The position numbers and the translations under genes were made by a program. DNA of 64,000 bases, taken from contig JAJDBP010000014.1 of the NCBI GenBank assembly GCA_029261295.1, positions 8,474 to 72,473 of the forward strand, read 5' to 3'. This DNA is from Nitrospirales bacterium (lineage in GTDB: Bacteria > Nitrospirota > Nitrospiria > Nitrospirales > UBA8639). The stretch's first letter is position 1, and each line of letters opens with the position of its first letter. The notes under the pieces were generated by a model that saw only the letters and a program-made list of their open reading frames with translations, made no database searches and had not been told where the DNA came from. Below, one piece after another: positions 1 to 64,000 of the stretch.

Positions 1-618
1 TGTCTATTAGATGAACTACGTAGTTGTGACGAACGTCACCAAGAAAAAACAGAAGTAAAGATAAGCCTTCTGAAAAGAAAGTCTTAAGATGGGATCATTC
101 CCTAAATTCATCCAACAAAAACAGGGAATAAATATAGGTAATTTTAGTTAATACATGTCAATTTAAAAGTTAATGTTATACATCATACTTGGAGGCTAAA
201 CGTAAAAAGAGACTTCCTTTCATTCCTATCATCCCTAGGCAAACTCTTATTGCGTAATTTTTGAAGTAGCACTTTAAGGTTGCAGCAAGCTCTTCTTCTC
301 CTTCCTTCATCTCCTCCAGAGCTGGAAAAACTCAGGGGTTAAGGAGCGGATTGAAAGAAAATTTCCAGATAAAACAGTGGCTTCACTCGGGTGCTCAAAC
401 ATCCAAAAATGTGGGTTTGCAAAGCACGGGATAACACCCCAACCATGCCTTCCTACATTAACTAGCCTTTAAGAAGAGAAAAGCTTGCCTCAGCAAAGAA
501 TGGACAGATGGCCCATTGGAGGTGATCGTAAAAGGCCAGAAAAGAAGATCCTTGATACACTCAATAAAAAGCCAACAAGAAAACACATACCCTAACTACA
601 TAAAAAGGCCTTAAGGTT

Positions 619-3348
619 TTGAGGAGAAACACTTTTATGAAAGATGTACTTCAAAAAAATAAAAGAGGTTTCTGGCTCTTAATTGTCATCCTGCTTCTAA
701 CTCCATTCGCCGTCGGAGCTGTAACTTCGCAAGAAGCTAGCATTGAATACCTTAAAGCGGTGATGGATGAATTTCATACTCGCTTTCCGGTCTATGTTGA
801 TGTCAGCTCACCCGGAAACCACTTTCATGCATGGACGAAGATTCCTAACCAATTCGCCACGGTAACTATTAATGGCTCCTCTACCAACACCCCACATGCT
901 GGGGCAACGGCCATACGATGTGAGTTTTTCGTGCCATCGGCAGCCGGATTTGGTGGGTTTTATTTCCAGAATGGGGTGATAACTGGCGACCAATTGTTTC
1001 CCACTCCAAACTTTGGTGAGATTCCTAACGCTGGATTTGATCTCACCGGTGCGACACAGCTCACTTTTTGGGCCCGAGGTAATGCAGGGGGGGAAACGAT
1101 TGAATTTTTTATGGGAGGATTGGGATGGAACCCCGAGACAGGAGAGCCCGAAGAGCCTAACCCAGATTCCGCCCCCGTTGAAAAAATTACGCTGAGTCTC
1201 ACTACCCAATGGACACAATATTCAATCGATCTCTCAAATCTAGATCTTAGTTATGTCCTAGGCGGCTTTGGGTGGGTAGCGAGTGCAGGCCCCAACCCAA
1301 ATGGAGTCGTGTTTTACCTGGATGATATCCAATATGAATTGAACGAAGAACGACAAGAACAACGCCTCAACGAACCCCGGTTCCTCAGAAGCTTTACCAC
1401 AGAACCCCTCCAACCAGAATTTATGAGTCCCGAGGACTTCGACTTCATTCTCCGTAACGTGGCGTTTTCTTATGACAACGCCACGGCCCTCCTCGCGTTC
1501 TTAGCAGATGCCACAGAGGATAGTCTCCGCCGAGCCAAACTTATCGGAGATGCGTTTGTATACGCTTCACAAAACGACCGAGATCCTGACTTTCGAATCG
1601 ACCACCGCATTCGCACAGCCTTTGCCGCCGGCGACATTTCATTGCCGCCAGGATGGGCACCGAATGGATTTCTAGGCACAGTTCCTGTATCAGGAGTCTT
1701 TGTTGAAGAGAGGCAAGAGTTCGTTGAAGTTCAACAGGACGATGTCGACGTAGGCAATAATACTTGGACGATGATGGCCTTAATTGCACTCTACCGAGCA
1801 ACGGGACAAAGTGAGTATCTAGAAACGGCTAAACAAATTGGAACGTTCATTCGCACGTTCAAGAATAACATCGGACAGTTTCAAGGATTTCAAGGTGGAT
1901 TGGAGTGGGAGAGTCCGGAAAACCCAATACTGGTTCGTCGTGCCTGGGCCAGTACTGAACACAATCTTGATATCTTTGCAGCATTCACAACTCTGTATCA
2001 AATTACACGAGACTCATCATGGAAAGTGGATGCAAACCATGCCCGTCTATTTATTGAACAGATGTTTAATTCGCAAACAGGATGTTTCTTCGCGGGGACC
2101 ACAAACCCAAACCTACGGAACGAGGCCAAGGGACAACTTCCTTTAGATACACATTCCTGGACCGTCCTATCCTTAACGGACTCCCTGGACCGTTACCCAG
2201 CGATCCTAAATTGCGCCGAACAAAATCATCGGACAAGTGACGAAGGATTTTCTGGCTTTGATTTTAATGATGACCGAGATGGCGTGTGGTTCGAGGGAAC
2301 AGCCCAAATGGCCCTCGCTTACCAAGTGGCCGGACAACCTTCACCAGCCGATACCTTGCGGCAAGAACTCAGCCGCGCACAAGAAACGCATTTCCCTGGT
2401 ATCGGGATTGGAAGCGGACTCGTCGCCGCCAGCCGAAATGGTGTTACCAGCGGATTCGACTTTCCATTGCTTCGCCGTCTGCATGTCGCGGCTACATCGT
2501 GGAATATTTTTGCCGAAACCATCTTCAATCCGTTTTACGACACCGCACAGGGCCCAACCGGGCGATTGATACTCCCCCCGACAGGATCAGAAATCTCACA
2601 ATCGACCCAAACCTTCCAATGGAACCCCGGACACCTGGTCACCGAATATTGGCTGAGTATTGGAACAAGTCAACAAATGGTTGCGAATGAGCCATGGGGT
2701 GATATTCATTCTCAATCCTATGGCCTCAACCTCTCGGCCCAAGTCTCAAATATTCCCCTCAATGGACAATCACTCGTTGTCAGGCTTTGGTCAAAAATTA
2801 ATGACGGATGGTTATTTGAAGACTACCGCTACACGACCCCAAGCCCTAACGCGTTTACGTTAGATATTGATGGAAATGGAGAAGCCGCTGTCATGGAAGA
2901 TGGGTTGGGAATAGTGCGTTATCTTTCCGGACTGAGGGGCGCAGAACTCACGACTGGAATCATTGATTCAATGGGCACTCGCACAACGGCCGAAGCCATT
3001 GTAGAGTATTTGAATCAAGCCAAACCGGTCATGCTCGATGTAGATGGCAATATGGAATTCACCGCAGAAGAAGACGGACAACTCATTTTACGATATCTGT
3101 TTCAGCTACGCGGCGATGCCCTTATACAGAATGTCATCGGACCCAACGCCACTCGAACGACAGCGGAAGCCATCGAAACCTTCCTCGCAGGCTTCATGTC
3201 TGGAGCGAGCACACAAAGTCATTCACTCCAAAATTCGATAACCCCTACGGATGAGGAACAACCAACATTGCGGCAACGGCACAAGAAAAAGGAACGACAA
3301 AGAAAAGAGCAACGGCCAGCGTCTAGGCATCACAAGGTTCGCCGATGA
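619..3348 (+). CDS. Exported multidomain protein. It has an N-terminal beta-sandwich (CBM-like) region, an (alpha/alpha)6-barrel-like region, two dockerin-like repeats, an S/T linker and a polybasic C-terminal tail.
   Basis: 909-aa ORF. The signal peptide is FWLLIVILLLTPFAVGAV. The probable true start is ATG 637, with GAGGAG at 621-626; TTG 619 is the most upstream start. Dockerin-like repeats are LDIDGNGEAAVMEDGLGIVRYLSGLRG and LDVDGNMEFTAEEDGQLILRYLFQLRG. The C-terminus is RQRHKKKERQRKEQRPASRHHKVRR. The central region (FSYDNATALLAF, GNNTWTMMALIALY, WASTEHNLDIFAAF) only loosely resembles glycosidase-type helical barrels. Confidence 0.8.
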   Translation: MRRNTFMKDVLQKNKRGFWLLIVILLLTPFAVGAVTSQEASIEYLKAVMDEFHTRFPVYVDVSSPGNHFHAWTKIPNQFATVTINGSSTNTPHAGATAIRCEFFVPSAAGFGGFYFQNGVITGDQLFPTPNFGEIPNAGFDLTGATQLTFWARGNAGGETIEFFMGGLGWNPETGEPEEPNPDSAPVEKITLSLTTQWTQYSIDLSNLDLSYVLGGFGWVASAGPNPNGVVFYLDDIQYELNEERQEQRLNEPRFLRSFTTEPLQPEFMSPEDFDFILRNVAFSYDNATALLAFLADATEDSLRRAKLIGDAFVYASQNDRDPDFRIDHRIRTAFAAGDISLPPGWAPNGFLGTVPVSGVFVEERQEFVEVQQDDVDVGNNTWTMMALIALYRATGQSEYLETAKQIGTFIRTFKNNIGQFQGFQGGLEWESPENPILVRRAWASTEHNLDIFAAFTTLYQITRDSSWKVDANHARLFIEQMFNSQTGCFFAGTTNPNLRNEAKGQLPLDTHSWTVLSLTDSLDRYPAILNCAEQNHRTSDEGFSGFDFNDDRDGVWFEGTAQMALAYQVAGQPSPADTLRQELSRAQETHFPGIGIGSGLVAASRNGVTSGFDFPLLRRLHVAATSWNIFAETIFNPFYDTAQGPTGRLILPPTGSEISQSTQTFQWNPGHLVTEYWLSIGTSQQMVANEPWGDIHSQSYGLNLSAQVSNIPLNGQSLVVRLWSKINDGWLFEDYRYTTPSPNAFTLDIDGNGEAAVMEDGLGIVRYLSGLRGAELTTGIIDSMGTRTTAEAIVEYLNQAKPVMLDVDGNMEFTAEEDGQLILRYLFQLRGDALIQNVIGPNATRTTAEAIETFLAGFMSGASTQSHSLQNSITPTDEEQPTLRQRHKKKERQRKEQRPASRHHKVRR

Positions 3349-3370
3349 AAGATCAGATTTAAGAAAGGTC

Positions 3371-6300
3371 TTAACGATTTTTCTTGGAGGACAAACCGCC
3401 AAGGACCACGCGGAGGAAACCTTCAACAAAATCATCGGGCAAGGTCATGGTGGTGACAGAAGTTGAATGCGCCAGAGACCCGGTTAGGGAAGCAGCCTCA
3501 AATATGTGTCGATCATTTCGTTTGCCTTTTGAAGAGAGATACAAATTAATAGACGTGTTCAGAGAAACATTGGTCGCAGCAAGTTCCACAGTGAAGATGC
3601 TGGAATCATCCAGATCGGAAACGGAAATCGGAATTCGCTTGGACCGGCCAGACTCGATAGCCTTCCCATTAATGGCGACCACCTGAACAAATGGACGTCT
3701 CTGTGATGTCGGTATACCTGCTTGGGTGTGAGGCGCAGATGGTACAAGAGGAGAAGATACCGTCACTTCACTTTCTTCCCCACGAAGAGGCGCACGGGAC
3801 CCTTTATTTTGATTGAGGCTGGCCTCTTGTTTCAATGCCTGAGGATCAGCTAAAGAAAGTGGGGATGATTCCACGGCAAACTGAACAAGAAATGGTTCAA
3901 TTTCATCTGCCGTCGTGCGGCAGCCTGAAGAGTCCACGACCCCCGTTGTCAGATCCGACCCTCGCAAACCGCTCAGAAATCTTGATATCAGCAGACCATC
4001 TGTCATGGGGTTTGCTTTCCCACTGCAATCCACATCCAGCATGACGAGTTTCAAAGGGTCGAGGTAAGACACCACAGCCTCAGAAGTCGTGCGGGTTCCA
4101 TTCACCAAATCCACCACACCATCAACAAGCGCATCCCCTCGTAACCCAAACAAATATCGCAAAATGACTTGACCATCAAAGGGTTCAGAAATCTCTCCAT
4201 TGCCATCCACATCCAAGAAAACTGGAAGTGGCCCGACCGAGGCTGTGAGGGCAACCGAACTTCCGAGAGGAACGCTTGTCCCATCAACAGGGATTTGAGA
4301 AATAACGAACCCTGCTGGAATGGACGCACTGATTTCTGGAGTCACACTAGAAATGGTTAACCCTTCTCCTAAGAGAGTTTGCCTAGCTAAAGCAAGCGGT
4401 TGGTCGATGACATTAGGGGCAAAAGCCAGCGGCGCGGCATTCGGATTAAAAATCATAATGTTATCTAACCAGACCTGACTGTCGACACTTCCCATGGTTT
4501 TTAGTCTAAACTCCAGTTCGACTGTCTGACCGGAAAAGGCTGAAATATCGATTGCATCGCTCGACTCAAGCATAGTGCTTAAATCTTCTGTCCCCAATAT
4601 AGTTGAGATAATGTTTCCATTAATCGAAGTAACAAATATGTCTCCATTGCCTTTTTGAGTAAAATGGAAATCAAATTGCAACCGGGAAAAATCTCCTGGT
4701 ATCACAATTTCAGTTCTAATTGCAGCATCCGATCCTTCTGTAAGCTGGACTACGCTATTAATCCCACTTCCATCGTCGACAACGTTTACCAATGCTTCAG
4801 TTATCCACCCTGGAAGCAGCGGTCTTATTAGTGGAATGCGACTGAAATCTTTTGACCACGCCCAAGGATCTAACCAGCGCTGCCCCATTTGCTTATTACC
4901 AACTAACTGACTCGCAACAAAAACAGGGCCTCGAGGCGCACCATCGCCATCCAAGAACGTTTCTTCACCATTGAGATCCTCAGCTCCCCAGTGGCCAGGA
5001 AAAATCAACCAATCTTTAACATTCCCCCCCTTGCTCTCTGGCCCCGCACCGACACGACGTAGATATTCAACAGATACCCCATTGGAAGAAACCACCGGCA
5101 GATCGCCACGATGAAACTCGATTTTTTCGAGGAACGGAAGCAAGCTTTTATCAGGCCACCTCGTCCGACCTCGCTCTTCGTAGCTCGCATGTCCTCCTAG
5201 CCCAACATAGACTCTGGTATGTGTAGCAATAAGATCAGCTTCTTTTCGTCGATCAACATTTGACCAGGGGATCGTGTCACCACCATCCCCAAAAGGACCA
5301 TCAAAGAAGGCCCCGGAAATTCGAACATGTTGGCCAAAAGCAATACGGTCAGGTTGCCAATTGATACCATCGAAGCTTAGAAATATCGTAATCCCTTCCC
5401 AGTCTCCTTCATGTTCATTGGCACCACCATACTCCTTCCAATTGCTTCGCGGGTAATGAAACCAATAGTTAATTGCCAACTCGTTGGCACCAGTCATCGG
5501 TGGAAAATCTCCAAAGTTTGTCTGGACTGACCCATAAATTTTTGCGGGTATTCCTGATGGCCTAAAAACGTCTAATGGGGACAGGTCAAGTTGTTGATTA
5601 TTGGCACCAGTGACTGCACCATCAAACACATCCTGTCTTGCGAATATTGTTTCGGCATCATAGGGTTGAGGAAATCTTTCAGTCCCAGGAATGACATTAA
5701 CGCCATCGTCAAAAACTAAAGTTGGGGTGAAACGAGCCACGAGTTCATTAAACCCAAGAACCAGCTTTTCTTCTCCATCGACAGTTAGGTTCATTGGGAA
5801 AATCACAGCGGGATTATTATCTGGAAGGTCGGCTACAAATAATGCCTTCAATTCTGCCTCGGATGCCTCAGATCTAAGCAACTCAAACTCAACGCTTTGG
5901 ACACTTCCCAAAGGCGGAACAATAAAACTGCTCACCTGAACCGTATAAAACCCTACATCTAACTTCCCAAGATTCGCTACGACTTCTCCTAAGAAATTTA
6001 TCCCTGTCACGTGCCTTGACTTCAATAGGGTGCCACCATCAATAGTAACATTCACCAATTCCGAGAGATCCCACGGAAGCGGAGCATCGAAAGCGACTCG
6101 CAATACATAATCACTTCCCTGGGATATTGGCAATGCCCAAGTCACATCAAATTGTGGATCACCAATAGTTGCCCACCATCGATCGATACAGGACAACCCT
6201 TGGTTGAATATCTTACTATCAACGATAGAAACAGTGGCTTTACTTGCGGAAATGACAGTCTCATTTCCGATCATGGCCAAACTCAATTGAACCGATTCAC

Positions 6301-9250
6301 TGCATTCAAAATCCATATCTTCAAGAGCTTCTATATTGACCTGAGCGGAAAACTTGCCGGACTCAATAGTGACGGTACCCGCGAGGGTCTCGAAGTCATT
6401 TTCATTTGCCGAGCCCTCTATAGAATATTCGACGACTAATGGCTCATCAACTGAACCAGACCTGGTAATCGTAAACTCCCCGAGGTGATCGGAATCTCCC
6501 TCCACAGCAATAGGTTTGGTCGCCTCAATTGTAACCATCTGCGCTCGAACTATTGCCTGGCTCTGGGCATTCGTTTTGACCCAGAAAGCGACCTCCCCAC
6601 GATTGTTCACCGGATCGTAGAGCTTGATCGAGTCTATCTGACCGGGCAAATCAACAATCGTCTGCCCCTCTTCAATGACACGATTTGGTTCATCACTCGT
6701 TGGCAAAGCAGGCTCGGTTAGGTCAACCGTGACTGCGTAAAGGCCAAGCAGGTCATCTGAACTTGGTCCACCAAGCCCCCGTTTGGCAAGAAAGACCACA
6801 GAAAAATTGTCAGGGGATGTTCCCACTGAATGGTTGACACCCACACGGGAATTTAAGTCGAACGCGCTTAGGCCAAATTCCCCACCGGCTATTTTGGTGG
6901 GTGTCGTATAGGTTACGGTTGTGGGTGTTTCCTGTTTTTTCGCAGACACGAAAATTCCAACGCCTTGCGTGTTATGTGCGGCTACAAAGGCAATGAGATT
7001 CCCATCATCACTAATGCCGGGTCGTTGGCCAATCGCACTGAAATCGTTGGTGGTTGAAGCCACAAAGATTGCTGTATTAAGCATTTCGTCCACGAACAGA
7101 GTGAGCGGCGCGCTAGGTTGGGCACCTCCCCTCACAATGGTTTGACCCTCATCCGTGATCATCGGAAAAAATTCAGGGAATCCACTTAGTGCTGCAGAAA
7201 AATTAAAATCACTGGCCAAATCATGACCCCCTGTCTCAGTATCGAGGGGTGTACTCAAAACAGTGGCAGCAAGATTGTCTTTTAGAATTCCACTAAACAC
7301 GACACGACTCTGGCTCCCAACCCTATTGTTGAGCGTAACACCAAGCCGCAAAGCCTCGGCAAGAATGGGAGATGCTGAAAACGGGCTTGTGGACTCCAAC
7401 TCGGGGAAATCTATTCTTGGAAAGAAATTTTTTGCCACAAGTTTAAAATCGTTACTTGTTGTACCTAACCGAAGGATAAAGGAAAACAAGCCGTCATGAG
7501 CCTGCGCACGCCATACCACTTGCTCTTGATTATTAATCTGAACAAAATCCCCAAAAGAAAAAGCAGTGTCCAAGGAATTTATCTGTGCAACAGCGTTATA
7601 GAAAAAGCTATTTACCAAACCAGTTCTTTTCTCCACAGTTTTGCCGTCTCCAATAAATACTCCCTCCTGTGCAGTGTTTGGGCCTTGTTCCGGCGGTTGA
7701 ACACGTGCAATGAACGCAACCTTACCGGAATCGTTAATGGAGGGTCCTGTCCCGAGGTTAGCAATGGTTCCAACGCCAAACGAAGTGTCAGTTTGTGAGA
7801 TGACCTCAAAGCCATAGGGAGTGATGCTAGTGTCAGCAGCACTTTGTACCGCCACATCTCCTACAGGCATCACCTTGGTTGTACCCGACAATAAACCTTG
7901 TGGAACTCCAGATGAAAACTTGCTATCAGCCTGCAAACCAAACTGTTCTTGGAGATCTTGGCTCTTCTCACTGTCGGAACCATCATTAGAATCTAAAGAA
8001 TCGGATCCCCCTACTACTACCTTGACTGTCGTTGGCTTGCTGCCTACCAAACCATCAGAAACTATCAACTGTGGGATATAGATTCCCGGCTCATCTGGCA
8101 CAAGCACAGATTCTCCGCGCTTAATTTCTTTTATCGTGGCATTGCTGTCGTCAGGTCGATTAATGAGCGACCATCGGTAACTGAGTTGATCTCCATCTTG
8201 ATCCAGTGATCGACTCGCATTCAGTGTAATGGTCTCGCCTACCGAGCCGGTCTGATCAGTGCCGGCATCGGCTATCGGCCTAGAATTAGTTGTGCTGATA
8301 ACGACTTGACTTGGTTCGCTGTTGATCGTGCCATCGTTGACAATAAGCTGCGCAACATAGGTTCCGGGCTGATCGATAGCAAGATTTGGATTAGATACGA
8401 AACGATCGGACAACTCCGCAACACTGTCCGGTGGAACGGCGACCAGTGACCAAACGTACGTGAGGCGCGTATTCTTGTTAGCGTCGAATGATTGGCTCCC
8501 ATCTAGAACAATAAGATCTCCGACCGCTGCAGTTTGGTCCCTGCCAGCGTTTGCCATTGGTCGACTATTTTCCGTGGTGATTGTCACCGTCGAGGACTGA
8601 CTATCCGTCACTCCATCGTTAACGATGAGTTGAGCTATATAGGTCCCCAGCTGATCCACCTCGAACTGGGGCGTGACTGCGGAGGGATCCGAAAGGTAGG
8701 CAGTACTGCCCTCTGGCACCATGGTGAAGGACCAGATAAATCTTAGCCTATCCCCATTTACATCACCCGACCCACTGCTATCAAGAACGACCGTCTCTCC
8801 TACAAAGGTCTTTTGATCTTGACCAGCATTGGCCACCGGTGCACTGTTTCCGGTCGTGACCACGACCATATCGGGAACACTATTGGTCCTTCCATCGTTG
8901 ACAATCAGTTGTGCGATATAGATTCCTGGCTCATCAATGTCAAAGCTGGGCATGACCGATGTAGGATTCCTAAGAGCCGCAACACTTCTCTCTGGTTTGG
9001 TCACCATGGTCCATGTGAAGGTTAGGCGATCCCCATTCATATCACTTGAGCCACGGCCATCCAGGATCATCGTCTCTCCAACCGCACCCGTCTGTGCTAC
9101 CCCCGCATTCGCCTGGGGAGCAACCTGAGATTGTCCTCGTAGAACCGAGGGTCCAAAGGCCGGTAAGGGGACGAGACTGCCTGTTAGGACGATAAGTAGG
9201 ACGGCTAGTATTGCCAGGGCAGGTATTAAACGAGAGAATTTATTCCACAT
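3371..9250 (-). CDS. Giant exported protein. Domain order is 4x PKD-like repeats, Calx-beta-like, Vps62/DUF946-like, PASTA-like, 2x dockerin-like repeats, and a C-terminal extension.
   Basis: 1959-aa ORF with an N-terminal signal/TM segment LIPALAILAVLLIVLTG. The PKD-type repeats follow ANAG.DQ....G..V.LDGS.S.D..GD.L.Y.W, ending in AQLIVNDG. The Calx-like segment is GEFTITRSGSVDEPLVVEYSIEGSANENDFETLAGTVTIESG. The Vps62 motif is INYWFHYPRSNWKEYGGANEHEGDWEGITIFL. The PASTA-like segment is LALARQTLLGEGLTISSVTPE...GTSVPLGSSVALTAS. The dockerin-like pair is FLDVDGNGEISEPFDGQVILRYLFGLRG and LDVDCSGKANPMTDGLLISRFLSGLRG. Confidence 0.85.
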   Translation of the reverse strand: MWNKFSRLIPALAILAVLLIVLTGSLVPLPAFGPSVLRGQSQVAPQANAGVAQTGAVGETMILDGRGSSDMNGDRLTFTWTMVTKPERSVAALRNPTSVMPSFDIDEPGIYIAQLIVNDGRTNSVPDMVVVTTGNSAPVANAGQDQKTFVGETVVLDSSGSGDVNGDRLRFIWSFTMVPEGSTAYLSDPSAVTPQFEVDQLGTYIAQLIVNDGVTDSQSSTVTITTENSRPMANAGRDQTAAVGDLIVLDGSQSFDANKNTRLTYVWSLVAVPPDSVAELSDRFVSNPNLAIDQPGTYVAQLIVNDGTINSEPSQVVISTTNSRPIADAGTDQTGSVGETITLNASRSLDQDGDQLSYRWSLINRPDDSNATIKEIKRGESVLVPDEPGIYIPQLIVSDGLVGSKPTTVKVVVGGSDSLDSNDGSDSEKSQDLQEQFGLQADSKFSSGVPQGLLSGTTKVMPVGDVAVQSAADTSITPYGFEVISQTDTSFGVGTIANLGTGPSINDSGKVAFIARVQPPEQGPNTAQEGVFIGDGKTVEKRTGLVNSFFYNAVAQINSLDTAFSFGDFVQINNQEQVVWRAQAHDGLFSFILRLGTTSNDFKLVAKNFFPRIDFPELESTSPFSASPILAEALRLGVTLNNRVGSQSRVVFSGILKDNLAATVLSTPLDTETGGHDLASDFNFSAALSGFPEFFPMITDEGQTIVRGGAQPSAPLTLFVDEMLNTAIFVASTTNDFSAIGQRPGISDDGNLIAFVAAHNTQGVGIFVSAKKQETPTTVTYTTPTKIAGGEFGLSAFDLNSRVGVNHSVGTSPDNFSVVFLAKRGLGGPSSDDLLGLYAVTVDLTEPALPTSDEPNRVIEEGQTIVDLPGQIDSIKLYDPVNNRGEVAFWVKTNAQSQAIVRAQMVTIEATKPIAVEGDSDHLGEFTITRSGSVDEPLVVEYSIEGSANENDFETLAGTVTIESGKFSAQVNIEALEDMDFECSESVQLSLAMIGNETVISASKATVSIVDSKIFNQGLSCIDRWWATIGDPQFDVTWALPISQGSDYVLRVAFDAPLPWDLSELVNVTIDGGTLLKSRHVTGINFLGEVVANLGKLDVGFYTVQVSSFIVPPLGSVQSVEFELLRSEASEAELKALFVADLPDNNPAVIFPMNLTVDGEEKLVLGFNELVARFTPTLVFDDGVNVIPGTERFPQPYDAETIFARQDVFDGAVTGANNQQLDLSPLDVFRPSGIPAKIYGSVQTNFGDFPPMTGANELAINYWFHYPRSNWKEYGGANEHEGDWEGITIFLSFDGINWQPDRIAFGQHVRISGAFFDGPFGDGGDTIPWSNVDRRKEADLIATHTRVYVGLGGHASYEERGRTRWPDKSLLPFLEKIEFHRGDLPVVSSNGVSVEYLRRVGAGPESKGGNVKDWLIFPGHWGAEDLNGEETFLDGDGAPRGPVFVASQLVGNKQMGQRWLDPWAWSKDFSRIPLIRPLLPGWITEALVNVVDDGSGINSVVQLTEGSDAAIRTEIVIPGDFSRLQFDFHFTQKGNGDIFVTSINGNIISTILGTEDLSTMLESSDAIDISAFSGQTVELEFRLKTMGSVDSQVWLDNIMIFNPNAAPLAFAPNVIDQPLALARQTLLGEGLTISSVTPEISASIPAGFVISQIPVDGTSVPLGSSVALTASVGPLPVFLDVDGNGEISEPFDGQVILRYLFGLRGDALVDGVVDLVNGTRTTSEAVVSYLDPLKLVMLDVDCSGKANPMTDGLLISRFLSGLRGSDLTTGVVDSSGCRTTADEIEPFLVQFAVESSPLSLADPQALKQEASLNQNKGSRAPLRGEESEVTVSSPLVPSAPHTQAGIPTSQRRPFVQVVAINGKAIESGRSKRIPISVSDLDDSSIFTVELAATNVSLNTSINLYLSSKGKRNDRHIFEAASLTGSLAHSTSVTTMTLPDDFVEGFLRVVLGGLSSKKNR
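8005..9115 (-). repeat. Four tandem ~92-aa PKD-like domain repeats inside CDS 3371..9250. Boundaries are approximate.
   Basis: The repeat block ANAG(V/Q/R/T)(A/D)Q...VGE..(I/V)LD...S.D..GD.L...W......S.A.L......P.F..D..G.Y.AQLIVNDG recurs four times. The periodicity is also visible as similar antisense shadow ORFs 8534..8746 and 8813..9025. Confidence 0.8.
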
Positions 9251-9612
9251 TTGAATTGACTTGCCTTACCTTAACAGCCTTGTGAATGGTGATGGCTTCT
9301 TCATGAATCTGGATTTTTCAATCATCTGATAGGCTTTTGTTTTGATGGGGGAGCCTGCCACAACCCTTATAAAAAGACAATCCATTTCCCCTATCCTCTG
9401 TGATGCAGGAAGGTGGAAGGAGATAATCATTTTTCAATTTGGGCCTAGGCAGACCATCTCACTAGAAAGAATGGGACTCAAAAGCATGATACGTCTCCCC
9501 TTCATTGAACCGTTGAGCTCTTCCATTTCCAACCCATCAGGCCGAGTAAGCCCGAACCTAATAAAAGAATGGTGGAGGGCTCTGGAATAGGGTTTTGCGT
9601 CAGATTCGAGTT

Positions 9613-10140
9613 TTATAAAATATATGATTGAGGACTGAGGCTATGCCCCGAGGGAATATCATTCCAGGCCACTTGTCGGGCCGCGGCAAATTCCGCATAG
9701 GAAATATGATTGCCATTTCCAAAGGGGGCGGTTGGACCCCAATCAGCAAAACCAAAGGGCTCCCCCGTCACCCATGCCCAATCATTACTGGCATTGGTGG
9801 AAGATGAGCCCCCCAACCAAGGTCCTGAGGATATTCGCCCAAGGGGAAAAGGGAATAGACAACAGTTGAAAAAGCTCGTATTGCTTGCAAAAAGACTTTC
9901 GATAAAATTATTTTCGCCTGACGATGTTACCGTGGCTAAATGCCACCCCGGCCCCTTCGCCACAGCAGCGGCTTGAGCATCTTCCCATGTGATGGCATTC
10001 CCTACTAAGACCGCTTCGAAAAGGTGTCCATTTCCACCATCAATAGCCTTCCATTCCACAGGGACGGCATGACTGAGCGAAATGAAAAATGGACATACTA
10101 CCCAGAGCCCAAGCACCAATAATTGTTGAAGTGTTTTCAT
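9613..10140 (-). CDS. Secreted C-type lectin-like domain protein
   Basis: 175-aa ORF starting at ATG, preceded by AAGGAAA. The signal peptide is LLVLGLWVVCPFFISLSHA. CTLD-like landmarks are WEDAQAAAVAKGPGWHLATVTSSGENNFI, GPWLGG, DWAWVTGEPFGFADW and VAWND. Confidence 0.7.
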   Translation of the reverse strand: MKTLQQLLVLGLWVVCPFFISLSHAVPVEWKAIDGGNGHLFEAVLVGNAITWEDAQAAAVAKGPGWHLATVTSSGENNFIESLFASNTSFFNCCLFPFPLGRISSGPWLGGSSSTNASNDWAWVTGEPFGFADWGPTAPFGNGNHISYAEFAAARQVAWNDIPSGHSLSPQSYIL

Positions 10141-10401
10141 TGTAATTTCCTTTTTCAGAAGTGTTAATGAAATGGGATTCTTTGAACCTCTTTCCTAAAA
10201 AGATTACCCACCCAAAAATAGATTTTTAAAAATCCTTACATACTCAATATCATTCGTTTGCTTAAACAGGGTGTATTTACATACTCCAGAGAAAAAAATG
10301 ATTCTAATGATGGCGATAGCAATAACCAGACCTTAGAAAACCACTAGCTTTGGTAAATTCATTGAATCTTCAATGGGACTATTTTCACCCAACTCATTAA
10401 T

Positions 10402-11064
10402 TTAGTTTTTCTTTCGATATTTCCAGCTAACTAATCCCGCCAAACCAGTACCCAAAAGTAAAATAGTCGAGGGCTCTGGTTCTGGCGCTGGGACAGGACC
10501 AGGAGTACTTGTCGATACGTTTACATTGTCTATAAAGGCCCCAAAACTATTTCCAACTGGCGATAGACTTCGAAACCCTAGAGTTGCGTTCGAACCAGAG
10601 GCAATAAAATCAAAACTTATTGGTTGCCAAAAAAGTGTCTGCCGTGTTTGCCCAGCTGTATCATGAGAGAATGTTTGCAAGAAACTATCTACAGAAACCT
10701 CTACATTCTTCACTCTTGGGCTTCCATCTAGGTTGCCGGAGAGATCAAATGACACCGTATATTTTTGACCAATGAGCGTGGTGAAATTTTGTTGAATGCC
10801 GCCGGTCGAGAAAGCACCATCCAAATCCACTGCCCGCAAGCCGTCAGCGATAAGGTAGGGGGCGCCAAACACATCAATGCTGGAACCTGTGACGGTCCAA
10901 CCCGTAATGGCATTAGATCCTCCGCCGACTGTGACATGAGAAGATCCCCCAGGAATTCCTGGACCTAGTTCAAAGCTTCCATTAATGAGTGTGCCTGACG
11001 ATATCATTGGGATCAGCAACACTGAGAACCCAACAATGAGCCCAGCTGTTGTGGAAGACCTCAT
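10402..11064 (-). CDS. PEP-CTERM sorting-domain protein with a DUF642 / choice-of-anchor-C-like beta-sandwich
   Basis: 220 aa with a signal peptide. Domain landmarks are LINGSFELGP, ITGWTVTGSSIDV, ADGLRAVDLDG, GGIQQNFTTLIGQKYTVSFDLSGN. The C-terminus PEPEPSTILLLGTGLAGLVSWKYRKKN is a PEP motif followed by a TM segment and a basic tail. Confidence 0.85.
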   Translation of the reverse strand: MRSSTTAGLIVGFSVLLIPMISSGTLINGSFELGPGIPGGSSHVTVGGGSNAITGWTVTGSSIDVFGAPYLIADGLRAVDLDGAFSTGGIQQNFTTLIGQKYTVSFDLSGNLDGSPRVKNVEVSVDSFLQTFSHDTAGQTRQTLFWQPISFDFIASGSNATLGFRSLSPVGNSFGAFIDNVNVSTSTPGPVPAPEPEPSTILLLGTGLAGLVSWKYRKKN

Positions 11065-11296
11065 AGTGAACCCCCCTTTTAATTAGAAGTAAGTCATTTC
11101 TGCAGGTATGATCGAAATTGAGAGCTCAATTGTGAGCGGTACGACATGCGTTCATTCCTGCCTGCATCAAGTGGTCGGCAACATATCTGAAATTACCTCT
11201 ATTGTAAACATGAATTCCATTTCAGTATGATGAAACGAATTTTGTTTCTTTATGATTACAAGAAATTAGCATCTTTATAATGTAAGGAGATTTTTT

Positions 11297-12454
11297 ATGC
11301 CGAGACCTCAAGCATTTTCCACAAATGAAATTGAGCAAATTGCTGTCCTGTTGGCTGACCCTGAAATGACTCAAAAACGCGTAGCAGAACTTCTGAATGT
11401 CGCCCCTGCGACCATCACTCGAGCCACCCAAAAAGCAATAAAGGAAGGATTTTTGGTAGAAAAAAAACTGGAAATTACTCCCAAGGTCTCTCAAGAGAGT
11501 ATTGCGGTTATGAGAATGGTGCTCGATGTGCCTCCCCTGGAAGAGAAACTCAAAGCTCTAGAAAAAAATAATCAAGGCACCCATCATTTTCAGAATTTTC
11601 TGGTGTTTGACAGCGGAGACCCTCGTAAGAGTCATCAGGAATCCATGAGTGCTTTTGTCAATTCGATAACGAGCTATCTGTCGAAACAGCTTCTCCGCAA
11701 AGATGTCAAAGTCATGGGGGTCAGCTGGGGGGTGGCGCTGTTAACGCTCTTAGATAGCCTCCGAATGGTGATGCCTCAGCATCCACGACGAAATAATCCG
11801 GTGACGTGTATTCCAATCGCGGGCTCTCCCCCTGATGCAGAACTGCTCAATAAGATTTCCTCGGGTAATCTTGCTGGTGCCTTCCACAGACTATTGAATG
11901 GACCAGGGGGGGAGCTCACATTTTCCGTTGGTGGCTGGATCCCAAAAAGTATTTCTGACAGGCATGTAGAAGTGATTCGTCAATATGCCCGTTCGAGTCC
12001 GTTTTACGAAAAAGTATTTTCCAAGCAGGGCCTCATTCACGAACTAGACTGCGTGTTGACCTCAGTCGGGGCGATTAATGATTTTGCTGGTCCGTGGCTT
12101 CAGGCTGCCGCCAAGGCGGCAGGTCTCTCCGTGGAACAATTTTCTGACCTGACTATTGGAAATATTTCCGGATGTTTTTTGCCGGCCCCTGGTTTAAAAA
12201 GCTCAAGACGAAAAACTTTAGAGCACGTCAATGATCGCTGGTTGGGTATTCAGCTTGAACAACTGAAGAGCTGCGCGAAAAGGGCGGTGGAGAAAAAGGT
12301 TCCCGGAGTCATCATCATTGGCATTGGTGAGGGTAAGGCAGAATTGATTGTCGAATCCATCAAACAGGGCTTAGTGAATATCGCCTGCTGTGATATTCCC
12401 CTGATGAGGGCAATTAATAAACGCCTCAAGGCTTCTTCTGCCGTTCCAGAGTGA
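11297..12454 (+). CDS. SorC/DeoR-like transcriptional regulator (N-terminal HTH plus sugar-phosphate-binding-type domain)
   Basis: 385-aa ORF starting at ATG, preceded by AAGGAGA. The HTH is TQKRVAELLNVAPATITRATQKA. SorC-like landmarks are GVSWGVALLTLLDSL, IPIAGSPP, CVLTSVGAIND, IGNISGCFL and PGVIIIGIGEGKAELIVESIKQGLVNIACCD. Confidence 0.65.
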   Translation: MPRPQAFSTNEIEQIAVLLADPEMTQKRVAELLNVAPATITRATQKAIKEGFLVEKKLEITPKVSQESIAVMRMVLDVPPLEEKLKALEKNNQGTHHFQNFLVFDSGDPRKSHQESMSAFVNSITSYLSKQLLRKDVKVMGVSWGVALLTLLDSLRMVMPQHPRRNNPVTCIPIAGSPPDAELLNKISSGNLAGAFHRLLNGPGGELTFSVGGWIPKSISDRHVEVIRQYARSSPFYEKVFSKQGLIHELDCVLTSVGAINDFAGPWLQAAAKAAGLSVEQFSDLTIGNISGCFLPAPGLKSSRRKTLEHVNDRWLGIQLEQLKSCAKRAVEKKVPGVIIIGIGEGKAELIVESIKQGLVNIACCDIPLMRAINKRLKASSAVPE

Positions 12455-12493
12455 ACTTCATAAATCCATTCCTTTTTCCCCAGCAACCATTTC

Positions 12494-12835
12494 TTATGGT
12501 AGCTGTTTGAGACAATCCGGGCAGAGATCATGTGCAGTGATGAGGGTGTGATCGATAGGTTCATTTACATTATCTCGCTGTGGAACCTGCCCACAAGGTG
12601 CGGAGATGTGGGCTTGAACTGGCGCCTCTTGCCGATTGCCCCACATCCCGGTGTGATAATTCAGCCAATACTGACCGGTGGCAATAGGCCCACAATGAAG
12701 ACGTTCCAAAAACTGGATTTCTGTTTTGGTCAGCTCAAAACCATTCAACGTAACCTGCCGTTCAACTGGCGTCATGCCCACAATTCCGCAAGCCAGAAGT
12801 ACTGCGATGAATACAAGAGGTCGTTTGGTGTTGAT
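12494..12835 (-). CDS. Small lipoprotein of unknown function. The probable start is a non-canonical ATC at 12835; the track start is GTG 12781.
   Basis: The ORF is open upstream as far as a TGA at 12866-12868. Translating the extension gives INTKRPLVFIAVLLAC|GIVGMTPV, which is a positively charged n-region, a hydrophobic core and an LLAC lipobox. An AAGGAGGGG Shine-Dalgarno lies at 12842-12850 (reverse strand), 6 nt upstream of the ATC at 12833-12835. There is no ATG, GTG or TTG in the extension. Confidence 0.5.
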   Translation of the reverse strand: MNTKRPLVFIAVLLACGIVGMTPVERQVTLNGFELTKTEIQFLERLHCGPIATGQYWLNYHTGMWGNRQEAPVQAHISAPCGQVPQRDNVNEPIDHTLITAHDLCPDCLKQLP

Positions 12836-13806
12836 GGCTTCCCCTCCTTTTTGAGACGGTTTGTCTCAGCGTTGCATTTGCCTTTTTCTCCCTTACTTCT
12901 TGAGTTTTGCAACCTTTATTCCACAAACAAAGCAACCCAATCATTTTTTTAAGTCCTGAAAAACCACGAGAGGTATTAAGTTTTTTGGGGAGTGTCTCGT
13001 TACCTTGTTGATCTTTGATCTGCAATAAAACAGGAACATTGCCTATTCAGTGGTCACCTGTGTCTACGATAACCCCAGATAGAAAATCTTTTAAGAGTCG
13101 AAACGCTACAGCTTTTTCACACATTCGGAAACATACAGCATCAAGGAATTAGAGGCTTTAGAAAAACATTCTTGCCATCATTTGTTCACACCACCCCAAG
13201 GCGGTTCATTCTGGCTGACACATCAGGGACGAATCCTCTTTCAGTCGCTCCATGCAACCTATGGGGCTCACCCTGCAAAAAATCAACCCATTATTTTATC
13301 CAGCATAAAAAATTTCGTGGAACAAAAAAAATGATATCTTTGAGTATCCACTTCCACAGAGGAAAAGAGGAAGGCGTTCGAGCCAGGGACCCCCAAACTC
13401 TCAGATTCGAGTCAGAGGCCTTAACGAGCTCTAGCAAAAAAAACATTTGTTTGTTTTTGGGCTAGGGGTATTGTTTCTATAGAAGCACCAAGTCAACTTC
13501 ACCCTAATCTGGACCAGAGTCTAAAATACAGAATGTCACTCATCTCCCATCCTTGGGAGGCTCTAGAGTTCCCACAAGATCTTCAATCATAGGTTATGAG
13601 TCCCTAGGACTTCCCCTTTGCCTCCATTCTCTTTCCACACTCTCTCCAGAATCATCTAGCCATGGCCAAAGAAATTATCCTTATGCATGAATTTTCCCTT
13701 TGATGTATTTGGAGAGTTTGACTAGAATGCTCATTGTCTCATTGAGGGAGAAACGATGAGTGCACATGCTTGTTTTCAAAATTAGCTCCCACCATCCTTC
13801 CTAATA

Positions 13807-14586
13807 TTGCGGAGGCACCTCTCTATGATCCTCTCCACAAGAAAATCTCTGCTCATTGGTATTTTTCTGGGAATGACTGGCCTGATGAATTTCTTGGCCA
13901 CGGCGACCTATGCCAATCCTTCCACCTCCATTGATATTGGAGGAGGAAACCGGCTGTATTTGCAAATGAAAACCTTTAAGGCCTTACGTGATGAACACTT
14001 GGTCAGGCAATCATTAGATTTTTCATGCGGGGCTGCCGCGTTAGCGACCCTATTCACTTACTACTTAAACGACAAAACATCAGAATGGGATATTCTCGGT
14101 CCCATTCTTTACTCGCTCAAAGAAGATGAAGAGGCCTTACGAAAAAAAAAGGGGCTCTCCTTGCTGGACTTGCAAATGTATACAAGCGCCAGAGGGTACC
14201 AATCGGAAGGATTTCGAGTCAGTCCGAATTACTTAGAAGAGTTGAATGTTCCTGTTATCGCTTTTGTCGCTCCAGGTGGATATAAGCATTTTGTCGTTCT
14301 CAAGAGAACTATCGGTGATTATGTGTATGTGGCAGACCCATCAAGGGGGAATCTGCAAATGCCCAAATATAAATTCCTTGAAATGTGGAAACTTCAAGAA
14401 GGAAAAGGCGTGATATTTGTCGTACAACCTCGTGAAAAAGAAACACATAGCATTCTTCTGAAAAATTTACCAAATCCCCAAAGCCTCCAACCTGAAACCC
14501 TTGGCCTTCGACAGATGCTAGAGATGGGTAATCCTTATTTTCGATTTCTTCAGCTCAAAGCTCGATTCCCAGAATTAGGGAGATAA
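13807..14586 (+). CDS. Exported stand-alone peptidase C39-like (papain-fold) cysteine protease
   Basis: 259 aa with a signal/TM segment LLIGIFLGMTGLMNFLATATYA. The catalytic-Cys motif is QSLDFSCGAAALATLFTYYL, with the Cys codon at 14026-14028. The His motif is YKHFVVLKRTIGDYVYVADPSRG. The start may be ATG 13825 rather than TTG 13807. Confidence 0.8.
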   Translation: MRRHLSMILSTRKSLLIGIFLGMTGLMNFLATATYANPSTSIDIGGGNRLYLQMKTFKALRDEHLVRQSLDFSCGAAALATLFTYYLNDKTSEWDILGPILYSLKEDEEALRKKKGLSLLDLQMYTSARGYQSEGFRVSPNYLEELNVPVIAFVAPGGYKHFVVLKRTIGDYVYVADPSRGNLQMPKYKFLEMWKLQEGKGVIFVVQPREKETHSILLKNLPNPQSLQPETLGLRQMLEMGNPYFRFLQLKARFPELGR

Positions 14587-14591
14587 TCAAC

Positions 14592-15956
14592 ATGATGGGC
14601 AACCAAATGCGTCGTTTACCTCTCTTCGGTTGTGCTTCTATTCTTTTACTATTAAGTGTTTTACAGTCCAGTGAAAGCCAGGCCGCGGCACAAAAAATGG
14701 ACCTTCAACCTTTTGAACGATCCTCGCAGGGTAAAGGGTTCACGCTTGAGGAAGCAGCGCGGTATACAGGGTTAAGTTACAGAGAAGTCTTGGCTCTTAT
14801 GAAAACGGGCCATCTCATGCCAACCAAAATCGCCTCCACTTGGTATGTACACAAATCCGAACTTATTAAATGGCTAGAATATCCTGCTATTGCTAAGAAC
14901 GTGATCCTACGATCACTCAGGCAAAATACGGAATTACGGTTTGCTGGGAGGGATGAAAACCCGGAAACATTAGATACAAAACACAGTGTTGTGCAGCCAG
15001 ATACGCACTCTAACAAAGGACCTCTATCGAAGGTTGTCTTGGCGGAAATTATTGGAAAGGGCAAGCCATCTTCCTCTAGTCAAAATGATGACGGAACAAA
15101 AAATGAGGGAAAAACTCAACCCATTGGTGAAGCACCGGAACAAGATACAGCTGAAGAAATTTTTCTTCAAACGCAGAATGTCCTGTTGAGAGCGAGGCAG
15201 TTAACCATCGAATTAGGCCTGTTTTACACCAAGAGTGAAGCTGAAGGCCTAACCTTGTTGCCCGGAAATATCCTCATCAATGCATTAGGCGAACAAGATA
15301 CCTTTACCTCCAATCTGAATATTCGATACGGCCTTTTTCATGATGTTCAACTATTTGCAATAGGTGTCCTACGGCGGCAAAAAAGTACGACGAGAACAAC
15401 AACAAGCGGCGGTGCAACTCCGATTACCCAAAAAACCAGTTCAACTTTAACCGAATTTGGTGATTTCACACTTGGCGTGCGGTCCGTGGTCCTTCACGAG
15501 GCGGCAGGACGTCCGGATATTATTCTGAGTATCGATGGCATCATTCCCACACGATCTAGTTCTTACGGCATAGAGGGAAACATCGCCCTCTCGAAACGCT
15601 CAGATCCCATAGCTCTGTTTGCCAATTTCAACTATCTGCACAAATTTAGCCGAGAATTTTCTGACTTCAGCCGCTTAGAACCAGAAAATACCTTTGCTGC
15701 AACCTTGGGATATTCCTTTGCCGTGAATGATACCATTTCCTTAAATACCTTGGTCTCCGGGATCTTCTCCAGACCCACAAATTTTGATAAATCTACGACT
15801 CCTGATCTGCCGGCAACGGAACGATTTACTTTACAATTAGGACTGACCTCGCTCATAACAGAACGATTATATATTCAACCAAGTCTGACCTTTGCGTTAA
15901 ACGGACCAGCCAATGTGACGGCAGGAGTGAGCATTCCATACATTCTAGACTTGTAA
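14592..15956 (+). CDS. Signal-peptide protein with an excisionase/MerR-type HTH-like segment and a C-terminal outer-membrane beta-barrel-like domain
   Basis: 454 aa. The start is ATGATG, 5 nt after the C39 stop, and GGGAGA overlaps that stop. The signal peptide is LPLFGCASILLLLSVLQSSESQA. The HTH_17-like segment is FTLEEAARYTGLSYREVLALMKTGHLMPTKIASTWYVHKSELIKWL. The C-terminal ~260 aa has alternating-hydrophobic strands (LNIRYGLFHDVQLFAIGVL, FTLGVRSVVL, FAATLGYSFAV, TLQLGLTSLI, YIQPSLTFAL) resembling MetA-pathway-type barrels. Confidence 0.6.
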   Translation: MMGNQMRRLPLFGCASILLLLSVLQSSESQAAAQKMDLQPFERSSQGKGFTLEEAARYTGLSYREVLALMKTGHLMPTKIASTWYVHKSELIKWLEYPAIAKNVILRSLRQNTELRFAGRDENPETLDTKHSVVQPDTHSNKGPLSKVVLAEIIGKGKPSSSSQNDDGTKNEGKTQPIGEAPEQDTAEEIFLQTQNVLLRARQLTIELGLFYTKSEAEGLTLLPGNILINALGEQDTFTSNLNIRYGLFHDVQLFAIGVLRRQKSTTRTTTSGGATPITQKTSSTLTEFGDFTLGVRSVVLHEAAGRPDIILSIDGIIPTRSSSYGIEGNIALSKRSDPIALFANFNYLHKFSREFSDFSRLEPENTFAATLGYSFAVNDTISLNTLVSGIFSRPTNFDKSTTPDLPATERFTLQLGLTSLITERLYIQPSLTFALNGPANVTAGVSIPYILDL

Positions 15957-16184
15957 CCTTTGTTGAAAATCAGCTGTTTTTGAATGACAAAAACGAGAGG
16001 AATTCTTGCCATTTCTCCCTAAAAATAATCTTCAAGCAGAGGTTTCCCAAAATTATTGCCCTTGGGAGTCTTTCTCCCTCTGCTCTTCAGTACTTCCCCC
16101 TTCCAAGCTAGGCCAAGTTAAGAGCGGGCCTTATAACAGCATGTCATCAGACCGCCTTTATTCTCAATCTTTTCCAGGAAAAGA

Positions 16185-16865
16185 CTACCGACTAAACTGC
16201 GATCCTTGAATCTGAGGAATGTTTAATTGTTGAGGATTGAGTTGCTTGAGAAGCTTCTGGCCCCTAAGACCTTGTTTGAAATTCTTTTGGAAATGAAAGT
16301 TCTTATTTATGGTCATGTTGTAATCTGGAATTTTTGGGCCAGCCTTTATCAGATTGGCATTCATGACTGGGTTACTTACAATCGCCTGCATAACCCCTAC
16401 CTGGAAGAGGTCCCATGGATTTTGATCTCCACCCGCTTTTGGGCCTCTAGTTGCATTATAGTCCCCTACATTTGAGGTAATTATTCCACCATCCGTTCCC
16501 CCCACAGGGACCTTTTTAATAACCCGCCTTCCCCCAGTATCAGTAGTAGTAGTAGTAGGGGTTCCACCACTAGGATCTGTTCCACCTCCCGAATAAAAAT
16601 CCGAGTTTCCTCCGGCCTTAGCTTCGGAAGTCGTGGAATCCGGAGAGAGCTGTGCCTCTTGTTCTTGCTCTTCAAAGCCTTTCATGGCTTCCTTGTTGAG
16701 AAGACGTTGGCCAAGATTCCATTCACCTGTAATATTAGCCATTTCTGAAGCCGACAAGGGTTCAACCGACCATGGCCGACTGGAGTCGACTAGCGTCTGA
16801 CTCGCCCCGGCTATTGGAATGAGTAAGTAGCACACCATCGTCAATAGGATACTTTGCGTCTTCAT
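16185..16865 (-). CDS. Secreted low-complexity protein, paralog 1 of 3 (conserved ~45-aa N-domain, G/T-rich middle, Q/N-rich tail)
   Basis: 226 aa starting at ATG, preceded by GGGAGA, with a signal peptide. The N-domain is SQTLVDSSRPWSVEPLSASEMANITGEWNLGQRLLNKEAMKGFEEQ. The C-terminus is QLNPQQLNIPQIQGSQFSR. Confidence 0.7.
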   Translation of the reverse strand: MKTQSILLTMVCYLLIPIAGASQTLVDSSRPWSVEPLSASEMANITGEWNLGQRLLNKEAMKGFEEQEQEAQLSPDSTTSEAKAGGNSDFYSGGGTDPSGGTPTTTTTDTGGRRVIKKVPVGGTDGGIITSNVGDYNATRGPKAGGDQNPWDLFQVGVMQAIVSNPVMNANLIKAGPKIPDYNMTINKNFHFQKNFKQGLRGQKLLKQLNPQQLNIPQIQGSQFSR

Positions 16866-16914
16866 GTGTTTATCTCCCTTCTTCTTGCTTTCGTTTCATG
16901 CGTTTTCATGGCTT

Positions 16915-17982
16915 TCAAGGTAAGCCAGGAGCCAAGCCCTGGAGTTGAGGAAGTGCTAATTGCCCTTGATTGAGTTGATTGGAAAATGCTTGGTTTTTAT
17001 ATGCCGGGTTAAGATTCAAATGATTCTGAAGGTTTAAATTAGAAATGCCCAGATTTTGTAAAACTTTTGGAGGACTACTGGATGGAGTGGTCCTTATGAC
17101 TGGTTGAAGACCAAACGCTCTTAAAGCACCCGGAGTGATTTTAGGCTGTGCCATTTGTAAATTCCCCTTCTGCAGCCTGGACATTCCGGTTGCCGGGATC
17201 TGAGGAACGAATGGGGCGCCAGAAGATACCTTTGGCCTGACATGGGAGGTAATCGACACAGGAGGAGAGGTGACCTCAGGCCTCTGTCCAACAACTGAAG
17301 GTGTCGCTGGAAGAGTAGGCCCAACACCTTTCCAACCTTTTGGTGCAACGGTTGGTGATCCCTCTGTCCCATGAATCCCCATTCCTCCGGAAGTATTATC
17401 ACCAGGATGTTGGTTTCCACCACCTGATTCGCCACGAGTCCCTGGCATGAAAAATTGATCAAACTTATCTTTGTGAACGTAATCCCCACTCATATTGTTG
17501 GAACTTTTTTGAGTGGCGTCCTTGCTGGCGCCTGCATCTTTAGGTGCTTGCAATTGAGATCCATGAGCTTTTGACCGAGAAGGGCCAGAGTTGGGGGAAG
17601 TCTCATTTTCCCGGTTTGACGCATCGGGGGCGTGCGAGGCATCTGGGGCGTGTGTGTCTTTCTCGAAAGAAGGTTGTCTTCCGTTTGCGGCAGATATTCC
17701 AGTCTTGATGGGTTTTGCCCTGCGATCATCTTGGTCGCTTGAAGAAGGATTTTGTTTATTAAACTCTTTGATGACTTCTTTGTTAAAAATATGTTGCCCA
17801 ATGTTCCACTTACCTGTGACCCCTTCCATTTCGGATGGCGCTAATTTTTCAATAGACCAAGGATGGCTGGAGTCTGGTGAGTTTTGACTCCACCCCGCTA
17901 ATGGATTGAGCATTAATAAGAAAAACATTAAAGGGATTAAAAGCGGTTTCATTGGTTTATCCATTTTCCTTTGCTTGAGCAT
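16915..17982 (-). CDS. Secreted low-complexity protein, paralog 2 of 3
   Basis: 355 aa with a signal peptide. The N-domain is SQNSPDSSHPWSIEKLAPSEMEGVTGKWNIGQHIFNKEVIKEFNKQ. It contains the repeat HAPDASHAPDAS, and has a P/S-rich middle and a Q/N/L-rich end (NQLNQGQLALPQLQGLAPGLP). The exact start among three in-frame ATGs is uncertain. Confidence 0.7.
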   Translation of the reverse strand: MLKQRKMDKPMKPLLIPLMFFLLMLNPLAGWSQNSPDSSHPWSIEKLAPSEMEGVTGKWNIGQHIFNKEVIKEFNKQNPSSSDQDDRRAKPIKTGISAANGRQPSFEKDTHAPDASHAPDASNRENETSPNSGPSRSKAHGSQLQAPKDAGASKDATQKSSNNMSGDYVHKDKFDQFFMPGTRGESGGGNQHPGDNTSGGMGIHGTEGSPTVAPKGWKGVGPTLPATPSVVGQRPEVTSPPVSITSHVRPKVSSGAPFVPQIPATGMSRLQKGNLQMAQPKITPGALRAFGLQPVIRTTPSSSPPKVLQNLGISNLNLQNHLNLNPAYKNQAFSNQLNQGQLALPQLQGLAPGLP

Positions 17983-18005
17983 CCCGAGGTTATTCCCAAG
18001 TCTTA

Positions 18006-18461
18006 TTACCTACCAGTGCTATGAGATTCAGGAGTGGAGGCATTAGGGCCCAGAGGTGGAGGGACATTAAAACGAGAGCTAGGAGATTCCGGAGTGGAGG
18101 CCATAAAGCCATGAGATGAGGGGCCCTTCAAACGAAGAGGTGGAATGGTATGGTCACTACCGGAACCAAGAATCCCATCCCTATCCACTCCTAATGATTC
18201 TGGAATATTAGCCTTGATGGGCTCTGCCCTTCGATTACCTTTCTCGCCTGTATCTTGAATATGTTCTTTGAAGGTTTTGATGACTTCTTTGTTAAGAATA
18301 CCTTGACGAATGTCCCACTCACCCGTTACACCCGCCATTTCGGGCATTGATAACTTTTCAATAATCCAGAGATCGATGGAGTCTGGATGGTTCTGGCTCC
18401 CCACTGTTAATGGATTGATGAGAAAGAAGAAAAGAATTAATAGAACTACATGTATTTTCAT
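18006..18461 (-). CDS. Secreted low-complexity protein, paralog 3 of 3 (short form)
   Basis: 151 aa starting at ATG, preceded by AAGGAG, with a signal peptide. The N-domain is SQNHPDSIDLWIIEKLSMPEMAGVTGEWDIRQGILNKEVIKTFKEH. It contains the internal repeat ASTPESPSS.../NASTPESHS. Confidence 0.65.
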   Translation of the reverse strand: MKIHVVLLILFFFLINPLTVGSQNHPDSIDLWIIEKLSMPEMAGVTGEWDIRQGILNKEVIKTFKEHIQDTGEKGNRRAEPIKANIPESLGVDRDGILGSGSDHTIPPLRLKGPSSHGFMASTPESPSSRFNVPPPLGPNASTPESHSTGR

Positions 18462-18785
18462 TATTTATCTCCTTTCCGGAGCCATTGCCACTACTACGTG
18501 GCGTCCATTTTGTGTTTCTCCTGCTCTACCAGGGAATAAGCAAAACAGGAGCCAGACGACTTAAAGATGGCGACTTGAGCCAACCCTTTGATTTTGAAGG
18601 AAAGCCAAGTAGGAGCGTGACTATCTATGCAATGCTCCTGTGAACCCAATGAGCTCACCATGTCTACTTCGTAGACAAATTCAATTTAAAAAATTATACA
18701 AAAACCACTAAGGTGTGAACTTGGGCAAGGACTCTGGAGGCTTTTGGGGGGAAGTAAACGATAAGAGGAATGAAGGGTGAGAGGC

Positions 18786-20543
18786 TTACCTAACCAACCC
18801 TGAAAGTCCGGCAATAAGGAGAGAGGCTGCCGCATAGCCCATGAGTTTATGGAAATAAAAGTAATAGCGTTGCCATCCTTGAAAATCAATTGAGTAATGC
18901 CTTTCCCGCAATTGAATAAAGGGCAACAACATATCTAGGCTGTAGATAATCCCGATCGGCATTTGATGTTCTTTGGCCTCCTTTGTATTACGAAAGACCA
19001 AAGCACCGATGAGGATAAGACCACTTACCCAAAAAATGAGATAGTAGATGCGGTAACCAAACCCAATAAACAGCTTTAAGATTGTTAGCCCTAGCCATCG
19101 ATACCAGGATACGGTTCCGCGTTCTCGATTTTTTCCGGCAAACAAAATATCGTTAGCTTTTTCGTCCTGTCCTGCTTGCGAAAGTGTGGCGGCTAAATGT
19201 TCATACGGTTGGGGAGAATAGTGTCGTTGTCGACCAAGCCACTCAATAAACCATTGGCTGCTTCGTGTCGCCATGTCATTGGTACTAGTTGCGGTAAACC
19301 CACCCAGTTGCGAATACGCCAGCCCATCTAATTCCAATCTGGATGGCCAGGATTCTGGTGAATCTTGCAAGGCTCCCACCTGCACATTCCGGAGGATCAA
19401 TACAGACTCTTTTCTCCATTTCGTAGGTCCGTAGAGAGGGGGACGATAGAGTCTCAGTTCTCCACGAATTTTCGTGCCCGTCAAATTCACACTCCCCAAG
19501 CTGCTTCCTGAGAGATCTAAATTATCTCCAAAGGTAGAAAACCACAGCTTAATTGGCTCCGACGATTGAATCTCAGAATTCCTCAGGAAAAAGCTTCTCG
19601 CGACGTCCATGGAATCCAAATTTAGCTCACCTGAAAAGCTGGAATCTCTGATATCCACTTGCCCTTTGATCTTGGCATTCAAAAGATTGAGTGCGGCCAT
19701 TTTCACATCGCGAATTAAGAGATTACGTTCGATGGAAACTGAGTCCATGTCAACTTTTCCATTGAAGGTTGATTTACCAAGATCTAGTTGTCCCCCGACT
19801 GTAGCCCCGCGAAGCCTAACTTCTCGAAATTGCGCTCTATCAAGAAAGACACTGGCTCTCACTTTAATGGCATCCATATCTACCGTGTCACTAAAGATCG
19901 AACCACTCATATCTAATTGTCCATTAATTTGAGCGCCGCGCAGGATTAATTGCGTAAATTTAGCCTGCCGTAAGAATAGATTCTGGCCAACCTTCACTGA
20001 ATCTAAATCGACCACGTCTGAAAATTTTGAACCTTGAAAAATCAAGAGGTACGGGGTCTGGAGGTATTTCAATCTCAGGGCCTTCTCAAATGTAGAATTT
20101 AAAAGCCATAAAGGGAAGGCAATCTGGGCTCCTGTTAGGTCTATGCCTTTCGTAAATTTTGCCCCAATAATACGTATTCCTTGCCTTGTGACGGCTTTGC
20201 GATAGGGATTATGGAGGAGAATCGTCTCTAGAAAGATTGGGCTAAGAACTTTCAAGGATTCTTTTTTTTTTGGCTCTGAAACTTTCTTCCCAAATTCTTC
20301 AATGATGAATTGTTTCAGATCCGCAATTTCCCCGACACACACCTTCTGCCAAACCCATTTTTCTTGAATAGACCACGCCCCCACGGGTTTGGCTTGACAG
20401 GTTTGTCCGGGCAGTGAAGAGCTATTCGCCTTTGCGTTTCCCAATGCTGGCAAAAACATGACAAGGATGCTCATCATCCAAGCAATCAAGAATCCTTTGG
20501 ATGCAAAGGAACGCCAGAAGTCTTCCGTTAAATCTCTCACCAC
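18786..20543 (-). CDS. Membrane protein with an extracytoplasmic beta-helix (pentapeptide-like, ~43-aa unit) repeat domain and a C-terminal multi-TM domain
   Basis: 585 aa with an N-terminal signal/TM segment FLIAWMMSILVMFLPALGNA. Repeat units are FLRQAKFTQLILRGAQINGQLDMSGSIFSDTVDMDAIKV, FLDRAQFREVRLRGATVGGQLDLGKSTFNGKVDMDSVSI and LIRDVKMAALNLLNAKIKGQVDIRDSSFSGELNLDSMDV. C-terminal TM segments are WLGLTILKLFIGFGYRIYYLIFWVSGLILIGALVF and LMGYAAASLLIAGLSGLV. Confidence 0.65.
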   Translation of the reverse strand: MVRDLTEDFWRSFASKGFLIAWMMSILVMFLPALGNAKANSSSLPGQTCQAKPVGAWSIQEKWVWQKVCVGEIADLKQFIIEEFGKKVSEPKKKESLKVLSPIFLETILLHNPYRKAVTRQGIRIIGAKFTKGIDLTGAQIAFPLWLLNSTFEKALRLKYLQTPYLLIFQGSKFSDVVDLDSVKVGQNLFLRQAKFTQLILRGAQINGQLDMSGSIFSDTVDMDAIKVRASVFLDRAQFREVRLRGATVGGQLDLGKSTFNGKVDMDSVSIERNLLIRDVKMAALNLLNAKIKGQVDIRDSSFSGELNLDSMDVARSFFLRNSEIQSSEPIKLWFSTFGDNLDLSGSSLGSVNLTGTKIRGELRLYRPPLYGPTKWRKESVLILRNVQVGALQDSPESWPSRLELDGLAYSQLGGFTATSTNDMATRSSQWFIEWLGRQRHYSPQPYEHLAATLSQAGQDEKANDILFAGKNRERGTVSWYRWLGLTILKLFIGFGYRIYYLIFWVSGLILIGALVFRNTKEAKEHQMPIGIIYSLDMLLPFIQLRERHYSIDFQGWQRYYFYFHKLMGYAAASLLIAGLSGLVR

Positions 20544-20805
20544 GAATCCTTTGAAGGCCTTGTCGGAAAAAATACAATATAGGCCATTATTCCACCAACT
20601 TAGTTACACATTCAAATAGTGGGTTTAATTTCTGTCATTAAAAACAGGATTTTTTGAATGTTCTAGATTTAATGCAGGCAGTATAAGAAAACCGGCTAAA
20701 TAAGGGAACTTCCCAAACCACGGGTTTCCTAGCATGACTAAGACCATTGGAATTCGAAACTCCTTACGACCAAGATTCTATGCAAGTGATATTTTTAAAA
20801 AGGAA

Positions 20806-22617
20806 TTACTTGCGCCGCTTCAATTTTCCCTGACGGAGTCTTGAAGACGTGCTTTTGGTGAGAGGAAAAACCCGAGACCGAGAAGTTGAGGATTTTAATT
20901 GCACATCTTCTTCAACGAGAGCGGAAGGGGACGATTCCTTCCTAGGATCCACTAATAATGATTCCGCTAAGAATGGTTCTGGGAGGGCAAAGGAATCCAA
21001 AAACGTTTCAACGAGTTCTGGAGTGTTGCGCGGAGCTGTGGGATCTACTAGACCTGCAATGAGAGCAGGACCTCGAATACCGGAGAGGTACCGATACACC
21101 ATTTGTCCATCTTGCATGGGAGAAGAAATCCCGTTCCCATCGACATCACCATAGGCTTGCTTTGCCTGGTCTAACCGGGTTTCCAACAAAGCGGGACATT
21201 CAGCGGGATTGGTGGGACAGACCTGGGAGAAGTCCACGATACCTTCAAACAACCCCTCTCCCCGTAGCCCAAAAAGATAACGAATAAAGAGTTGAGCATC
21301 GATCGATGATGTTGCATCGCCGTCATCATTGGTATCGAATGTGACGCCCGAGCCAATGCTATTGAGGGTACCATTCGAAGCAGCATAGCCTAAGACGTAT
21401 AATTCTCCTGCTTCATCTTCGCCAAAGCCACTCACCGAAATACTTTGAGGCAACGGGTCCGGAGCACTCCAATTTCCCAGAACATCTTGCCGAATCGCCC
21501 ACAGTCTTGCAAAGACAAAATCGCCATAAAAGTAGATGCCATCTAACTGTGGCAGCTTTGTCCCACGATAGCGATAGCCTCCTGTAATGGATCGGCCTTC
21601 ACTATGATCGTATTCCAGAATAGGTAAGGTGAGCGTCCCATGATCTACCGTCATACAATTAGTTACAGGATTAAAGCAATGCAACCCCTCCATATTGCGC
21701 CATCCGTAATTCTCTCCGCCCTCGCTCGACGCTCGTTGAAAATTAATTTCTTCCCAACGATCTTGCCCCACATCACCAATGAACAGGTCACCCGTTTGTC
21801 GATCAAAACTAAATCGCCACGGATTGCGTAATCCGAAAGCCCAAATTTCTGGAAGTACATTCGAATCATCGACAAACGGATTATCGGAGGGAATGGCATA
21901 CGGCACACCGCTATCGACATCAATGCGTAACATTTTCCCCAACAACTGTGTGGGACTCTGTGCCAAATTCCCAGAATCACCAGATCCCCCACCGTCGCCC
22001 ATCCCAATGTAGAGAAACCCATCTTGCGGACTAAATTGCAATTGCCCTCCGTTATGGTTGGATTCGGTATCAAGTTGATCTACTGTGAGAATGGTCACAC
22101 CAGAATTGGGATCCGCCGCATTGGGATTACCCACAGACACCGTGTATCGCTCGACCACTGTATCCCCAGAGGTATTCGTGTAGTTTACAAAAAAGAATCC
22201 GTTCGTCTCATAGTTGGGATGAAACGCCACGCTCAATAACCCTTGCTCTCCGCAGCAAGAAATCAACTGGCTAATATCAAGAAATGGGGTCGGCAACACT
22301 TGAGAACCGTCAAAGATGACAATTTCTCCACCCTGCAAGGTAACAAAGAGACGCCCACTCCCATCACCGGCATGGGTCACGGCCACCGGACGTGATAAGC
22401 CTGCGGCTTTGGATTCGAGAGTGATTAAGGGAAACGGCGTAAGCGCATATACAGGCGAACGATGGCTTTCTGCAACAACAAAGAAAGAAAGAAGCGGTAA
22501 AACGATAGAAGCAAGATTGAGTCGAATTAAGAATATGGACATTGCACAATTCCAAAAAAATATTTTTAAGGCTCTTACCGAAAACACAGTCCGGACCCAC
22601 CTTTGGGTTACATTCAA
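20806..22617 (-). CDS. Exported PQQ-dependent sugar (glucose/sorbosone) dehydrogenase-like beta-propeller with a C-terminal dockerin-like pair and a polybasic tail
   Basis: 603 aa. GSDH landmarks are GDGSGRLFVTLQGGEIVIF, GEQGLLSVAFHPNYETNGFFFVNYT, NHNGGQLQFSPQDGFLYIGMGDGGGSGD, LLGKMLRIDVD, YAIPSDNPF, EIWAFGLRNPWRFSFDRQTGDLFIGDVGQDRWEEINF and GENYGWR. The dockerin-like pair is FDTNDDGDATSSIDAQLFIRYLFGLRG and GDVDGNGISSPMQDGQMVYRYLSGIRG. The protein ends SRLRQGKLKRRK. The start is TTG 22617 or ATG 22542. Confidence 0.85.
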   Translation of the reverse strand: MNVTQRWVRTVFSVRALKIFFWNCAMSIFLIRLNLASIVLPLLSFFVVAESHRSPVYALTPFPLITLESKAAGLSRPVAVTHAGDGSGRLFVTLQGGEIVIFDGSQVLPTPFLDISQLISCCGEQGLLSVAFHPNYETNGFFFVNYTNTSGDTVVERYTVSVGNPNAADPNSGVTILTVDQLDTESNHNGGQLQFSPQDGFLYIGMGDGGGSGDSGNLAQSPTQLLGKMLRIDVDSGVPYAIPSDNPFVDDSNVLPEIWAFGLRNPWRFSFDRQTGDLFIGDVGQDRWEEINFQRASSEGGENYGWRNMEGLHCFNPVTNCMTVDHGTLTLPILEYDHSEGRSITGGYRYRGTKLPQLDGIYFYGDFVFARLWAIRQDVLGNWSAPDPLPQSISVSGFGEDEAGELYVLGYAASNGTLNSIGSGVTFDTNDDGDATSSIDAQLFIRYLFGLRGEGLFEGIVDFSQVCPTNPAECPALLETRLDQAKQAYGDVDGNGISSPMQDGQMVYRYLSGIRGPALIAGLVDPTAPRNTPELVETFLDSFALPEPFLAESLLVDPRKESSPSALVEEDVQLKSSTSRSRVFPLTKSTSSRLRQGKLKRRK

Positions 22618-22813
22618 TTGTTATACCGAATCAAGGGGCATTCCTCTTATCAATAAACCATTGATATATAGGACTTATAGGAAGAAAGATAATAAGAGCG
22701 CACGACGCACCTGAAGGCAATTGAATACAGCATACGGCAAGGGATTAGTAAATATCTCTAAGGAAGCAAACCCTCCACAGCCAAATCAGGGTGGATGATC
22801 TCTTCGACAGTGG

Positions 22814-25800
22814 CTAGACGCGTTCGAGCGGAAGATGGTCTGTCAAAAACGCCTGAAGCCACAGTGATGGTGATGGAAAAAGAGAGACAGAATGTGGCAC
22901 CAACTTTTCTTCGCCAACATGTGTCGCATGAGGTATCTTTTTCTGAACCACTTTTGTCACTGGGATTGAAACTGAAGGGAAAGATTTCTTGGGCACTTCA
23001 TTTTTAGAGGCATCAAAGAATTTGCGACCCATCACTGGGAGAGCCATTCTTGTAGAAAAATCATTTCTTGAGCCCACCGATTTGGGGACTTCAGGAGTTT
23101 CAGATAAAAGCTCTGCGGCAATGAATAATTCCGATGCATCAGAATTACGGCGACCAAAAGTCACAGCCTTTGTAGTTGATCCAGGGTTGGATTGATCCCC
23201 GACAATACCGGCCAGGCCGGTCACCTCTATATTCGGCATGATCATGGTGAACTCGGGGGCATCACCTGTAGTCGGAAGCAACTGCTCAACTGGCTGGACC
23301 GTTTGTTTAAGCGGGTCCAGCACAGGAACAAACACATCCGAGTCGTGATCAGTTTCACTTTCCTGGAGCACGATCATTTGACCAGCGTTGGCCGAAGTCT
23401 GCCCTAGATCCGGAGCCATGCTGCTCTCAGCAATGGCACTCATACCAGAAAAAACTGGATCGAAAGGATCGGATGTCCCCCCTAAAGTCATGACTTGAAT
23501 AGGACCAGTCGGAACTCCATTCGGCACAACAAGAAAGAGTTCTGAGTTTGCGTTTGGGAAAATGGCTGACACGACAGGCCCGGTCATAGGCCCACTGTCT
23601 ATCAAAGTCTGGTCATCAAAGTGCACAGCTAAAACTCCTTCGGTGAACCCACTTCCTGTCAAAATAAGAGGCTCATCGTGAAATGGACCATTTATCAGTT
23701 GCTCCACATCCGTTAAAGTAGGGATCACCTGCAGAAATTGACCGACCGTCTCGCGCTCAAGCCGTACCATCCCGGTTGCTGCAAAATCGGGGACCACCAC
23801 ATCTAAACGAGATCCTTCTCCCGCAACCATCGTTGGAGAAACCATCTGGGTCTGGACCTCTCCACTAGGATCAATTGTTGTGAAAACGATTCGGTCGGCG
23901 GAAGTCAACCCACTTCCCTCTAATGTAATAACCTGCCCAACATTGGCCGAAGAGAGACCAGGGCGAGCAGGGATCCCGCTTACAGCAGAAGCGATAATAT
24001 TTGTTACGGTTAGACTGCCCTCCTCAATCAACTGTAAAGCAACCGTGTACAGCCCCTTATCCCCATTTATTCCGCTATTCTCCAACATCGGATCATAGAA
24101 CGAATTTGACGTCCCACTCACGCCAATGAACACTGTCCCAGAATCGGGAATCCTCATACTCGTATTCATCCCACCCGAGGACACAATGGCCAACAGCGTG
24201 CCGTCTAGATCAAAGGCTCGCGCGGAAAAAAAACTGGGACCATCCGCAGGAACCCTGATAGAAAGAATTTCCCCGGCAGAAGCCGTCACTTGGAAAAAAT
24301 CCACATCCCGTCCATCAAAGATCGTATCCCCGACCATTCCTTCAAGGGTCACTCGATGATTAAGCGGTAAATCGATAAATTGTGCGGTGCCAAGGGTGTC
24401 ACCCACATCCATGCGTATCACAAAATCTGGGAGTGTGGATAAACTCATGCGCTCCAGCAAAACCATATACCCATCAGCATCACCAACACTCCCGCCACCA
24501 CCGAGTATCGGATCGTAGGTCATGTTCGGCCAGCCACTAATCCCCACGAAATAGGTCCCATCAGCCGGAACCACGAAATCATCAATGACCGATACGCTAC
24601 CAAATAGACCATCCCCATTAGCCGCCAGCTCAGTCCCCGCCTGATTGAACAGGCGTAAGGACAAAGGCACACCACGCACCGATAACGTGGTGACGTTGAC
24701 AATCTCACCCGCAAGCCCGGAAAAACTCAACACATCGACATCGGCCCCACCCAAAGGACCGTCCCCAACAGCAGCCGAAAAAAGAACCTCACTATTTCCT
24801 GGCAAGGCAATGGGCATAGCCGTTCCAAGAGTCTCTCCAGTATCTACGGTGGTGAAGATATCCGGCAATTGGGTTAATTCTAAACGCCCGATCATCAGAG
24901 CATAGGCACCAAGAGACCCTCCAACACTATTGGCACCATTGAGCGGATTGTAGACGTCATTACCTTCCCCACTCACGCCAACATAATAGGTAGCAGTATC
25001 CGGAACTTCCGCTGAAAAAAAGTCAAAGCCAAAACCCACTTCAATCCCCATGTGATCAAACACGCGTAAGACGGGGGCCAGGGAACTCGGCGGATTGAGC
25101 CCAGTGGTTTCAACTTCAAAAAAGACCACATCGCCAGCGGACAAGTCGACTTGATAGAGATCCACATCTCCATCACCAGAGCCGTTATCGCCAATGACTG
25201 CATCTATACGAATTTGTTGATTCAAAGGAACCGCCTGAACGAGGGCCGTGGCCGTCGTCCCTCCAATATCAACAGGGGGAACGAGATCAGGCAATTCCAT
25301 CAACTCTGGCCGTATCAAGGTCAGTGCATACATTCCAGTCTCACCTTCGACCCCACTGCCAAGGATGGTGGGATCATAAGCAAAATTGCTTAGCCCACTC
25401 ACACCCACATAATAGATCCCAGCCGCTGGAGCTTGAAAATCAAGCTCATCCTGTGCAATGGCAAGTTCAAACCCCGTATCGTCAAATACACGAAGCACCG
25501 AATCTAAGAAATTGCTCTCCAACTCCACAGTCAATCCATCTCCAGCCCCCAAGTTAATGGCAAAGAGATCCACCTCCGCTCCAGCTAATACCGAATCACC
25601 AATAGCAGCCGAAACCGTCACCACGTTCTTCGTAGGTAAATTGACCAACGACGCTGTAGAAAGAGTATCCCCGACATCAACAGATGCAATAACCGGCGCA
25701 ATTTCCATCAACCGACTCAGCGTCATCTCGACATCATAAATCCCAATTGATCCAACACTACCACTTCCAGCGGCGGTCGGATCATACAGCACATTTCCCA

Positions 25801-28800
25801 AACCACTCACCCCAAGATAATAGTTCCCAGAACCAGGAGCCACAAACTCATCTTCAGAGCTCACTCCAGTTCCCCCAATGATAGTCGTATGGAAAAGTTC
25901 AACCCCGCTGTCATTGAATACCCGAACTTCAGTGAGACCCGTACTAGGAGGGATTCCCGCAAAACTCAGGGCATCATCCGCTTGCGCAGAAAACGAAAAC
26001 AAATCAACATCTAAGGGACCTAAAGTGGTATCCCCTACAACTGAACGAAGTCGCACTTGGCTGTTGCCAGTGAGACCCAGATTCTGAGCAGTCGCTAAAG
26101 TATCACCGACATCATCTGGCAAAACAAGATCCGGCAACATAGTAATCGGAACACCATCACGCAAAATGGCACTACCCCCAGAGGTGGCGAGAGTTATCAC
26201 CCCATTGCTCACATTGTTGGGAACTGTCAGTTCCACAATTTGCTGATCTAACCCAGGCCCAAATATATTCGCACTATCCACAATGGTCTTCACATCTAAT
26301 ACAGAGACGACCTCACCATCAATGGCAAGAAAAAGATTCCCGTCGGACAAACCAGTCCCTTCCAAGACCAGTTGAGTTCCAGGTGCAATAGCACCTCCAA
26401 CGGAACGCAAGGTCGGCACAATTTGCAAAGGAAGTGCTATGGGAGAACCCAAGACGCGCACCAGGCCTGTCTGAGCTAAAGCTGGGACATCAACCGACAA
26501 CTGTGTGCCGTCGCCATTGGCCTCACCAGTCCGAGTCAGCGTCCCGACAAAGCCGGAATCATCCCTGGCCTCAAATTGGACCAGAGTCTGATTGGAAAAT
26601 CCTTGTCCATGCAACAGAATACTTTGTCCCGTGTTTGCCGACGGTTGCCCAGGGTCAGCAGGAAGACCTTCATCCGCGCTGGCCTCCAACGACAAAAACT
26701 CCACAACAGGTTGCCCGGGAAATGTCGGACCCGGAAATTCAAAATACCCACCGTCCGTCGTGACCCGGATTGGCCCCTCAACAGCCAATGGCGCAACAAC
26801 AGATAACGAACCAGCAACATCGATCTGGTCGTCATTGGTAAATTGATCCACCAGAGTCAATCCACCAATCGTGACCGTGCTGACTCCTTCTTGAAATCCA
26901 GTACCAATCAACTCAAAAGGAGCAGCGATTCCAGGTTGCCCATTGATTCCGGTTATGACAGGAACAATCTGGAGTGGAAAACTCCCTCCTCCTCCGCTTA
27001 GCGTCACAATGCCGGTTCGGGCTTCATCCGGGACAATGACTTGCAGTTTTTCGGCCTCATTCAGAGCCAATGATGGAAGCACAGCGATAGTTGTCTCGCC
27101 TCCGTCAAGATCTCGAGAAGGGAAAACAACCTGGGTCGCCAGCGTAATATTACCTCCTCCAAGCTCAATACTTTGCCCCACATTGGCTGAGGGAAGGTCA
27201 CTTTCAAGGGGAATGCCGAATTCCGCTTCAGAATCGACGGTACCTATCTCAAAACTTAGAGTAAGGGCTTCGGTTACATGATTCCCTGCAAGATCAGCAA
27301 GAATGGATTGATCAATAGTGACCAGATAATTTCCTGGGATAAGTGTGGATTGCGGAATGACCGACAGCAGTTGTCCGCGGTTTCGCAAAACCAGATCACT
27401 CAAATCAATTGCAAGGTCATCCCCTCCGCCCACAATCCCATCGGCCCCAAGATTCAAGATAGTAACTCCAGCAACATCAAGCTGATCATCGTCTAGAGCC
27501 TCATTGAATGTCAGATCAATCGAGGCCGCTGAAATCACGGCTCCATCAGCAAGAGGAAATGTTCCTACGACACTAGGAGCAACCGTATCCTCAACTAACT
27601 CAAAGGAAAGAATGTTTGAAAGCGCGCTATTACCCCCGGTGTCTGTTGCCCTAGCCTGAACAGTTAATGATGACGCACCATTGATGATTGGGGCTGATGT
27701 GAGAAAATCCCAAGGAAACGAGACGTCTTGCCTCACCACCTCGCCATTAACCAACCATTCAACATTTCGAGCTTGGACATCATCTTCCACATCAGCACGC
27801 AAGGCCAGAGGTGCCCCTTCAAAAATTTGAATGCCATTAGTGTTTGGGTCAATATCATCTAGCATGTGACTTAGAGAAATTGTAGGGGCTACACCCAACC
27901 CATCAAAGGGAAGGTAATTGACGACGTGTAAACCAAAAGGATTACCTGCGACGAAAGCAATGCCACCACCAATAGCAATGTCTTGAATCCCTCCAAGAAT
28001 AAGAAATGACGTCAAGAAACGATCCGTTTGTGTTGGGTCACTCACATCAAGAACCCCTAAATCAGCTCCTTCCGGGTTATTTAGACCTGCAAAAATGGCT
28101 ATACCTGATCCGTTCACTACAACATCAAAGACATTGATATCTGATGGTTCGCCAATTAGCTCCAAACCATTGGTGCCATCACTGATAATTTCTAAGCCCG
28201 GCATCGTATTTGCGCTATCCACAGGTGCCAAATAAACTAATCCTCCCCCGGCAAAGATACTAAGTGAGTCTAAAATCTGGAATTGATCCATGGTAATCTG
28301 ATCAATAATCTCGAACGGATCCGCAATCAGCTCAATCTTAGAAACCGTATGAGTCGATGCATGGGCACTGGAAACAAAATACAAGAATCCGTCAGAAATG
28401 GCCATGTCATCAATAGGACCAGTCACATATTGATGTTGTCCCTGAACTACTCCTGTCAGAAGATCAATAAGGACAAGCGTATCGCCTACCGCGGCATACA
28501 CAAAGCCATCAGCCACCTCAACATTATTGGCAATCAATGCGACCGTTTTAAATAGTTGGGGAAACATAGGATTCGACACATCAATTAAATGTACCCCGCC
28601 TTCACCTGAAGCAACCACAGCAATCTCTAGGTTAGTATCGACTGATACGCCAGTGGCCGCTCCTGGCAGATCCAATTGCCCAAGAACAATAGGATTATCA
28701 AACTGGGAAACATCTACGATCGCCAAACCATGAAATCCGGTCGCAATATAGGCTGTTTGTTGTTCCTCATCTGTGAGGGACCCTTCAACGATAATGTCCA

Positions 28801-31800
28801 TGGCAGGGCCATTTAACGGCACCCTAGAGATAATTCCTGTTGGAAATCCACGATCATCTAAAGGGTTGAGTCCCTGTTGGATTTCAGATAGATCAGAAAT
28901 TCCATCATCATCAGTGTCAGAATTGTCCAGAGAGGTCCCCATGGTTATTTCCGCAAGATCCACCAATCCATCCCCGTCCGTATCAAGAAAAGTTTCATCT
29001 GGAATGGCAAGATAAGACCTACCAGAATCCGTGACAGTTCTGAAGCCTGTATTAGGGTCTAAAGTTAAAGAATCTCCAGAAAATCCACTAAACTCACCTA
29101 TAAGGTTTTGAGCTGGAAGATAAACCGAACCAGTGTAAAATTCGTTTTCTGGAACTACTAGTCGCCATTTGCCATCAGCATCGGTGGTGGTCTGTAAATT
29201 TAAATTACCCACCTGGACTGCCACTACCGCACCTTGGACGGGATCGGCAAAGGGAGCCATAATTTCATCCACCGCAGCTTGAATAAGCGGTAGCAAATCC
29301 CGAAGACCATCCACAAACCAGATACGCCCTTCAATGGCTTGCATGCTAGCAATAGATAACTCCAGATGCCGTTGAAGCTCCATTTGTTGTTCGACATCTA
29401 GTCCCAGGTCAGGGGCTTCGGGATCGCCAAGCTCCATGATAGCCAATGCCATACTTAAGTTTGTTTCCATGTTCAAGTAAATTTCGCTTTGAACATTCAA
29501 TTCATTCAATAAAAAGTCAATCTCATGAATGGCAGCAGAGAATGCACTCCCATCCACCAATTCTGAAGTTATCCCTGATCCTAGAGACCACTCTTGCCCA
29601 AGATTCTTTGCTTTGTTTAATTCTTCTCCTACCTTTTGCAAAGCGTCGCTCATTTGATAGATCCCAATTCCAGTTCGAGCTAAACTTGCTGCTAATCCCA
29701 ATGGAGTTGGGAAAATGGCTATACCAGAAAAGAAGAGACTTACTCCTCCAAGAATCGTGGGGTCATCTATAAATCCAACTAAATCAATAGCGATTGTCAA
29801 AGCACCAGCGAACCGGCCAATTCCTGAATTCTCTGTTCCCAGGGTAGACGTGACAATAGATGTGCCAAGGGAAAAAGCACCTAGCCCAAAATTAAGAGCA
29901 TTACTGCCCGCATTAACCAATTGTCTCTTCGGACGAGGATCATTAGGGTCATGCGGAGGGTCTCCCTCATTTCCCCCACCGCCTGCATTCCCCCCTACGC
30001 TACCCCCTAATTGGATCCCAGGCTGTGTTAAGTACCAACCAGGAGCAAGAATCCCAACTCCTGGATCCGAAACAATCGCCATGCCATCTGAAGTTACGGT
30101 ACCTGCTCCAATCACTTTCCAATTCCCGGCATCATGATCAAATGACCAGATCAGGCTAGAGTCACCAGGGTTCAAACCATCAACGTTAGGAAATGTTACC
30201 TGTGCGGGCACATCAAAATTCGTCGCGCCTTCCGCTTGAATTGAAAGCACGAGTTGAGGAACGACCCCTGGAGGTAACGGAGCAGGCAATCGATTGGGGG
30301 GGACCGGGATAATAGCGGCTTGGGTTGCAGGATTTCCTTGATCATCAATGGCTGAACCAGCTTCAAACGTCACCTGCATCACCTCCCACATTGCGGGGTC
30401 AATGGCAGGAAACATTTCTTGAAGTTCTGCCACGCCTCCAGGACCAAATCCCACCTGCGTCGCTTCTGTTGGCGATAACAGTTGAATGTCACCCTGTGCG
30501 ATAGGGGGTAAAAAAATATCAAACGGCTGGAGATTTTTTTCTATTTGAATCTCCTGACCCGGCACACTATGAAAGGGTTTTCCGACGTTGGGATAGACAG
30601 TCCCCGCAGGTGCATTAATGGCGGTCGATCCATCAATATGAACAAAAAATTCTGGAGCCGGCATATTTTGTAAAAGAAAAAATCCATTTTCATCGGTCAC
30701 TACATTGGCTTCGGGAAAGGCATCGACCCGAATCGTCGCTCCAACGATGGGAATATTATTTCCTTCTGCATCGACATTTACCGAATCAAACACATATCCA
30801 AAGACATTCGTGCCCGGAATACGAGTCAGCGGCAAAGTGCGAAAATCCGCAGTAAGGACTCCTCCAGGAACACCATCTCCATCAGCATCCAACAAATGGC
30901 CATCTTGACCGGAGATCGAATCCCCGTCGACCACCAACCGAACTTCCGTAGAGGCCGGCAATGCATTGTCGTAAAACAAGGTGACAAATCTCTCCGTACT
31001 CGATACTTGAAGCCTGCCAGGCACCCTTTCACCTTGGGCGATAAGATAGACGTTCTCTTCTGTGATGGTGGTCGGGTCAATGGCTTCATCAAATCGAACA
31101 ATGGTTTCCCGAGTGAGATTCACCATTTCTTCACCACCTAGTGGCGACGTCTCGGCAATCGCCGCTGGATCTAACACGGTAAATGGTACAATAGCCGGTG
31201 TCGCGAAGGGCTGCCCGGCTAGATCAAACAAGGGGCCGGTGATCGTGAACGTATAATCTTGATCAGCCAACTCTCCACCTAAGTGCAGTTCCGCTGTCGT
31301 GACATCCACCTGCTCAACAGAAATGATCGGAATGTTCTGCCCGGCATTGGGACCACCTGATACCTCAACGCTGTAGCTTACTGCAGCAAATGCCTCTGGA
31401 CTCACGGCTTCATTAAATTCCAGAGTGAAGGCCGAAAACGTTTCAGATAATATGCCACCTGGTGCATTTTGAAGAATTGGGCCAATCCGGTCTAAGATAA
31501 AGCTAGTTTCCAAAACATCCGAAAGATTGCCCTGTTCATCTTTGGCTAATAATTGCAGGCGATGGAAACCCTCAATCAACGGTGCTCCCTTGATCGCCTC
31601 CAAATCAACGACATTCAATTGAAAGCTGCCGTCTGATTGGACCAAGGGCAAGATATCCAATGCTGTCATTCCCTCTGCATCAAATAATGTTGCTTGAAAA
31701 ATGCCGAGCGGGTTCATCTCTGTTACGACGCCGATGATCGTGGGATCGGAGGTAAGGCCATCGGTCGCAAACTGACCTGTATCATTCGCGAGGGTTGCGG

Positions 31801-32437
31801 TTATGTCCGGCGGAAGGAAATCCGGAAGCAACCGGGCGATGTACGCTTCAATGTCGGTGGCGTCGGTCCGATTTCCAGCTAGATCAACAACCCCTTGGAT
31901 GAGATCCGCCCCTCGTAGCCCATCTAGGTAGCGGGCAATCAAAAGTCCATCGCTCAACACACGCACGGAACCATTGTCATCCACGTCAAAACGTGTGGGA
32001 TCGGCCGCATCTAAATAGTCCACAATACTAGCGGCATCGTTGCGATTTCCTGCTTGATCTACCACACCCTCGACGAGCGATTGCCCGCGTAGACCAAAGG
32101 CATAGCGTAGAAACAACAACCCATCCTGTGCAGCTATGGCTTCTCCATTGTCATCAAGGTCTAAATTGGCGGCAGGGGGTGGGTCGCCCGCTAACGCGGA
32201 ACTTTCCAGGTGGAGGCTTTGGTTTTCTTGAAGATCCAGGGAGGTTTCTACAACAATGGCAGGAGGAATAAGATCGAGTTCTTCAGCAGGCAAGACATCT
32301 GCGCTGAGGAGGATGCGCGGTTCTAACGGTTCAAAGATTAGGGGATTAGGTCGAGGCTGCTGCCTAGCTCTGAACATTTCCGAACGCATCGCTTGTTTGA
32401 AGTTGGCTTTGGCAAAAAAACGTTCCGCCAGATTCAT
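22814..32437 (-). CDS. Giant (3207 aa) surface adhesin-like protein. Domain order is an LEPRILLSAD N-terminus, 2x dockerin-like, Ig-like/SbsA-Ig, CarboxypepD_reg-like, a Gly-rich hinge with a hydrophobic/helical cassette, TSP3 repeats, an LVIVD beta-propeller, Ig/IPT domains, 5x PPC-like repeats, and IPT.
   Basis: Uninterrupted ORF starting at ATG. The N-terminus is ...NPLIFEPLEPRILLSADV. The dockerin-like pair is LDLDDNGEAIAAQDGLLFLRYAFGLRG and FDVDDNGSVRVLSDGLLIARYLDGLRG. Other landmarks:
- Ig-like: LANDTGQFATDGLTSDPTIIG.
- CarboxypepD_reg-like: VFGYVFDS...IVGATIRVD...VTDENGFFLL.
- TSP3: DTDGDGLVDLAE...DNSDTDDDGISDLSEIQQGLNPLD.
- LVIVD-type: GFHGLAIVDVSQFDNPIVLG and GVHLIDVSNPMFP.
- PPC-like: DVDLFSF...G.YY.GVSG..N..YDP. 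Confidence 0.9.
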   Translation of the reverse strand: MNLAERFFAKANFKQAMRSEMFRARQQPRPNPLIFEPLEPRILLSADVLPAEELDLIPPAIVVETSLDLQENQSLHLESSALAGDPPPAANLDLDDNGEAIAAQDGLLFLRYAFGLRGQSLVEGVVDQAGNRNDAASIVDYLDAADPTRFDVDDNGSVRVLSDGLLIARYLDGLRGADLIQGVVDLAGNRTDATDIEAYIARLLPDFLPPDITATLANDTGQFATDGLTSDPTIIGVVTEMNPLGIFQATLFDAEGMTALDILPLVQSDGSFQLNVVDLEAIKGAPLIEGFHRLQLLAKDEQGNLSDVLETSFILDRIGPILQNAPGGILSETFSAFTLEFNEAVSPEAFAAVSYSVEVSGGPNAGQNIPIISVEQVDVTTAELHLGGELADQDYTFTITGPLFDLAGQPFATPAIVPFTVLDPAAIAETSPLGGEEMVNLTRETIVRFDEAIDPTTITEENVYLIAQGERVPGRLQVSSTERFVTLFYDNALPASTEVRLVVDGDSISGQDGHLLDADGDGVPGGVLTADFRTLPLTRIPGTNVFGYVFDSVNVDAEGNNIPIVGATIRVDAFPEANVVTDENGFFLLQNMPAPEFFVHIDGSTAINAPAGTVYPNVGKPFHSVPGQEIQIEKNLQPFDIFLPPIAQGDIQLLSPTEATQVGFGPGGVAELQEMFPAIDPAMWEVMQVTFEAGSAIDDQGNPATQAAIIPVPPNRLPAPLPPGVVPQLVLSIQAEGATNFDVPAQVTFPNVDGLNPGDSSLIWSFDHDAGNWKVIGAGTVTSDGMAIVSDPGVGILAPGWYLTQPGIQLGGSVGGNAGGGGNEGDPPHDPNDPRPKRQLVNAGSNALNFGLGAFSLGTSIVTSTLGTENSGIGRFAGALTIAIDLVGFIDDPTILGGVSLFFSGIAIFPTPLGLAASLARTGIGIYQMSDALQKVGEELNKAKNLGQEWSLGSGITSELVDGSAFSAAIHEIDFLLNELNVQSEIYLNMETNLSMALAIMELGDPEAPDLGLDVEQQMELQRHLELSIASMQAIEGRIWFVDGLRDLLPLIQAAVDEIMAPFADPVQGAVVAVQVGNLNLQTTTDADGKWRLVVPENEFYTGSVYLPAQNLIGEFSGFSGDSLTLDPNTGFRTVTDSGRSYLAIPDETFLDTDGDGLVDLAEITMGTSLDNSDTDDDGISDLSEIQQGLNPLDDRGFPTGIISRVPLNGPAMDIIVEGSLTDEEQQTAYIATGFHGLAIVDVSQFDNPIVLGQLDLPGAATGVSVDTNLEIAVVASGEGGVHLIDVSNPMFPQLFKTVALIANNVEVADGFVYAAVGDTLVLIDLLTGVVQGQHQYVTGPIDDMAISDGFLYFVSSAHASTHTVSKIELIADPFEIIDQITMDQFQILDSLSIFAGGGLVYLAPVDSANTMPGLEIISDGTNGLELIGEPSDINVFDVVVNGSGIAIFAGLNNPEGADLGVLDVSDPTQTDRFLTSFLILGGIQDIAIGGGIAFVAGNPFGLHVVNYLPFDGLGVAPTISLSHMLDDIDPNTNGIQIFEGAPLALRADVEDDVQARNVEWLVNGEVVRQDVSFPWDFLTSAPIINGASSLTVQARATDTGGNSALSNILSFELVEDTVAPSVVGTFPLADGAVISAASIDLTFNEALDDDQLDVAGVTILNLGADGIVGGGDDLAIDLSDLVLRNRGQLLSVIPQSTLIPGNYLVTIDQSILADLAGNHVTEALTLSFEIGTVDSEAEFGIPLESDLPSANVGQSIELGGGNITLATQVVFPSRDLDGGETTIAVLPSLALNEAEKLQVIVPDEARTGIVTLSGGGGSFPLQIVPVITGINGQPGIAAPFELIGTGFQEGVSTVTIGGLTLVDQFTNDDQIDVAGSLSVVAPLAVEGPIRVTTDGGYFEFPGPTFPGQPVVEFLSLEASADEGLPADPGQPSANTGQSILLHGQGFSNQTLVQFEARDDSGFVGTLTRTGEANGDGTQLSVDVPALAQTGLVRVLGSPIALPLQIVPTLRSVGGAIAPGTQLVLEGTGLSDGNLFLAIDGEVVSVLDVKTIVDSANIFGPGLDQQIVELTVPNNVSNGVITLATSGGSAILRDGVPITMLPDLVLPDDVGDTLATAQNLGLTGNSQVRLRSVVGDTTLGPLDVDLFSFSAQADDALSFAGIPPSTGLTEVRVFNDSGVELFHTTIIGGTGVSSEDEFVAPGSGNYYLGVSGLGNVLYDPTAAGSGSVGSIGIYDVEMTLSRLMEIAPVIASVDVGDTLSTASLVNLPTKNVVTVSAAIGDSVLAGAEVDLFAINLGAGDGLTVELESNFLDSVLRVFDDTGFELAIAQDELDFQAPAAGIYYVGVSGLSNFAYDPTILGSGVEGETGMYALTLIRPELMELPDLVPPVDIGGTTATALVQAVPLNQQIRIDAVIGDNGSGDGDVDLYQVDLSAGDVVFFEVETTGLNPPSSLAPVLRVFDHMGIEVGFGFDFFSAEVPDTATYYVGVSGEGNDVYNPLNGANSVGGSLGAYALMIGRLELTQLPDIFTTVDTGETLGTAMPIALPGNSEVLFSAAVGDGPLGGADVDVLSFSGLAGEIVNVTTLSVRGVPLSLRLFNQAGTELAANGDGLFGSVSVIDDFVVPADGTYFVGISGWPNMTYDPILGGGGSVGDADGYMVLLERMSLSTLPDFVIRMDVGDTLGTAQFIDLPLNHRVTLEGMVGDTIFDGRDVDFFQVTASAGEILSIRVPADGPSFFSARAFDLDGTLLAIVSSGGMNTSMRIPDSGTVFIGVSGTSNSFYDPMLENSGINGDKGLYTVALQLIEEGSLTVTNIIASAVSGIPARPGLSSANVGQVITLEGSGLTSADRIVFTTIDPSGEVQTQMVSPTMVAGEGSRLDVVVPDFAATGMVRLERETVGQFLQVIPTLTDVEQLINGPFHDEPLILTGSGFTEGVLAVHFDDQTLIDSGPMTGPVVSAIFPNANSELFLVVPNGVPTGPIQVMTLGGTSDPFDPVFSGMSAIAESSMAPDLGQTSANAGQMIVLQESETDHDSDVFVPVLDPLKQTVQPVEQLLPTTGDAPEFTMIMPNIEVTGLAGIVGDQSNPGSTTKAVTFGRRNSDASELFIAAELLSETPEVPKSVGSRNDFSTRMALPVMGRKFFDASKNEVPKKSFPSVSIPVTKVVQKKIPHATHVGEEKLVPHSVSLFPSPSLWLQAFLTDHLPLERV
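24010..26140 (-). repeat. Five tandem ~140-aa pre-peptidase-C-terminal (PPC)-like domain repeats within the giant CDS
   Basis: Each unit starts LPD(L/I/F)V..(V/M)D(V/I/T)G(D/E/G)T(L/T).TA. It then contains (D/E)VD(L/V/F)(F/Y/L).(F/I/V) and G(.)Y(Y/F)(L/V)G(V/I)SG...N..YDP, and ends G.Y.(V/L).(L/M). I counted five units by eye in the translation. Confidence 0.75.
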
Positions 32438-32440
32438 GCT

Positions 32441-32641
32441 TTAGCCTCCAGGAATTTTTATTCGTTCTACAAGAATGGGTAAGGTGAATGCTTTTCCATC
32501 CAACAGTTCAATAGCCCATCTGTTTTGAAGGAACGACTCATGAAGAAACTCTTCATTCTCTATGGATAAGGAACGAAATCCAGAGGGGGAACTAACTAGT
32601 TCGTTGCCTGCACTAAAATTAACAATCAATGGGTCAAACAC
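32441..32641 (-). CDS. Possible small ORF (66 aa) translationally coupled to the giant gene; function unknown
   Basis: GTG start. Its stop TAA (32441-32443) lies 3 nt upstream of the giant gene ATG (32437), and its last codons CCT GGA GGC supply the GGAGG Shine-Dalgarno for the giant. There is no recognisable motif. Confidence 0.3.
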   Translation of the reverse strand: MFDPLIVNFSAGNELVSSPSGFRSLSIENEEFLHESFLQNRWAIELLDGKAFTLPILVERIKIPGG

Positions 32642-32764
32642 TATTACTCAGTAGCAGAACCATGCCGCCGCAATCGACCCAAGCTTAACTTCATTCGTAA
32701 ATAATTGCAAAAGGAAAGGGCCGGCAAATACGCATTGCGCCGCTATTGACTTTACTTGTTGAAC

Positions 32765-33076
32765 TCACGGTGTTGAAAAGGCTGGCGCTGAGAAGATCTC
32801 TCTTTCCTGTGGGCGTTCACCTTTCTTGACTCTGGTGAATCTTTTTTTCTTCATACATTGTTCCACATCTAAACTTGACGTATCAGGAGGGGGGCTGAAC
32901 TTTCTGGTCGGATCCGAAAGGGGCTGGACGATCAGACTTTGGCAATCGCTGAGGGCTTGCTGTGCCTCAATTTCGGATGTGTCTTGTTTCACCCATGCAG
33001 TCTGGGTACAGGCAACCAACATTCCTACACACAAGAGCGCGGCTAATCGATGCATAACACCTGACTCAACGAGCAT
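32765..33076 (-). CDS. Small lipoprotein, unknown function
   Basis: 103-aa ORF. The probable start is ATG 33055, giving MHRLAALLCVGMLVAC|TQT with an LVAC lipobox. The mature part is short and charged. Confidence 0.55.
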   Translation of the reverse strand: MLVESGVMHRLAALLCVGMLVACTQTAWVKQDTSEIEAQQALSDCQSLIVQPLSDPTRKFSPPPDTSSLDVEQCMKKKRFTRVKKGERPQEREIFSAPAFSTP

Positions 33077-33154
33077 AGCGATACCCAGAGCCTTTTTAAA
33101 ATTAAAACGGGCTAAACAATTCCATGGGAACCATTCGCCATTCTCGTTATGGGG

Positions 33155-33949
33155 TTAGATTTGTTTTTCTTTCTTCCATCGCCATCCCAAAAACCCGGCT
33201 AGACCTGTGCCGAACAATATAAAGGTCGAGGGTTCAGGAATGGGGTCCGGAGTCCGAGTCGTTTCCAACGCTCCTGAAAAGGTAACGGTCTCGACACTAT
33301 CAGGATCAGTGTGGGTGATGAAAAATGAACTTGACGGAGCCCTGCCCCCCGTATCAGAAATGATAAGAGTGAGCGAGGCTTGCTGTCCAAGACCAAGCAC
33401 GACATCCCAACCCATCGCCACGGCTACATCGTCTTCCAGGCCGGCAGGAATCTCGTTCACATCATCCAAGAGACCGTCTTCAAAATTAAAGGGAATATCA
33501 CCGAATAAAAATCCTGGTTCGTCAATTTCCCATGTATCAGGATTCACTCCGCCCAAGGTTCCTGAAGCGGCTCCAAATTCGTTGAAAAAATCATTGACGG
33601 ATACGGCAATTTCCAAGTCAAAATATGTCAAAATACTTCCTATTACGGTTCCCACTGCAGTCGCCGCTCTGGTAATAACTACTTCAATCTTTCCCAGTCC
33701 TGTTCCACCGCTTCCACTATTGAATGTGCCAAATTCTTTAAAGGACGCATTCAAGCTTGAAAATTCTGGGGGGACAACTTCCGTCCCGCCATCCCAGGCC
33801 GAAAAATTGTAATTGAACATGAGATCCATTCCTGAGGTTCGAAACGCTGATTGAAAATTACCAATTTGGGCGGCTTGAGCCAGACTACTAAAGAGAAAGA
33901 TGACGAACATTCCCAGTAAGAGAAAAATGTTTTTTCGAGAATACATCAT
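33155..33949 (-). CDS. PEP-CTERM sorting-domain protein, unknown N-domain
   Basis: 264 aa starting at ATGATG, preceded by AGGAGG. The signal peptide is IFLLLGMFVIFLFSSLAQA. The C-terminus is PIPEPSTFILFGTGLAGFLGWRWKKEKQI. Confidence 0.85.
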   Translation of the reverse strand: MMYSRKNIFLLLGMFVIFLFSSLAQAAQIGNFQSAFRTSGMDLMFNYNFSAWDGGTEVVPPEFSSLNASFKEFGTFNSGSGGTGLGKIEVVITRAATAVGTVIGSILTYFDLEIAVSVNDFFNEFGAASGTLGGVNPDTWEIDEPGFLFGDIPFNFEDGLLDDVNEIPAGLEDDVAVAMGWDVVLGLGQQASLTLIISDTGGRAPSSSFFITHTDPDSVETVTFSGALETTRTPDPIPEPSTFILFGTGLAGFLGWRWKKEKQI

Positions 33950-34466
33950 AGGGTTTCCTCCTGCACCATTCTTAACTAGGCCATAATGATATCCAATGAA
34001 TCAATGCTCGACCTTCTCAGATGTTTCTTGTCCATACCGTTGCAAGCGTTAGGGAAAGGATTTTCGTATCAAAGCCAGAGAGATCCTAGAGAATTTGTTT
34101 TTTTTGTCAATCCCCTCAGTAGGGCACCATAATTTGGAAGGGCGCCACCTCTCTTTTTTCCTGACGTTTCGCAATTTCGAATGGCTCGGAAGGTCCGTTT
34201 GGCACCAATGAATGAAGATCACGATTGTCGAGACCTACGGTTTCTAATATTGGTCGAATATCGAGGAGGAGATTCCTCAACAGATGACCGAGTCGGAGCC
34301 ATTTCCGATGGAGGAGCCAGCAGGAATTTTCCTAATTGTGGGTGGGCACTTTATCAATAGGATCGGGCACACCTTAGGGAGTACTCCCCAGACTTTCACA
34401 TGTGCCCATAAGCTTAGAGAGAGATAAAAATCCTCGAGAAGAAATTTTTCGGAAGGGCAGGAGTTT

Positions 34467-35234
34467 TTAGGAGTCTTTTGGGGAATAGTTACGAAAGGCC
34501 AACCATCCGATCAAGCCCGTAGAAAGAAGCAAGAAGGTACTCGGCTCTGGTACAGGGGTTCCATACAAAAATTGGGCACCGGCAATATCATCAGTTTGTA
34601 GCCCGCGTACCGCTTCGGAATAAAAGGCATTCATCAGGGCTGGTTGGCCAAATGAATGCCGCAAGCCAATGGCATGCCCAATTTCATGGCTAACCACTTG
34701 AAACACATCCCGAGTCACTGAAAATCCATCAACACTATTGAGAGCCCACAACTCGGCAATATCCAGATGAATATCCCCTGCCCCACTGATGCCATTCGGG
34801 GGAGGGAAAAAGCCATGGGCTAAGACGCCTCCTCCACCATCAAATATATGCCCTGTTAAACGAATGTCGCCAAAGGAACCCGTCCCGGCATCAACAGGGG
34901 AGCCATCGTCCACGACCTCAATAAAATTAAGATTCGCCACCTCTTCCCACGCCTGAAACGCTAAGACCACCTGATCTTTGTACCCGGTTGGTAGGAAATC
35001 TTCGAAGGAAGTGGTGGTGCATCCAAAAAACTCAATTGCACATGACGCGCCACTTGGCATGAGACTCCAAGTAATAGTTGCGCCAGTGCCAAATGCTGGG
35101 TCACCCCACTTTGAACCCCACAGAGTAAAGCCGAAGGCCTGGGAGTTGCCCAGGGTCAACAACAGGCCAACCAGGATTCCAAGTGCCATAAATCTGTCCC
35201 ACCGTCTGATTATACTGAAGTGCTGGTTCTCCAC
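34467..35234 (-). CDS. Matrixin (M10)-type zinc metalloprotease with a PEP-CTERM sorting tail
   Basis: 255 aa, starting at GTG 35234 or ATG 35189. The signal peptide is ALGILVGLLLTLGNSQA. The zinc motif is VVSHEIGHAIGLRHS (HExxHxxGxxH), followed by ALMNAFY (Met-turn-like). The C-terminus is PVPEPSTFLLLSTGLIGWLAFRNY. Confidence 0.85.
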   Translation of the reverse strand: MENQHFSIIRRWDRFMALGILVGLLLTLGNSQAFGFTLWGSKWGDPAFGTGATITWSLMPSGASCAIEFFGCTTTSFEDFLPTGYKDQVVLAFQAWEEVANLNFIEVVDDGSPVDAGTGSFGDIRLTGHIFDGGGGVLAHGFFPPPNGISGAGDIHLDIAELWALNSVDGFSVTRDVFQVVSHEIGHAIGLRHSFGQPALMNAFYSEAVRGLQTDDIAGAQFLYGTPVPEPSTFLLLSTGLIGWLAFRNYSPKDS

Positions 35235-35706
35235 TTTTGGTCAACGCTCCTTGAGGGAATGAATGTCAATGGAAAATCACCATACCGAGAATGTTGAACA
35301 TTTCCTACCCCTCAAAAGTGACTCTGCTTCCTCAATTCAAAATTGCGTTAACACACGATATTCACGAAGAAGACAACCTATTTCTCAAAGAGTGAACAGA
35401 AATGAATTCTAGGAGTACATCCGAAAGCACATGTAGAATGTGGAAAGAGACAAGGCTGAATGGACATTGCACCTCAAGAAAAACACAGGTCTGTGTAAAG
35501 AGAAGGAAGCGTTAATCGTTTCCTTATTCTCGGATGATCGAGTATTTCCACATTTGCATAGATTGACCACGAGATTATTTTTTTTCTTGACTTCTTTCAT
35601 CATATTTAAGAGCATGGGTTCCAAATCACACCGCACACTACCCTCCTACCCCTAATGACTTGGCTCTTCATGTGCGTATTGAGAGTCAGGAAATAGGGAG
35701 GGCTTC

Positions 35707-37455
35707 ATGTTCTTGTTGAAGAAAACCATACTCGTTTTCCTGCTGTGGCTTTCAGCCTGTGGCCTACCCACCCTGATCTGGGCATTGGATACCGCGCCGT
35801 TTGACGTGGATGGGGATTCCGTCACCAATCCCATGACCGATGCGCAAATGATCATGCGCAAAATGATGGGTCTGGATGGGGCTGCCCTTACCGATGGCGT
35901 CGTGAATCCCGCTGGAACGCGCACCGATCCGGATGAAATCAATACCTTCCTTGAAGCCAATCTATTAAGTCCTGAAGACCACTTAACTATTACCGCAGTG
36001 TTTGTCGACGTGAACAATGGGACGCTCACGATCAAAGGAAAAAATTTTGACATCATCAATGTGCCATTAGAAGTCACACTTGAGGAATTAGGAATATTAA
36101 ATGTCGTAGGAGTATCAACCGCCATTGAGGTCGTTGCCGATTTGCCAGCTGGAATTCTTCCTGGAGACTATGTTCTTACCCTTTCAAAAGGTGAAGCTCT
36201 GAGTCAACAAGACTCATTCGATTTGACGATAGGGCAAGGTGCGCAAGGACCTGAAGGCCCGGAAGGACCACCTGGCCCCGAGGGTCCTCCCGGACCGGCG
36301 GGAACATCCAATCTGATCAATATGCGTTGTCCACCCGGACAGGTCATTTATGGATTTGACCAAATAGGTGGAATTTTATGTGCAGATGCCGCAATCGGTG
36401 CGCCAACGCTTCCACCAATCGCCAACCTTTTACCGGGCGACTTGATCATCACTGAGATTATGGCTAATCCTTCCGGCATCAATGCCGAACGAGAGTGGTT
36501 TGAAATACATAATGTCTCTGGCAAGAATTTTGACCTCAATGGAATGGAAATTCTTATCAATGGCACCAATGCGTTGACCCTGACTTCCGCAGTTTCTCTC
36601 CCTTCAGGAGGCTTTCTCGTCATTGGCCGGAACCAGGACCCTCAGGTGAATGGGGGCCTGGCTGTGGATGTCGTCATAGCGGCCACACTTTCCAATACAG
36701 ATAGTTCGATTGAATTACGGAACGGATCTGCCTTAATCGATCAGGTTACGTATACCACGCCAACCTGGCCTATTATTTCTGGTCGAGCCTTACAATTTTC
36801 TGGCACCACCGCCACTGAAAACGATGATGTGGGTTTTTGGTGCGTGGCCTTTGATGTTTATGGAGACGGGGACTTCGGAACACCTGGTGTCACAAACCCT
36901 ACATGCCCAGATATCTCCATTTCCAACCTCTTACCAGGCGACTTGGTCATCACCGAAATAATGGTCAATCCTTCAGGATCGGATAACGGGCGAGAATGGT
37001 TTGAAATACAGAATGTTTCTGGAAAAAGTTTTGACTTGCAAGGGCTGGAAATTCTCATCAACGACAACAATGCGTTGACCATCCCCTCCTCCGCGTTCAT
37101 TCCTTCAGGAGGATTTCTGGTGTTTGGTCAAAGTCAGGATGTCAACGTCAATGGAGGCCTACTGGTCAATTTCCTCTTCACAGCACCACTACCCAATACA
37201 GGCGGATCGATCGAACTCCTCAACGGATTGATTTCCGTGGATCGTGTGGCCTATTCATCCGGCTGGCCCCTTGTAGTAGGAAGCGCCATGAGTTTCGGTG
37301 GAAACGATGCCACACAAAATGATAATGCGGCCTTTTGGTGCGCGGCAACAATGACATATGGCGATGGAGATTTGGGGACACCCGGCAGTCTCAATCCTCT
37401 TTGCAGTCAATCCCTCCTAAATTCTCAAGAGGGCAAACGAAAAAGATTGCGGTGA
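35707..37455 (+). CDS. Collagen-stalk exported protein, head type A. Domain order is signal peptide, single dockerin-like repeat, IPT-like beta domain, short collagen triple helix, 2x lamin-tail domains (LTD), and a basic tail.
   Basis: 582 aa starting at ATG, preceded by GGGAGG. The dockerin-like repeat is [54 protein letters not shown]. The IPT-like segment is LTITAVFVDVNNGTLTIKGKNF. The collagen tract is [24 protein letters not shown]. The LTD motifs are LPGDLIITEIMANPSGINAEREWFEIHNVSGKNFDLNGMEI and LPGDLVITEIMVNPSGSDNGREWFEIQNVSGKSFDLQGLEI. The protein ends EGKRKRLR. Confidence 0.85.
   Translation: MFLLKKTILVFLLWLSACGLPTLIWALDTAPFDVDGDSVTNPMTDAQMIMRKMMGLDGAALTDGVVNPAGTRTDPDEINTFLEANLLSPEDHLTITAVFVDVNNGTLTIKGKNFDIINVPLEVTLEELGILNVVGVSTAIEVVADLPAGILPGDYVLTLSKGEALSQQDSFDLTIGQGAQGPEGPEGPPGPEGPPGPAGTSNLINMRCPPGQVIYGFDQIGGILCADAAIGAPTLPPIANLLPGDLIITEIMANPSGINAEREWFEIHNVSGKNFDLNGMEILINGTNALTLTSAVSLPSGGFLVIGRNQDPQVNGGLAVDVVIAATLSNTDSSIELRNGSALIDQVTYTTPTWPIISGRALQFSGTTATENDDVGFWCVAFDVYGDGDFGTPGVTNPTCPDISISNLLPGDLVITEIMVNPSGSDNGREWFEIQNVSGKSFDLQGLEILINDNNALTIPSSAFIPSGGFLVFGQSQDVNVNGGLLVNFLFTAPLPNTGGSIELLNGLISVDRVAYSSGWPLVVGSAMSFGGNDATQNDNAAFWCAATMTYGDGDLGTPGSLNPLCSQSLLNSQEGKRKRLR
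36232..36303 (+). repeat. Collagen-like G-X-Y tract (8 triplets)
   Basis: The sequence ggg caa ggt gcg caa gga cct gaa ggc ccg gaa gga cca cct ggc ccc gag ggt cct ccc gga ccg gcg gga translates to [24 protein letters not shown]. Confidence 0.9.
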
Positions 37456-37567
37456 GTTTAATCGTATCGAAAAACTCCATGACGTCACATCAAGCCTCAT
37501 TGTCCAGGCTTCCACATGTCGACCAACAAGGCTTGGACCAAAATAAATTAAGAAAGGCAAAACACCC

Positions 37568-38698
37568 ATGAAAGGCAATTATCTGTTGAGCAGACTTTTA
37601 TACCTATGGCTTTTGCTTTTACCCATCCCCTCCTTGACCTGGGCGCTGGATACGGCGCTCTTTGACGTCGATGGGGATTCGGTTGCCAATCCCATGACCG
37701 ATGGGAATCTGATCATGCGAAAAATGTTAGGGCTAGAAGGAACCGCCCTCACCGATGGCGTGGTGAATCCTGCCGGTTTACGTACCGAAGAGGATGAAAT
37801 TAATGCCTTTTTGGAAGCCAGCATGTTGGCCCCGGCGGATCACTTAACGATTACCGAAGTGTTGGTGGACCTAGAGGCAGGAACGCTAACCATCACCGGC
37901 CAAAATTTCCCCATGGGAACCGACCCGATTGTCTTGCTCGGAAATGATACCGTCCCTCTCGGTCTAAGCGGTGTCCCAATGGAAATGGAAATTATTGCAT
38001 TTTTACCGACGCCGGTCATCAATGGGGACTACCTGCTGACCGTTTCGAAAGGTGACGCCCCATCCGAGCGAGATTCATACAACATTACGATTGGTCAAAG
38101 TCCACCTGGCCCCGAAGGGCCAGAAGGTCCTCAGGGGCCGCAAGGATTTCCCGGGGTCCAAGGACTACAAGGACCGGAAGGAGCACAAGGACCTCCAGGC
38201 CCAGCCGCAGATGGCTCCGTACCAATTGACGAATCAGATGCACCTACCGAAGAAATGATTTTTATGAATATTGATGATGGTGCAATTAAGGGAAACGCAA
38301 TCACTTCCGGATATGAAGAGCAAATCGTGGTGGGCTATGTCATGTATGGTGTCGCTCAGGCTGGAGAATGGGAAGAGGGAGAACAAATCACCGGAAGAAT
38401 CACCACCTTTGGCGAATTTCAGATTGTAAAAAATGTCCAAATTGGGAACGGGACTCCAGAATTATTATTCGCCTCCGCAAATAAAACCCAATTCGACAAA
38501 GTTGAGATTAACTTTGTGACGGGAAATGATGCCTATGCGACCATTTCTCTTGAAAAAGTTATCATTACAAGTGACACCGTAAAATTTGATCAGGAATTTA
38601 CCTTGCCAATTGAAATTGTCAGCCTATCGTATCGGAAAGCCACCTGGCGTGTTGGAACAGCAACCACTTCCTATAATCTTGAGGCCGCTACCGACTAA
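37568..38698 (+). CDS. Collagen-stalk exported protein, head type B. It has the same N-terminal module as 35707..37455, a longer collagen helix, and a C-terminal Hcp-like (T6SS tube-protein-fold-like) domain.
   Basis: 376 aa with the signal peptide LLYLWLLLLPIPSLTWA. The dockerin-like repeat is [53 protein letters not shown]. The IPT-like segment is LTITEVLVDLEAGTLTITGQNF. The collagen tract is GPEGPEGPQGPQGFPGVQGLQGPEGAQGPPG. The C-terminal domain is IFMNIDDGAIKGNAITSGYEEQIVVGYVMYGVAQ...GRITTFGEFQIVKNVQIGNGTPELLFASANKTQFDKVEINFV...ISLEKVIITS...PIEIVSLSYRKATWRV. It follows the Hcp1 pattern I.G......H...I.V.s.s.g..q ... dl.f.K..D..sP.L ... v.l.f ... L..v.i.s ... E.v.L.y.k. Confidence 0.7.
   Translation: MKGNYLLSRLLYLWLLLLPIPSLTWALDTALFDVDGDSVANPMTDGNLIMRKMLGLEGTALTDGVVNPAGLRTEEDEINAFLEASMLAPADHLTITEVLVDLEAGTLTITGQNFPMGTDPIVLLGNDTVPLGLSGVPMEMEIIAFLPTPVINGDYLLTVSKGDAPSERDSYNITIGQSPPGPEGPEGPQGPQGFPGVQGLQGPEGAQGPPGPAADGSVPIDESDAPTEEMIFMNIDDGAIKGNAITSGYEEQIVVGYVMYGVAQAGEWEEGEQITGRITTFGEFQIVKNVQIGNGTPELLFASANKTQFDKVEINFVTGNDAYATISLEKVIITSDTVKFDQEFTLPIEIVSLSYRKATWRVGTATTSYNLEAATD
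38108..38200 (+). repeat. Collagen-like G-X-Y tract (about 10 triplets)
   Basis: Translates to GPEGPEGPQGPQGFPGVQGLQGPEGAQGPPG. Confidence 0.9.
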
Positions 38699-38775
38699 GG
38701 GGAAACAATCAAAAATTCCTATAACCACCATCCCTGTTAAGCCTAAACATCTCTCTCACACAAAAAGGACCGCAT

Positions 38776-39444
38776 ATGAAACATACATTTATTCAACAGG
38801 TCATCATCAGCACTTTGCTGTTTTGGAGTGGATTGTATCCCTCGTTTGCCGCCCCATCACCACAAAATATCTTGATAAATATTGGAGAGGGTGCCATTCC
38901 TGGAAATGCAACCGTACCAGGATATGAAAATCAAATCGTCGCCCAAAACTTCTCTTTTGCTGTCTCTCAACTTGGCGAATGGGAAGAGGGAGAACAAATC
39001 ACCGGGAGAGTGACCATTTTTTCGGACTTCACCTTTAGCAAAGAGCTGGACGGTGGAAGCCCAGCTCTTGCTCATGCATCAGCGTTAAAAACGCAATATA
39101 ATAACGCTGTTCTCACCTTTCTCGATACGACGGGAGAACCAATTATCACCGTCACCTTAGAAAAAGTCATTGTCACTAGTGTGGGAATAAAAATGAAACC
39201 AGGTGCAACGAGACCTCTTGAAGTCGTAACATTATCCCATCGCAAGGATACTTGGGAGAGTGGTCAGTCATCTACTTCCTATGACCTTGAAGCGGCATCC
39301 GCGCTAACCGGTGAAATCAGTTCCGCATTAACCGCTCCTACCGGGAGTTCCGCCTTGCTGGATTCCACCACCGAAACCAGCTCCACCGATTCGAACCCTC
39401 TCAGGCAACCTAACAAACGAACCAAAAGAACGAGGACACGATGA
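38776..39444 (+). CDS. Sec-signal-bearing stand-alone Hcp-like domain protein with an S/T-rich linker and a polybasic C-terminal tail
   Basis: 222 aa with the signal peptide VIISTLLFWSGLYPSFA. The domain is ILINIGEGAIPGNATVPGYENQIVAQNFSFAVSQLGEWEEGEQITGRVTIFSDFTFSKELDGGSPALAHASALKTQYNNAVLTFLD...VTLEKVIVTS...PLEVVTLSHRKDTWES. It is paralogous to the C-domain of 37568..38698 and shares GEWEEGEQITGR. The tail is TSSTDSNPLRQPNKRTKRTRTR. Confidence 0.7.
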   Translation: MKHTFIQQVIISTLLFWSGLYPSFAAPSPQNILINIGEGAIPGNATVPGYENQIVAQNFSFAVSQLGEWEEGEQITGRVTIFSDFTFSKELDGGSPALAHASALKTQYNNAVLTFLDTTGEPIITVTLEKVIVTSVGIKMKPGATRPLEVVTLSHRKDTWESGQSSTSYDLEAASALTGEISSALTAPTGSSALLDSTTETSSTDSNPLRQPNKRTKRTRTR

Positions 39445-39585
39445 GCAACCAAATCGCCAGAACCCCAGAGACTCACGCAAAAGAAGTCAGACTCGAATTT
39501 ATGGACCACGTAGACTTCGATTGCTGCTGGTCAAGTCGGCATTCTTCTGCATGATGACCAAACACTGCCGCTATGATGAGAGAAA

Positions 39586-40815
39586 TCAGGTATTGAAGGG
39601 AAGTTCTTGTAGGCCTAATTCTTTGGCGGCTCGACGAAGGGCATAGAGATGCGGGCCTATCCATGCTAACAAGAACGTCCCTTCGCACGCGGGGACAGTG
39701 TCCATGTTACTGATCACGTCTTCCAACATCTTTCGGGACAATTCGACATAATCCAATTCTGTTGAGCCAGCTCCCAACATGGGGAACAGAATCGTGCGGA
39801 GATCAGGACGTTCTTGGGCCAAATGCTCAAATTGCCCAAAGACATTCCGAATACAATCATCCAGCGAATCCTCGTTAGTATGATACCCATCTCCCACCGA
39901 CCCTTGCATAGCCGCAATATGAAAAACATATTTAATGCCGATAGACGACAATTGGTTTGTCGGTGTGGCAACCACTGTCCCAGTGGCAAAAGGAGGGGTC
40001 ATCCCTAAGGTCTGAATTTCTTGTTGAAGTTGCGCTTGAAGCGTATCGCGAAGAATTCCACCACCAGGCGTTTTTTCGGCATCACGGTAGCGCAGAGTCC
40101 CAGAAAGCCAGGGATCATAGTACCGCGCAAGCTGGAAATTCGTCGATTCTAAACTGACGATCACATCCGCGCCAAAATCCCCGATTTCTTTCACATCACC
40201 CGTCACAAAGGTAATCGTCCGCTTCGGATCAGAGGGCAAGGCATAGCGACTATCCTTACCCACCGGCAAGGGCTCTGGACGGGCATGGGCAATAAAGGTT
40301 TGTAGGATTTTTTCATAGCCCAGTTGCGGCCCATAGCCATAGGTTTGAAATAACCCTTGAGCATCCCAGCCCTCTTCATGGAGATTCTGGAGTTGCTCAA
40401 ACACCGCATCGGAATACACGCCTCGGATCAGATCTTTGACCGGTTGAAATTGGTAGGAGACCGACCGAGTATCTCTCACATCAAAAGGGAGTGATTGAGG
40501 GCTTTCAATCAGAATAATCACCGGGCGAGCTGCGGCTTGCGCGACGGCCAATTCATAAAACACATTCGGGTTATGATCGGTCAGAATCGCAATACAGAGA
40601 TCCGAGTGAAGAATCTCATCAAACATCTGCCGGGTAATCGTCCCGATATGATCAATGTGGTCGGCGCGAATGGCTTCAATCTCGATCGAAAACTCGTCTT
40701 TGAACTTCTTCAACGCCTTCTCAATAATAAATTCAAACACATCATCCGCATGATGACGAATAGTCGACCCTTCTTCGCCAATCGGACTAATCACAAAACA
40801 GCGTTTTTTGATCAT
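39586..40815 (-). CDS. Cytoplasmic two-domain protein: an N-terminal nucleoside 2-deoxyribosyltransferase-like (TIR/SLOG-superfamily-like) domain and a C-terminal Macro-like domain
   Basis: 409 aa starting at ATG, preceded by AAGGAAA, with no signal peptide. The N-domain landmarks are CFVISPIGEEGS, IRADHI, SDLCIAILTDHNPNVFYELAVAQAAARPVIIL. The C-domain landmarks are ITFVTGDVKEIGDFGADVIVS, ATGTVVATPTNQLSSIGIKYVFHIAAM and RTILFPMLGAGSTELDYVELSRKMLE (macro-type G.i..D.iVn / G.a..T / iH / s.afP..GtG). Confidence 0.6.
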   Translation of the reverse strand: MIKKRCFVISPIGEEGSTIRHHADDVFEFIIEKALKKFKDEFSIEIEAIRADHIDHIGTITRQMFDEILHSDLCIAILTDHNPNVFYELAVAQAAARPVIILIESPQSLPFDVRDTRSVSYQFQPVKDLIRGVYSDAVFEQLQNLHEEGWDAQGLFQTYGYGPQLGYEKILQTFIAHARPEPLPVGKDSRYALPSDPKRTITFVTGDVKEIGDFGADVIVSLESTNFQLARYYDPWLSGTLRYRDAEKTPGGGILRDTLQAQLQQEIQTLGMTPPFATGTVVATPTNQLSSIGIKYVFHIAAMQGSVGDGYHTNEDSLDDCIRNVFGQFEHLAQERPDLRTILFPMLGAGSTELDYVELSRKMLEDVISNMDTVPACEGTFLLAWIGPHLYALRRAAKELGLQELPFNT

Positions 40816-40950
40816 AAGGTATTTCCTTACAAAGGAAGAGAAAACATCACCTATAGCATGATTACAAAAATCAATCTACCTCATGAGGACTCAGAAAAGA
40901 GAATGAGACAAGTGGCACAGTCATAAGCAAAGGAACACCAGAGAAAAAGA

Positions 40951-43119
40951 CTATCGTAGCGAACGCTTCCTTTCCCTTTTCTGTCGTTTAGCATGCCCTT
41001 TTTTCTTTCCACGCTGAGTTGGAGGATCTTGAATTTCCGGCTCAGACGTGATGGTAAGCTCTAAACTGTCAGTCAGCGCGGAATCCGGGGATGCAAGATC
41101 TACGGAGGTGCTCACCGCCTCACTCGTGCCGGCCGTTGTCAGCCGACTTCCGGTCGACTCAGCCCCAGGCAGAAACCCACTCAGAAATGCCACAATTGCG
41201 GAGGCCGTGGTCCGCGTCGCACCCACCCCCAGCCCATTGGCCAAGACACTGTCGCTCGTGATGCCAAACAAAAACGCGGTGATAATCTTGCAATCAAACG
41301 TATCTGCCGTGCCATTCCCATCGGCATCCAGCATGCCCAGCGGCTCCACCCCCAGGAGATACGTCATAATCAGTTGCGGGTCGGTGCGCCCGCCGGTAGA
41401 GTCCACCACCCCGGCTGCCACATCCGCTGGATCGGTAATCGCCGGATCCAGATACCGGCAGATCATCGAGCCATCCCACACATTGGTTTCGCTATTAATA
41501 TCAATATCAAAAGTCATCCGTTGGAATGTTTGTTGGGAAACGGGATGAATGGGGTTCAAGGCGAGGTCAAGAACATTGTTTACGGTCAGGGTGTAGCTCA
41601 CTCCTTCAGCAAGAGGAGTTGTGGCAAGAAGGACCGTCACGCCATCAGATTGAAGAGCTGCCTGAAGGATGGATATTCCAGGATCTATAGAGAAGTTACT
41701 GGCGGTCTCAGCACTGCCTCTCTCCAATGGTTCGCTAAAAGTCACGGACACGAGGGTTGGATTACCGGCAGCCATCACATCCAAGATCGTTGGCCCAGAA
41801 ACATCTGATCCTGTGGGAACCAATTTCAGCACTTCCCCTGTTTGCCGCCCGATATACAGCTCTCTGTCTTCATCCTCGCCCCAGGTGATATCGCGTTGGG
41901 GAATAAGCTGCGCACCCGTCGGTTCGATAGCAATCAATTCCAGCTCCCCCGTATTGATATCCATCGCCACCAATTCGGCTGCCACAAAATCAAAGAAAAT
42001 ATATTTACCAAATAATGGTGGCAGCGCTGACCCTCGATACACAAAGCCGCCTATCACAGACCCGAACGCCTTGGTGGTACCATTGTGATCATATTCCGCT
42101 AACGGTGGGGTGAACGCTGGATTAGGTGAAGGATCAACTGTCGCATTCCCACTCACTGGGTCCCAAAGAAAACTCCCCTCCTTCAGATTCCATCCATAGT
42201 TTTTTCCCAACTCTAGGCGCAAAATGGATTCAATCGTGAAATCTCCATTCGTGCCCGTGTACATATCTCCCGTCAGACGATCAGAGGAAATACGCCAAGG
42301 ATTACGAACACCCCAAGCAAATATTTCCGGCACATTTCCGCCTGCTCCATCCGCGAAAGGATTATCAAACGGAATCGTATAACGACCATTGGGTCCAATA
42401 GTATCGACATCGATGCGGAGAATACTTCCATAAGGATTCGTCGTTTGTTGGCCAGTCGTGTGATGAGGAGTCGGCGTGCCAAATGGCGTCGCGCCGCCAT
42501 CGCCAAATGACACATACAAATAACCATCACCGCCAAACGCCAAATCATTCATATTATGTCCGCCGTTAGGCTGGTGCACACGCAGCAATTCTCGTTGAGA
42601 ATCTTGGTCAAACTGGTCAGGATTTGTCGCGTCGACTTGAAATTCAAACAACACGTTATCAAATGCAGAAGACGTATCATCTTGGGGAGGGCTGTAGTCT
42701 GGCGTAGCCCCGTTTGGAACGGCTTCGCCGGAAATCACGTAGAGTTTGCCATTAGTGGCGTAATCTGGATGAAAGGCCATGCCCGACATCGCAAACCCTG
42801 AAGGGGCTGCTGGAATATTCAGGAAGGGTGAGGGACGCAGTGCGCCGTCTTTGAATATACGAATGATCCCGTTTGGCGAGACAAGAAAAAGTCGTCCGCT
42901 CCCATCCCCTGCATTCGTAATATCGAATACCGCACTGGGGTTAACGGACACCACCTGTTCCAATTTGATGGTGTGAGGTCCAAGCGGAATATCGGGCAGT
43001 AGATTGTTTCCATCCCCGACCGCTCTGGCTGACACCGGAGCCAGGCTCACTATCAAGCCAATAACAACCAGCAAGAATTTCAGGGATGAGGTATAGAATG
43101 GCATAGCTATCTTCTTCAA
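40951..43119 (-). CDS. Exported PQQ-dependent sugar dehydrogenase-like beta-propeller with an SbsA-Ig-like domain, a dockerin-like pair and a polybasic tail
   Basis: 722 aa. GSDH landmarks are GDGSGRLFLVSPNGIIRIFKDG, MSGMAFHPDYATNGKLYV, HNMNDLAFGGDGYLYVSFGDGG, YGSILRIDVD, YTIPFDNPF, EIFAWGVRNPWRISSDRLTGDMY and KNYGWN. The Ig-like segment is TLVSVTFSEPLERGSAETASNFSI. The dockerin-like pair is FDIDINSETNVWDGSMICRYL and LDADGNGTADTFDCKIITAFLFGI. The protein ends QRGKKKGHAKRQKRERKRSLR. The start is TTG 43119 or ATG 43104. Confidence 0.85.
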   Translation of the reverse strand: MKKIAMPFYTSSLKFLLVVIGLIVSLAPVSARAVGDGNNLLPDIPLGPHTIKLEQVVSVNPSAVFDITNAGDGSGRLFLVSPNGIIRIFKDGALRPSPFLNIPAAPSGFAMSGMAFHPDYATNGKLYVISGEAVPNGATPDYSPPQDDTSSAFDNVLFEFQVDATNPDQFDQDSQRELLRVHQPNGGHNMNDLAFGGDGYLYVSFGDGGATPFGTPTPHHTTGQQTTNPYGSILRIDVDTIGPNGRYTIPFDNPFADGAGGNVPEIFAWGVRNPWRISSDRLTGDMYTGTNGDFTIESILRLELGKNYGWNLKEGSFLWDPVSGNATVDPSPNPAFTPPLAEYDHNGTTKAFGSVIGGFVYRGSALPPLFGKYIFFDFVAAELVAMDINTGELELIAIEPTGAQLIPQRDITWGEDEDRELYIGRQTGEVLKLVPTGSDVSGPTILDVMAAGNPTLVSVTFSEPLERGSAETASNFSIDPGISILQAALQSDGVTVLLATTPLAEGVSYTLTVNNVLDLALNPIHPVSQQTFQRMTFDIDINSETNVWDGSMICRYLDPAITDPADVAAGVVDSTGGRTDPQLIMTYLLGVEPLGMLDADGNGTADTFDCKIITAFLFGITSDSVLANGLGVGATRTTASAIVAFLSGFLPGAESTGSRLTTAGTSEAVSTSVDLASPDSALTDSLELTITSEPEIQDPPTQRGKKKGHAKRQKRERKRSLR
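41165..41517 (-). repeat. Copy A of a ~350-bp near-duplicated C-terminal dockerin-like module (partner at 43440..43785)
   Basis: The protein segment FDIDINSETNVWDGSMICRYLDPAITDPADVAAGVVDSTGGRTDPQLIMTYL...GMLDADGNGTADTFDCKIITAFLFGITSDSVLANGLGVGATRTTASAIVAFLSGFLPG matches the neighbouring gene. There are long identical DNA runs, for example aatcttgcaatcaaa and gtgccattcccatcggcatccagcatgcc versus gtgccattgccatcggcatcaagcatgcc. Confidence 0.8.
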
Positions 43120-43214
43120 GTTGCTATCCTACCCTAATCATCAAGAGTAAAACGACGGAAACATCATTCAGCGTCACAAATAAACTGAATATTTCTCCGG
43201 TAGGACGCCTTCGT

Positions 43215-44363
43215 TTAACGGCGTCTCGTTTGTGTTCGCTTGCTTCGTTTATGACGACTCTTCTTCTTTGCACTCGACGGCTTCGTGACCTTTACTGGCT
43301 CGATCGTCTGGCTGATTAGAGGCTGCTCCAGCACAATCGAAGCTGTCGTTTCCGACGTAAGGGCGGAAGCCAGCGATTGAACATTCGAGGGAGTTGAGAC
43401 GGTCACTGCTTCCGGCGTACTCACCGCCCCACCCATGCCTGGCAGAAAATCCCTGAGAAAAGCCAGTAACGCATCAGCCGTTGTGCGAGTGGCACCCGAT
43501 CCCAGCCCATTGGCAAATAAACTATCACTCGTGATGCCAAACAAAAATGCCGTAATAATCTTGCAATCAAAATGATCCGATGTGCCATTGCCATCGGCAT
43601 CAAGCATGCCCCGCGCCTCTGCCACCGACAAGTATTCGGTAATTTTTTTGGGGTCCGGACGGCCGCCAGAAGGATCGACGAGCCCTGCTCCTACTTGTTC
43701 CGAATCCGTGATGGCAGGGTCCAGATATCGACAAATCATGGACCCATCCCACACATTCCCCTCGCCATTTAAATCAAGATCCCAGGATAGCACCAAGGGC
43801 CGCCATGCTGTTTCCACGCCATAGCTAATAGACCCGGATTGGTTTCGAAAACTGATCCAGCCCGTGTTCTCACTCCAAGCCCGACCATTAAAATCTCCGG
43901 TGGCGGGATCAATGGTCACCCCATAGTTTTTTGTCGAGCAAGCGTTGGTATTGCTGCAGGAAAAACTAATCCAACCGACGTTTTCACTCCAGGCATAACC
44001 AGCAAGATTTCCTGCCCCATCATTGGTTACGCGATAGTCCCGAGATAGACACGTGCGATTATTCAAACACGACAAACTCACCCAACCCGTGTTCTCGGAC
44101 CAGAGATAGCCGGACACCCCATCATCTTCCACAAACATGCCCGGGCCGCCATCGCCGCCCGGTTCGGCATTCAGCCAACCGGTGTTTTCACTCCAGGCAT
44201 ATTGCGCCCCACTATCATCCGGATCAATATTGTCACTGGCCAGCGCCAGAGAACCTGACAGGCCCAGTACCAAAACTGCACTAAGCACCACCTGAATCCC
44301 ACATTGTTTTGAATGAGTCATGATGCCCTCCGTCTTATCAAACGATTTTTGTTCACTCCACAT
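43215..44363 (-). CDS. Exported protein with 4x W-S-E-N-x-G-W repeats, a dockerin-like pair and a polybasic tail
   Basis: 382-aa ORF. The probable start is ATG 44321, preceded by ACGGAGGG. The signal peptide is VVLSAVLVLGLSGSLALA. The repeats are YAWSENTGWLNA, YLWSENTGWVSLSC, YAWSENVGWISFSC and RAWSENTGWISF. The dockerin-like pair is WDLDLNGEGNVWDGSMICRYL and LDADGNGTSDHFDCKIITAFLFGI. The protein ends SSAKKKSRHKRSKRTQTRRR. Confidence 0.8.
   Translation of the reverse strand: MWSEQKSFDKTEGIMTHSKQCGIQVVLSAVLVLGLSGSLALASDNIDPDDSGAQYAWSENTGWLNAEPGGDGGPGMFVEDDGVSGYLWSENTGWVSLSCLNNRTCLSRDYRVTNDGAGNLAGYAWSENVGWISFSCSNTNACSTKNYGVTIDPATGDFNGRAWSENTGWISFRNQSGSISYGVETAWRPLVLSWDLDLNGEGNVWDGSMICRYLDPAITDSEQVGAGLVDPSGGRPDPKKITEYLSVAEARGMLDADGNGTSDHFDCKIITAFLFGITSDSLFANGLGSGATRTTADALLAFLRDFLPGMGGAVSTPEAVTVSTPSNVQSLASALTSETTASIVLEQPLISQTIEPVKVTKPSSAKKKSRHKRSKRTQTRRR
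43440..43785 (-). repeat. Copy B of the near-duplicated C-terminal dockerin-like module (partner at 41165..41517)
   Basis: See copy A. By eye the two copies are about 75-85% identical at the protein level over ~115 aa, whereas the N-terminal parts of the two genes are unrelated. Confidence 0.8.
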
Positions 44364-44398
44364 GGCTTCGTCATAAAAGTTTACATCTTACGGCTTAC

Positions 44399-44989
44399 TC
44401 AATATTCCGTCATTGGCCCTCCACCACGGACACACCAGGTTAATGCCTCGGAGCTAACCTGGAATATCGCAACACCAGGGTTGAATATCACGAGCCGATG
44501 AAGCCCCGAAGCCCTGTGAGAGGTCGCTGACCAATAGCTGCTCAGTTGAATATTGATAAATGGATGTTCAGGGGGCAACAGCGGTCCAGGCACTCCGGCG
44601 GAGGGATCTACCAGACTCAGAGCTTCATGTATGCTCGGCAACCGCCAACCTTTCCGCCCCCCTATCGACACATTGAGGCAGTGAGTCAGAGCACTTTCTA
44701 CAGTTCTTTCAGTGGAATCCGGCCTCCGTTGCCACACCAAGCCAGTCTCTATGTCCAAGACTCCGAGATTTCCCATCACTAACTTGAAGCGCTCATCGGC
44801 CGGCAACTTTTGATCCCACGACGGCTGTGTTTGCGTCGTGGCCGTTGGCTCGCCACTGCCATTCACCGCCGAGCCCGGAGGCTCCAAATCGCCGCTTTGC
44901 GCCTGCGCCGTGCTGATCCCGACTCCAAGCCCTATCATGACACTCAACAACATCTGCAGTCCGATATGTTTTGGTGTTAGCTTCATCAT
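44399..44989 (-). CDS. Secreted DUF1566 (Lcl C-terminal-type, lectin-like fold) protein, paralog 1 of 7
   Basis: 196 aa starting at ATGATG, preceded by AAGGAG, with a signal peptide. The conserved leader is GDLEPPGSAVNGSGEPTATTQTQPSWDQKLPADERF. DUF1566 landmarks are TGLVWQRRP, GGRKGWRLPSIHEALSL, HPFINIQ, YWSAT and WCVRGGGP. Confidence 0.85.
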   Translation of the reverse strand: MMKLTPKHIGLQMLLSVMIGLGVGISTAQAQSGDLEPPGSAVNGSGEPTATTQTQPSWDQKLPADERFKLVMGNLGVLDIETGLVWQRRPDSTERTVESALTHCLNVSIGGRKGWRLPSIHEALSLVDPSAGVPGPLLPPEHPFINIQLSSYWSATSHRASGLHRLVIFNPGVAIFQVSSEALTWCVRGGGPMTEY

Positions 44990-45079
44990 GTCTCCTTTCT
45001 TTTTTTATGACGAGAAGGATTTTCTCCACACTCACGTCCCTCACGCCTCACGTTTGCCCCACCACTCCTTACGGCTTGT

Positions 45080-45760
45080 TCAATATTCTGACAACCCCCC
45101 GCCACCGCGCACACACCAGACCCTACGACTTCGATTTTTGGTGACAGTTTCGATTCTCACAAAACCAGCAGCCGCAGTCCAAGCTTTCTCAGGTTCGTCA
45201 GCAACAGTTGTCGATGACCAATGTTCAATTTCGGCTGGAATGGTAAACGGATGATCACCCGGAATTTGGCCATTAGGAAGGATGAGGCTCTGCAGTTCAA
45301 TGAGTGATGGTAATCGCCAGCCCAGACGGCCACCTGTTCCCCGCAGCGCACAATGTCGGCGAGCATCAACTGGTGCAACTGCACGCGATTCCCAAACATG
45401 CAAAACGGAATCTGGTGTACGTTCCCATACGCGCCCGGTTTCTTTATCCAACACCGCAGCCCCGTTGGGGTGTGCGCCAAATTGACCAGTGGGCCAAATG
45501 CATTTAAACCGAGTGGAATTACACCCATCCACTCCTCCATTATCCGCCCGCAACCACTGATCCCACGAAGGCTGCGTGGGCGTGCTGGCCGTGGGATTGC
45601 CCGATCCGTTGACTGCTGAAGTTGGCGGTTCCAAATTGCCTGCCCCGGTCGCCGCGGGCGGCGGTAACGCCACTTGCGCCTGCGCCACGCTGACGCCAAA
45701 TCCTAGCCCCAGCACAACAGAAAAAATTACTTCCAAACTCACTCGTTGTAAAATAATCAT
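45080..45760 (-). CDS. Secreted DUF1566 protein, paralog 2 of 7
   Basis: 226 aa starting at ATG, preceded by AGAGGGA. Landmarks are GNLEPPTSAVNGSGNPTASTPTQPSWDQ, a Cys-containing insert GGVDGCNSTRFKCIWP, TGRVWERTP, GGRLGWRLPSLIELQSL, WSSTT and VWCVRGGGG. Confidence 0.85.
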   Translation of the reverse strand: MIILQRVSLEVIFSVVLGLGFGVSVAQAQVALPPPAATGAGNLEPPTSAVNGSGNPTASTPTQPSWDQWLRADNGGVDGCNSTRFKCIWPTGQFGAHPNGAAVLDKETGRVWERTPDSVLHVWESRAVAPVDARRHCALRGTGGRLGWRLPSLIELQSLILPNGQIPGDHPFTIPAEIEHWSSTTVADEPEKAWTAAAGFVRIETVTKNRSRRVWCVRGGGGLSEY

Positions 45761-45829
45761 GATTCCCTCTGATTAGGTAAAAAATTTATTGTTCCTGCCA
45801 CACGCGACCTGCTTCCCAATATTTGGACT

Positions 45830-46516
45830 CTACTGAGCAACACCCCCACCTCGGACGCACCAGAAAAAATGATCCTGTGTCTTAGCCAAGGAACCCACGC
45901 CCCCATCGGAGAAATTCACGTACCCAGCAAACAAGTCGGGATTCTCCTCCGGGAGTAAAACAGCGGGGGACGCGGACCAATAGGCAGAATTTTGAATGTT
46001 GCCAAAGGGATGACCAAGTGGAAGCTTCGGACTGCCGGAATGAGTCATATCCAGCAAGCTGGCCAACTCGTAACGAAACGGCAAACGCCAGCCTTTCCTC
46101 CCGGCGACATTGAGGGTTCCGCAATCATGGCCAGAATCCCACCATTCCTGAGCGAGGTCGGAGGGAAATCGTTGCCAGGTCAAGCCCGTGTCTTTATCCA
46201 ACACCGCAGCTCCGTTGGGATGCCCGAATAGCCCGGTGGGCCAAATACATTTAAATCGTGTGGAATTACAGCCATCCACCCCACCATTATTGGCTGGCAG
46301 TTTTTGATCCCAAGAGGGTTGCGTGGGCGTGGTCGCAATGGGATTGCTCGACCCGTTGACGGCCGAGCCCGGCGGCTCCAAATTGCCCGCGCCGGTCGCC
46401 GCCGGCTGGGGGCCTGGCACAATAATAATTTGCGCCTGCACGCTAGCCGCGAATAACCCAACACTCACACTCATAGGGATCAGAATATTGATTATTGATT
46501 TTGGCCAATTGCACAT
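45830..46516 (-). CDS. Secreted DUF1566 protein, paralog 3 of 7
   Basis: 228 aa. Landmarks are GNLEPPGSAVNGSSNPIATTPTQPSWDQKLPA, GGVDGCNSTRFKCIWP, TGLTWQRFP, GRKGWRLPFRYELASLL, HPFGNIQ, YWSAS and FWCVRGGG. Confidence 0.85.
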   Translation of the reverse strand: MCNWPKSIINILIPMSVSVGLFAASVQAQIIIVPGPQPAATGAGNLEPPGSAVNGSSNPIATTPTQPSWDQKLPANNGGVDGCNSTRFKCIWPTGLFGHPNGAAVLDKDTGLTWQRFPSDLAQEWWDSGHDCGTLNVAGRKGWRLPFRYELASLLDMTHSGSPKLPLGHPFGNIQNSAYWSASPAVLLPEENPDLFAGYVNFSDGGVGSLAKTQDHFFWCVRGGGVAQ

Positions 46517-46548
46517 GATTCAACACCCCGTGGTTAGTAAAAAAATGA

Positions 46549-47208
46549 TTAATAATGCGTCAACGGTCCCCCACCGCGCACACACCAAGCCCGTAACGTA
46601 TCAGAACTATTATGACGTTGAAGAAATGTAAGATCTTGAAAATCCATGAGCCAATATCGGGAAGGATCTTGAATATCCTGAGTGGCAGACCAATAAAAAT
46701 TGCCAATGTTTTGAAATGGATGTCCCACTGGAAGGTCGGGATTACCGGTCGGATTGTTGGGGTCCATCAGACTGAGTAACTCGTGAATAGAGGGAAGACG
46801 CCAGCCCAACTGGCCACCGGTTATTCGTCGCAAACAATGCTTGCGAGCACCATAAGGTAGATTAGGATTATTCAGCCCAAAATGACTGCTGGTAGCAGGT
46901 GATTTCTCCCACACGATTCCCGTGTTTTTATCCAATACAGCATCACCGCCCATTACTAACTTGAATCGCTCTGCTGTTGGCAAATCTTGATCCCACGACG
47001 GCTGCGTCTGCGTCGAAGCCGCTGGATTGCCATTCGTATCTACCGCCGTCCCCGGCGGGTCCAAATTGCCACTTTGCCCCTGCGCGAGACTTACACCTAC
47101 ACCGTAAAACACCAAAAGACTGAACAACACCTGCATCCCAAATGGTTTTACAATAATCATGATGCCCCCAAATTTTTTCATTCCATAAGAAACGGACAGT
47201 GATCCCAT
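46549..47208 (-). CDS. Secreted DUF1566 protein, paralog 4 of 7
   Basis: 219-aa ORF. By analogy with its siblings the likely start is ATG 47160 (MIIVKPFGMQVLFSL...), preceded by GGGGG. Landmarks are GNLDPPGTAVDTNGNPAASTQTQPSWDQDLPTAERF, TGIVWEKSP, GGQLGWRLPSIHELLSL, HPFQNI, YWSAT and AWCVRGGGP. Confidence 0.85.
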   Translation of the reverse strand: MGSLSVSYGMKKFGGIMIIVKPFGMQVLFSLLVFYGVGVSLAQGQSGNLDPPGTAVDTNGNPAASTQTQPSWDQDLPTAERFKLVMGGDAVLDKNTGIVWEKSPATSSHFGLNNPNLPYGARKHCLRRITGGQLGWRLPSIHELLSLMDPNNPTGNPDLPVGHPFQNIGNFYWSATQDIQDPSRYWLMDFQDLTFLQRHNSSDTLRAWCVRGGGPLTHY

Positions 47209-47220
47209 ACGTATCGACGT

Positions 47221-47880
47221 TTAATATTCTGACAACGGCCCGCCACCGCGGACACACCAGACAAAGGAGAGGTTCGTCTTCGTAAAGGTACCGACGTTAC
47301 CATTGCCGAAGCCTACGACCCACGCATCCGAGGGCAACGCCGCATTCGTCGTCGCCGACCAATAAAGAGATGTGAATTGAATGTTGTTAAACGGGTGGTT
47401 CACAGGAAGCGCCGGATTGAGTTGATCGGCATCTACCAGGCTCGCCAACTCCTGCATTGACGGAAGCCGCCAGCCTTTCTGTCCGCCGCCTGTGCGGTGG
47501 TTCGCGCATTCTAGTCGCGCAAATGTCCAATTAAGCCTGTCTGCCAGGGTGATACCGAGCACACCATCAGTCTCGCCGGGCGACAGCTCCCAGACCAATC
47601 CAGTATTTTTGTCTAACACACCCCAGTCCTCGATCGCGACGGGACCACCGTCGCCACCGATTATTCTCGTCAGTACTTGAAAGCGTTCATTAGCTGGCAA
47701 GAGCTGATCCCAGGACGGCTGCGTCTGCGTGGTCGGGGTCGGGTCACCGCGCCCATTCACCGCCGTGGACGGTGGCTCTAAACTGCCACTTTGCGCCAAC
47801 ACCACGCTCCCGCCACATCCGTATGCCACCACCACACTCAGCAATAATTGTATCCCCACTCGTTTAGAAGTATTCATCAC
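47221..47880 (-). CDS. Secreted DUF1566 protein, paralog 5 of 7
   Basis: 219 aa. Landmarks are GSLEPPSTAVNGRGDPTPTTQTQPSWDQLLPANERF, TGLVWELSP, GGQKGWRLPSMQELASL, HPFNNIQ, YWSATT and VWCVRGGGP. Confidence 0.85.
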   Translation of the reverse strand: MMNTSKRVGIQLLLSVVVAYGCGGSVVLAQSGSLEPPSTAVNGRGDPTPTTQTQPSWDQLLPANERFQVLTRIIGGDGGPVAIEDWGVLDKNTGLVWELSPGETDGVLGITLADRLNWTFARLECANHRTGGGQKGWRLPSMQELASLVDADQLNPALPVNHPFNNIQFTSLYWSATTNAALPSDAWVVGFGNGNVGTFTKTNLSFVWCVRGGGPLSEY

Positions 47881-47910
47881 GATTGCTCCATCGGCCTAAG
47901 ATTACTCACC

Positions 47911-48546
47911 CTATTTTCCTCGCACACACCAAAACAATTCTTGATTTATCACGGCATTACTCGTGGTACCCGTCCTGCCGGTCTGAAAATCCACTAGTCT
48001 CACACCTATCTGGCTGAACGTCGGATCCAACGTGGCTGTCCAGTACCTCTGGCCTTGAACGTTCAGAAACGGATGGCCAGGAGGGAGCGCAGGCGGACCA
48101 CCTGAGGGGCAGTTATTACAAATATGGTCGGCGTTCACGAGACTCGCTAATTCATGTACTTCCGGAAGTCGCCATCCCAATCTGCCACCCACCTTGCTGC
48201 TAGTACATTGGTTGTACGCAATATTCCATGACATGAAGGAAGCCTGCGGCGTCCGTTCCCATACCAAGCCGGTCTCGCGATCTAGCACACCCCAATCGTC
48301 AAACGCGATGGGGCCCCCACCGCCGCCGAGTATTCTGGTCAACACTTGAAACCGTTCGCTAGTTGGTAAGAGCTGATCCCACGACGGCTGCGTTTGCGTG
48401 GTCGCCAACGGATCGCCACTGCCATTCACCGCCGAAGCCGGCGGCTCCAGATTGCCACTCTGCGCCTGTGCCACACCCACACTCACGCCTAACCCTAGAA
48501 GGAGGCTCAACCACACCTGGAGTTTCAATTGATAAAAACTTGTCAT
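47911..48546 (-). CDS. Secreted DUF1566 protein, paralog 6 of 7
   Basis: 211 aa starting at ATG, preceded by TGAGGG. Landmarks are GNLEPPASAVNGSGDPLATTQTQPSWDQLLPTSERF, TGLVWERTP, GGRLGWRLPEVHELASL, HPFLNVQ, YWTAT and FWCVRGK. Confidence 0.85.
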   Translation of the reverse strand: MTSFYQLKLQVWLSLLLGLGVSVGVAQAQSGNLEPPASAVNGSGDPLATTQTQPSWDQLLPTSERFQVLTRILGGGGGPIAFDDWGVLDRETGLVWERTPQASFMSWNIAYNQCTSSKVGGRLGWRLPEVHELASLVNADHICNNCPSGGPPALPPGHPFLNVQGQRYWTATLDPTFSQIGVRLVDFQTGRTGTTSNAVINQELFWCVRGK

Positions 48547-48624
48547 AATGCCCTCATATAAATAATAAAAAAAAGACTAATTCTTTTACATCCTGCCATC
48601 TCACCGGACATGCTCACTCCATGG

Positions 48625-49290
48625 TTAATGCAGCGTCTGATGCGTATTGCCATCAAAATGCTGACTGCCGCGCACACACCACGGCCGAGGTGATTCGTTT
48701 ATAGAACTCACGGGCAGAACCGCGCCGTTTCGAATATGCACCAGCCACCCGGCATTCGGGATCTCTTCATCCGCGGTGGCCGTCCACAAAAGTGAGGAAT
48801 CTGCACCGCTCGTAATAATATTGATAAAGGGATGACCGGTGGGTAAAGCTGGATTGTTTCCCGTATCAAGCAAACTGGCCAATTGCTCTCGCATCGGCAA
48901 TTGCCAACCTTTACGACCACCAACCTCCCGATTGGCACAATGCGAAATATGGTCTCGCCAACTGCTTGGCAAAGGATTTGTATTGAACGGCGAGCGATCC
49001 CAGACGGCTCCGGTCTCATTATCTCGCACTGCCGTATCGCCCCAAATGCAGGAGAAACGATCTGAATCGCAGCCGACTCGACCTGGTGTCGTGTCGCCAT
49101 TGGTCGAATCCAGTTTTTTATCCCATGAAGGGAATTGGCTTCCCGTGGATCTGGGATTGCCATTGCCGTCAAACGCGGTAACAGGCGGCTCCAAACTCCC
49201 CGCACTGGTTACCCCTGCTGTGCCTATGAACAGCATCAACCCGGTACACCAAAGCATTTTCTGCAACCAATCAATACACTCTTTTTTCAT
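48625..49290 (-). CDS. Secreted DUF1566 protein, paralog 7 of 7 (the most divergent; first gene of the array)
   Basis: 221 aa starting at ATG, preceded by GGAGGG. Landmarks are GSLEPPVTAFDGNGNPRSTGSQFPSWDKKL, VGCDSDRFSCIW, TGAVWDRSP, GGRKGWQLPMREQLASLL, HPFINI, LWTATA and PWCVRGSQ, plus a short extra C-terminal extension. Confidence 0.8.
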   Translation of the reverse strand: MKKECIDWLQKMLWCTGLMLFIGTAGVTSAGSLEPPVTAFDGNGNPRSTGSQFPSWDKKLDSTNGDTTPGRVGCDSDRFSCIWGDTAVRDNETGAVWDRSPFNTNPLPSSWRDHISHCANREVGGRKGWQLPMREQLASLLDTGNNPALPTGHPFINIITSGADSSLLWTATADEEIPNAGWLVHIRNGAVLPVSSINESPRPWCVRGSQHFDGNTHQTLH

Positions 49291-49908
49291 GGCTTGCCCT
49301 CCGCCTTTTTAAAAAGGGGTTAGCATCTTCTCATCCCTGAAGGCGCTAAACCACTAGTTTGTGAGACAATTCAGAAATCCATTCTGGATTGCAGTACTAA
49401 TTCTTTGCCTGTGTTCATTGTTCAAATACTGAAAATAGTTTGGGCCTTTTCTGAAGGCCTCTCATTTCCCCTTACAAAGAACTCCGTTTTACCCACATTT
49501 TTCCCCAACCAAATGACGAACCCTGCCAGCTTGCTGCGGGGTTCTTCATTTCTAATCATACCCAGAAGAGATCCCTTTTTCTATTTTGTCACATCAATCG
49601 CCGTCTGGTCGCCCAAATCATGGAGCTTCGTTCGGAACTGAGGTTTGTGCAACTGCAACAACAATAACTCCGGGACCTCACCGCGCATGTCGTTCGCTTG
49701 AAATCGCAAGTTAGGCATCAGCTAGTTCTAGATGTTCTTGCAATTACTTATCGAGTCATACGCAGGCTGCCCGTTTCAACAGAGGACAGGGTCCATACTC
49801 TGCATTCATTGGAGGGCAGACTCATTATTATTGCTATTTGATGACTTTCCCCCCTGGCTCGATCAATGACAGTCTTCATGGAATTACTCGCTCGCTGCAG
49901 ACCCCGTC

Positions 49909-52164
49909 TTGACTTATTTCATGGCTTTAATAAGGATAGGGGCAGTTGGGGGCACGAATGCTTGGGGCTTTTTGCTCCCCCATCAGGAGACCCGGGATGG
50001 ATACCGTTCCGGGTCTGCCATTTCAAAACGAAATGCCTCATGGTTTCCCATCCCCTCATCAACACCAAGGAGCCACGACATGCTTGTCACACCCAGCCTA
50101 TGCCGTACCCCACGATCTTCTGTTTTCATTCTGATGGGACTCATCTGTTTGCTGCTCACCACCTCACTGGCTTTCGCCAAAAAACCCACGACGGCCACGA
50201 ATGATATTGACGGCGATCGAGTGGTGAATCCCATGACCGATGCGCAAATCATTTCGCGGCATGCGATGGGTCTACGCGGCCAAGCCATGGTAGACGGGGT
50301 GGTCAACCCGGCAGGTACGCGCACCGATCCACAAGAAATTGAAGCTTATCTGGATGCCAATGCCGTGGCTCCTGATGAGTTCCTGACAATTTCGGAAGTG
50401 CTGGTGGATCTGGTTAATAAAACCTTGACGATTACTGGCCGCAATTTTCTGTCGGTCACCGACGCTGAAGTGACACTCGGCACGGATGCCGTGCCCCTGA
50501 GCCTGGCAACCGTACCAACAGATACCGAGATTGTGGCGAACCTTCCGGCAGGACTCGCGGATGGCGATTATTTATTAGCGATGTCTACAGGGGAAGCCCC
50601 CAGTCAGAATGACAGTTATTCCCTCACTATTGGCGAAGGTCCAGTCGGACCGGAAGGTCCTCCCGGCCCCGAAGGGCCACAAGGGATTCAAGGTGGACCG
50701 GGACCGCAAGGTCCAATTGGGCCACAGGGGCCCGAAGGCCCCTTAAACCCTAACGTCTTAACGGAAAGTAATAACACCGCCGTGGGATTCAATACCTTGT
50801 CCAGCAACACGACGGGTAGTTCCAACACCGCGTTCGGAGCAGAGGCCTTGAGTGCGAATACAACGGGTGATGACAACACCGCCCTGGGAAGAAATGCCTT
50901 AGTCGCCAATACCATGGGGACACTCAACACGGCCGTGGGGTCCTCAGCCTTGCGCAAAAACACCACGGGCGGTAACAACACCGCTGTGGGAACCTTCGCC
51001 TTAGGAGTCAATACTACGGCGTTAAACAATACCGCTGTGGGAAAAGAGGCTTTAGGTGCCAACACAACCGGCGGTAACAACACAGCTGTGGGATCTGTTG
51101 CTTTGCGTAACAATACCACCGCCTTTAGCAACACCGCTCTGGGAACCGCGGCCATGAACCTTAACACGACGGGCAGTAACAACACTGCCATTGGAGCATT
51201 TACTTTACTCCTTAATACTTTAGGGGATAGCAACACCGCTCTGGGAACCGCGACCATGAACCTTAACACGACAGGCAGTAGTAATACTGCCATAGGAACA
51301 AGTGCCTTAGCCGCCAACACCACGGGGAATCAGAACCTCGCTGCGGGATCCTCTGCCTTACGCACCAACACCACGGGTGATAGCAACACCGCCATGGGAG
51401 ATCAAGCCCTGCTTTTCAACACCACAGGTCGTATCAACACTGCCGTGGGAGATTCCGCCTTGAGCAGCAACACGACAGGGATCGACAATATTGCGGTTGG
51501 AATTAGTGCCGGAACAAATCAAACGACAGGAAGTCACAATATCTACCTTGGAAATTTTGGCGTTGCCGAAGAGTCAGGACACATGCGTCTTGGTCAACCT
51601 GGCTTCCAATTCCAAACATTTATGGCTGGCATTCGGGGAGTGACAACTGGCGTCAATAATGCAGTTTCGGTCATGATTGATTCCGCTGGACAACTTGGGA
51701 CGGTTTCCTCTTCTCGTCGATACAAAGAAGACATTCAGGATATGGCCGAGGTAAGTGCGCGGATACTCCAATTGCGACCAGTCACGTTTCGCTATAAAAA
51801 GGCCTTTACTAATGAAATAAAGCCCATCCAGTATGGCTTAATCGCTGAAGAGGTGGCGGAGGTCTATCCCGATTTGGTGGTCTATAACGCGAAAGGCCAC
51901 GTCGAAACGGTGCAATATTATAAATTGATCCCACTCATGCTGCATGCCGTGCAACAACAAGAGACACAGTTGCAAGAGGAACACGACACCAATCGCCACC
52001 TGCTCTCGCAACTCCAAGAACAAGCAGAAGAACTGCAAGATCTCCGTTCAGCACTCACATTCGTACAGAAGCAGAATCGCCAACTGCAAGATCTGAGGGC
52101 GCGCCTTGTCAAATTGGAATCGCAACTCGAAACTCGTTCATTCCTGCAAGCGCAATTGCCCTAA
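49909..52164 (+). CDS. Collagen-stalk exported protein, head type C. It has the same N-terminal module, a collagen helix, about 19 copies of a 14-residue tail-fibre/YadA-head-like beta-helix repeat, a peptidase S74 intramolecular-chaperone auto-processing domain, and a coiled coil.
   Basis: The ORF is open from TTG 49909. The probable start is ATG 50080 (AAGGAG at 50066-50071), giving [33 protein letters not shown]. Landmarks:
- Dockerin-like repeat: [53 protein letters not shown].
- IPT-like segment: [22 protein letters not shown].
- Collagen tract: [36 protein letters not shown].
- Head repeats: NTA(V/L/I)G..AL..NTTG...
- S74 motif: [12 protein letters not shown]...LRPVTFRYK...[19 protein letters not shown]...[11 protein letters not shown]. 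Confidence 0.85.
50632..50739 (+). repeat. Collagen-like G-X-Y tract (about 12 triplets)
   Basis: Translates to [36 protein letters not shown]. Confidence 0.9.
50770..51555 (+). repeat. About 19 tandem copies of a 42-bp (14-aa) repeat encoding NTA-x-G-x2-AL-x2-NTTG-x2
   Basis: The translation reads [74 protein letters not shown] and so on. The antisense 211-aa ORF 50688..51323 is a shadow of this periodicity. Confidence 0.9.
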
Positions 52165-52385
52165 GAAACTTCGGTGTTGAGTAAGGCTGCGGCCTCCAGG
52201 GGCATGGCCGATGATCGGAGATAGGTTTTAACCGATTTTCAGAGCCCAGGCCAATCAACAAAAGGCTGGCGCTGGGCATATTAACAATGATCCTTTAGAA
52301 GAAGTGAATTAAATTTTGGTGTAAAGCTATTTCAATTATGAGATCTCATCGATCCCCAAAACATTCCTTTTCCTACCGAAAACTC

Positions 52386-52472
52386 TTAACCTTTTGGCCA
52401 CATCCACTGCATTCCAGCGACACTCGCCCCGAGCAGTAATAATCCAATAAGAATGGCTATTTCTAACATCAT
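52386..52472 (-). CDS. Possible 28-aa hydrophobic membrane peptide
   Basis: It starts at ATGATG preceded by AAGGGAG. The translation is MMLEIAILIGLLLLGASVAGMQWMWPKG followed by a stop. It has a single TM-like segment and no family assignment is possible by eye. Confidence 0.3.
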   Translation of the reverse strand: MMLEIAILIGLLLLGASVAGMQWMWPKG

Positions 52473-52819
52473 GGGATTCTCCCTTACGACAGGTTATTAA
52501 TCATACCTGCTTGAAATGCAAAGGATGTTCCACAAGTCCTACGTATTGAAACAGGACTGTGCCTATCCGTTTGCAAGATTCACCAAAGGAAGATCATGGG
52601 TAAAGATGCCCTGCGAAAACCGAAATAAACAGTTGATAACTCTATGGTTTGATAGCAAATGAATCTGTGCAGAGCATAGCCATGTGAGCGTTCACTGACA
52701 TCAGACAGGGGGAAACTGGGCTTAGTCCCCGAAGGCCATCTCCAAGATAGTGTCTACAATCTATCCTTATGACAACTTTGTTGGCATATGGCTTGAGAGG
52801 CCCGCCCCTCTCAGGAAGA

Positions 52820-54496
52820 CTAGTCAGGAAGTTCAGCGATTCGTTCCATGGCTTGAGTGACCTGTTGACGGAAGAGTGGGGAACTGGCCATGAGCAGATG
52901 GAAATCCTGGGGAGTCACACTCACGACGTCGACTGGCGTGAGACACCGAACCGTGGCCTGTCGTCTCACCTCTTTCAGTAACGCGATTTCACCGAATGAT
53001 TCGCCGGCTCGACGAACCGCCAAATGGTGTTCCGGCTGTCCGGGTTCGTCTCGAAAAATTTCTACCTCCCCCGATTCGAGCAAATAAAATCGGTCTCCGA
53101 GTTCTCCTTGGCGGATTATGATCTCACCTTGACGGAAGTGTGCTCGCTGCAACTGCGTGGTTCGATGCACATCGATTTTGGTTATGTCACGTGGGAATAG
53201 CAGGTCTAATAACCAATCAATGCCCACGCGGAACTTGGTGCGCATCCCTGGCAATTTCAGAAAATAGACCAGCCGCCACAAAAACCACGCCGGCATGCCG
53301 GAGAACTTCCATCCGAATAGTTGCGCTACTGCAGAACGATGCCCAACGACTGCCATCTGGCCCAAGGCGCGATGTTGAAAAGAATGGACCGGTGCTTGAC
53401 GAATAGTGGCCAGCACATTCCGCGCCAAGTGGATGCCTTGTCGAGTGGCGTATTGCGCGGTCGGTGGGCACCATCCTCCCCCTTTCAAGTCGGGCACCCA
53501 GGCCGCATCGCCACAAGCCCACACATCCCTTTTCCCTTGAACACGTAAATTTGACTCCACAATCAGGCGGCCCATGTGTTGAGGAAGGTCACTTTGTAAC
53601 ACAAAGGGATGAGGAGCATTCCCCACGGTACAAATTACCGTACTCGCTTCTATCGTCCTCTCATCGTCTAAGAGTACCCCCCAGGGCGTTACTTCACGTA
53701 CCCGGCGTTTTAAGAGAATTTCAATGCCGCGGTCGCCTAATTTCCGAGAGGCATAGTCTGCCAACCCCACATCAAGTTCTTTTAAGATCCTCTCCCCACT
53801 TTGTACGAGAATGAGTCGATGTCCCATCGCCTGTGCTCGTGGGTAATACCGCAAAACCGAAGCAATCATATCGTTTATTTCCGCAGCCGTTTCCACTCCA
53901 CTGAACCCTCCGCCAATAGTGACAAAGGTCAAGGCCTTTTTTCGTAGCGCTTCATTTTCGGTCAGCTCTGCTTCTTCGAGACAGGTCAACACATGATTGC
54001 GCAAATGAAGCGCATCGCCTAAATTCTTCATGGGAAACGCATGGGCGGCCATCCCCGGGATTCGAGAATGATCCACGGTCATCCCCACACAAATCAATAA
54101 TTGGTCGTAAGCAAGCGTTAATACATGCCGAGCATCAGATCCGACGACCTGAATTTCCTGATCTTTCGTATTAATGTCGCGAACCGTGGCACAATGAAAT
54201 TGCACTCGGGGGCATAACTGACGCAAGGGGATGGAGACATGAGTGGGTTCTATACTACAGGACACGACTTCAGGTAACAGTGGCTGAAAGACAAAAAAGT
54301 TTTCGTCACTCACCAGTTGTATGTGAATCGAATCATCACCAGCGGTTAATCGTCCGAGTTCTTGAGCCGCACTGATTCCGGCAAATCCGCCGCCGAGAAT
54401 GAGAAGGTTGTGAGAGGTGGCCATGCGTCCAAACCACTTGGCTTTAAGGTAACGAAGGAGAAAGGGGTTGGCTCGACTTGAGCCATGTATCTTCAA
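52820..54496 (-). CDS. Type II NADH dehydrogenase (NDH-2)-like FAD/NAD(P) oxidoreductase fused to a C-terminal cyclic-nucleotide-binding domain
   Basis: 558-aa ORF. The likely start is ATG 54424 (MATSHNLLILGGGFAGISAAQEL, first GxGxxG). The second dinucleotide fold is FVTIGGGFSGVETAAE. Another landmark is VWACGDAA. A membrane-anchoring amphipathic region is FSGMPAWFLWRLVYFLKLPG. The cNMP-binding segment is FRQGEIIIRQGELGDRFYLLESGEVEIFRD...RRAGESFGEIALL...RQATVRC. Confidence 0.85.
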   Translation of the reverse strand: MKIHGSSRANPFLLRYLKAKWFGRMATSHNLLILGGGFAGISAAQELGRLTAGDDSIHIQLVSDENFFVFQPLLPEVVSCSIEPTHVSIPLRQLCPRVQFHCATVRDINTKDQEIQVVGSDARHVLTLAYDQLLICVGMTVDHSRIPGMAAHAFPMKNLGDALHLRNHVLTCLEEAELTENEALRKKALTFVTIGGGFSGVETAAEINDMIASVLRYYPRAQAMGHRLILVQSGERILKELDVGLADYASRKLGDRGIEILLKRRVREVTPWGVLLDDERTIEASTVICTVGNAPHPFVLQSDLPQHMGRLIVESNLRVQGKRDVWACGDAAWVPDLKGGGWCPPTAQYATRQGIHLARNVLATIRQAPVHSFQHRALGQMAVVGHRSAVAQLFGWKFSGMPAWFLWRLVYFLKLPGMRTKFRVGIDWLLDLLFPRDITKIDVHRTTQLQRAHFRQGEIIIRQGELGDRFYLLESGEVEIFRDEPGQPEHHLAVRRAGESFGEIALLKEVRRQATVRCLTPVDVVSVTPQDFHLLMASSPLFRQQVTQAMERIAELPD

Positions 54497-54557
54497 AAAA
54501 ATAATAACATGCTGGAGAATTGCCGCCCAGTTCTCTAAGGGATATTCTGTGCTATTT

Positions 54558-57500
54558 TTATGAAGGAAGAAATTGCGTCAGGAACAGTTCAATTTCCGTG
54601 GTCGTATCACGTACCGCTCCTTGACCAATGAGCCCTTGGGTCATCGCGTCGCCACGTAGGCCAAAGAGAAAGCGCAGAATAAGCATGCCATCGATCTGCT
54701 CTTCTACTAAACTATTCTGATCGACATCCAACATGGTGGTCCCGCTGGCATCGAGATACATGACTATGGCCTCTGAGGTTGATCGTATTCCTTGGGTATC
54801 AACGATTCCTGCAATTAAGTCATGGCCGCGCAACCCCTTCATATAGCGGATGATGAGATTCCCGTCCGTCATCGGATCGTCCACTCCGTTCCCATCCACA
54901 TCCAAGGTCATCCGGGTAAAGGTGGCTGAACAATTCAGGGCCGTCGTTATCTGCACTTGTCCGTCAGAACAATCGGGATCGCCAGTCCAGCCTTCAAACA
55001 TCGAAAGCAGTTCCGGTTCAGAAGTGAATTGCACAAACGTGTTGGCGGGAAATGCCCACGTGCACGTTCCAGCCGCGCATGACAGCCCCGAAGGGTTGCT
55101 CATGACCAAGCCGCTGCCATCCCCTATTATCGTCATTGTCAACGGCACATGAACGGGCGTCGAGACCGATGATGCATTATTGGACTCATTGGAGTCCGCC
55201 CCAAGCAATTGCACGGTGGCCGTGTTTGTGACAAGCCCAGCAACGGTCGGCGTGGCATTGATGGAAATTGTAGCTGAAGCACCTGCGTGTAACGCCCCTA
55301 ATTGACATTCCAGAGTACCCACACCTGTACAGGTTCCTTGGCTCCACGTCACCGTGCCTAAGGTCAGACCGGCAGGCAACACATCCTCGACCCGTACTTG
55401 AGTGGCCACTTCCGGCCCCGCATTGGTTACGACGAGGTCATACGTTGCTTGCTGCCCCAAGACCATGGGATTGTGCGACACGGTTTTCGTTATCGACACA
55501 TCCGCTAATCGGCCAGGACAGGACACCCCAGCTTCAATGACAAACGATTCTTGGGGAGACCTATCTCCTTGCCCATTGCTGTTCGCAAGCATCCCCATAC
55601 CTCGGCAGGCAAAGACTTCCCACAGCAAATCCTTATCCATCTCCCCGCTTGCCTGATCCGCAGCCAAGATACCATCCCGAGCATCGAGCATCGAAGGATT
55701 GGCCGGAGTAAATGTCAAGCCATCAAGAATGACTTGCTCTGCCCGTGCCCGGCCGAGAGTGTCTCCATAGGTATCAATCAAGTTCTGGCGAATATCCCAC
55801 AGCGTGGCCGACCAAATTTCCCCATCGCGGTGCACTTGACAGCCCGTGGAACAAAGGTCCCCGTACGTCAGAGGATTTTGGTTGATGGCATATTTTCTGA
55901 GACCAATCAATGGCTTACCGGTGAGGTATTCGCCAAACACCGGATCTTCGCCCGTATGCGCCGCAAACCAATCTGACCATCCTTCTCCCAACGCCCCGCT
56001 TTGAGTACCAAAGAGGGTACAAGTCGATGTCGGGCCACCCACTAATCGGCAAGATACCCCATGACTATATTCATGCACGATAATGTCTCGACTGAAGGCC
56101 AAATCAATATTGCGAAATTGCGGTGTGCGCCCCACTCGTAAATCTAAACGAGGCTTACTACTTGTGGAAGAAGAATCGGCCGGGGTAAAGAAAAAGGCAT
56201 TATTATGCTGGTTGAGATCCCAGCGATCCTGAACATCAGTATGTACTTCATCATGTTCAAACCCACCGTTGCCAAAATTATCGGCTTGAAAATTTCCTGC
56301 TTCTTCATCAAAGCCCAAGTGGTAAAAATAATCATGCGCCCAATTGACATGATAGAACGCATTCGTTAACGCCGCATCAAGGTCGGTATCGACATCGGCC
56401 CCATTGCTTAGTTGATACGCATTCTGAAACGGAAATTCAAAATGACCATCAAATTCCGCAGGGCTATAGCCCAACGCATTTGAGGCATCTCGATCTTCCT
56501 GCACACAGGCATTATTCCCCCGCAATGAAGAAAACACACCAGGTGCAGTAGCTTCTAGCCAGCCCTGGGGAGAAACCATGAGGTCACCCACAAAGGATTG
56601 TACGGTCGCCGCACCAGCATCGGGATGGTCAGGAAAGACAAGCCCCTGAGGTTGAGTGAACTGCACCAGATTTGTCCGTACTAACACCTGGCCGGTTTCG
56701 GCATCAATGAACAATCGATAGCGGGCATGCCAATCATGGTGAAATCGCACATCCCAAGCTATTCGCGCCTGCGAGGGAAGCGGCACAATAACCAGCCCGG
56801 CTTGATGAACCATCCCAGGAATACCCATGGCCGGAAGGGCGAACTTCGTGAGTCGAGTAGAGCCGTGTGGCCCATCCACCACTTCTGGCCATCCCATTAA
56901 TTCACCTGTGACATGTTGAACACCCAACAGCACCGCTTCCGCTGCTGATATTTTTGGCTCTACTCTCACATCTGAAAATGAGGACGGAATATTTCCAGCT
57001 ACGTTAAGGACACGTCCGCGTTTATTCACATCTACTTGGAGTGCGGCATCAACCACGGGAATATCTTGCCAATACCATTGAAAGGTAACATGGGTCACCC
57101 CCAACCGTTTCAATGTATGCTCCCCACTGATCTTCCAACTCAGGTTCCCATCAGAAGGTAGGCCTAAAAGATCGGCATGCCGACGAAGAAATCGGCGTGC
57201 CCCAACACGAGCCTTTCTATACCGCTTTCGTGATAATAATTTTTTCGGATGCCGCAAAGACCGCAACTGCCCCGTTCCCCGATTCCACCGAGCTTGCACA
57301 TTTCGGCCAAATTGCAATTGCAACGCTTGCATGGTTTGCTCATAACGTTGAGCACTCATTCCCTGACGAGGAGGCCTTTGCTGTCGAACTTCATGCAAGA
57401 GATTAATATTGGGCAAGGGGTTATTGGGAGAAGCCAGGGGAGCAAAAAGCGCAGAGAAAGAAGAAGGAAAAACCGTCGATTGTTCACAGACGGCAGAGTA

Positions 57501-57587
57501 AGCTGGAGTTTGCTGGATAAATCCCCATAGCAGGCAACCGAACACGCCACTAATAACCCATCTCAAATTTAACCGAAGCATTTCCAT
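54558..57587 (-). CDS. Secreted M36 (fungalysin)-family zinc metalloprotease with an FTP-type propeptide, a DUF11 repeat domain, a beta-sandwich and a C-terminal dockerin-like pair
   Basis: 1009 aa with the signal peptide WVISGVFGCLLWGFIQQTPAYSA. The zinc motif is IIVHEYSHGVSCRLVGGP (HEYSH at 56061-56075, reverse strand). The downstream ALGEGWSDWFA is characteristic of M36. The DUF11 segment is ADVSITKTVSHNPMVLGQQATYDLVVTNAGPEVATQVRVEDVLPAGL. The dockerin-like pair is LDVDGNGVDDPMTDGNLIIRYMKGLRG and LDVDQNSLVEEQIDGMLILRFLFGLRG. The protein ends at the module (LFLTQFLPS) with no basic tail. Confidence 0.85.
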   Translation of the reverse strand: MEMLRLNLRWVISGVFGCLLWGFIQQTPAYSAVCEQSTVFPSSFSALFAPLASPNNPLPNINLLHEVRQQRPPRQGMSAQRYEQTMQALQLQFGRNVQARWNRGTGQLRSLRHPKKLLSRKRYRKARVGARRFLRRHADLLGLPSDGNLSWKISGEHTLKRLGVTHVTFQWYWQDIPVVDAALQVDVNKRGRVLNVAGNIPSSFSDVRVEPKISAAEAVLLGVQHVTGELMGWPEVVDGPHGSTRLTKFALPAMGIPGMVHQAGLVIVPLPSQARIAWDVRFHHDWHARYRLFIDAETGQVLVRTNLVQFTQPQGLVFPDHPDAGAATVQSFVGDLMVSPQGWLEATAPGVFSSLRGNNACVQEDRDASNALGYSPAEFDGHFEFPFQNAYQLSNGADVDTDLDAALTNAFYHVNWAHDYFYHLGFDEEAGNFQADNFGNGGFEHDEVHTDVQDRWDLNQHNNAFFFTPADSSSTSSKPRLDLRVGRTPQFRNIDLAFSRDIIVHEYSHGVSCRLVGGPTSTCTLFGTQSGALGEGWSDWFAAHTGEDPVFGEYLTGKPLIGLRKYAINQNPLTYGDLCSTGCQVHRDGEIWSATLWDIRQNLIDTYGDTLGRARAEQVILDGLTFTPANPSMLDARDGILAADQASGEMDKDLLWEVFACRGMGMLANSNGQGDRSPQESFVIEAGVSCPGRLADVSITKTVSHNPMVLGQQATYDLVVTNAGPEVATQVRVEDVLPAGLTLGTVTWSQGTCTGVGTLECQLGALHAGASATISINATPTVAGLVTNTATVQLLGADSNESNNASSVSTPVHVPLTMTIIGDGSGLVMSNPSGLSCAAGTCTWAFPANTFVQFTSEPELLSMFEGWTGDPDCSDGQVQITTALNCSATFTRMTLDVDGNGVDDPMTDGNLIIRYMKGLRGHDLIAGIVDTQGIRSTSEAIVMYLDASGTTMLDVDQNSLVEEQIDGMLILRFLFGLRGDAMTQGLIGQGAVRDTTTEIELFLTQFLPS

Positions 57588-58179
57588 CTCGAATTTTTAC
57601 CCATCCAACAACACGCATAAACTCAAGTAAAGGAAGAAGAACTGTAGACCACCCTATTTCATTTGTCGAGAAAAACGAAACAGGTTCCCAAAAAAAAATG
57701 AGCTTCGGGGATATGCTCCCCCTCATACGAACTATAGAGTTCTCCTGTTTTCATTGCAGGTTCTTCCAACTCCGTCTCTGTCTTCGTGAGCATGTTGAGA
57801 TGAGGAGGAAAATCGAAAACAAATTAAGACACAATATGGAATCCAAGCCGACTGCTCACCCCATCTTGGTCACTTCTGGAAGTGGTTAATTAAATATTAG
57901 CTGGATTTTCCCCAGATTGATGCAAGCCAGACACTTGCAGGCCTAACGGGCGTAGTAGGTAGCCCTACATAGGTGTTGCTTGAAAATTTCTTAATGTTTC
58001 GCTTTATATTTTACATGCCATACCCCTCATTGGAACTAGCAATCAGACCGTGTGTCGTCCTTGGCCAGCCTCTTCAGTTCATCAGATTGACATCCTGTAA
58101 GGTTTTCGTATCTTATATTACATTTCTTGCATTTGGTGACTTCAATTCACCGCCTTAATCTATATAAGGGAGCTCTCCG

Positions 58180-61100
58180 ATGGAACCTTTCACCACCAAA
58201 ATTGACAACAATGTATCAACTTGGAATAGGTTAAAACGGCGGGCTCAAGCAGCTATGCGGCGGCGGCAGAGTGCCATCGTCGGGGTAAACTCAAACCGCG
58301 CTCGATATCGTTTGGAATCATTAGAGCCCCGCATTCTCTTAAGTGCAGATCCCATACTTCCAGTGGAGTCCGAAGATCTCGCGACCCCTCTGGTTATAGA
58401 AACAAACCCAGAAGAACCCACGGTTACGTTCGAGGAAAGCGCGCTCACGTCAACCGGACAAGCGCTCACGGGTGCGGAATCGTTAGACATTGATGCCAAC
58501 ACAGCCGCCACTGAAGCCGATGGTGAGCTCATTATTCGCTATCTGTTCGGCTTACGGGACGACGCCCTCACCAGTGGGCTTGTCGATTTAGCACAAGGGT
58601 TGCGCACTGATTCGCAAGACATCGTCGACTTCCTGAACCCTCTCCTGCCGACCACCCCTGGCGTGGATGCCTTGCTGGATGTTGATGGGGACATGCAAGC
58701 CAACCCGATGACCGATGGGCAACTGATCCTTCGCTTCATTCAGGGACTGACGGGCACCGAGCTCACGACTGGCGTCGTCAATTCACTTGGCAACCGAACC
58801 GATCCTGTCGAGATTCACGACTTCCTTACGCAGTTTCTGCCCGTCATCATTCCAACTGTCATTACCGCCAATCTGGCCAACGACACCGGGTCGAGTGCCA
58901 CTGATGGTATTTCTACGGACCCCACCATTACCGGCTCCATTTCCGATCCCAATATCTTGACTGTCTTTGAGGCGGGCTTCGACACGACACCCCTTGCGAA
59001 TTTTGTGGATCTCTTGAGTTTGGTTGATCCCGTGACTGGCCTGTTTAGTCTTACTTCACTTGACTTGGACACGATTAATGGAGGGCCGCTGGGTCAAGGC
59101 CCGCATACCTTACATATTCATGCCACGAATTCCAGTGGCGGGGACGATCTTTTTGATTTGGCCTTCACCTTTGACTCCATGGCTCCCCTCATCAATTTAG
59201 ATAATCCGACAGAGGGAGGATTACTTGCCGAAGAGAGTCGAGTGACCGGTATTGCCGACCCAACCGGCTCGACATTGGCCACCTTGACCTATGCCTTTGA
59301 TGGCGGGACGGACACGCCCATCCCCTTCAACGCCGCAACCGGCAGCTTAGACCAATTACTCAACCTGTCGACGTTGGCAGCGGGCGGTCATACGCTGACG
59401 ATTCATGCCATGGATATTGCGGGCAATGAAGCCACGGAAGTCTTGAATGTCAATCTCCCGGCGGTGATTCCCTTCGCGATTACGGCAGTGACACCGACTG
59501 AGAATCTCAACAATATCGGCACCACCTTCCGGCCTCAGGTCTTTTTCTCGCGAGCAGTCGATCCGGCCACGCTCAACAACACCAATTTCTTCGCCACCGA
59601 CAGTGCCGGGCAACCCCTGGCTGCCACCATTGTCCCTGGAGAAGACGGGCAGTTTGCATGGTTGTTTTTCGATGCGCCATTGCCTGGCGCCTCCACGGTT
59701 ACTGTGCACATTGACGGCTCGGGGATTCTCGCCGCTAGTGACGGCCAAGCATTGGACGCCGACGACGACGGCAACCCAGGAGGAAGCTTCCAATATAGCT
59801 TCACCACGGTCAGTCTTGCCCCGGTAGCTAATACCACCTTGTCTGGTCGCGTCGTGGATCCCGGCCCGGATTTGATTCCGATGACCAGTGACGATGTCGA
59901 AGCAGGGCCGGATGGCCTGCTCCATACCGACGATGACATCTTTCTGTTTCCCGTCGCAGGCGTGGAAATCTTTATTCTGGGGCTAGAAGATCAAGCCGTC
60001 TTCACGGACGCCAATGGGTTGTTTCAACTCACCTCGGTACCAGCCGGCAACGTCAAAGTGGCGGTCAATGGCTTAACGGCCACCAATCTCCCCGCCGGCG
60101 TCTTCTTCCCCGAAATGGTCATGGATGCCACGATGCAGGCGGGCATGGATAACGCGGTGATGCCCGGGATGGAGGTGGTCTACCTCCCGCGTATTCTGTC
60201 GCAAAGTTTACAACCCATTAGTGACACGGACCCAACCATGGTGGGCGTCGATGCCATGACGGCGCCCAACCTCACCGACGAGCAGCGGCAGTTTTTAACC
60301 TTGGAAGTGCAGCCCGGTAGTCTGGTCGGGATGGATGGGCAGACCCTTCCAGGCGGCACCGGCATGGTGGGCATCAGCACCGTGCCGCCGGAGTTAGTGC
60401 GAGACATGTTGCCGCCCGGGTTACTGCAACATACATTCGATATCACCATTCAAGCGCCCGACACCGCCGTTTTCGACACGCCGTTGGAACTGACCTTCCC
60501 GAACATCTTTGAATCCGCACCGGGCACACAACTCTTCTTCTTATCGTTCGACCATACCACCGGGTTGCTGGTCATTGAAGGCACGGCTACGGTGTCGGCG
60601 GATGGCTTGTCCGTCACGACCGATCCCGGGCAAGGCATTACGAAGCCAGGGTGGCACGGCTTGACGCCGCCGGGACCGGGAGGAGGAGGCGATTTACCAA
60701 GAGGCCCCAATGGCCCGAATGGCCCGAATGGCCCGAATGGCCCCAACGGCCCCAACGGCCCGAATGGAACCATTCCACCAGGGGGTTCTGACCCTTACGA
60801 TATTGAAGTGATCTTTCCTGATATGAGCCTCACGGCTGCACAACAAACGATCATTCTGGATGCGGCAGCGCGGTGGGAAGAAGTGATTGTCCTCGGACTA
60901 CCTAGTGTGACCATTGCACAAGAGGATTTTGTTGATTTTAATATCGACACCTTTGGGCTGACCATGGACCTGAACGTGGACGACCTGACCGTCTTCGTGA
61001 CCGCTAACAACACCGATGGCGCGGGAAACAATCTGGCCAGCGCAGGAGTCAGAGTGATCCGTTCCGCAACAAATCTCCCAGCCGTTGGAGCCTTTAGAAT

Positions 61101-64000
61101 TGATACGGTCGACATCTTGACCTTAGAAGCCAATGGGACCCTATTCGACACAGTCTTGCATGAGTTTGGCCATCTCTTAGGCATCGGGTCGATCTGGGGA
61201 GGCTTGAATCTCATTGACGGATCTGGAACATCTAACCCCCAATACACCGGGGCCGACGCCACTGCAGAGTACAACGCGATCTTTGGCCTCAACGCCTCAT
61301 CTGTTCCCGTTGAAAACACCGGTGGTGCTGGTACCGCCAATGTGCATTGGCTCGAGACCACGTTTATGAATGAGCTGATGACCGGATTTATCGATAGCGA
61401 AAATCCGATGAGCCGAGTGACCATTGCCTCATTACAGGACTACGGCTATTCAGTGAACTTTTCTGTCGCCGATGATTATCCATCACCCCCATCGCCCTCT
61501 CCTTCACCCCTCACAGACCATGACCATGATGAAACTGATTTGCTCAACTTGAATTTCGGTGGTGGTGATGTCGAAGACATCGTTCCAGGTGTCGTCGTGC
61601 CTGACGGCTTACTCTTTGATTTCGGCACTCCCGGTTCTGCCGTTGGCAGCGGATATACCGAAATCACCTCTACAACCACATATGACGCCGGACAAGGCTT
61701 TGGTTGGATGCCCGGCTTTTTTGTCAGCGCAGATGATCGGGGAGCAATCGGATTCAACAACGATCTCACGCGTGACTTTAATAAATCAAACAACGGAACA
61801 TTTCTCGTCGATCTGGCCGACGGCATCTATGACGTCACGCTGACCATGGGCGACAGTCAGTTAAGTACGAATCAAATGGAAGTGTTCATCGAAGGGGAAA
61901 TGCGCGGCAATACGAGTACGCAGCCAGGTGAGTTTATCTCCACCGGATACCGGGTCATCGTCATCGATGGGCAGCTCAATTTACAAATAACTAGCACCAG
62001 TGGTGCCCTCATCAACGCACTGGTCATTGAAGAAGTGGCGTTGGGTGACTTTAGTAATATCGCCCCTTCAGTGGATGCGACCGGTCGCTTCGCCTTTGCC
62101 GTGGAAAACTTGGACAATGGCTTTATCCTGCGTGGGTCTCACGAACTGACCGAAGGCGGCCCCTTGTGCCCCGATGGAATCTTCTTTGCCCCCAATACCT
62201 CGTATCGACAATGGGTCTTGAATATCGACACGCTTGAAGTCGGAATCACCAATTTTGTCACACCCGCTTCCGGGCAGAATTTTAACATGCCCTGGATCAT
62301 CATGGGCCCGGGGAGCGGATTCGATCCCGATGGCGACGGCTTGGATCAAACCGGTGAGTTCATCATCGGAACGAACTCCGATAATCCTGACACAGACGGT
62401 GATGGGATTAGTGATTTAGCCGAACTTCAGCAGGGCTTAGATCCATTGGGCGGGCTATCCTTGCCAACAGGTGTCATTGCTAATGTGCCATTACAAGGCG
62501 TGGCCAAAGAAGTCGTCGTCACAGGTTCGGTCAACAATAGTAATCTTCAGACCGCGTATGTCGCCACCGGATCATTTGGATTGGCCATCGTCAACACGTC
62601 ACAGTTCCAAAATCCCGTGGTTTTGAGTGAACTAGATTTACCGGGCGATGCAGTGGACGTGGCTGTAGATTCACAGATCGGAATCGCAGCCGTGGCATCC
62701 GGGTCCGGAGGCTTACATTTGGTTGATGTGTCGGATCCGCAATTCCCGGTATTACTCGACACGATTAACTCCATCATCAATCAAGTCGAAGTCGTGGACG
62801 GTATCGCCTATGCTGCAGTCGGCGGTGAACTGCGCGCCTATGACATGTTGACGGGCGAACGAAATGAAACGCTGTTTCTCGGAGGCAACACCATCGTAGG
62901 CCTCGCCCGCGAAGGCGCGATGCTGTATACCATGGATTCCGCACGGACATTGCGCGCCGTTGACATCAGCACCGGCGTGATGGCCGCAAGAGGCTCTACC
63001 ACCTTTGCCCTTCCTCCACCTGAAAATAACAATTTTACGCCAGGTAAATTATTCGTCGGCAACGGCTTCGCATATGTTGCAGGTGAGGGTAACTTCAACG
63101 GTGGGTTCGCAACAGTCGATGTGTCCAATCCCGATAACCTCGTGCCGTTTAGTGGCGTAGATGATATCGCAATTGCTGGCAAGGCAATCGTGGCAAACGG
63201 ATCGGGACTGGGTGTAACGGTAGGGCAGCCTGGCGGTGCATTTGGCGTGGAAGTATTAGACGTTGTGGACCTTTCCAATCCCCTCAATACCGACGATATC
63301 ATCGCACGATTTAATCTCCCTACAGCCCCATTCAGCGTGGCACTGGGTGGTGGCATCGCTTTTGTCGCTGACGGCATCGCAGGGCTACAGGTGGTCAACT
63401 TCCTCGGATTCGATGCTCAGGGCCAAGCACCCACAGTTGATATTACCTCCGGGGTGACGGACGTGGATCTAGTCACACCTGGCATCCAAGTATTGGAAGG
63501 CTCGACTATCCCAATCTTGGCCATCATTACCGATGACGTGCAAATTCGTAACGCGGAATTGTTAGTAGATGGAGTCGTCGTGCGCAACGACGTGTCCTTC
63601 CCCTTTGATTTTTCAGCCATCGCGCCCAACATTGTCAATCCTGGCGACACTGTGGAAATTCAGGTTCGTGCCACCGATACCGGTGGCAATACCACGATCT
63701 CTGCTCCACTCTCCCTAGATCTAGTCCCCGATACCTTCGCCCCAACCATCAATAATATCAGTCCGACAGAAGGTTCCAAACGCGGCCAGGCATTCCGCAC
63801 CGTCGTGATCAATTTCTCCGAAGCCATGGACGAATCGACACTCACGGCAACCAACATTCAACTCATTGGCCCCGGTGGCGCAGTAACCCCTACGGATATC
63901 CAAACCCGCAATGACGGCAGGATTGTTCAATTAACGTACGACACATTGGCAGACGGCAGCCACCAGATCGTCATCGACAACACGCAGGTCACAGACCGCG
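58180..64000 (+). CDS. Second giant adhesin-like protein (partial, more than 1940 aa, continuing past the window end). It is a paralog of 22814..32437 but carries a zinc-metalloprotease (HEFGH) cassette.
   Basis: This gene is not in the ORF track because it has no stop in the window. I hand-translated frame +1 from ATG 58180 to 63999 and found no stop. Landmarks:
- N-terminus: MEPFTTKIDNN...RYRLESLEPRILLSAD.
- Dockerin-like pair: DIDANTAATEADGELIIRYLFGLRD and LDVDGDMQANPMTDGQLILRFIQGLTG.
- Ig-like: LANDTGSSATDGISTDPTITG.
- CarboxypepD_reg-like: LSGRVVD...VAGVEIFILG...FTDANGLFQL.
- (GPN)x7.
- Protease: VLHEFGHLLGIGSIWG ... GGAGTANVHWLETTFMNELMTG.
- TSP3: DPDGDGLDQ...DNPDTDGDGISDLAELQQGLDPLG.
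- LVIVD-type: GSFGLAIVNTSQFQNPVVL and GLHLVDVSDPQFP.
All long antisense ORFs here (59356..59925, 60795..61424, 62838..63398 and others) are shadows. Confidence 0.9.
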   Translation, partial: MEPFTTKIDNNVSTWNRLKRRAQAAMRRRQSAIVGVNSNRARYRLESLEPRILLSADPILPVESEDLATPLVIETNPEEPTVTFEESALTSTGQALTGAESLDIDANTAATEADGELIIRYLFGLRDDALTSGLVDLAQGLRTDSQDIVDFLNPLLPTTPGVDALLDVDGDMQANPMTDGQLILRFIQGLTGTELTTGVVNSLGNRTDPVEIHDFLTQFLPVIIPTVITANLANDTGSSATDGISTDPTITGSISDPNILTVFEAGFDTTPLANFVDLLSLVDPVTGLFSLTSLDLDTINGGPLGQGPHTLHIHATNSSGGDDLFDLAFTFDSMAPLINLDNPTEGGLLAEESRVTGIADPTGSTLATLTYAFDGGTDTPIPFNAATGSLDQLLNLSTLAAGGHTLTIHAMDIAGNEATEVLNVNLPAVIPFAITAVTPTENLNNIGTTFRPQVFFSRAVDPATLNNTNFFATDSAGQPLAATIVPGEDGQFAWLFFDAPLPGASTVTVHIDGSGILAASDGQALDADDDGNPGGSFQYSFTTVSLAPVANTTLSGRVVDPGPDLIPMTSDDVEAGPDGLLHTDDDIFLFPVAGVEIFILGLEDQAVFTDANGLFQLTSVPAGNVKVAVNGLTATNLPAGVFFPEMVMDATMQAGMDNAVMPGMEVVYLPRILSQSLQPISDTDPTMVGVDAMTAPNLTDEQRQFLTLEVQPGSLVGMDGQTLPGGTGMVGISTVPPELVRDMLPPGLLQHTFDITIQAPDTAVFDTPLELTFPNIFESAPGTQLFFLSFDHTTGLLVIEGTATVSADGLSVTTDPGQGITKPGWHGLTPPGPGGGGDLPRGPNGPNGPNGPNGPNGPNGPNGTIPPGGSDPYDIEVIFPDMSLTAAQQTIILDAAARWEEVIVLGLPSVTIAQEDFVDFNIDTFGLTMDLNVDDLTVFVTANNTDGAGNNLASAGVRVIRSATNLPAVGAFRIDTVDILTLEANGTLFDTVLHEFGHLLGIGSIWGGLNLIDGSGTSNPQYTGADATAEYNAIFGLNASSVPVENTGGAGTANVHWLETTFMNELMTGFIDSENPMSRVTIASLQDYGYSVNFSVADDYPSPPSPSPSPLTDHDHDETDLLNLNFGGGDVEDIVPGVVVPDGLLFDFGTPGSAVGSGYTEITSTTTYDAGQGFGWMPGFFVSADDRGAIGFNNDLTRDFNKSNNGTFLVDLADGIYDVTLTMGDSQLSTNQMEVFIEGEMRGNTSTQPGEFISTGYRVIVIDGQLNLQITSTSGALINALVIEEVALGDFSNIAPSVDATGRFAFAVENLDNGFILRGSHELTEGGPLCPDGIFFAPNTSYRQWVLNIDTLEVGITNFVTPASGQNFNMPWIIMGPGSGFDPDGDGLDQTGEFIIGTNSDNPDTDGDGISDLAELQQGLDPLGGLSLPTGVIANVPLQGVAKEVVVTGSVNNSNLQTAYVATGSFGLAIVNTSQFQNPVVLSELDLPGDAVDVAVDSQIGIAAVASGSGGLHLVDVSDPQFPVLLDTINSIINQVEVVDGIAYAAVGGELRAYDMLTGERNETLFLGGNTIVGLAREGAMLYTMDSARTLRAVDISTGVMAARGSTTFALPPPENNNFTPGKLFVGNGFAYVAGEGNFNGGFATVDVSNPDNLVPFSGVDDIAIAGKAIVANGSGLGVTVGQPGGAFGVEVLDVVDLSNPLNTDDIIARFNLPTAPFSVALGGGIAFVADGIAGLQVVNFLGFDAQGQAPTVDITSGVTDVDLVTPGIQVLEGSTIPILAIITDDVQIRNAELLVDGVVVRNDVSFPFDFSAIAPNIVNPGDTVEIQVRATDTGGNTTISAPLSLDLVPDTFAPTINNISPTEGSKRGQAFRTVVINFSEAMDESTLTATNIQLIGPGGAVTPTDIQTRNDGRIVQLTYDTLADGSHQIVIDNTQVTDR
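60703..60765 (+). repeat. Seven tandem in-frame 9-bp repeats (ggcccSaaY) encoding (Gly-Pro-Asn)x7
   Basis: The units are ggccccaat ggcccgaat ggcccgaat ggcccgaat ggccccaac ggccccaac ggcccgaat. They are codon-aligned with the giant CDS, since (60703-58180) is divisible by 3. Confidence 0.95.

What the first reader, a model, noticed from the sequence alone, without database searches (positions are those of the whole stretch)
38200..39444. Sec-exported Hcp-like domains, one fused to a collagen stalk and one free with a polybasic tail, in the absence of any T6SS genes
The C-terminal ~150 aa of 37568..38698 and the body of 38776..39444 are paralogous and share QxGEWEEGEQITGR. By eye they follow the conserved Hcp1/T6SS tube-protein pattern:
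- (I)KG......(Y/H)E.QI.V..... (A/G)(V)(S)Q
- a loop
- GR(I/V)T.F.(E/D)F.(I/F).K....G.(S/T)P.L
- A.....(F/Y)..(V)...F
- (I/V)(S/T)LEKVI(I/V)TS
- P(I/L)E(I/V)V(S/T)LS(Y/H)RK.TW

Canonical Hcp is cytoplasmic, has no leader and is exported through the T6SS sheath. Both proteins here have classical N-terminal signal peptides. One is mounted on a trimeric collagen stalk, which clashes with the hexameric rings of Hcp. No TssB/C, VgrG, TssM or other T6SS genes occur in 64 kb. This would be an unusual exaptation of the Hcp/tail-tube fold as an extracellular displayed module.
Basis: inference. Interest (0 to 1): 0.8.

Follow-up and report, generated by a model that had tools for sequence, protein, structure and literature searches.

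The report
Sec-exported Hcp domains on collagen stalk
Two neighbouring genes in a probable Nitrospirota contig encode true relatives of the type VI secretion tube protein Hcp that now carry ordinary export leaders, one on a short collagen-like stalk and one free with a basic tail, so this tube protein appears to have been re-used as an envelope or surface building block.

Summary
ORFs 37568..38698 (376 aa) and 38776..39444 (222 aa) are paralogues: 48% identity over 152 aa, E 2e-43. Both pass Pfam T6SS_HCP (E 7e-17 and 4.5e-20). The AlphaFold model of the 376-aa protein matches Hcp1 (1y12, TM 0.77).

Their nearest relatives are leaderless ~150-aa Nitrospirales Hcps (about 56-63% identity) that sit directly after VipA/VipB in full T6SS clusters. 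The window proteins differ from those:
- Both have N-terminal leaders.
- One is fused behind a leader, a dockerin-like module, a TIG domain and 11 GXY triplets.
- Both lost the cysteine that is invariant in the leaderless forms.
- No T6SS gene occurs in the 64 kb.

The gene pair (collagen-Hcp followed by a leader-bearing free Hcp) recurs in three other loci. Distant relatives carry two tandem Hcp domains behind collagen with no free partner gene, or six tandem Hcp domains in one chain.

My best reading is a Sec-exported, T6SS-independent Hcp head. Three stalk-borne and three free subunits would close one six-membered ring, and the basic tails would act as electrostatic anchors. Export is well supported. 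The 3+3 ring and the anchoring role are inference.

I rate it a new variant of a known kind. No paper in the searched library describes it.

The parts
37568..38698 (+). Gene for the 376-aa fibre protein: leader, dockerin/EF-hand-like module, TIG domain, GXY run, Hcp head
   Evidence: ORF. Pfam T6SS_HCP and Collagen. AlphaFold2 model. Orthologues P0058, P0059, P0060 and P0062 share the architecture.
37568..37645 (+). Predicted Sec leader of the 376-aa protein (residues 1-26, cleavage after TWA)
   Evidence: n-h-c layout read from the sequence. pLDDT is below 50 for residues 1-29. Equivalent leaders occur in P0058, P0059 and the neighbouring 582-aa paralogue.
37646..37843 (+). N-terminal DVDGD...NPMTD module (residues 27-92), weakly dockerin/EF-hand-like
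   Evidence: Shared with the 582-aa and 751-aa window proteins and with P0058, P0059 and P0061. The dockerin similarity is only sub-threshold: PDB 1ohz_B at E 0.63, and Pfam Dockerin_1 at E 0.00097 in one member.
37844..38095 (+). IPT/TIG-like Ig domain (residues 93-176)
   Evidence: pLDDT above 90 and all-beta in the model. Pfam TIG is found in orthologues P0058 and P0059.
38108..38206 (+). Collagen-like run of 11 GXY triplets (residues 181-213)
   Evidence: Counted. Pfam Collagen scores 20.3 bits, below its cut-off. The run length varies among orthologues.
38249..38692 (+). Hcp domain of the fusion protein (residues 228-375)
   Evidence: Pfam. Own HMM, E 5.7e-49. Foldseek top hits are Hcp1 structures. 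No cysteine.
38776..39444 (+). Gene for the 222-aa free Hcp with leader and basic tail, starting 77 bp after the fusion gene
   Evidence: ORF. Pfam. Orthologues P0002 and P0294 have the same linker and tail.
38776..38850 (+). Predicted Sec leader of the 222-aa protein (residues 1-25, cleavage after SFA)
   Evidence: Read from the sequence. Stronger leaders sit at the same position in P0003, P0294, P0292, P0055 and the L101 partner.
38863..39300 (+). Hcp domain of the free protein (residues 30-175)
   Evidence: Pfam. Own HMM, E 8.4e-46. PDB Hcp sequence hits. No cysteine.
39301..39441 (+). 47-residue C-terminal extension: Ser/Thr-rich linker, then the polybasic end NKRTKRTRTR (39400..39441)
   Evidence: Composition. 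No hydrophobic segment precedes the tail. The same kind of tail occurs on five other leader-bearing proteins in the window.
35707..37455 (+). Upstream paralogous fibre gene (582 aa): same leader/N-module/TIG/GXY scaffold, but two lamin-tail domains as head and its own polybasic tail
   Evidence: Pfam LTD, E 3.7e-24. 8 GXY triplets. An LTD protein also lies upstream of the pair in L003.

Best explanation
The two genes encode a T6SS-independent, Sec-exported assembly built from recycled Hcp.

A leaderless T6SS tube protein of a Nitrospirales-type lineage was duplicated. One copy was grafted onto the C-terminal end of a modular fibre (leader, dockerin-like module, TIG domain, short collagen-like stalk). 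The other copy acquired its own leader and, in this lineage, a Ser/Thr-rich linker ending in a polybasic tail.

After export across the inner membrane the GXY run trimerises and presents three Hcp domains. Three copies of the free Hcp fill the alternate positions, so a normal six-membered Hcp ring closes as the head of the fibre. The three basic tails then hold the head electrostatically on an anionic surface, which could be lipopolysaccharide, membrane or acidic matrix.

The product is a structural or adhesive envelope fibre. It is one of several in this locus that share the same stalk but carry different heads.

Shown: Hcp identity and fold, descent from T6SS Hcps, the leader-like N-termini and their recurrence, the conserved gene pair, and the absence of T6SS genes nearby.
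Inferred: actual export, trimerisation, the 3+3 ring, the role of the tail, and the final location (periplasm or cell surface).
For: Hcp identity:
- Pfam, PDB sequence hits and Foldseek all return Hcp.

Descent from real T6SS Hcps:
- The nearest relatives are ~150-aa leaderless Nitrospirales Hcps at about 56-63% identity.
- These sit directly after VipA/VipB in full T6SS clusters.

Export:
- Leader-shaped N-termini abut the canonical Hcp start in the window proteins and in P0003, P0048, P0053, P0055, P0292-P0294, P0298-P0302, P0328 and P0330. P0326 has a lipoprotein-type leader.
- The cysteine that is invariant in 16/16 leaderless Hcps is lost in 11/18 leader-bearing or fused ones, including both window proteins (p 1.3e-4).
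- The fusion partners (TIG, collagen, dockerin-like) and almost all neighbours are leader-bearing surface-type proteins.

Independence from T6SS:
- No T6SS family is found in the 64 kb, nor around the pair in L002 and L003.

Partnership of the two genes:
- The collagen-Hcp gene is followed directly by a leader-bearing free Hcp gene in 4 of 4 loci: the window, L002, L003 and L101.
- Collagen proteins with two tandem Hcp domains (P0100 in L004, the ORF in L036) have no free Hcp gene within 10 kb.
- P0300 and P0306 carry exactly six tandem Hcp domains.
- The architectures are therefore 6x1, 3x2 and 3x(1+1).
- Divergence of the two partners from canonical Hcp runs in parallel across the four pairs: 76/77, 70/73, 59/59 and 46/53%.

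Steric feasibility:
- Solved structures with proteins fused to the N-terminus of Hcp1 (4ksr, 6ap1, 7o42) are ring assemblies.

Interchangeable heads:
- The same scaffold carries 2x LTD (582 aa) and Peptidase_S74 (751 aa) in this window. It carries tail-collar, Lcl_C and other heads elsewhere.

Tail as a shared device:
- Six leader-bearing window proteins end in polybasic tails with no transmembrane segment, against one in 202 ORFs of other Nitrospirales loci (p 1e-4).
Against: - No signal-peptide predictor and no multimer structure prediction could be run, so export and the 3+3 ring are inferred.
- Free leader-bearing Hcps also occur without a collagen partner (P0053 in L005), so the free protein need not depend on the fusion.
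- The partner proteins in L002 and L003 (P0003, P0048) lack the basic tail, so the tail is not essential to the pair.
- The stalk is short (11 triplets) and Pfam Collagen is below its cut-off for this protein.
- Tree support for separate 'fused' and 'free' clades is weak: 22/60 and 36/60 bootstraps.
- The counts behind the stoichiometry argument are small: 4 pairs, about 6 tandem proteins and 2 six-domain proteins.
- How such a fibre would cross the outer membrane of a diderm is unknown.
- The rest of the genome may still hold a T6SS.
Confidence: 0.55

Rival explanations
1. Both proteins are exported, but they assemble separately. Two collagen trimers join head-to-head so that their six Hcp domains form one homohexameric ring, which would cross-link fibres. 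The free Hcp forms its own homohexamers or stacked tubes, tethered by its basic tails. The adjacency of the genes reflects co-regulation only.
For: Canonical Hcps are homohexamers (established knowledge of Hcp1, e.g. PDB 1y12, seen). Free leader-bearing Hcps exist without a collagen partner (L005; many). The ring-forming core motifs are kept in both paralogues.
Against: This does not explain why a free Hcp gene follows the single-Hcp collagen gene in 4/4 loci yet is absent next to the collagen proteins with two Hcp domains. It also does not explain why the two partners diverge in parallel.
Confidence: 0.2
2. The exported Hcp domain no longer forms rings. It serves as a monomeric beta-barrel ligand-binding or adhesive head, three per fibre, like the globular heads of C1q-type or Scl-type collagen proteins. 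The free paralogue is a soluble or tail-anchored version of the same binder.
For: The same stalk carries unrelated heads (LTD, Peptidase_S74, tail collar, Lcl_C) that do not need six-fold symmetry. The exported copies evolve faster than the T6SS copies. Several strands carry lineage-specific substitutions, for example QIVVGYVMY in the fused type.
Against: The most conserved Hcp elements remain nearly invariant, including the GEWEEGEQITGR loop and LEKVI(V/I)T. Multi-domain relatives have exactly 2 domains behind a trimeric stalk, or exactly 6, which is hard to explain unless a six-membered ring is the working unit.
Confidence: 0.15
3. They are still T6SS parts. These would be specialised Hcps loaded into a T6SS encoded elsewhere in the genome, and the hydrophobic N-termini are not cleaved leaders.
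For: NCBI's pipeline names the orthologue P0002 'type VI secretion system tube protein Hcp'. Related Nitrospirales genomes have T6SS clusters and several orphan Hcp genes. The whole genome behind the window could not be inspected.
Against: Known specialised Hcps carry C-terminal, not N-terminal, extensions (PMC8262886). A 225-residue N-terminal TIG-collagen trimer does not fit stacking into a sheath-enclosed tube (inference). The other points against are the leaders with -3/-1 small residues, the loss of the conserved cysteine, the exclusively surface-protein neighbourhood in four loci, and scores below the NCBIfam TssD cut-off (31.1 and 30.2 vs 58.9 bits).
Confidence: 0.04
4. Annotation artefact or decaying genes: wrong start codons create false leaders, or the genes are remnants of a lost T6SS.
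For: The hydrophobic core of the 222-aa leader is only moderately hydrophobic (maximum Kyte-Doolittle 2.0 over 10 residues). An in-frame TTG exists at codon 33.
Against: Both ORFs are intact and have conserved intact orthologues in several metagenomes. Leaders recur independently in many relatives. In the 376-aa gene the Hcp domain is in frame with 225 upstream residues that fold confidently. The TTG has no ribosome-binding site and would delete the first strand.
Confidence: 0.02

Closest known systems
T6SS inner-tube protein Hcp/TssD (PF05638), specifically the ~150-aa Hcps encoded after VipA/VipB in Nitrospirales T6SS clusters (e.g. P0015, P0041)
   Same: Same fold and clear sequence homology, about 56-63% identity over the whole domain. 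The signature loop GEWEEGEQITGR and the C-terminal SYRKATW strand are shared.
   Different: The canonical form is leaderless, cytoplasmic, cysteine-bearing and encoded in a T6SS cluster. The window forms have leaders, no cysteine and no T6SS neighbours. One has an N-terminal fibre fusion and the other a C-terminal basic tail.
Specialised ('evolved') Hcps with C-terminal toxin domains (Hcp-ET; surveyed in PMC8262886)
   Same: An Hcp core extended by additional sequence. Core residues are conserved regardless of the extension.
   Different: Those extensions are C-terminal toxins delivered through the T6SS. Here the large extension is N-terminal and structural (TIG plus collagen). The C-terminal extension of the free protein is a 47-residue low-complexity tail with no domain.
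VgrG / phage T4 gp27 hub: a trimer in which two tube-like domains per chain make a pseudo-hexameric ring (textbook knowledge of contractile injection systems)
   Same: The same symmetry problem, three-fold to six-fold. The same solution appears in distant relatives with collagen plus two tandem Hcp domains, such as P0100 and P0190.
   Different: The window version has one Hcp domain per stalk chain, with the second supplied in trans by a separate gene. There is no spike, no PAAR and no sheath. The 3+3 arrangement is inferred, not shown.
Bacterial collagen-like surface proteins with globular heads (Streptococcus Scl1/Scl2, Legionella Lcl, Bacillus BclA) and C1q-type proteins
   Same: Leader, GXY stalk and a non-collagen globular domain that could register the triple helix. 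There are weak NCBIfam similarities to Lcl and Scl over the GXY run only.
   Different: The head is an Hcp domain. There is no LPXTG or other known anchor. The stalk is very short (11 triplets). N-terminal TIG and dockerin-like modules are present.
Hcp-domain proteins with a PEP-CTERM sorting signal (mentioned only as sequences removed from an Hcp survey, PMC8262886 Methods)
   Same: An Hcp domain in a protein destined for export rather than for the T6SS.
   Different: Neither window Hcp has a PEP-CTERM motif, although three neighbouring genes do. The collagen fusion and the paired free subunit are not mentioned in that survey.
Engineered Hcp1 fusions used as hexamerisation scaffolds (GspE-Hcp1 4ksr/4kss, Vps4-Hcp1 6ap1, TrwK-Hcp1 7o42)
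   Same: A passenger attached to the N-terminus of Hcp, with ring formation retained. This shows that the topology of the natural fusion is compatible with a ring.
   Different: These are artificial cytoplasmic constructs with six identical chains, not a natural exported trimer-plus-partner system.

Membership tests
T6SS tube protein Hcp/TssD | Sequence match to Pfam PF05638 above the gathering score | tested here: met
   62.3 and 72.7 bits against a cut-off of 23.5.
T6SS tube protein Hcp/TssD | Match to NCBIfam TIGR03344 (TssD) above its curated cut-off | tested here: not met
   31.1 and 30.2 bits against a cut-off of 58.9.
T6SS tube protein Hcp/TssD | Hcp beta-barrel fold | tested here: met
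   AlphaFold2 model of the 376-aa protein (pLDDT around 90 in the domain). Foldseek gives 1y12 at E 2.6e-11 with TM 0.77, and the first 50 hits are all Hcp structures or Hcp fusions. For the 222-aa protein the fold follows from 48% identity and PDB Hcp sequence hits.
T6SS tube protein Hcp/TssD | Leaderless cytoplasmic protein exported only through the T6SS | tested here: not met
   Both proteins have leader-shaped N-termini in front of the canonical Hcp start, and these recur in many relatives. Cleavage and export themselves were not tested.
T6SS tube protein Hcp/TssD | Encoded with T6SS core genes (tssB/C, tssM, vgrG and others) | tested here: not met
   None in the 64-kb window or around the pair in L002 and L003. 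The rest of the genome could not be examined.
T6SS tube protein Hcp/TssD | Homohexameric rings that stack into a tube inside a sheath | not testable with these tools
   No multimer prediction and no experiment was possible. The domain counts 6, 3x2 and 3x(1+1) in relatives are only indirect support for a six-membered ring.
Specialised Hcp with effector domain (Hcp-ET) | C-terminal toxin or effector domain after the Hcp core | tested here: not met
   There is no domain after the Hcp core. The 376-aa protein ends 1 residue after the domain, and the 222-aa protein has a 47-residue low-complexity tail.
Bacterial collagen-like surface proteins (Scl/Lcl/BclA type) | Leader plus an uninterrupted GXY repeat region | tested here: met
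   11 GXY triplets at residues 181-213. Pfam Collagen is below its cut-off here (20.3 vs 27.2 bits) but above it in orthologues P0059 and P0062.
Bacterial collagen-like surface proteins (Scl/Lcl/BclA type) | Formation of a trimeric triple helix | not testable with these tools
   The monomer model leaves the GXY run at low confidence (pLDDT 43-58), as expected for a single chain.
Bacterial collagen-like surface proteins (Scl/Lcl/BclA type) | Known surface anchor (LPXTG, or the Lcl C-terminal domain) | tested here: not met
   No such motif or domain in either protein. Lcl_C domains occur only in seven other genes of the window.
PEP-CTERM / exosortase substrates | C-terminal PEP motif, transmembrane helix and basic cluster (PF07589) | tested here: not met
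   No PF07589 hit in either Hcp protein. The tail of the 222-aa protein has no hydrophobic segment. Three or more neighbouring genes do carry PEP-CTERM.
gp27/VgrG-type pseudo-hexameric hub | Two tube-fold domains in one chain of a trimer | tested here: not met
   There is one Hcp domain per window protein. Two tandem domains are present only in the distant relatives P0100, P0190 and the L036 ORF.

The most novel reading that the evidence does not exclude
Exported Hcp rings may form an unrecognised, T6SS-independent class of envelope or extracellular building blocks. In this class the six-membered ring would be preserved through different gene architectures:
- six tandem domains in one chain;
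- two tandem domains on a trimeric collagen stalk;
- as in this window, one stalk-borne domain plus one free, separately exported subunit, forming a 3+3 hetero-hexamer that is tethered by polybasic tails.

The window pair would then be a natural split version of a pseudo-hexameric hub, evolved recently from a working T6SS tube protein.
Probability: 0.35. Interest if true: 0.8.

Novelty: new variant of a known kind. Interest (0 to 1): 0.66.

Why it matters
- It shows that a core part of a contractile injection system can be taken out of the machine and re-used, with an ordinary export leader, as a module of surface or envelope fibres. The ancestry is still traceable to T6SS Hcps of the same lineage.
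- It offers natural solutions to matching three-fold and six-fold symmetry, parallel to VgrG/gp27. These are directly testable with recombinant proteins.
- It bears on annotation. Such genes are named 'type VI secretion system tube protein Hcp' by pipelines (P0002), so Hcp counts in metagenome surveys can overstate T6SS presence.
- It gives protein engineers, who already use Hcp1 rings as scaffolds, natural examples of secreted, cysteine-free, stalk-mounted or single-chain Hcp rings.
- The recurrent polybasic tails without a transmembrane segment, on leader-bearing proteins of this organism, hint at an undescribed way of retaining exported proteins.

Tried and rejected
- The homologue search with full-length P0100 was swamped by collagen repeats. 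It added only one true relative (P0190).
It returned mostly unrelated collagen-like genes, and only L036 was useful.
- The GTDB genome scan found only canonical Nitrospirales Hcps and not the window's own genome. Genome-wide absence of a T6SS therefore could not be tested.
- Exact look-up of the 222-aa protein's contig failed.
- The promoter/terminator scan was at chance level and says nothing about an operon.
- The dockerin assignment of the N-terminal module did not reach significance.
- Neighbour-joining bootstraps do not robustly separate 'fused' and 'free' clades, so I do not claim an ancient paired duplication. The L003 pair may be a separate recruitment.
- The P0100 model is only moderately confident (mean pLDDT 61).
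- Six literature searches found no description of leader-bearing or collagen-fused Hcps. The one exception is the PEP-CTERM filter in PMC8262886.
- Phage tail or tailocin origin of the locus was considered and rejected. There are no phage structural genes in the window, and all of these proteins carry leaders.
Full report
**What is there**

The window holds two adjacent plus-strand ORFs, 37568..38698 (376 aa) and 38776..39444 (222 aa), separated by 77 bp. The last ~150 residues of the first and the body of the second are paralogous: 48% identity over 152 aa, E 2e-43. Both contain GEWEEGEQITGR.

Both pass Pfam T6SS_HCP well above the gathering score, at 62.3 and 72.7 bits against 23.5. They hit solved Hcp proteins by sequence. 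An AlphaFold2 model of the 376-aa protein has a confident TIG-like domain (residues 94-175, pLDDT above 90) and a confident Hcp domain (residues 230-370). Foldseek against the PDB returns only Hcp structures at the top, led by Hcp1 1y12 (E 2.6e-11, TM 0.77).

**Where the proteins come from**

The closest relatives are about 150-aa leaderless Hcps from Nitrospirales/Nitrospirota metagenome-assembled genomes, at roughly 56-63% identity to the window domains. One of them (P0015) lies directly after VipA/VipB in a complete T6SS cluster with TssK, DotU, IcmF, TagF, ImpE and ImpA. The same arrangement is seen in nine further loci of reference genomes. The window proteins are thus a recent offshoot of working T6SS tube proteins, probably within a Nitrospirota organism. 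The nearest named orthologue, P0002, is from a 'Nitrospirota bacterium'.

**Evidence for export**

- *Leader shape.* Both window proteins start with a leader-shaped segment: a basic n-region, a hydrophobic core, and small residues at -3/-1. The leaders are ...SLTWA|LD and ...PSFA|AP.
- *Position and recurrence.* In the alignment the leader ends exactly where the canonical protein begins, at (M)A(I)EQNGFLNIG. The same is true of many relatives whose leaders are not homologous to each other: P0003, P0048, P0053, P0055, P0292-P0294, P0298-P0302, P0328 and P0330. P0326 has a lipoprotein-type leader.
- *Start codon.* An alternative start for the 222-aa gene (TTG, codon 33) lacks a ribosome-binding site and would delete the first strand.
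- *Cysteine loss.* A cysteine that is invariant in 16 of 16 leaderless Hcps is replaced in 11 of 18 leader-bearing or fused ones. Both window domains have no cysteine at all (Fisher p 1.3e-4). This is the pattern expected when a cytoplasmic protein moves to an oxidising compartment.
- *Limits.* No signal-peptide predictor was available, so cleavage and export remain predictions.

**The fibre**

The 376-aa protein reads as follows:

| Residues | Element |
|---|---|
| 1-26 | leader |
| 27-92 | DVDGD...NPMTD module with only sub-threshold dockerin/EF-hand similarity |
| 93-176 | TIG-like Ig domain |
| 181-213 | 11 uninterrupted GXY triplets |
| about 214-227 | acidic linker of about 15 residues |
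| 228-375 | Hcp domain |

The same scaffold occurs twice more in the window with other heads. The 582-aa protein just upstream carries two lamin-tail domains. The 751-aa protein at 49909..52164 carries a Peptidase_S74 domain. Database relatives of the scaffold carry tail-collar, Lcl_C, FGE-sulfatase and other heads. Hcp is therefore one interchangeable head on a generic exported stalk.

**No T6SS nearby**

Pfam scans covered every ORF of at least 150 aa and the large ORF that runs off the window end. They found surface-type proteins only: PEP-CTERM proteins, PKD/Big giants, M10, M36 and M8-like peptidases, GSDH, and seven tandem Lcl_C genes. No T6SS family appeared. The window's genome is not among the reference genomes scanned, so a T6SS elsewhere in it cannot be excluded.

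**The pair is a unit**

A collagen-Hcp gene is followed directly by a leader-bearing free Hcp gene in three other loci:
- L002: P0059 and P0003.
- L003: P0062 and P0048, again with an LTD protein upstream.
- L101: P0058 and a partial partner 75% identical to P0294.

None of these loci has VipB or other T6SS genes. L100, the contig of the closest orthologue of the 222-aa protein, shares the macro-domain gene with the window and the haem-oxygenase-like gene with L003. These are therefore syntenic regions. Across the four pairs the two partners have diverged from canonical Hcp to the same degree: 76/77, 70/73, 59/59 and 46/53%.

**Stoichiometry clue**

More distant proteins have leader, TIG and collagen followed by two tandem Hcp domains.
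- In P0100 both domains pass Pfam on their own (E 4e-10 and 1e-10).
- P0190 also has two domains.
- P0085, P0116, P0095 and an ORF in L036 have a second, weaker domain.
- Neither of the two such loci that could be inspected has a free Hcp gene within 10 kb.

Two large proteins, P0300 and P0306, have exactly six tandem Hcp domains. A lipoprotein, P0326, has two. The architectures 6x1, 3x2 and 3x(1+1) all give six domains per assembly.

That is the same logic by which VgrG/gp27 trimers make a pseudo-hexamer (established knowledge). Solved structures of engineered N-terminal fusions to Hcp1 show that this topology allows ring formation. The step is inference: numbers are small, free exported Hcps also exist alone, and tree support for distinct fused and free clades is weak.

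**The tail**

After the Hcp core the 222-aa protein has a 33-residue Ser/Thr-rich linker and then NKRTKRTRTR. Orthologues P0002 and P0294 keep the linker and tail. P0055 and P0056 have other basic tails. P0003 and P0048 have none.

In the window, six leader-bearing proteins end in such tails without a preceding hydrophobic segment. In other Nitrospirales loci only one of 202 ORFs does (p 1e-4). The upstream LTD fibre has the tail on its own chain, whereas the Hcp fibre would receive it in trans from its partner. I read the tail as an electrostatic tether to an anionic surface. This is a guess from composition, and no known sorting signal matches it.

**Comparison with what is known and novelty**

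The domain is a member of the Hcp superfamily by sequence and fold. It fails three features that define the T6SS tube protein: it is not leaderless, it is not in a T6SS context, and it scores below the curated NCBIfam TssD cut-off. It is not a specialised Hcp-toxin, because those extensions are C-terminal.

In the searched literature I found no description of leader-bearing, collagen-fused or six-fold tandem Hcps. The only trace is a Methods sentence in PMC8262886, which removed Hcp genes carrying PEP-CTERM.

I therefore class it as a new variant of a known kind. I put export and T6SS independence at about 0.85. I put the 3+3 ring and the tail anchoring at about 0.4 each.

Noticed in passing
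window 619-3348 (+), 20806-22617 (-), 35707-37455 (+), 38776-39444 (+), 40951-43119 (-), 43215-44363 (-): Six leader-bearing proteins end in polybasic tails (5-9 K/R in the last 15 residues) with no hydrophobic segment in front, unlike the PEP-CTERM proteins next to them. The rate is 6 of 41 ORFs here, against 1 leader-bearing case in 202 ORFs of other Nitrospirales loci (p 1e-4). This may be an undescribed retention or sorting tag.
   Followed up: partly
window 35707-37455, 37568-38698, 49909-52164 (all +): Three paralogous fibres share leader, DVDGD...NPMTD module, TIG domain and a GXY run (8, 11 and 12 triplets). Their heads differ: two lamin-tail domains, Hcp, and a Peptidase_S74 chaperone domain. 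The 582-aa protein and orthologue P0058 also have lipobox-like LSAC/LLGC in the leader.
   Followed up: partly
Hcp alignment, position 76 of P0015; window residues about 303 (376 aa) and about 101 (222 aa): A cysteine that is invariant in all 16 leaderless Hcps examined is replaced (mostly by Ser) in 11 of 18 leader-bearing or fused Hcps, including both window proteins. This is a compartment-shift signature.
   Followed up: yes
P0300 (2164 aa) and P0306 (1099 aa), from the representative search; not in the window: Each of these single polypeptides has exactly six tandem Hcp domains (each E 1e-27 to 1e-36). They sit alongside dockerin-like repeats or an N-terminal EPLEPRTLLS motif, so they are possible single-chain Hcp rings in secreted giant proteins. 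Lipoprotein P0326 has two tandem Hcp domains.
   Followed up: partly
window 44399-49290 (-): Seven tandem paralogous genes (196-228 aa) each carry a leader, a conserved LEPP..AVNG..PSWD segment and an Lcl C-terminal domain ending WCVRGGG. They are preceded at 43215-44363 by a 382-aa leader-bearing protein with a polybasic tail and no Pfam hit.
   Followed up: no
window 39586-40815 (-); L100 6115-7344: A 409-aa cytoplasmic protein has a C-terminal macro domain and a weak nucleoside 2-deoxyribosyltransferase-like N-terminal part. It lies next to the Hcp pair and is syntenic in the contig of orthologue P0002. Its function is unknown and it may be unrelated to the pair.
   Followed up: no
window 58168 to beyond 63999 (+): A giant ORF of at least 1944 aa runs off the window end. 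It has an N-terminal LESLEPRILLS motif, a leishmanolysin-like M8 peptidase region, a galactose-binding-like domain, Big_5 domains and a (GPN)8 run. The ORF listing misses it because it is open-ended.
   Followed up: partly
P0002 (NCBI MDH5574706.1), orthologue of window 38776-39444: The public annotation names this tail-bearing, probably exported protein 'type VI secretion system tube protein Hcp'. Annotation-based T6SS surveys could be misled by this class.
   Followed up: no
window 13807-14586 (+) and 14592-15956 (+): A leader-bearing Peptidase_C39-like protein (259 aa) is followed by a leader-bearing 454-aa protein with an HTH_17 hit. This is an odd combination for exported proteins.
   Followed up: no

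Follow-up and report, generated by a model that had tools for sequence, protein, structure and literature searches.

Judged from its sequence, the stretch between the motifs YWSAT and WCVRG in seven tandemly encoded Lcl_C/DUF1566 proteins is a homolog of what is called the variable repeat (VR) in DUF1566/CLec2-class targets of diversity-generating retroelements (DGRs). We consider it probable that the array represents a germline set of orphaned DGR-type receptors, with the fifth copy (P5) as a former or remote target. An earlier reading of this DNA overlooked the VR homology, the DGR cassettes of the family and the signature in P5. [quoted passage not shown] 2018), with Legionella LdtA as an example, and short single-domain targets are common among DUF1566-class DGRs (PMC5758913). 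The array is an instance of this already known class of targets, and the new point is the VR homology.

The array comprises seven intact, co-oriented genes on the minus strand, at positions 44399-49290 of the window (the whole 64-kb stretch analysed, part of a 73-kb contig). The head-to-tail order with spacers of 12-90 bp and products of 196-228 aa, as described in the earlier note, is borne out by the ORF coordinates: the gaps between successive genes from P1 to P7 are 90, 69, 32, 12, 30 and 78 bp. The Lcl_C paralogs are P1 (44399-44989, 196 aa, tail WCVRGGGPMTEY), P2 (45080-45760, 226 aa, tail WCVRGGGGLSEY), P3 (45830-46516, 228 aa, tail WCVRGGGVAQ), P4 (46549-47208, 219 aa, tail WCVRGGGPLTHY), P5 (47221-47880, 219 aa, tail WCVRGGGPLSEY), P6 (47911-48546, 211 aa, tail WCVRGK) and P7 (48625-49290, 221 aa, tail WCVRGSQHFDGNTHQTLH). 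P5 starts with GTG, and its database copy has 218 aa; P7, which heads the run, has diverged furthest (36% identity to P1). No convincing terminator was found between the seven genes, which are probably co-transcribed.

In essence, each array protein would consist of a single Lcl_C/DUF1566 domain with a C-type-lectin-like fold and, on its N-terminal side, a 33-residue segment specific to the subfamily. All seven match the whole profile of Pfam PF07603 Lcl_C (formerly DUF1566) with scores above the gathering threshold (E from 1.6e-14 to 6.4e-24; 1.7e-15 for P1 and 6.4e-24 for P5), as expected from the DUF1566 core recognized previously, and the Cys-containing insert reported for three members is present in P2, P3 and P7. 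P5 also matches NCBIfam Lsa25 weakly (E 3.5e-5), with a score that falls far short of the cut-off. A signal peptide, likewise noticed before, is predicted in each copy on the basis of a hydrophobic helix at the N-terminus (residues 4-23 of the model) and the AQAQ/S that comes after it, and the proteins are presumably Sec-exported; this predicted plain Sec-type signal differs from the lipoprotein signal of LdtA.

The existence of the conserved leader, QSGNLEPPxSAVNGSGNPxATTQTQPSWDQxLP, is confirmed: it has 11 invariant positions, its mean column identity is 79%, and it exhibits the lowest non-synonymous divergence of all regions except WCVRG (pN 0.24). It is encoded at 47695-47793 in P5 and, on the same strand, at the equivalent positions 44801-44899 (P1), 45548-45646 (P2), 46295-46393 (P3), 46978-47076 (P4), 48364-48462 (P6) and 49108-49206 (P7). 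It had been suggested that this segment is a common docking or processing element. This suggestion finds no support here. Of 1.84 billion cluster representatives, a profile of the segment matched only 52, and every genuine match has the signal-leader-Lcl_C architecture. The leader does not occur as a module joined to other domains but is restricted to one subfamily, and it distinguishes the array proteins from the DUF1566-class DGR targets.

According to an AlphaFold2 model (pLDDT 86.3), the array proteins possess the C-type-lectin-like fold that had been anticipated. The best PDB match in a Foldseek search is the C-terminal domain of Legionella Lcl (8q4e; E 5.5e-5, TM 0.61 normalised to the target, sequence identity only 20%), followed by Bd2740 and snake-venom CTLDs. 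Lcl of Legionella pneumophila, which has a C-type-lectin-like fold and mediates surface adhesion to glycosaminoglycans (PMC11162425), is the namesake of the Pfam Lcl_C family. On the other hand, Lcl forms trimers and contains a helix at its N-terminus as well as a long collagen-like stalk, whereas the array proteins have neither that helix nor collagen repeats, and its C-terminal domain lacks disulfides, whereas a Cys pair is invariant in the array family. The array proteins presumably bind ligands via the variable face.

The alignment of the seven paralogs contains 39 invariant columns, with WCVRG among them; five copies continue with G, whereas P6 has K and P7 has S at the next position, and the end WCVRGG previously called invariant is so except for its final G. 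The YWSAT-to-WCVRG stretch has 28-35 residues, with a mean pairwise identity of 0.11-0.15 as compared to 0.7-0.8 in the conserved blocks. It is indeed the most divergent part of the proteins, but the proposed localisation of hypervariability to this one loop is only partly correct: a second segment in the middle of the domain (columns 141-180 of the alignment, which lie between VWERxP and the conserved Cys; identity 0.02-0.25) is about equally variable, with pN of 0.58 versus 0.64 in the C-terminal stretch. The statement that the paralogs share almost nothing in this stretch is true within the array, but a comparison of 63 homologs reveals an invariant scaffold, PTxAWxVxFxxGxVxxxxKxxxxFVWCVRGG, the positions of which alternate with variable ones of 3.0-3.6 bits entropy. 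The residues K, E, Q, M and W make up 4.2% at those variable positions versus 10.7% at other variable sites in the 63 homologs, and Asn is the commonest residue at the hypervariable positions. The hypervariable codons of the family are nearly all NNY, and the scaffold codons are near-identical across genomes. The scaffold AWxVxFxxGxVxxxxK...V(R/W)CVR of the array family is also that of DGR template repeats (TRs), 15 of them viral and 45 metagenomic.

Members of the family come mainly from Nitrospirota and anammox bacteria, and close relatives of the array genes are bona fide DGR targets, with which the array proteins share the Pfam domain and the C-terminal place of the variable stretch. A complete cassette (L118) consists of an Lcl_C target (E 1.2e-24), bAvd (4.5e-11), a TR and a reverse transcriptase (RT) with RVT_1 (2.5e-16) and MutS_I, and all 22 differences between its TR and VR are at adenines. 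At another locus (L017) the TR lies 0.9 kb downstream of the gene, and 18 of 21 TR-VR differences are at template adenines, the other three being at the 3' edge. A metagenome scan revealed 45 TRs of the DUF1566-type class, many of them with VR partners that differ 100% adenine-specifically. At 10 of 80 genome loci, family genes are followed by decayed remnants of Avd or RT; this repeated decay of cassettes beside the genes shows that loss of the DGR is common in the family. We conclude that retroelements account for at least part of the hypervariability in the family, which is not due to duplication and selection alone. In the cassette-bearing relatives, the RT copies an AAY-rich TR and overwrites the VR with adenine-specific errors. 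In DGR targets of the DUF1566/CLec2 class, the invariant scaffold residues of the VR (W, V, F, G, V, K) are interspersed with exposed positions, and it is these that make up the surface for ligand binding. The array probably represents the germline end of a spectrum that runs from complete cassettes via decayed remnants, DGR-made diversity having perhaps been fixed later by duplication.

Among the seven copies, only P5 keeps a template-like DNA signature. Its VR-homologous segment (YWSATT...WCVRG; 47245-47364, minus strand) aligns without gaps to the metagenomic TRs L100 and L103, with 85% identity at non-adenine and 43% at adenine positions (p=6e-6), a bias partly confounded by the coincidence of template adenines with protein-variable positions. 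This confounding is addressed by the synonymous-site test, a single test of moderate strength, in which the third-base synonymous identity to outside homologs is 0.57 for the VR and tail of P5 and 0.42 for the remainder of the gene (p=2.6e-4). Of the 15 hypervariable codons of P5, 12 have the form NNY, and K, E, Q, M and W are not encoded by any of them. P5 is as close to the L100 TR as is L100's own VR (27 mismatches per 87 nt each), nine of the 27 mismatches of P5 being at non-adenine positions. The L100 cassette target ends with FVWCVRGGGPLSEY before its stop codon, identical to the tail of P5; a sequence of ~35 nt directly after the stop, common to this target and to the L002 and L008 genes, is absent from P5. 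Because a cognate TR or RT was not found in the 64-kb window, the DGR origin of P5 rests on comparison with templates of other organisms; P5 would either have been a DGR target in the past or serve as a remote one for a DGR that lies elsewhere in the genome.

The six other copies look different. Their VR-homologous segments, all on the minus strand, are located at 44423-44536 (P1, 28 aa between the motifs), 45104-45223 (P2, 30 aa, in the register of DGR-type VRs), 45848-45982 (P3, 35 aa, exceeding that register of 30 aa), 46573-46695 (P4, 31 aa), 47917-48045 (P6, 33 aa) and 48667-48789 (P7, 31 aa). In comparison to DGR templates, adenine bias is absent or weak in these copies, which have indels and show no synonymous-site excess. 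In particular, the P1 segment is diverged, with a weak adenine bias in a gapped alignment with indels and no excess in the synonymous-site test, and no adenine bias was found in P2 (identity 0.60 at non-A versus 0.51 at A positions, p=0.24), P4 (p=0.26) or P6 (p=0.45); the variable stretch of P2 has E, K and codons ending in R. The variable stretches of the six lack parts of the family scaffold, e.g. W187 and K201. They would have diverged by ordinary substitutions and indels, and each of the six copies is predicted to encode now a single fixed binding surface. The six may have a DGR past, or possibly they never were targets.

The term "hard-wired" used in the earlier note is apt for six copies, which bear no hypermutation signature. 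It could be argued that the repertoire is hard-wired altogether, i.e. that it arose by duplication and loop divergence through ordinary mutation under diversifying selection, without any retroelement in the lineage, the resemblance of P5 to templates reflecting shared scaffold ancestry only. The missing signature in six of the seven copies agrees with this, as do the cassette-less tandem arrays at L001/L004 (four genes), L008 (three) and L044 of Nitrospira sp. NS4 (five). DUF1566 paralog families without DGRs also exist in other bacteria, such as the Leptospira surface proteins (Lsa25) and the "major paralogous domain" of Fibrobacter succinogenes; like the array, they comprise many secreted or surface paralogs per genome and no retroelement. 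However, these families are dispersed and often lipoproteins, whereas the array is one tight tandem run whose nearest relatives are DGR-linked. Moreover, selection at the protein level does not predict template-like synonymous sites and NNY codons in P5, nor its equal proximity to a foreign TR and tail identity with a cassette target, and the repeated decay of cassettes beside family genes makes DGR loss a common event. The selection component of this explanation lies beyond the reach of dN/dS, since synonymous sites among the paralogs are saturated (pS 0.64-0.76). Altogether, we regard a wholly retroelement-free origin as unlikely, though it is the most serious competitor of the orphaned-receptor interpretation.

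The loss of scaffold residues in the six copies and the high pN in two segments might alternatively suggest former DGR targets drifting into pseudogenes, their variability reflecting relaxed constraint. Such decay is hardly credible: all seven ORFs are intact, with predicted signal peptides and full-length domain matches above the Pfam threshold, WCVRG and the Cys pair are kept, and pN is low in the leader and amounts to only 0.33-0.36 in the core despite saturated pS. The intact ORFs, the invariant columns and the low leader and core pN argue that the six copies are functional.

Neither a TR-like match to any of the variable stretches nor, by Pfam or six-frame tblastn, an RT or Avd was found in the 64-kb window, which sets the array apart from DUF1566-class DGRs and fits the hard-wired scenario. 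A cassette elsewhere could nonetheless act in trans to diversify several of the seven genes or even all of them, as in Treponema or Thiohalocapsa: multi-target DGRs include eight tandem targets in Stenotrophomonas, seven remote ones in Treponema and trans targets in Thiohalocapsa PB-PSB1 (PMC5758913, PMC10907252). These systems resemble the array in having several paralogous C-type-lectin genes per genome, in tandem or far from the RT, and by analogy P5 could be a remote target. P1, P2, P4 and P5 have a common DNA-level 3' end, WCVRGGGP(L/M)(S/T)(E/H)Y, and DGR loci assemble poorly, so that a small contig left unbinned may hold the cassette (RT contigs are mostly 1.5-7 kb long). However, all targets of a multi-target DGR match one TR with adenine-only differences, whereas the seven array stretches are unalignable at the DNA level, with no similarity beyond the WCVRGG codons. 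Because they are only ~60% identical at template non-adenine positions and unequal in length, one TR could not template all of them, and P5 is at most the only possible target. Two assemblies made independently agree fully over 8.6 kb of the array, with no visible population variation. We therefore find an active DGR that diversifies several or all of the genes very improbable.

Upstream of P7, a divergent intergenic region of 618 bp (49291-49908), presumably containing the array promoter, has one sigma-70-like match on the minus strand (49583-49555), which is weak, the region having fewer matches than its shuffles. Beyond it lies the divergent gene 49909-52164 (plus strand), which had been described as a collagen/S74 fibre gene and indeed matches TIG, Collagen (weakly, over a collagen-like tract) and Peptidase_S74; its 51-nt repeats correspond to repeats D1 and D3. 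The two genes downstream of the array had been called dockerin-like tagged; they yield no Pfam dockerin match but do have a common 189-nt C-terminal repeat. The next gene on the same strand (43215-44363, minus; 382 aa, no Pfam match) begins 35 bp after P1, and its C-terminal module is common to the gene at 40951-43119 (repeat D12).

The seven minus-strand open reading frames of the array (window 44399-49290), here called P1-P7, run from P1 at 44399-44989 to P7 at 48625-49290, exactly as the earlier note had placed them; they encode proteins of 196-228 aa and are separated by gaps of 90, 69, 32, 12, 30 and 78 bp. Judging from this spacing the genes may well be co-transcribed; a promoter and terminator scan of the array yielded fewer matches than shuffled sequences and carries no real evidence on operon structure. 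The assignment to DUF1566, now Lcl_C (PF07603, C-type-lectin-like clan), holds for all seven proteins in a Pfam profile search, with E-values from 1.6e-14 to 6.4e-24, scores of 54.7-84.9 bits against a gathering cut-off of 34.9, and matches that span essentially the full profile (positions 2 or 3 to 117 of 117). Their alignment contains 39 invariant columns, among them one Cys pair and the WCVRG motif; the latter is found in all seven proteins, but the sixth residue of the supposedly invariant WCVRGG varies. The Cys-containing insert is seen in P2, P3 and P7. The stretch between YWSAT and WCVRG, described earlier as a localized hypervariable loop, is indeed extremely divergent: it is 28-35 residues long, and pairs of paralogs agree in it at an average identity of just 0.11-0.15; however, it is not the sole variable part, as a second segment, from VWERxP to the conserved Cys, is nearly as variable (pN 0.58 vs 0.64). 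The dN/dS comparison proposed in the earlier note is unable to reveal diversifying selection, because synonymous sites among P1-P7 are saturated (pS 0.64-0.76).

We modeled P5 (47221-47880) as a monomer with AlphaFold2, using an alignment of 70 sequences (mean pLDDT 86.3). A Foldseek search of the PDB with this model returned first the C-terminal domain of the Legionella adhesin Lcl (8q4e, E 5.5e-5), followed by the C-terminal domain of Bdellovibrio Bd2740 and by many snake-venom and immune C-type-lectin-like domains, including CD94 and CD23. The fold predicted for the family from this one model is thus C-type-lectin-like. The relationship to the Lcl C-terminal domain was found by fold search only; the sequence profile of the paralogs retrieved no PDB entry at E <= 1. 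In the published structure, Lcl forms a trimeric head of C-type-lectin-like domains (PMC11162425). The head of adhesins of this type has a basic surface that binds glycosaminoglycans. We considered whether the paralogs could be collagen-like adhesins of the Lcl type, and rejected this possibility: in Legionella Lcl a Gly-X-Y stalk and an N-terminal amphipathic helix precede the Lcl_C domain, whereas none of the seven paralogs contains collagen repeats or a match to the Collagen profile. A collagen-like tract is found instead in the neighboring gene at 49909-52164, which itself lacks an Lcl_C domain.

WCVRG aside, constraint on the paralogs is strongest (pN 0.24) in the N-terminal leader, QSGNLEPPxSAVNGSGNPxATTQTQPSWDQxLP, whose mean identity among P1-P7 is 79%. 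A word-indexed search with a 41-aa leader query, which is too short for this method, returned one candidate, and an exhaustive profile search was used instead. The 33-aa leader profile, compared with 1.84 billion cluster representatives, retrieved 52 proteins. The genuine matches are about 200-250 aa long and carry the segment at ~29-61, one exceptional member reaching 319 aa owing to extra N-terminal sequence, and in all of them the segment is followed by Lcl_C. The idea that the leader is a module shared with other proteins is therefore not borne out. The cassette-linked relatives described below retain only the end of the leader, (P)SWDxxL....RF. Taken together, the restriction of the matches to Lcl_C proteins, the low pN and the partial retention in these relatives indicate a strongly constrained, subfamily-specific N-terminal extension. 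Long proteins in which several stretches matched turned out to be Flg_new repeat proteins, whose motif resembles the leader loosely. In three of the proteins (P0252, P0272 and P0281) the weak match of the leader profile falls on the latter half of Listeria-Bacteroides (Flg_new) repeats, where AVTAPxDPTKTGYTFKGWDKEIP aligns with AVNGSGNPxATTQTQPSWDQxLP of the leader; this likeness probably reflects a shared beta-hairpin-like motif or chance.

The variable stretch itself is far from random. At E <= 1e-5 we found 677 homologs of P5, most of them in metagenome-assembled genomes of Nitrospirota, and in 63 of these the stretch consists of invariant scaffold residues (P183, A186, W187, V189, F191, G194, V196, K201 and V207 in P5 numbering) that alternate with positions of 3.0-3.6 bits entropy. 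At these high-entropy positions Asn is the most frequent residue, and Lys, Glu, Gln, Met and Trp together account for 4.2%, compared to 10.7% at the other variable positions. Moreover, the scaffold codons are nearly identical between P5 and homologs from two other genomes, and the variable codons are almost all of the NNY type. This is the pattern expected if the stretch were a variable repeat (VR) of a diversity-generating retroelement (DGR), copied from an AAY-rich template repeat (TR) with errors at adenines. VRs of the DUF1566 type are a recognized class of DGR targets (Wu et al. 2018, PMC5758913). The scaffold matches that of the TR/VR pairs in loci L015, L017 and L100-L144 and in viral loci, and the stretches of P5 and P2 have the same 30-aa register as DGR-type VRs. 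The earlier description of the array was right, and its reading as a hard-wired repertoire of binding specificities partly so, but it missed the connection to DGRs, which is the mechanistic key.

A scan of GTDB representative genomes for the family yielded 80 loci. An nhmmer search with a DNA profile of the VR revealed two adenine-rich copies without an upstream gene body, L015:11609-11729 and L017:5352-5472. The L017 copy differs from the VR of the adjacent gene at 21 positions, of which 18 are template adenines and the other three lie beyond the 3' edge of the repeat; the L015 template continues directly into a truncated reverse transcriptase (RT) ORF. A metagenome scan with the template-type pattern added 45 TRs, many with VR partners that differ exclusively at adenines (e.g. 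22/22 differences in L102, 22/22 in L118 and 18/18 in L124). L118 is a complete cassette, comprising an Lcl_C target (E 1.2e-24), the accessory protein Avd (bAvd, E 4.5e-11), a TR and an RT (RVT_1, E 2.5e-16). The window's own subfamily is represented by L100. This locus starts within a target gene that terminates in ...AWLVGFGDGSVGTNVKSFDVFVWCVRGGGPLSEY and stop, a tail identical to that of P5; downstream follow Avd, a TR that encodes YWSATTNVENPTRAWNVNFNNGNVNTNNKTNNNFVWCVR, and the first part of an RT. In all templates of the WCVR type the end of the TR directly adjoins the RT start (ATGATGCCCCCC), and this start, ATGATGCC..., is common to all of them. RTs linked to this lectin family, such as that of L118 (2756-4330), end in a MutS domain I (MutS_I, PF01624, E 1.7e-9), and the same holds for nearly all of the best 120 of 7,915 homologs. 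Wu et al. 2018 (PMC5758913) noted this motif only weakly, in three RTs, so such fusions seem to be much commoner than that account implies.

Cassette decay recurs in this family. Ten of the 80 genome loci have a full or truncated Avd after the family gene. In genomes of Nitrospira, Brocadia and their relatives, Avd pieces of 22-105 aa, and in L015 a 125-aa RT stump, lie just downstream of the family gene (L015, L019, L032, L038, L047, L050, L059, L074 and L078); these are decayed DGR cassettes. Furthermore, one almost identical variable stretch, DAWFVYFGRGFVDHDSKTHTGH, still NNY-coded, is common to many Nitrospira genomes (L033, L034, L035, L036, L043, L048, L054, L057, L058, L080 and others); from its sequence, it looks like a DGR product that was fixed and is now conserved across species. 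Judging from the Avd genes at 10 loci and this one fixed VR, decay of the cassette, leaving fixed targets behind, is therefore common.

No such cassette accompanies the array within the window, i.e. 64 kb of a 73,021-bp record, a scope that defines the absence at the level of the window rather than the genome. Searches for a TR by blastn-short with the C-terminal 210 nt of each gene, by repeat detection and by nhmmer with the VR profile returned only the WCVRGG-coding ends of the paralogs, and no repeat differing from a paralog at adenines only was found. Neither RVT_1 nor bAvd was detected by Pfam among all ORFs of at least 150 aa, nor did a six-frame tblastn search of the window with the RT and Avd of L118 produce a match. 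Because the gaps between P1-P7 are only 12-90 bp, there is no room for cassette remnants between the genes. None of the best 120 of the 7,915 RT homologs is encoded on a contig that bears an array.

The seven copies differ in their relation to the known templates, which come from other organisms (L100 and L103). P5 aligns with these templates without gaps and is 85% identical to them at non-adenine positions but only 43% at adenine positions (p=6e-6), a bias much like that of the DGR-linked homologs; P2, P4 and P6 exhibit no adenine bias (p > 0.2), and P1, P3 and P7 a weak one, with indels. The L100 template has 27 mismatches in 87 nt to P5 and the same number to the VR of L100 itself, of which 18 and 21, respectively, fall on adenines. 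Since selection on the same residues could mimic such a bias, we also compared third-base identity at sites where two homologs encode the same 4-fold-degenerate amino acid. This identity is higher in the VR and tail of P5 than in the rest of the gene (0.57 vs 0.42, p=2.6e-4), and the excess is confined to P5. Judged against these templates from other organisms, the footprint of adenine mutagenesis, namely NNY codons with conserved non-adenine and synonymous sites, is present in P5, weak in P1, P3 and P7, and absent in P2, P4 and P6. The action of one DGR on all seven copies was rejected, as identity of the stretches at the non-adenine positions of the templates is only ~60% and their lengths differ, so a single template could not serve them all. 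We regard it as likely that DGR mutagenesis shaped the VR of P5 at some time.

It is rather doubtful that P5 is being diversified at present. The window contains no cognate TR for it, and of the 27 mismatches that separate P5 from the L100 template, nine do not fall on adenines. A separately assembled Logan contig of run SRR15505512 agrees with the window at every one of 8,582 nt. A further argument comes from the 3' flank. In the ~35 nt after the stop codon, the sequence GTGGCCYG.TGATGCCTTGG.CATTTGAT.ATTTGA is conserved in L100, in both genes of L002 and in L008, i.e. it is common to the target of a cassette and to array genes without a nearby cassette, and it is absent after the genes of the window, including P5. 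On sequence grounds, it could be a cis-element for homing; its predicted folding is no better than that of its shuffles. The GC-rich 3' end, TGGTGTGTCCGCGGTGG..., which we considered as a candidate IMH region, is conserved, and no stretch downstream of the VRs folds into a hairpin or cruciform better than its shuffles. P5 is a probable former or remote DGR target.

Tandem runs are unusual in this family. Among 81 loci, 70 contain one copy, five contain two, L008 three, L001/L004 four, L044 of Nitrospira sp. NS4 five, and only the array analyzed here contains seven. L044 (7892-11415) provides a second, independent case of an array that lacks a cassette: its five tandem Lcl_C paralogs diverge in their variable stretches and have a different N-terminal type, GPYYA.P.WDQ.L. 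Because the defining elements of a DGR, a cognate TR and an RT, are lacking within the window, we did not classify P1-P7 as a DGR locus but, based on the Lcl_C domain and the VR homology, as a tandem array of DGR-type lectin receptors without a cassette. It is tempting to consider this array as an archive of retroelement-made receptors, although we find such an origin improbable on balance. According to this scenario, a DGR would diversify one "live" copy, P5 or its ancestor, useful variants would be captured by tandem duplication, and the captured copies would escape rewriting upon loss of the sequences needed for homing, and so accumulate into a fixed, co-expressed repertoire. This would explain why the closest relatives span intact to decayed cassettes, why the template signature is found in only one of seven copies, and why the array is the longest found. 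If true, hypermutation of a somatic style would here have passed, in nature, into a repertoire encoded in the germline.

It must be noted that other DGR systems already provide a precedent for each single element: targets of the DUF1566/CLec2 class, multi-target DGRs with as many as eight targets in tandem, trans action on remote targets, and MutS_I-like extensions on some RTs have all been documented. Nonetheless, a vague "hypervariable lectin loop" can now be replaced by a specific and testable mechanism, the DGR-type VR. DGRs have repeatedly targeted this family of small, presumably secreted lectins in nitrite-oxidizing Nitrospirota and anammox bacteria, ecologically important groups in which few DGRs have been described. 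As it covers intact cassettes, decayed cassettes and cassette-free tandem arrays, it may serve as a system for studying the fate of hypermutated receptor genes once the mutator has been lost or has moved away.

Several other genes of the window are noteworthy. The plus-strand gene at 37568-38698 joins a T6SS Hcp domain (E 7.4e-17) to a collagen-like tract that stays below the Collagen threshold (E 4.7e-4), which is an unusual architecture for Hcp, and is followed by a second Hcp-domain gene at 38776-39444 (+; E 4.5e-20). A conserved N-terminal module, DVDGD..NPMTDGxxI, is common to four or more secreted proteins that otherwise differ from each other, one of them the fibre-like neighbor of the array (35803-35858, 37664-37719, 50203-50258 and 58678-58733, with an inverted copy at 3987-4041; repeats D13 and I2). 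In this fibre-like gene, about 14 tandem 51-nt (17-aa) repeats with the consensus ...NT(T/A)(V/L)G..AL..NTTG.. occupy 50795-51501 (+; repeats D1 and D3) and separate the collagen-like tract from the Peptidase_S74 domain. The gene after P1 (43215-44363, minus strand) contains four copies of the motif (Y/R)AWSEN(T/V)GW(I/L/V)S and has no Pfam match; its C-terminal ~190 nt, encoding a DxDxNG-type sequence followed by a Lys/Arg-rich tail, are repeated with 78% identity (repeat D12) at the end of the following gene, 40951-43119 (-), which carries GSDH and Big_5 domains. Finally, the separate 175-aa ORF at 9613-10140 (-) matches the profile of the classical C-type lectin domain weakly and below the threshold (PF00059, E 0.0036), and its product may be another lectin-like protein of the same secreted-protein-rich region, which also encodes three PEP-CTERM proteins.
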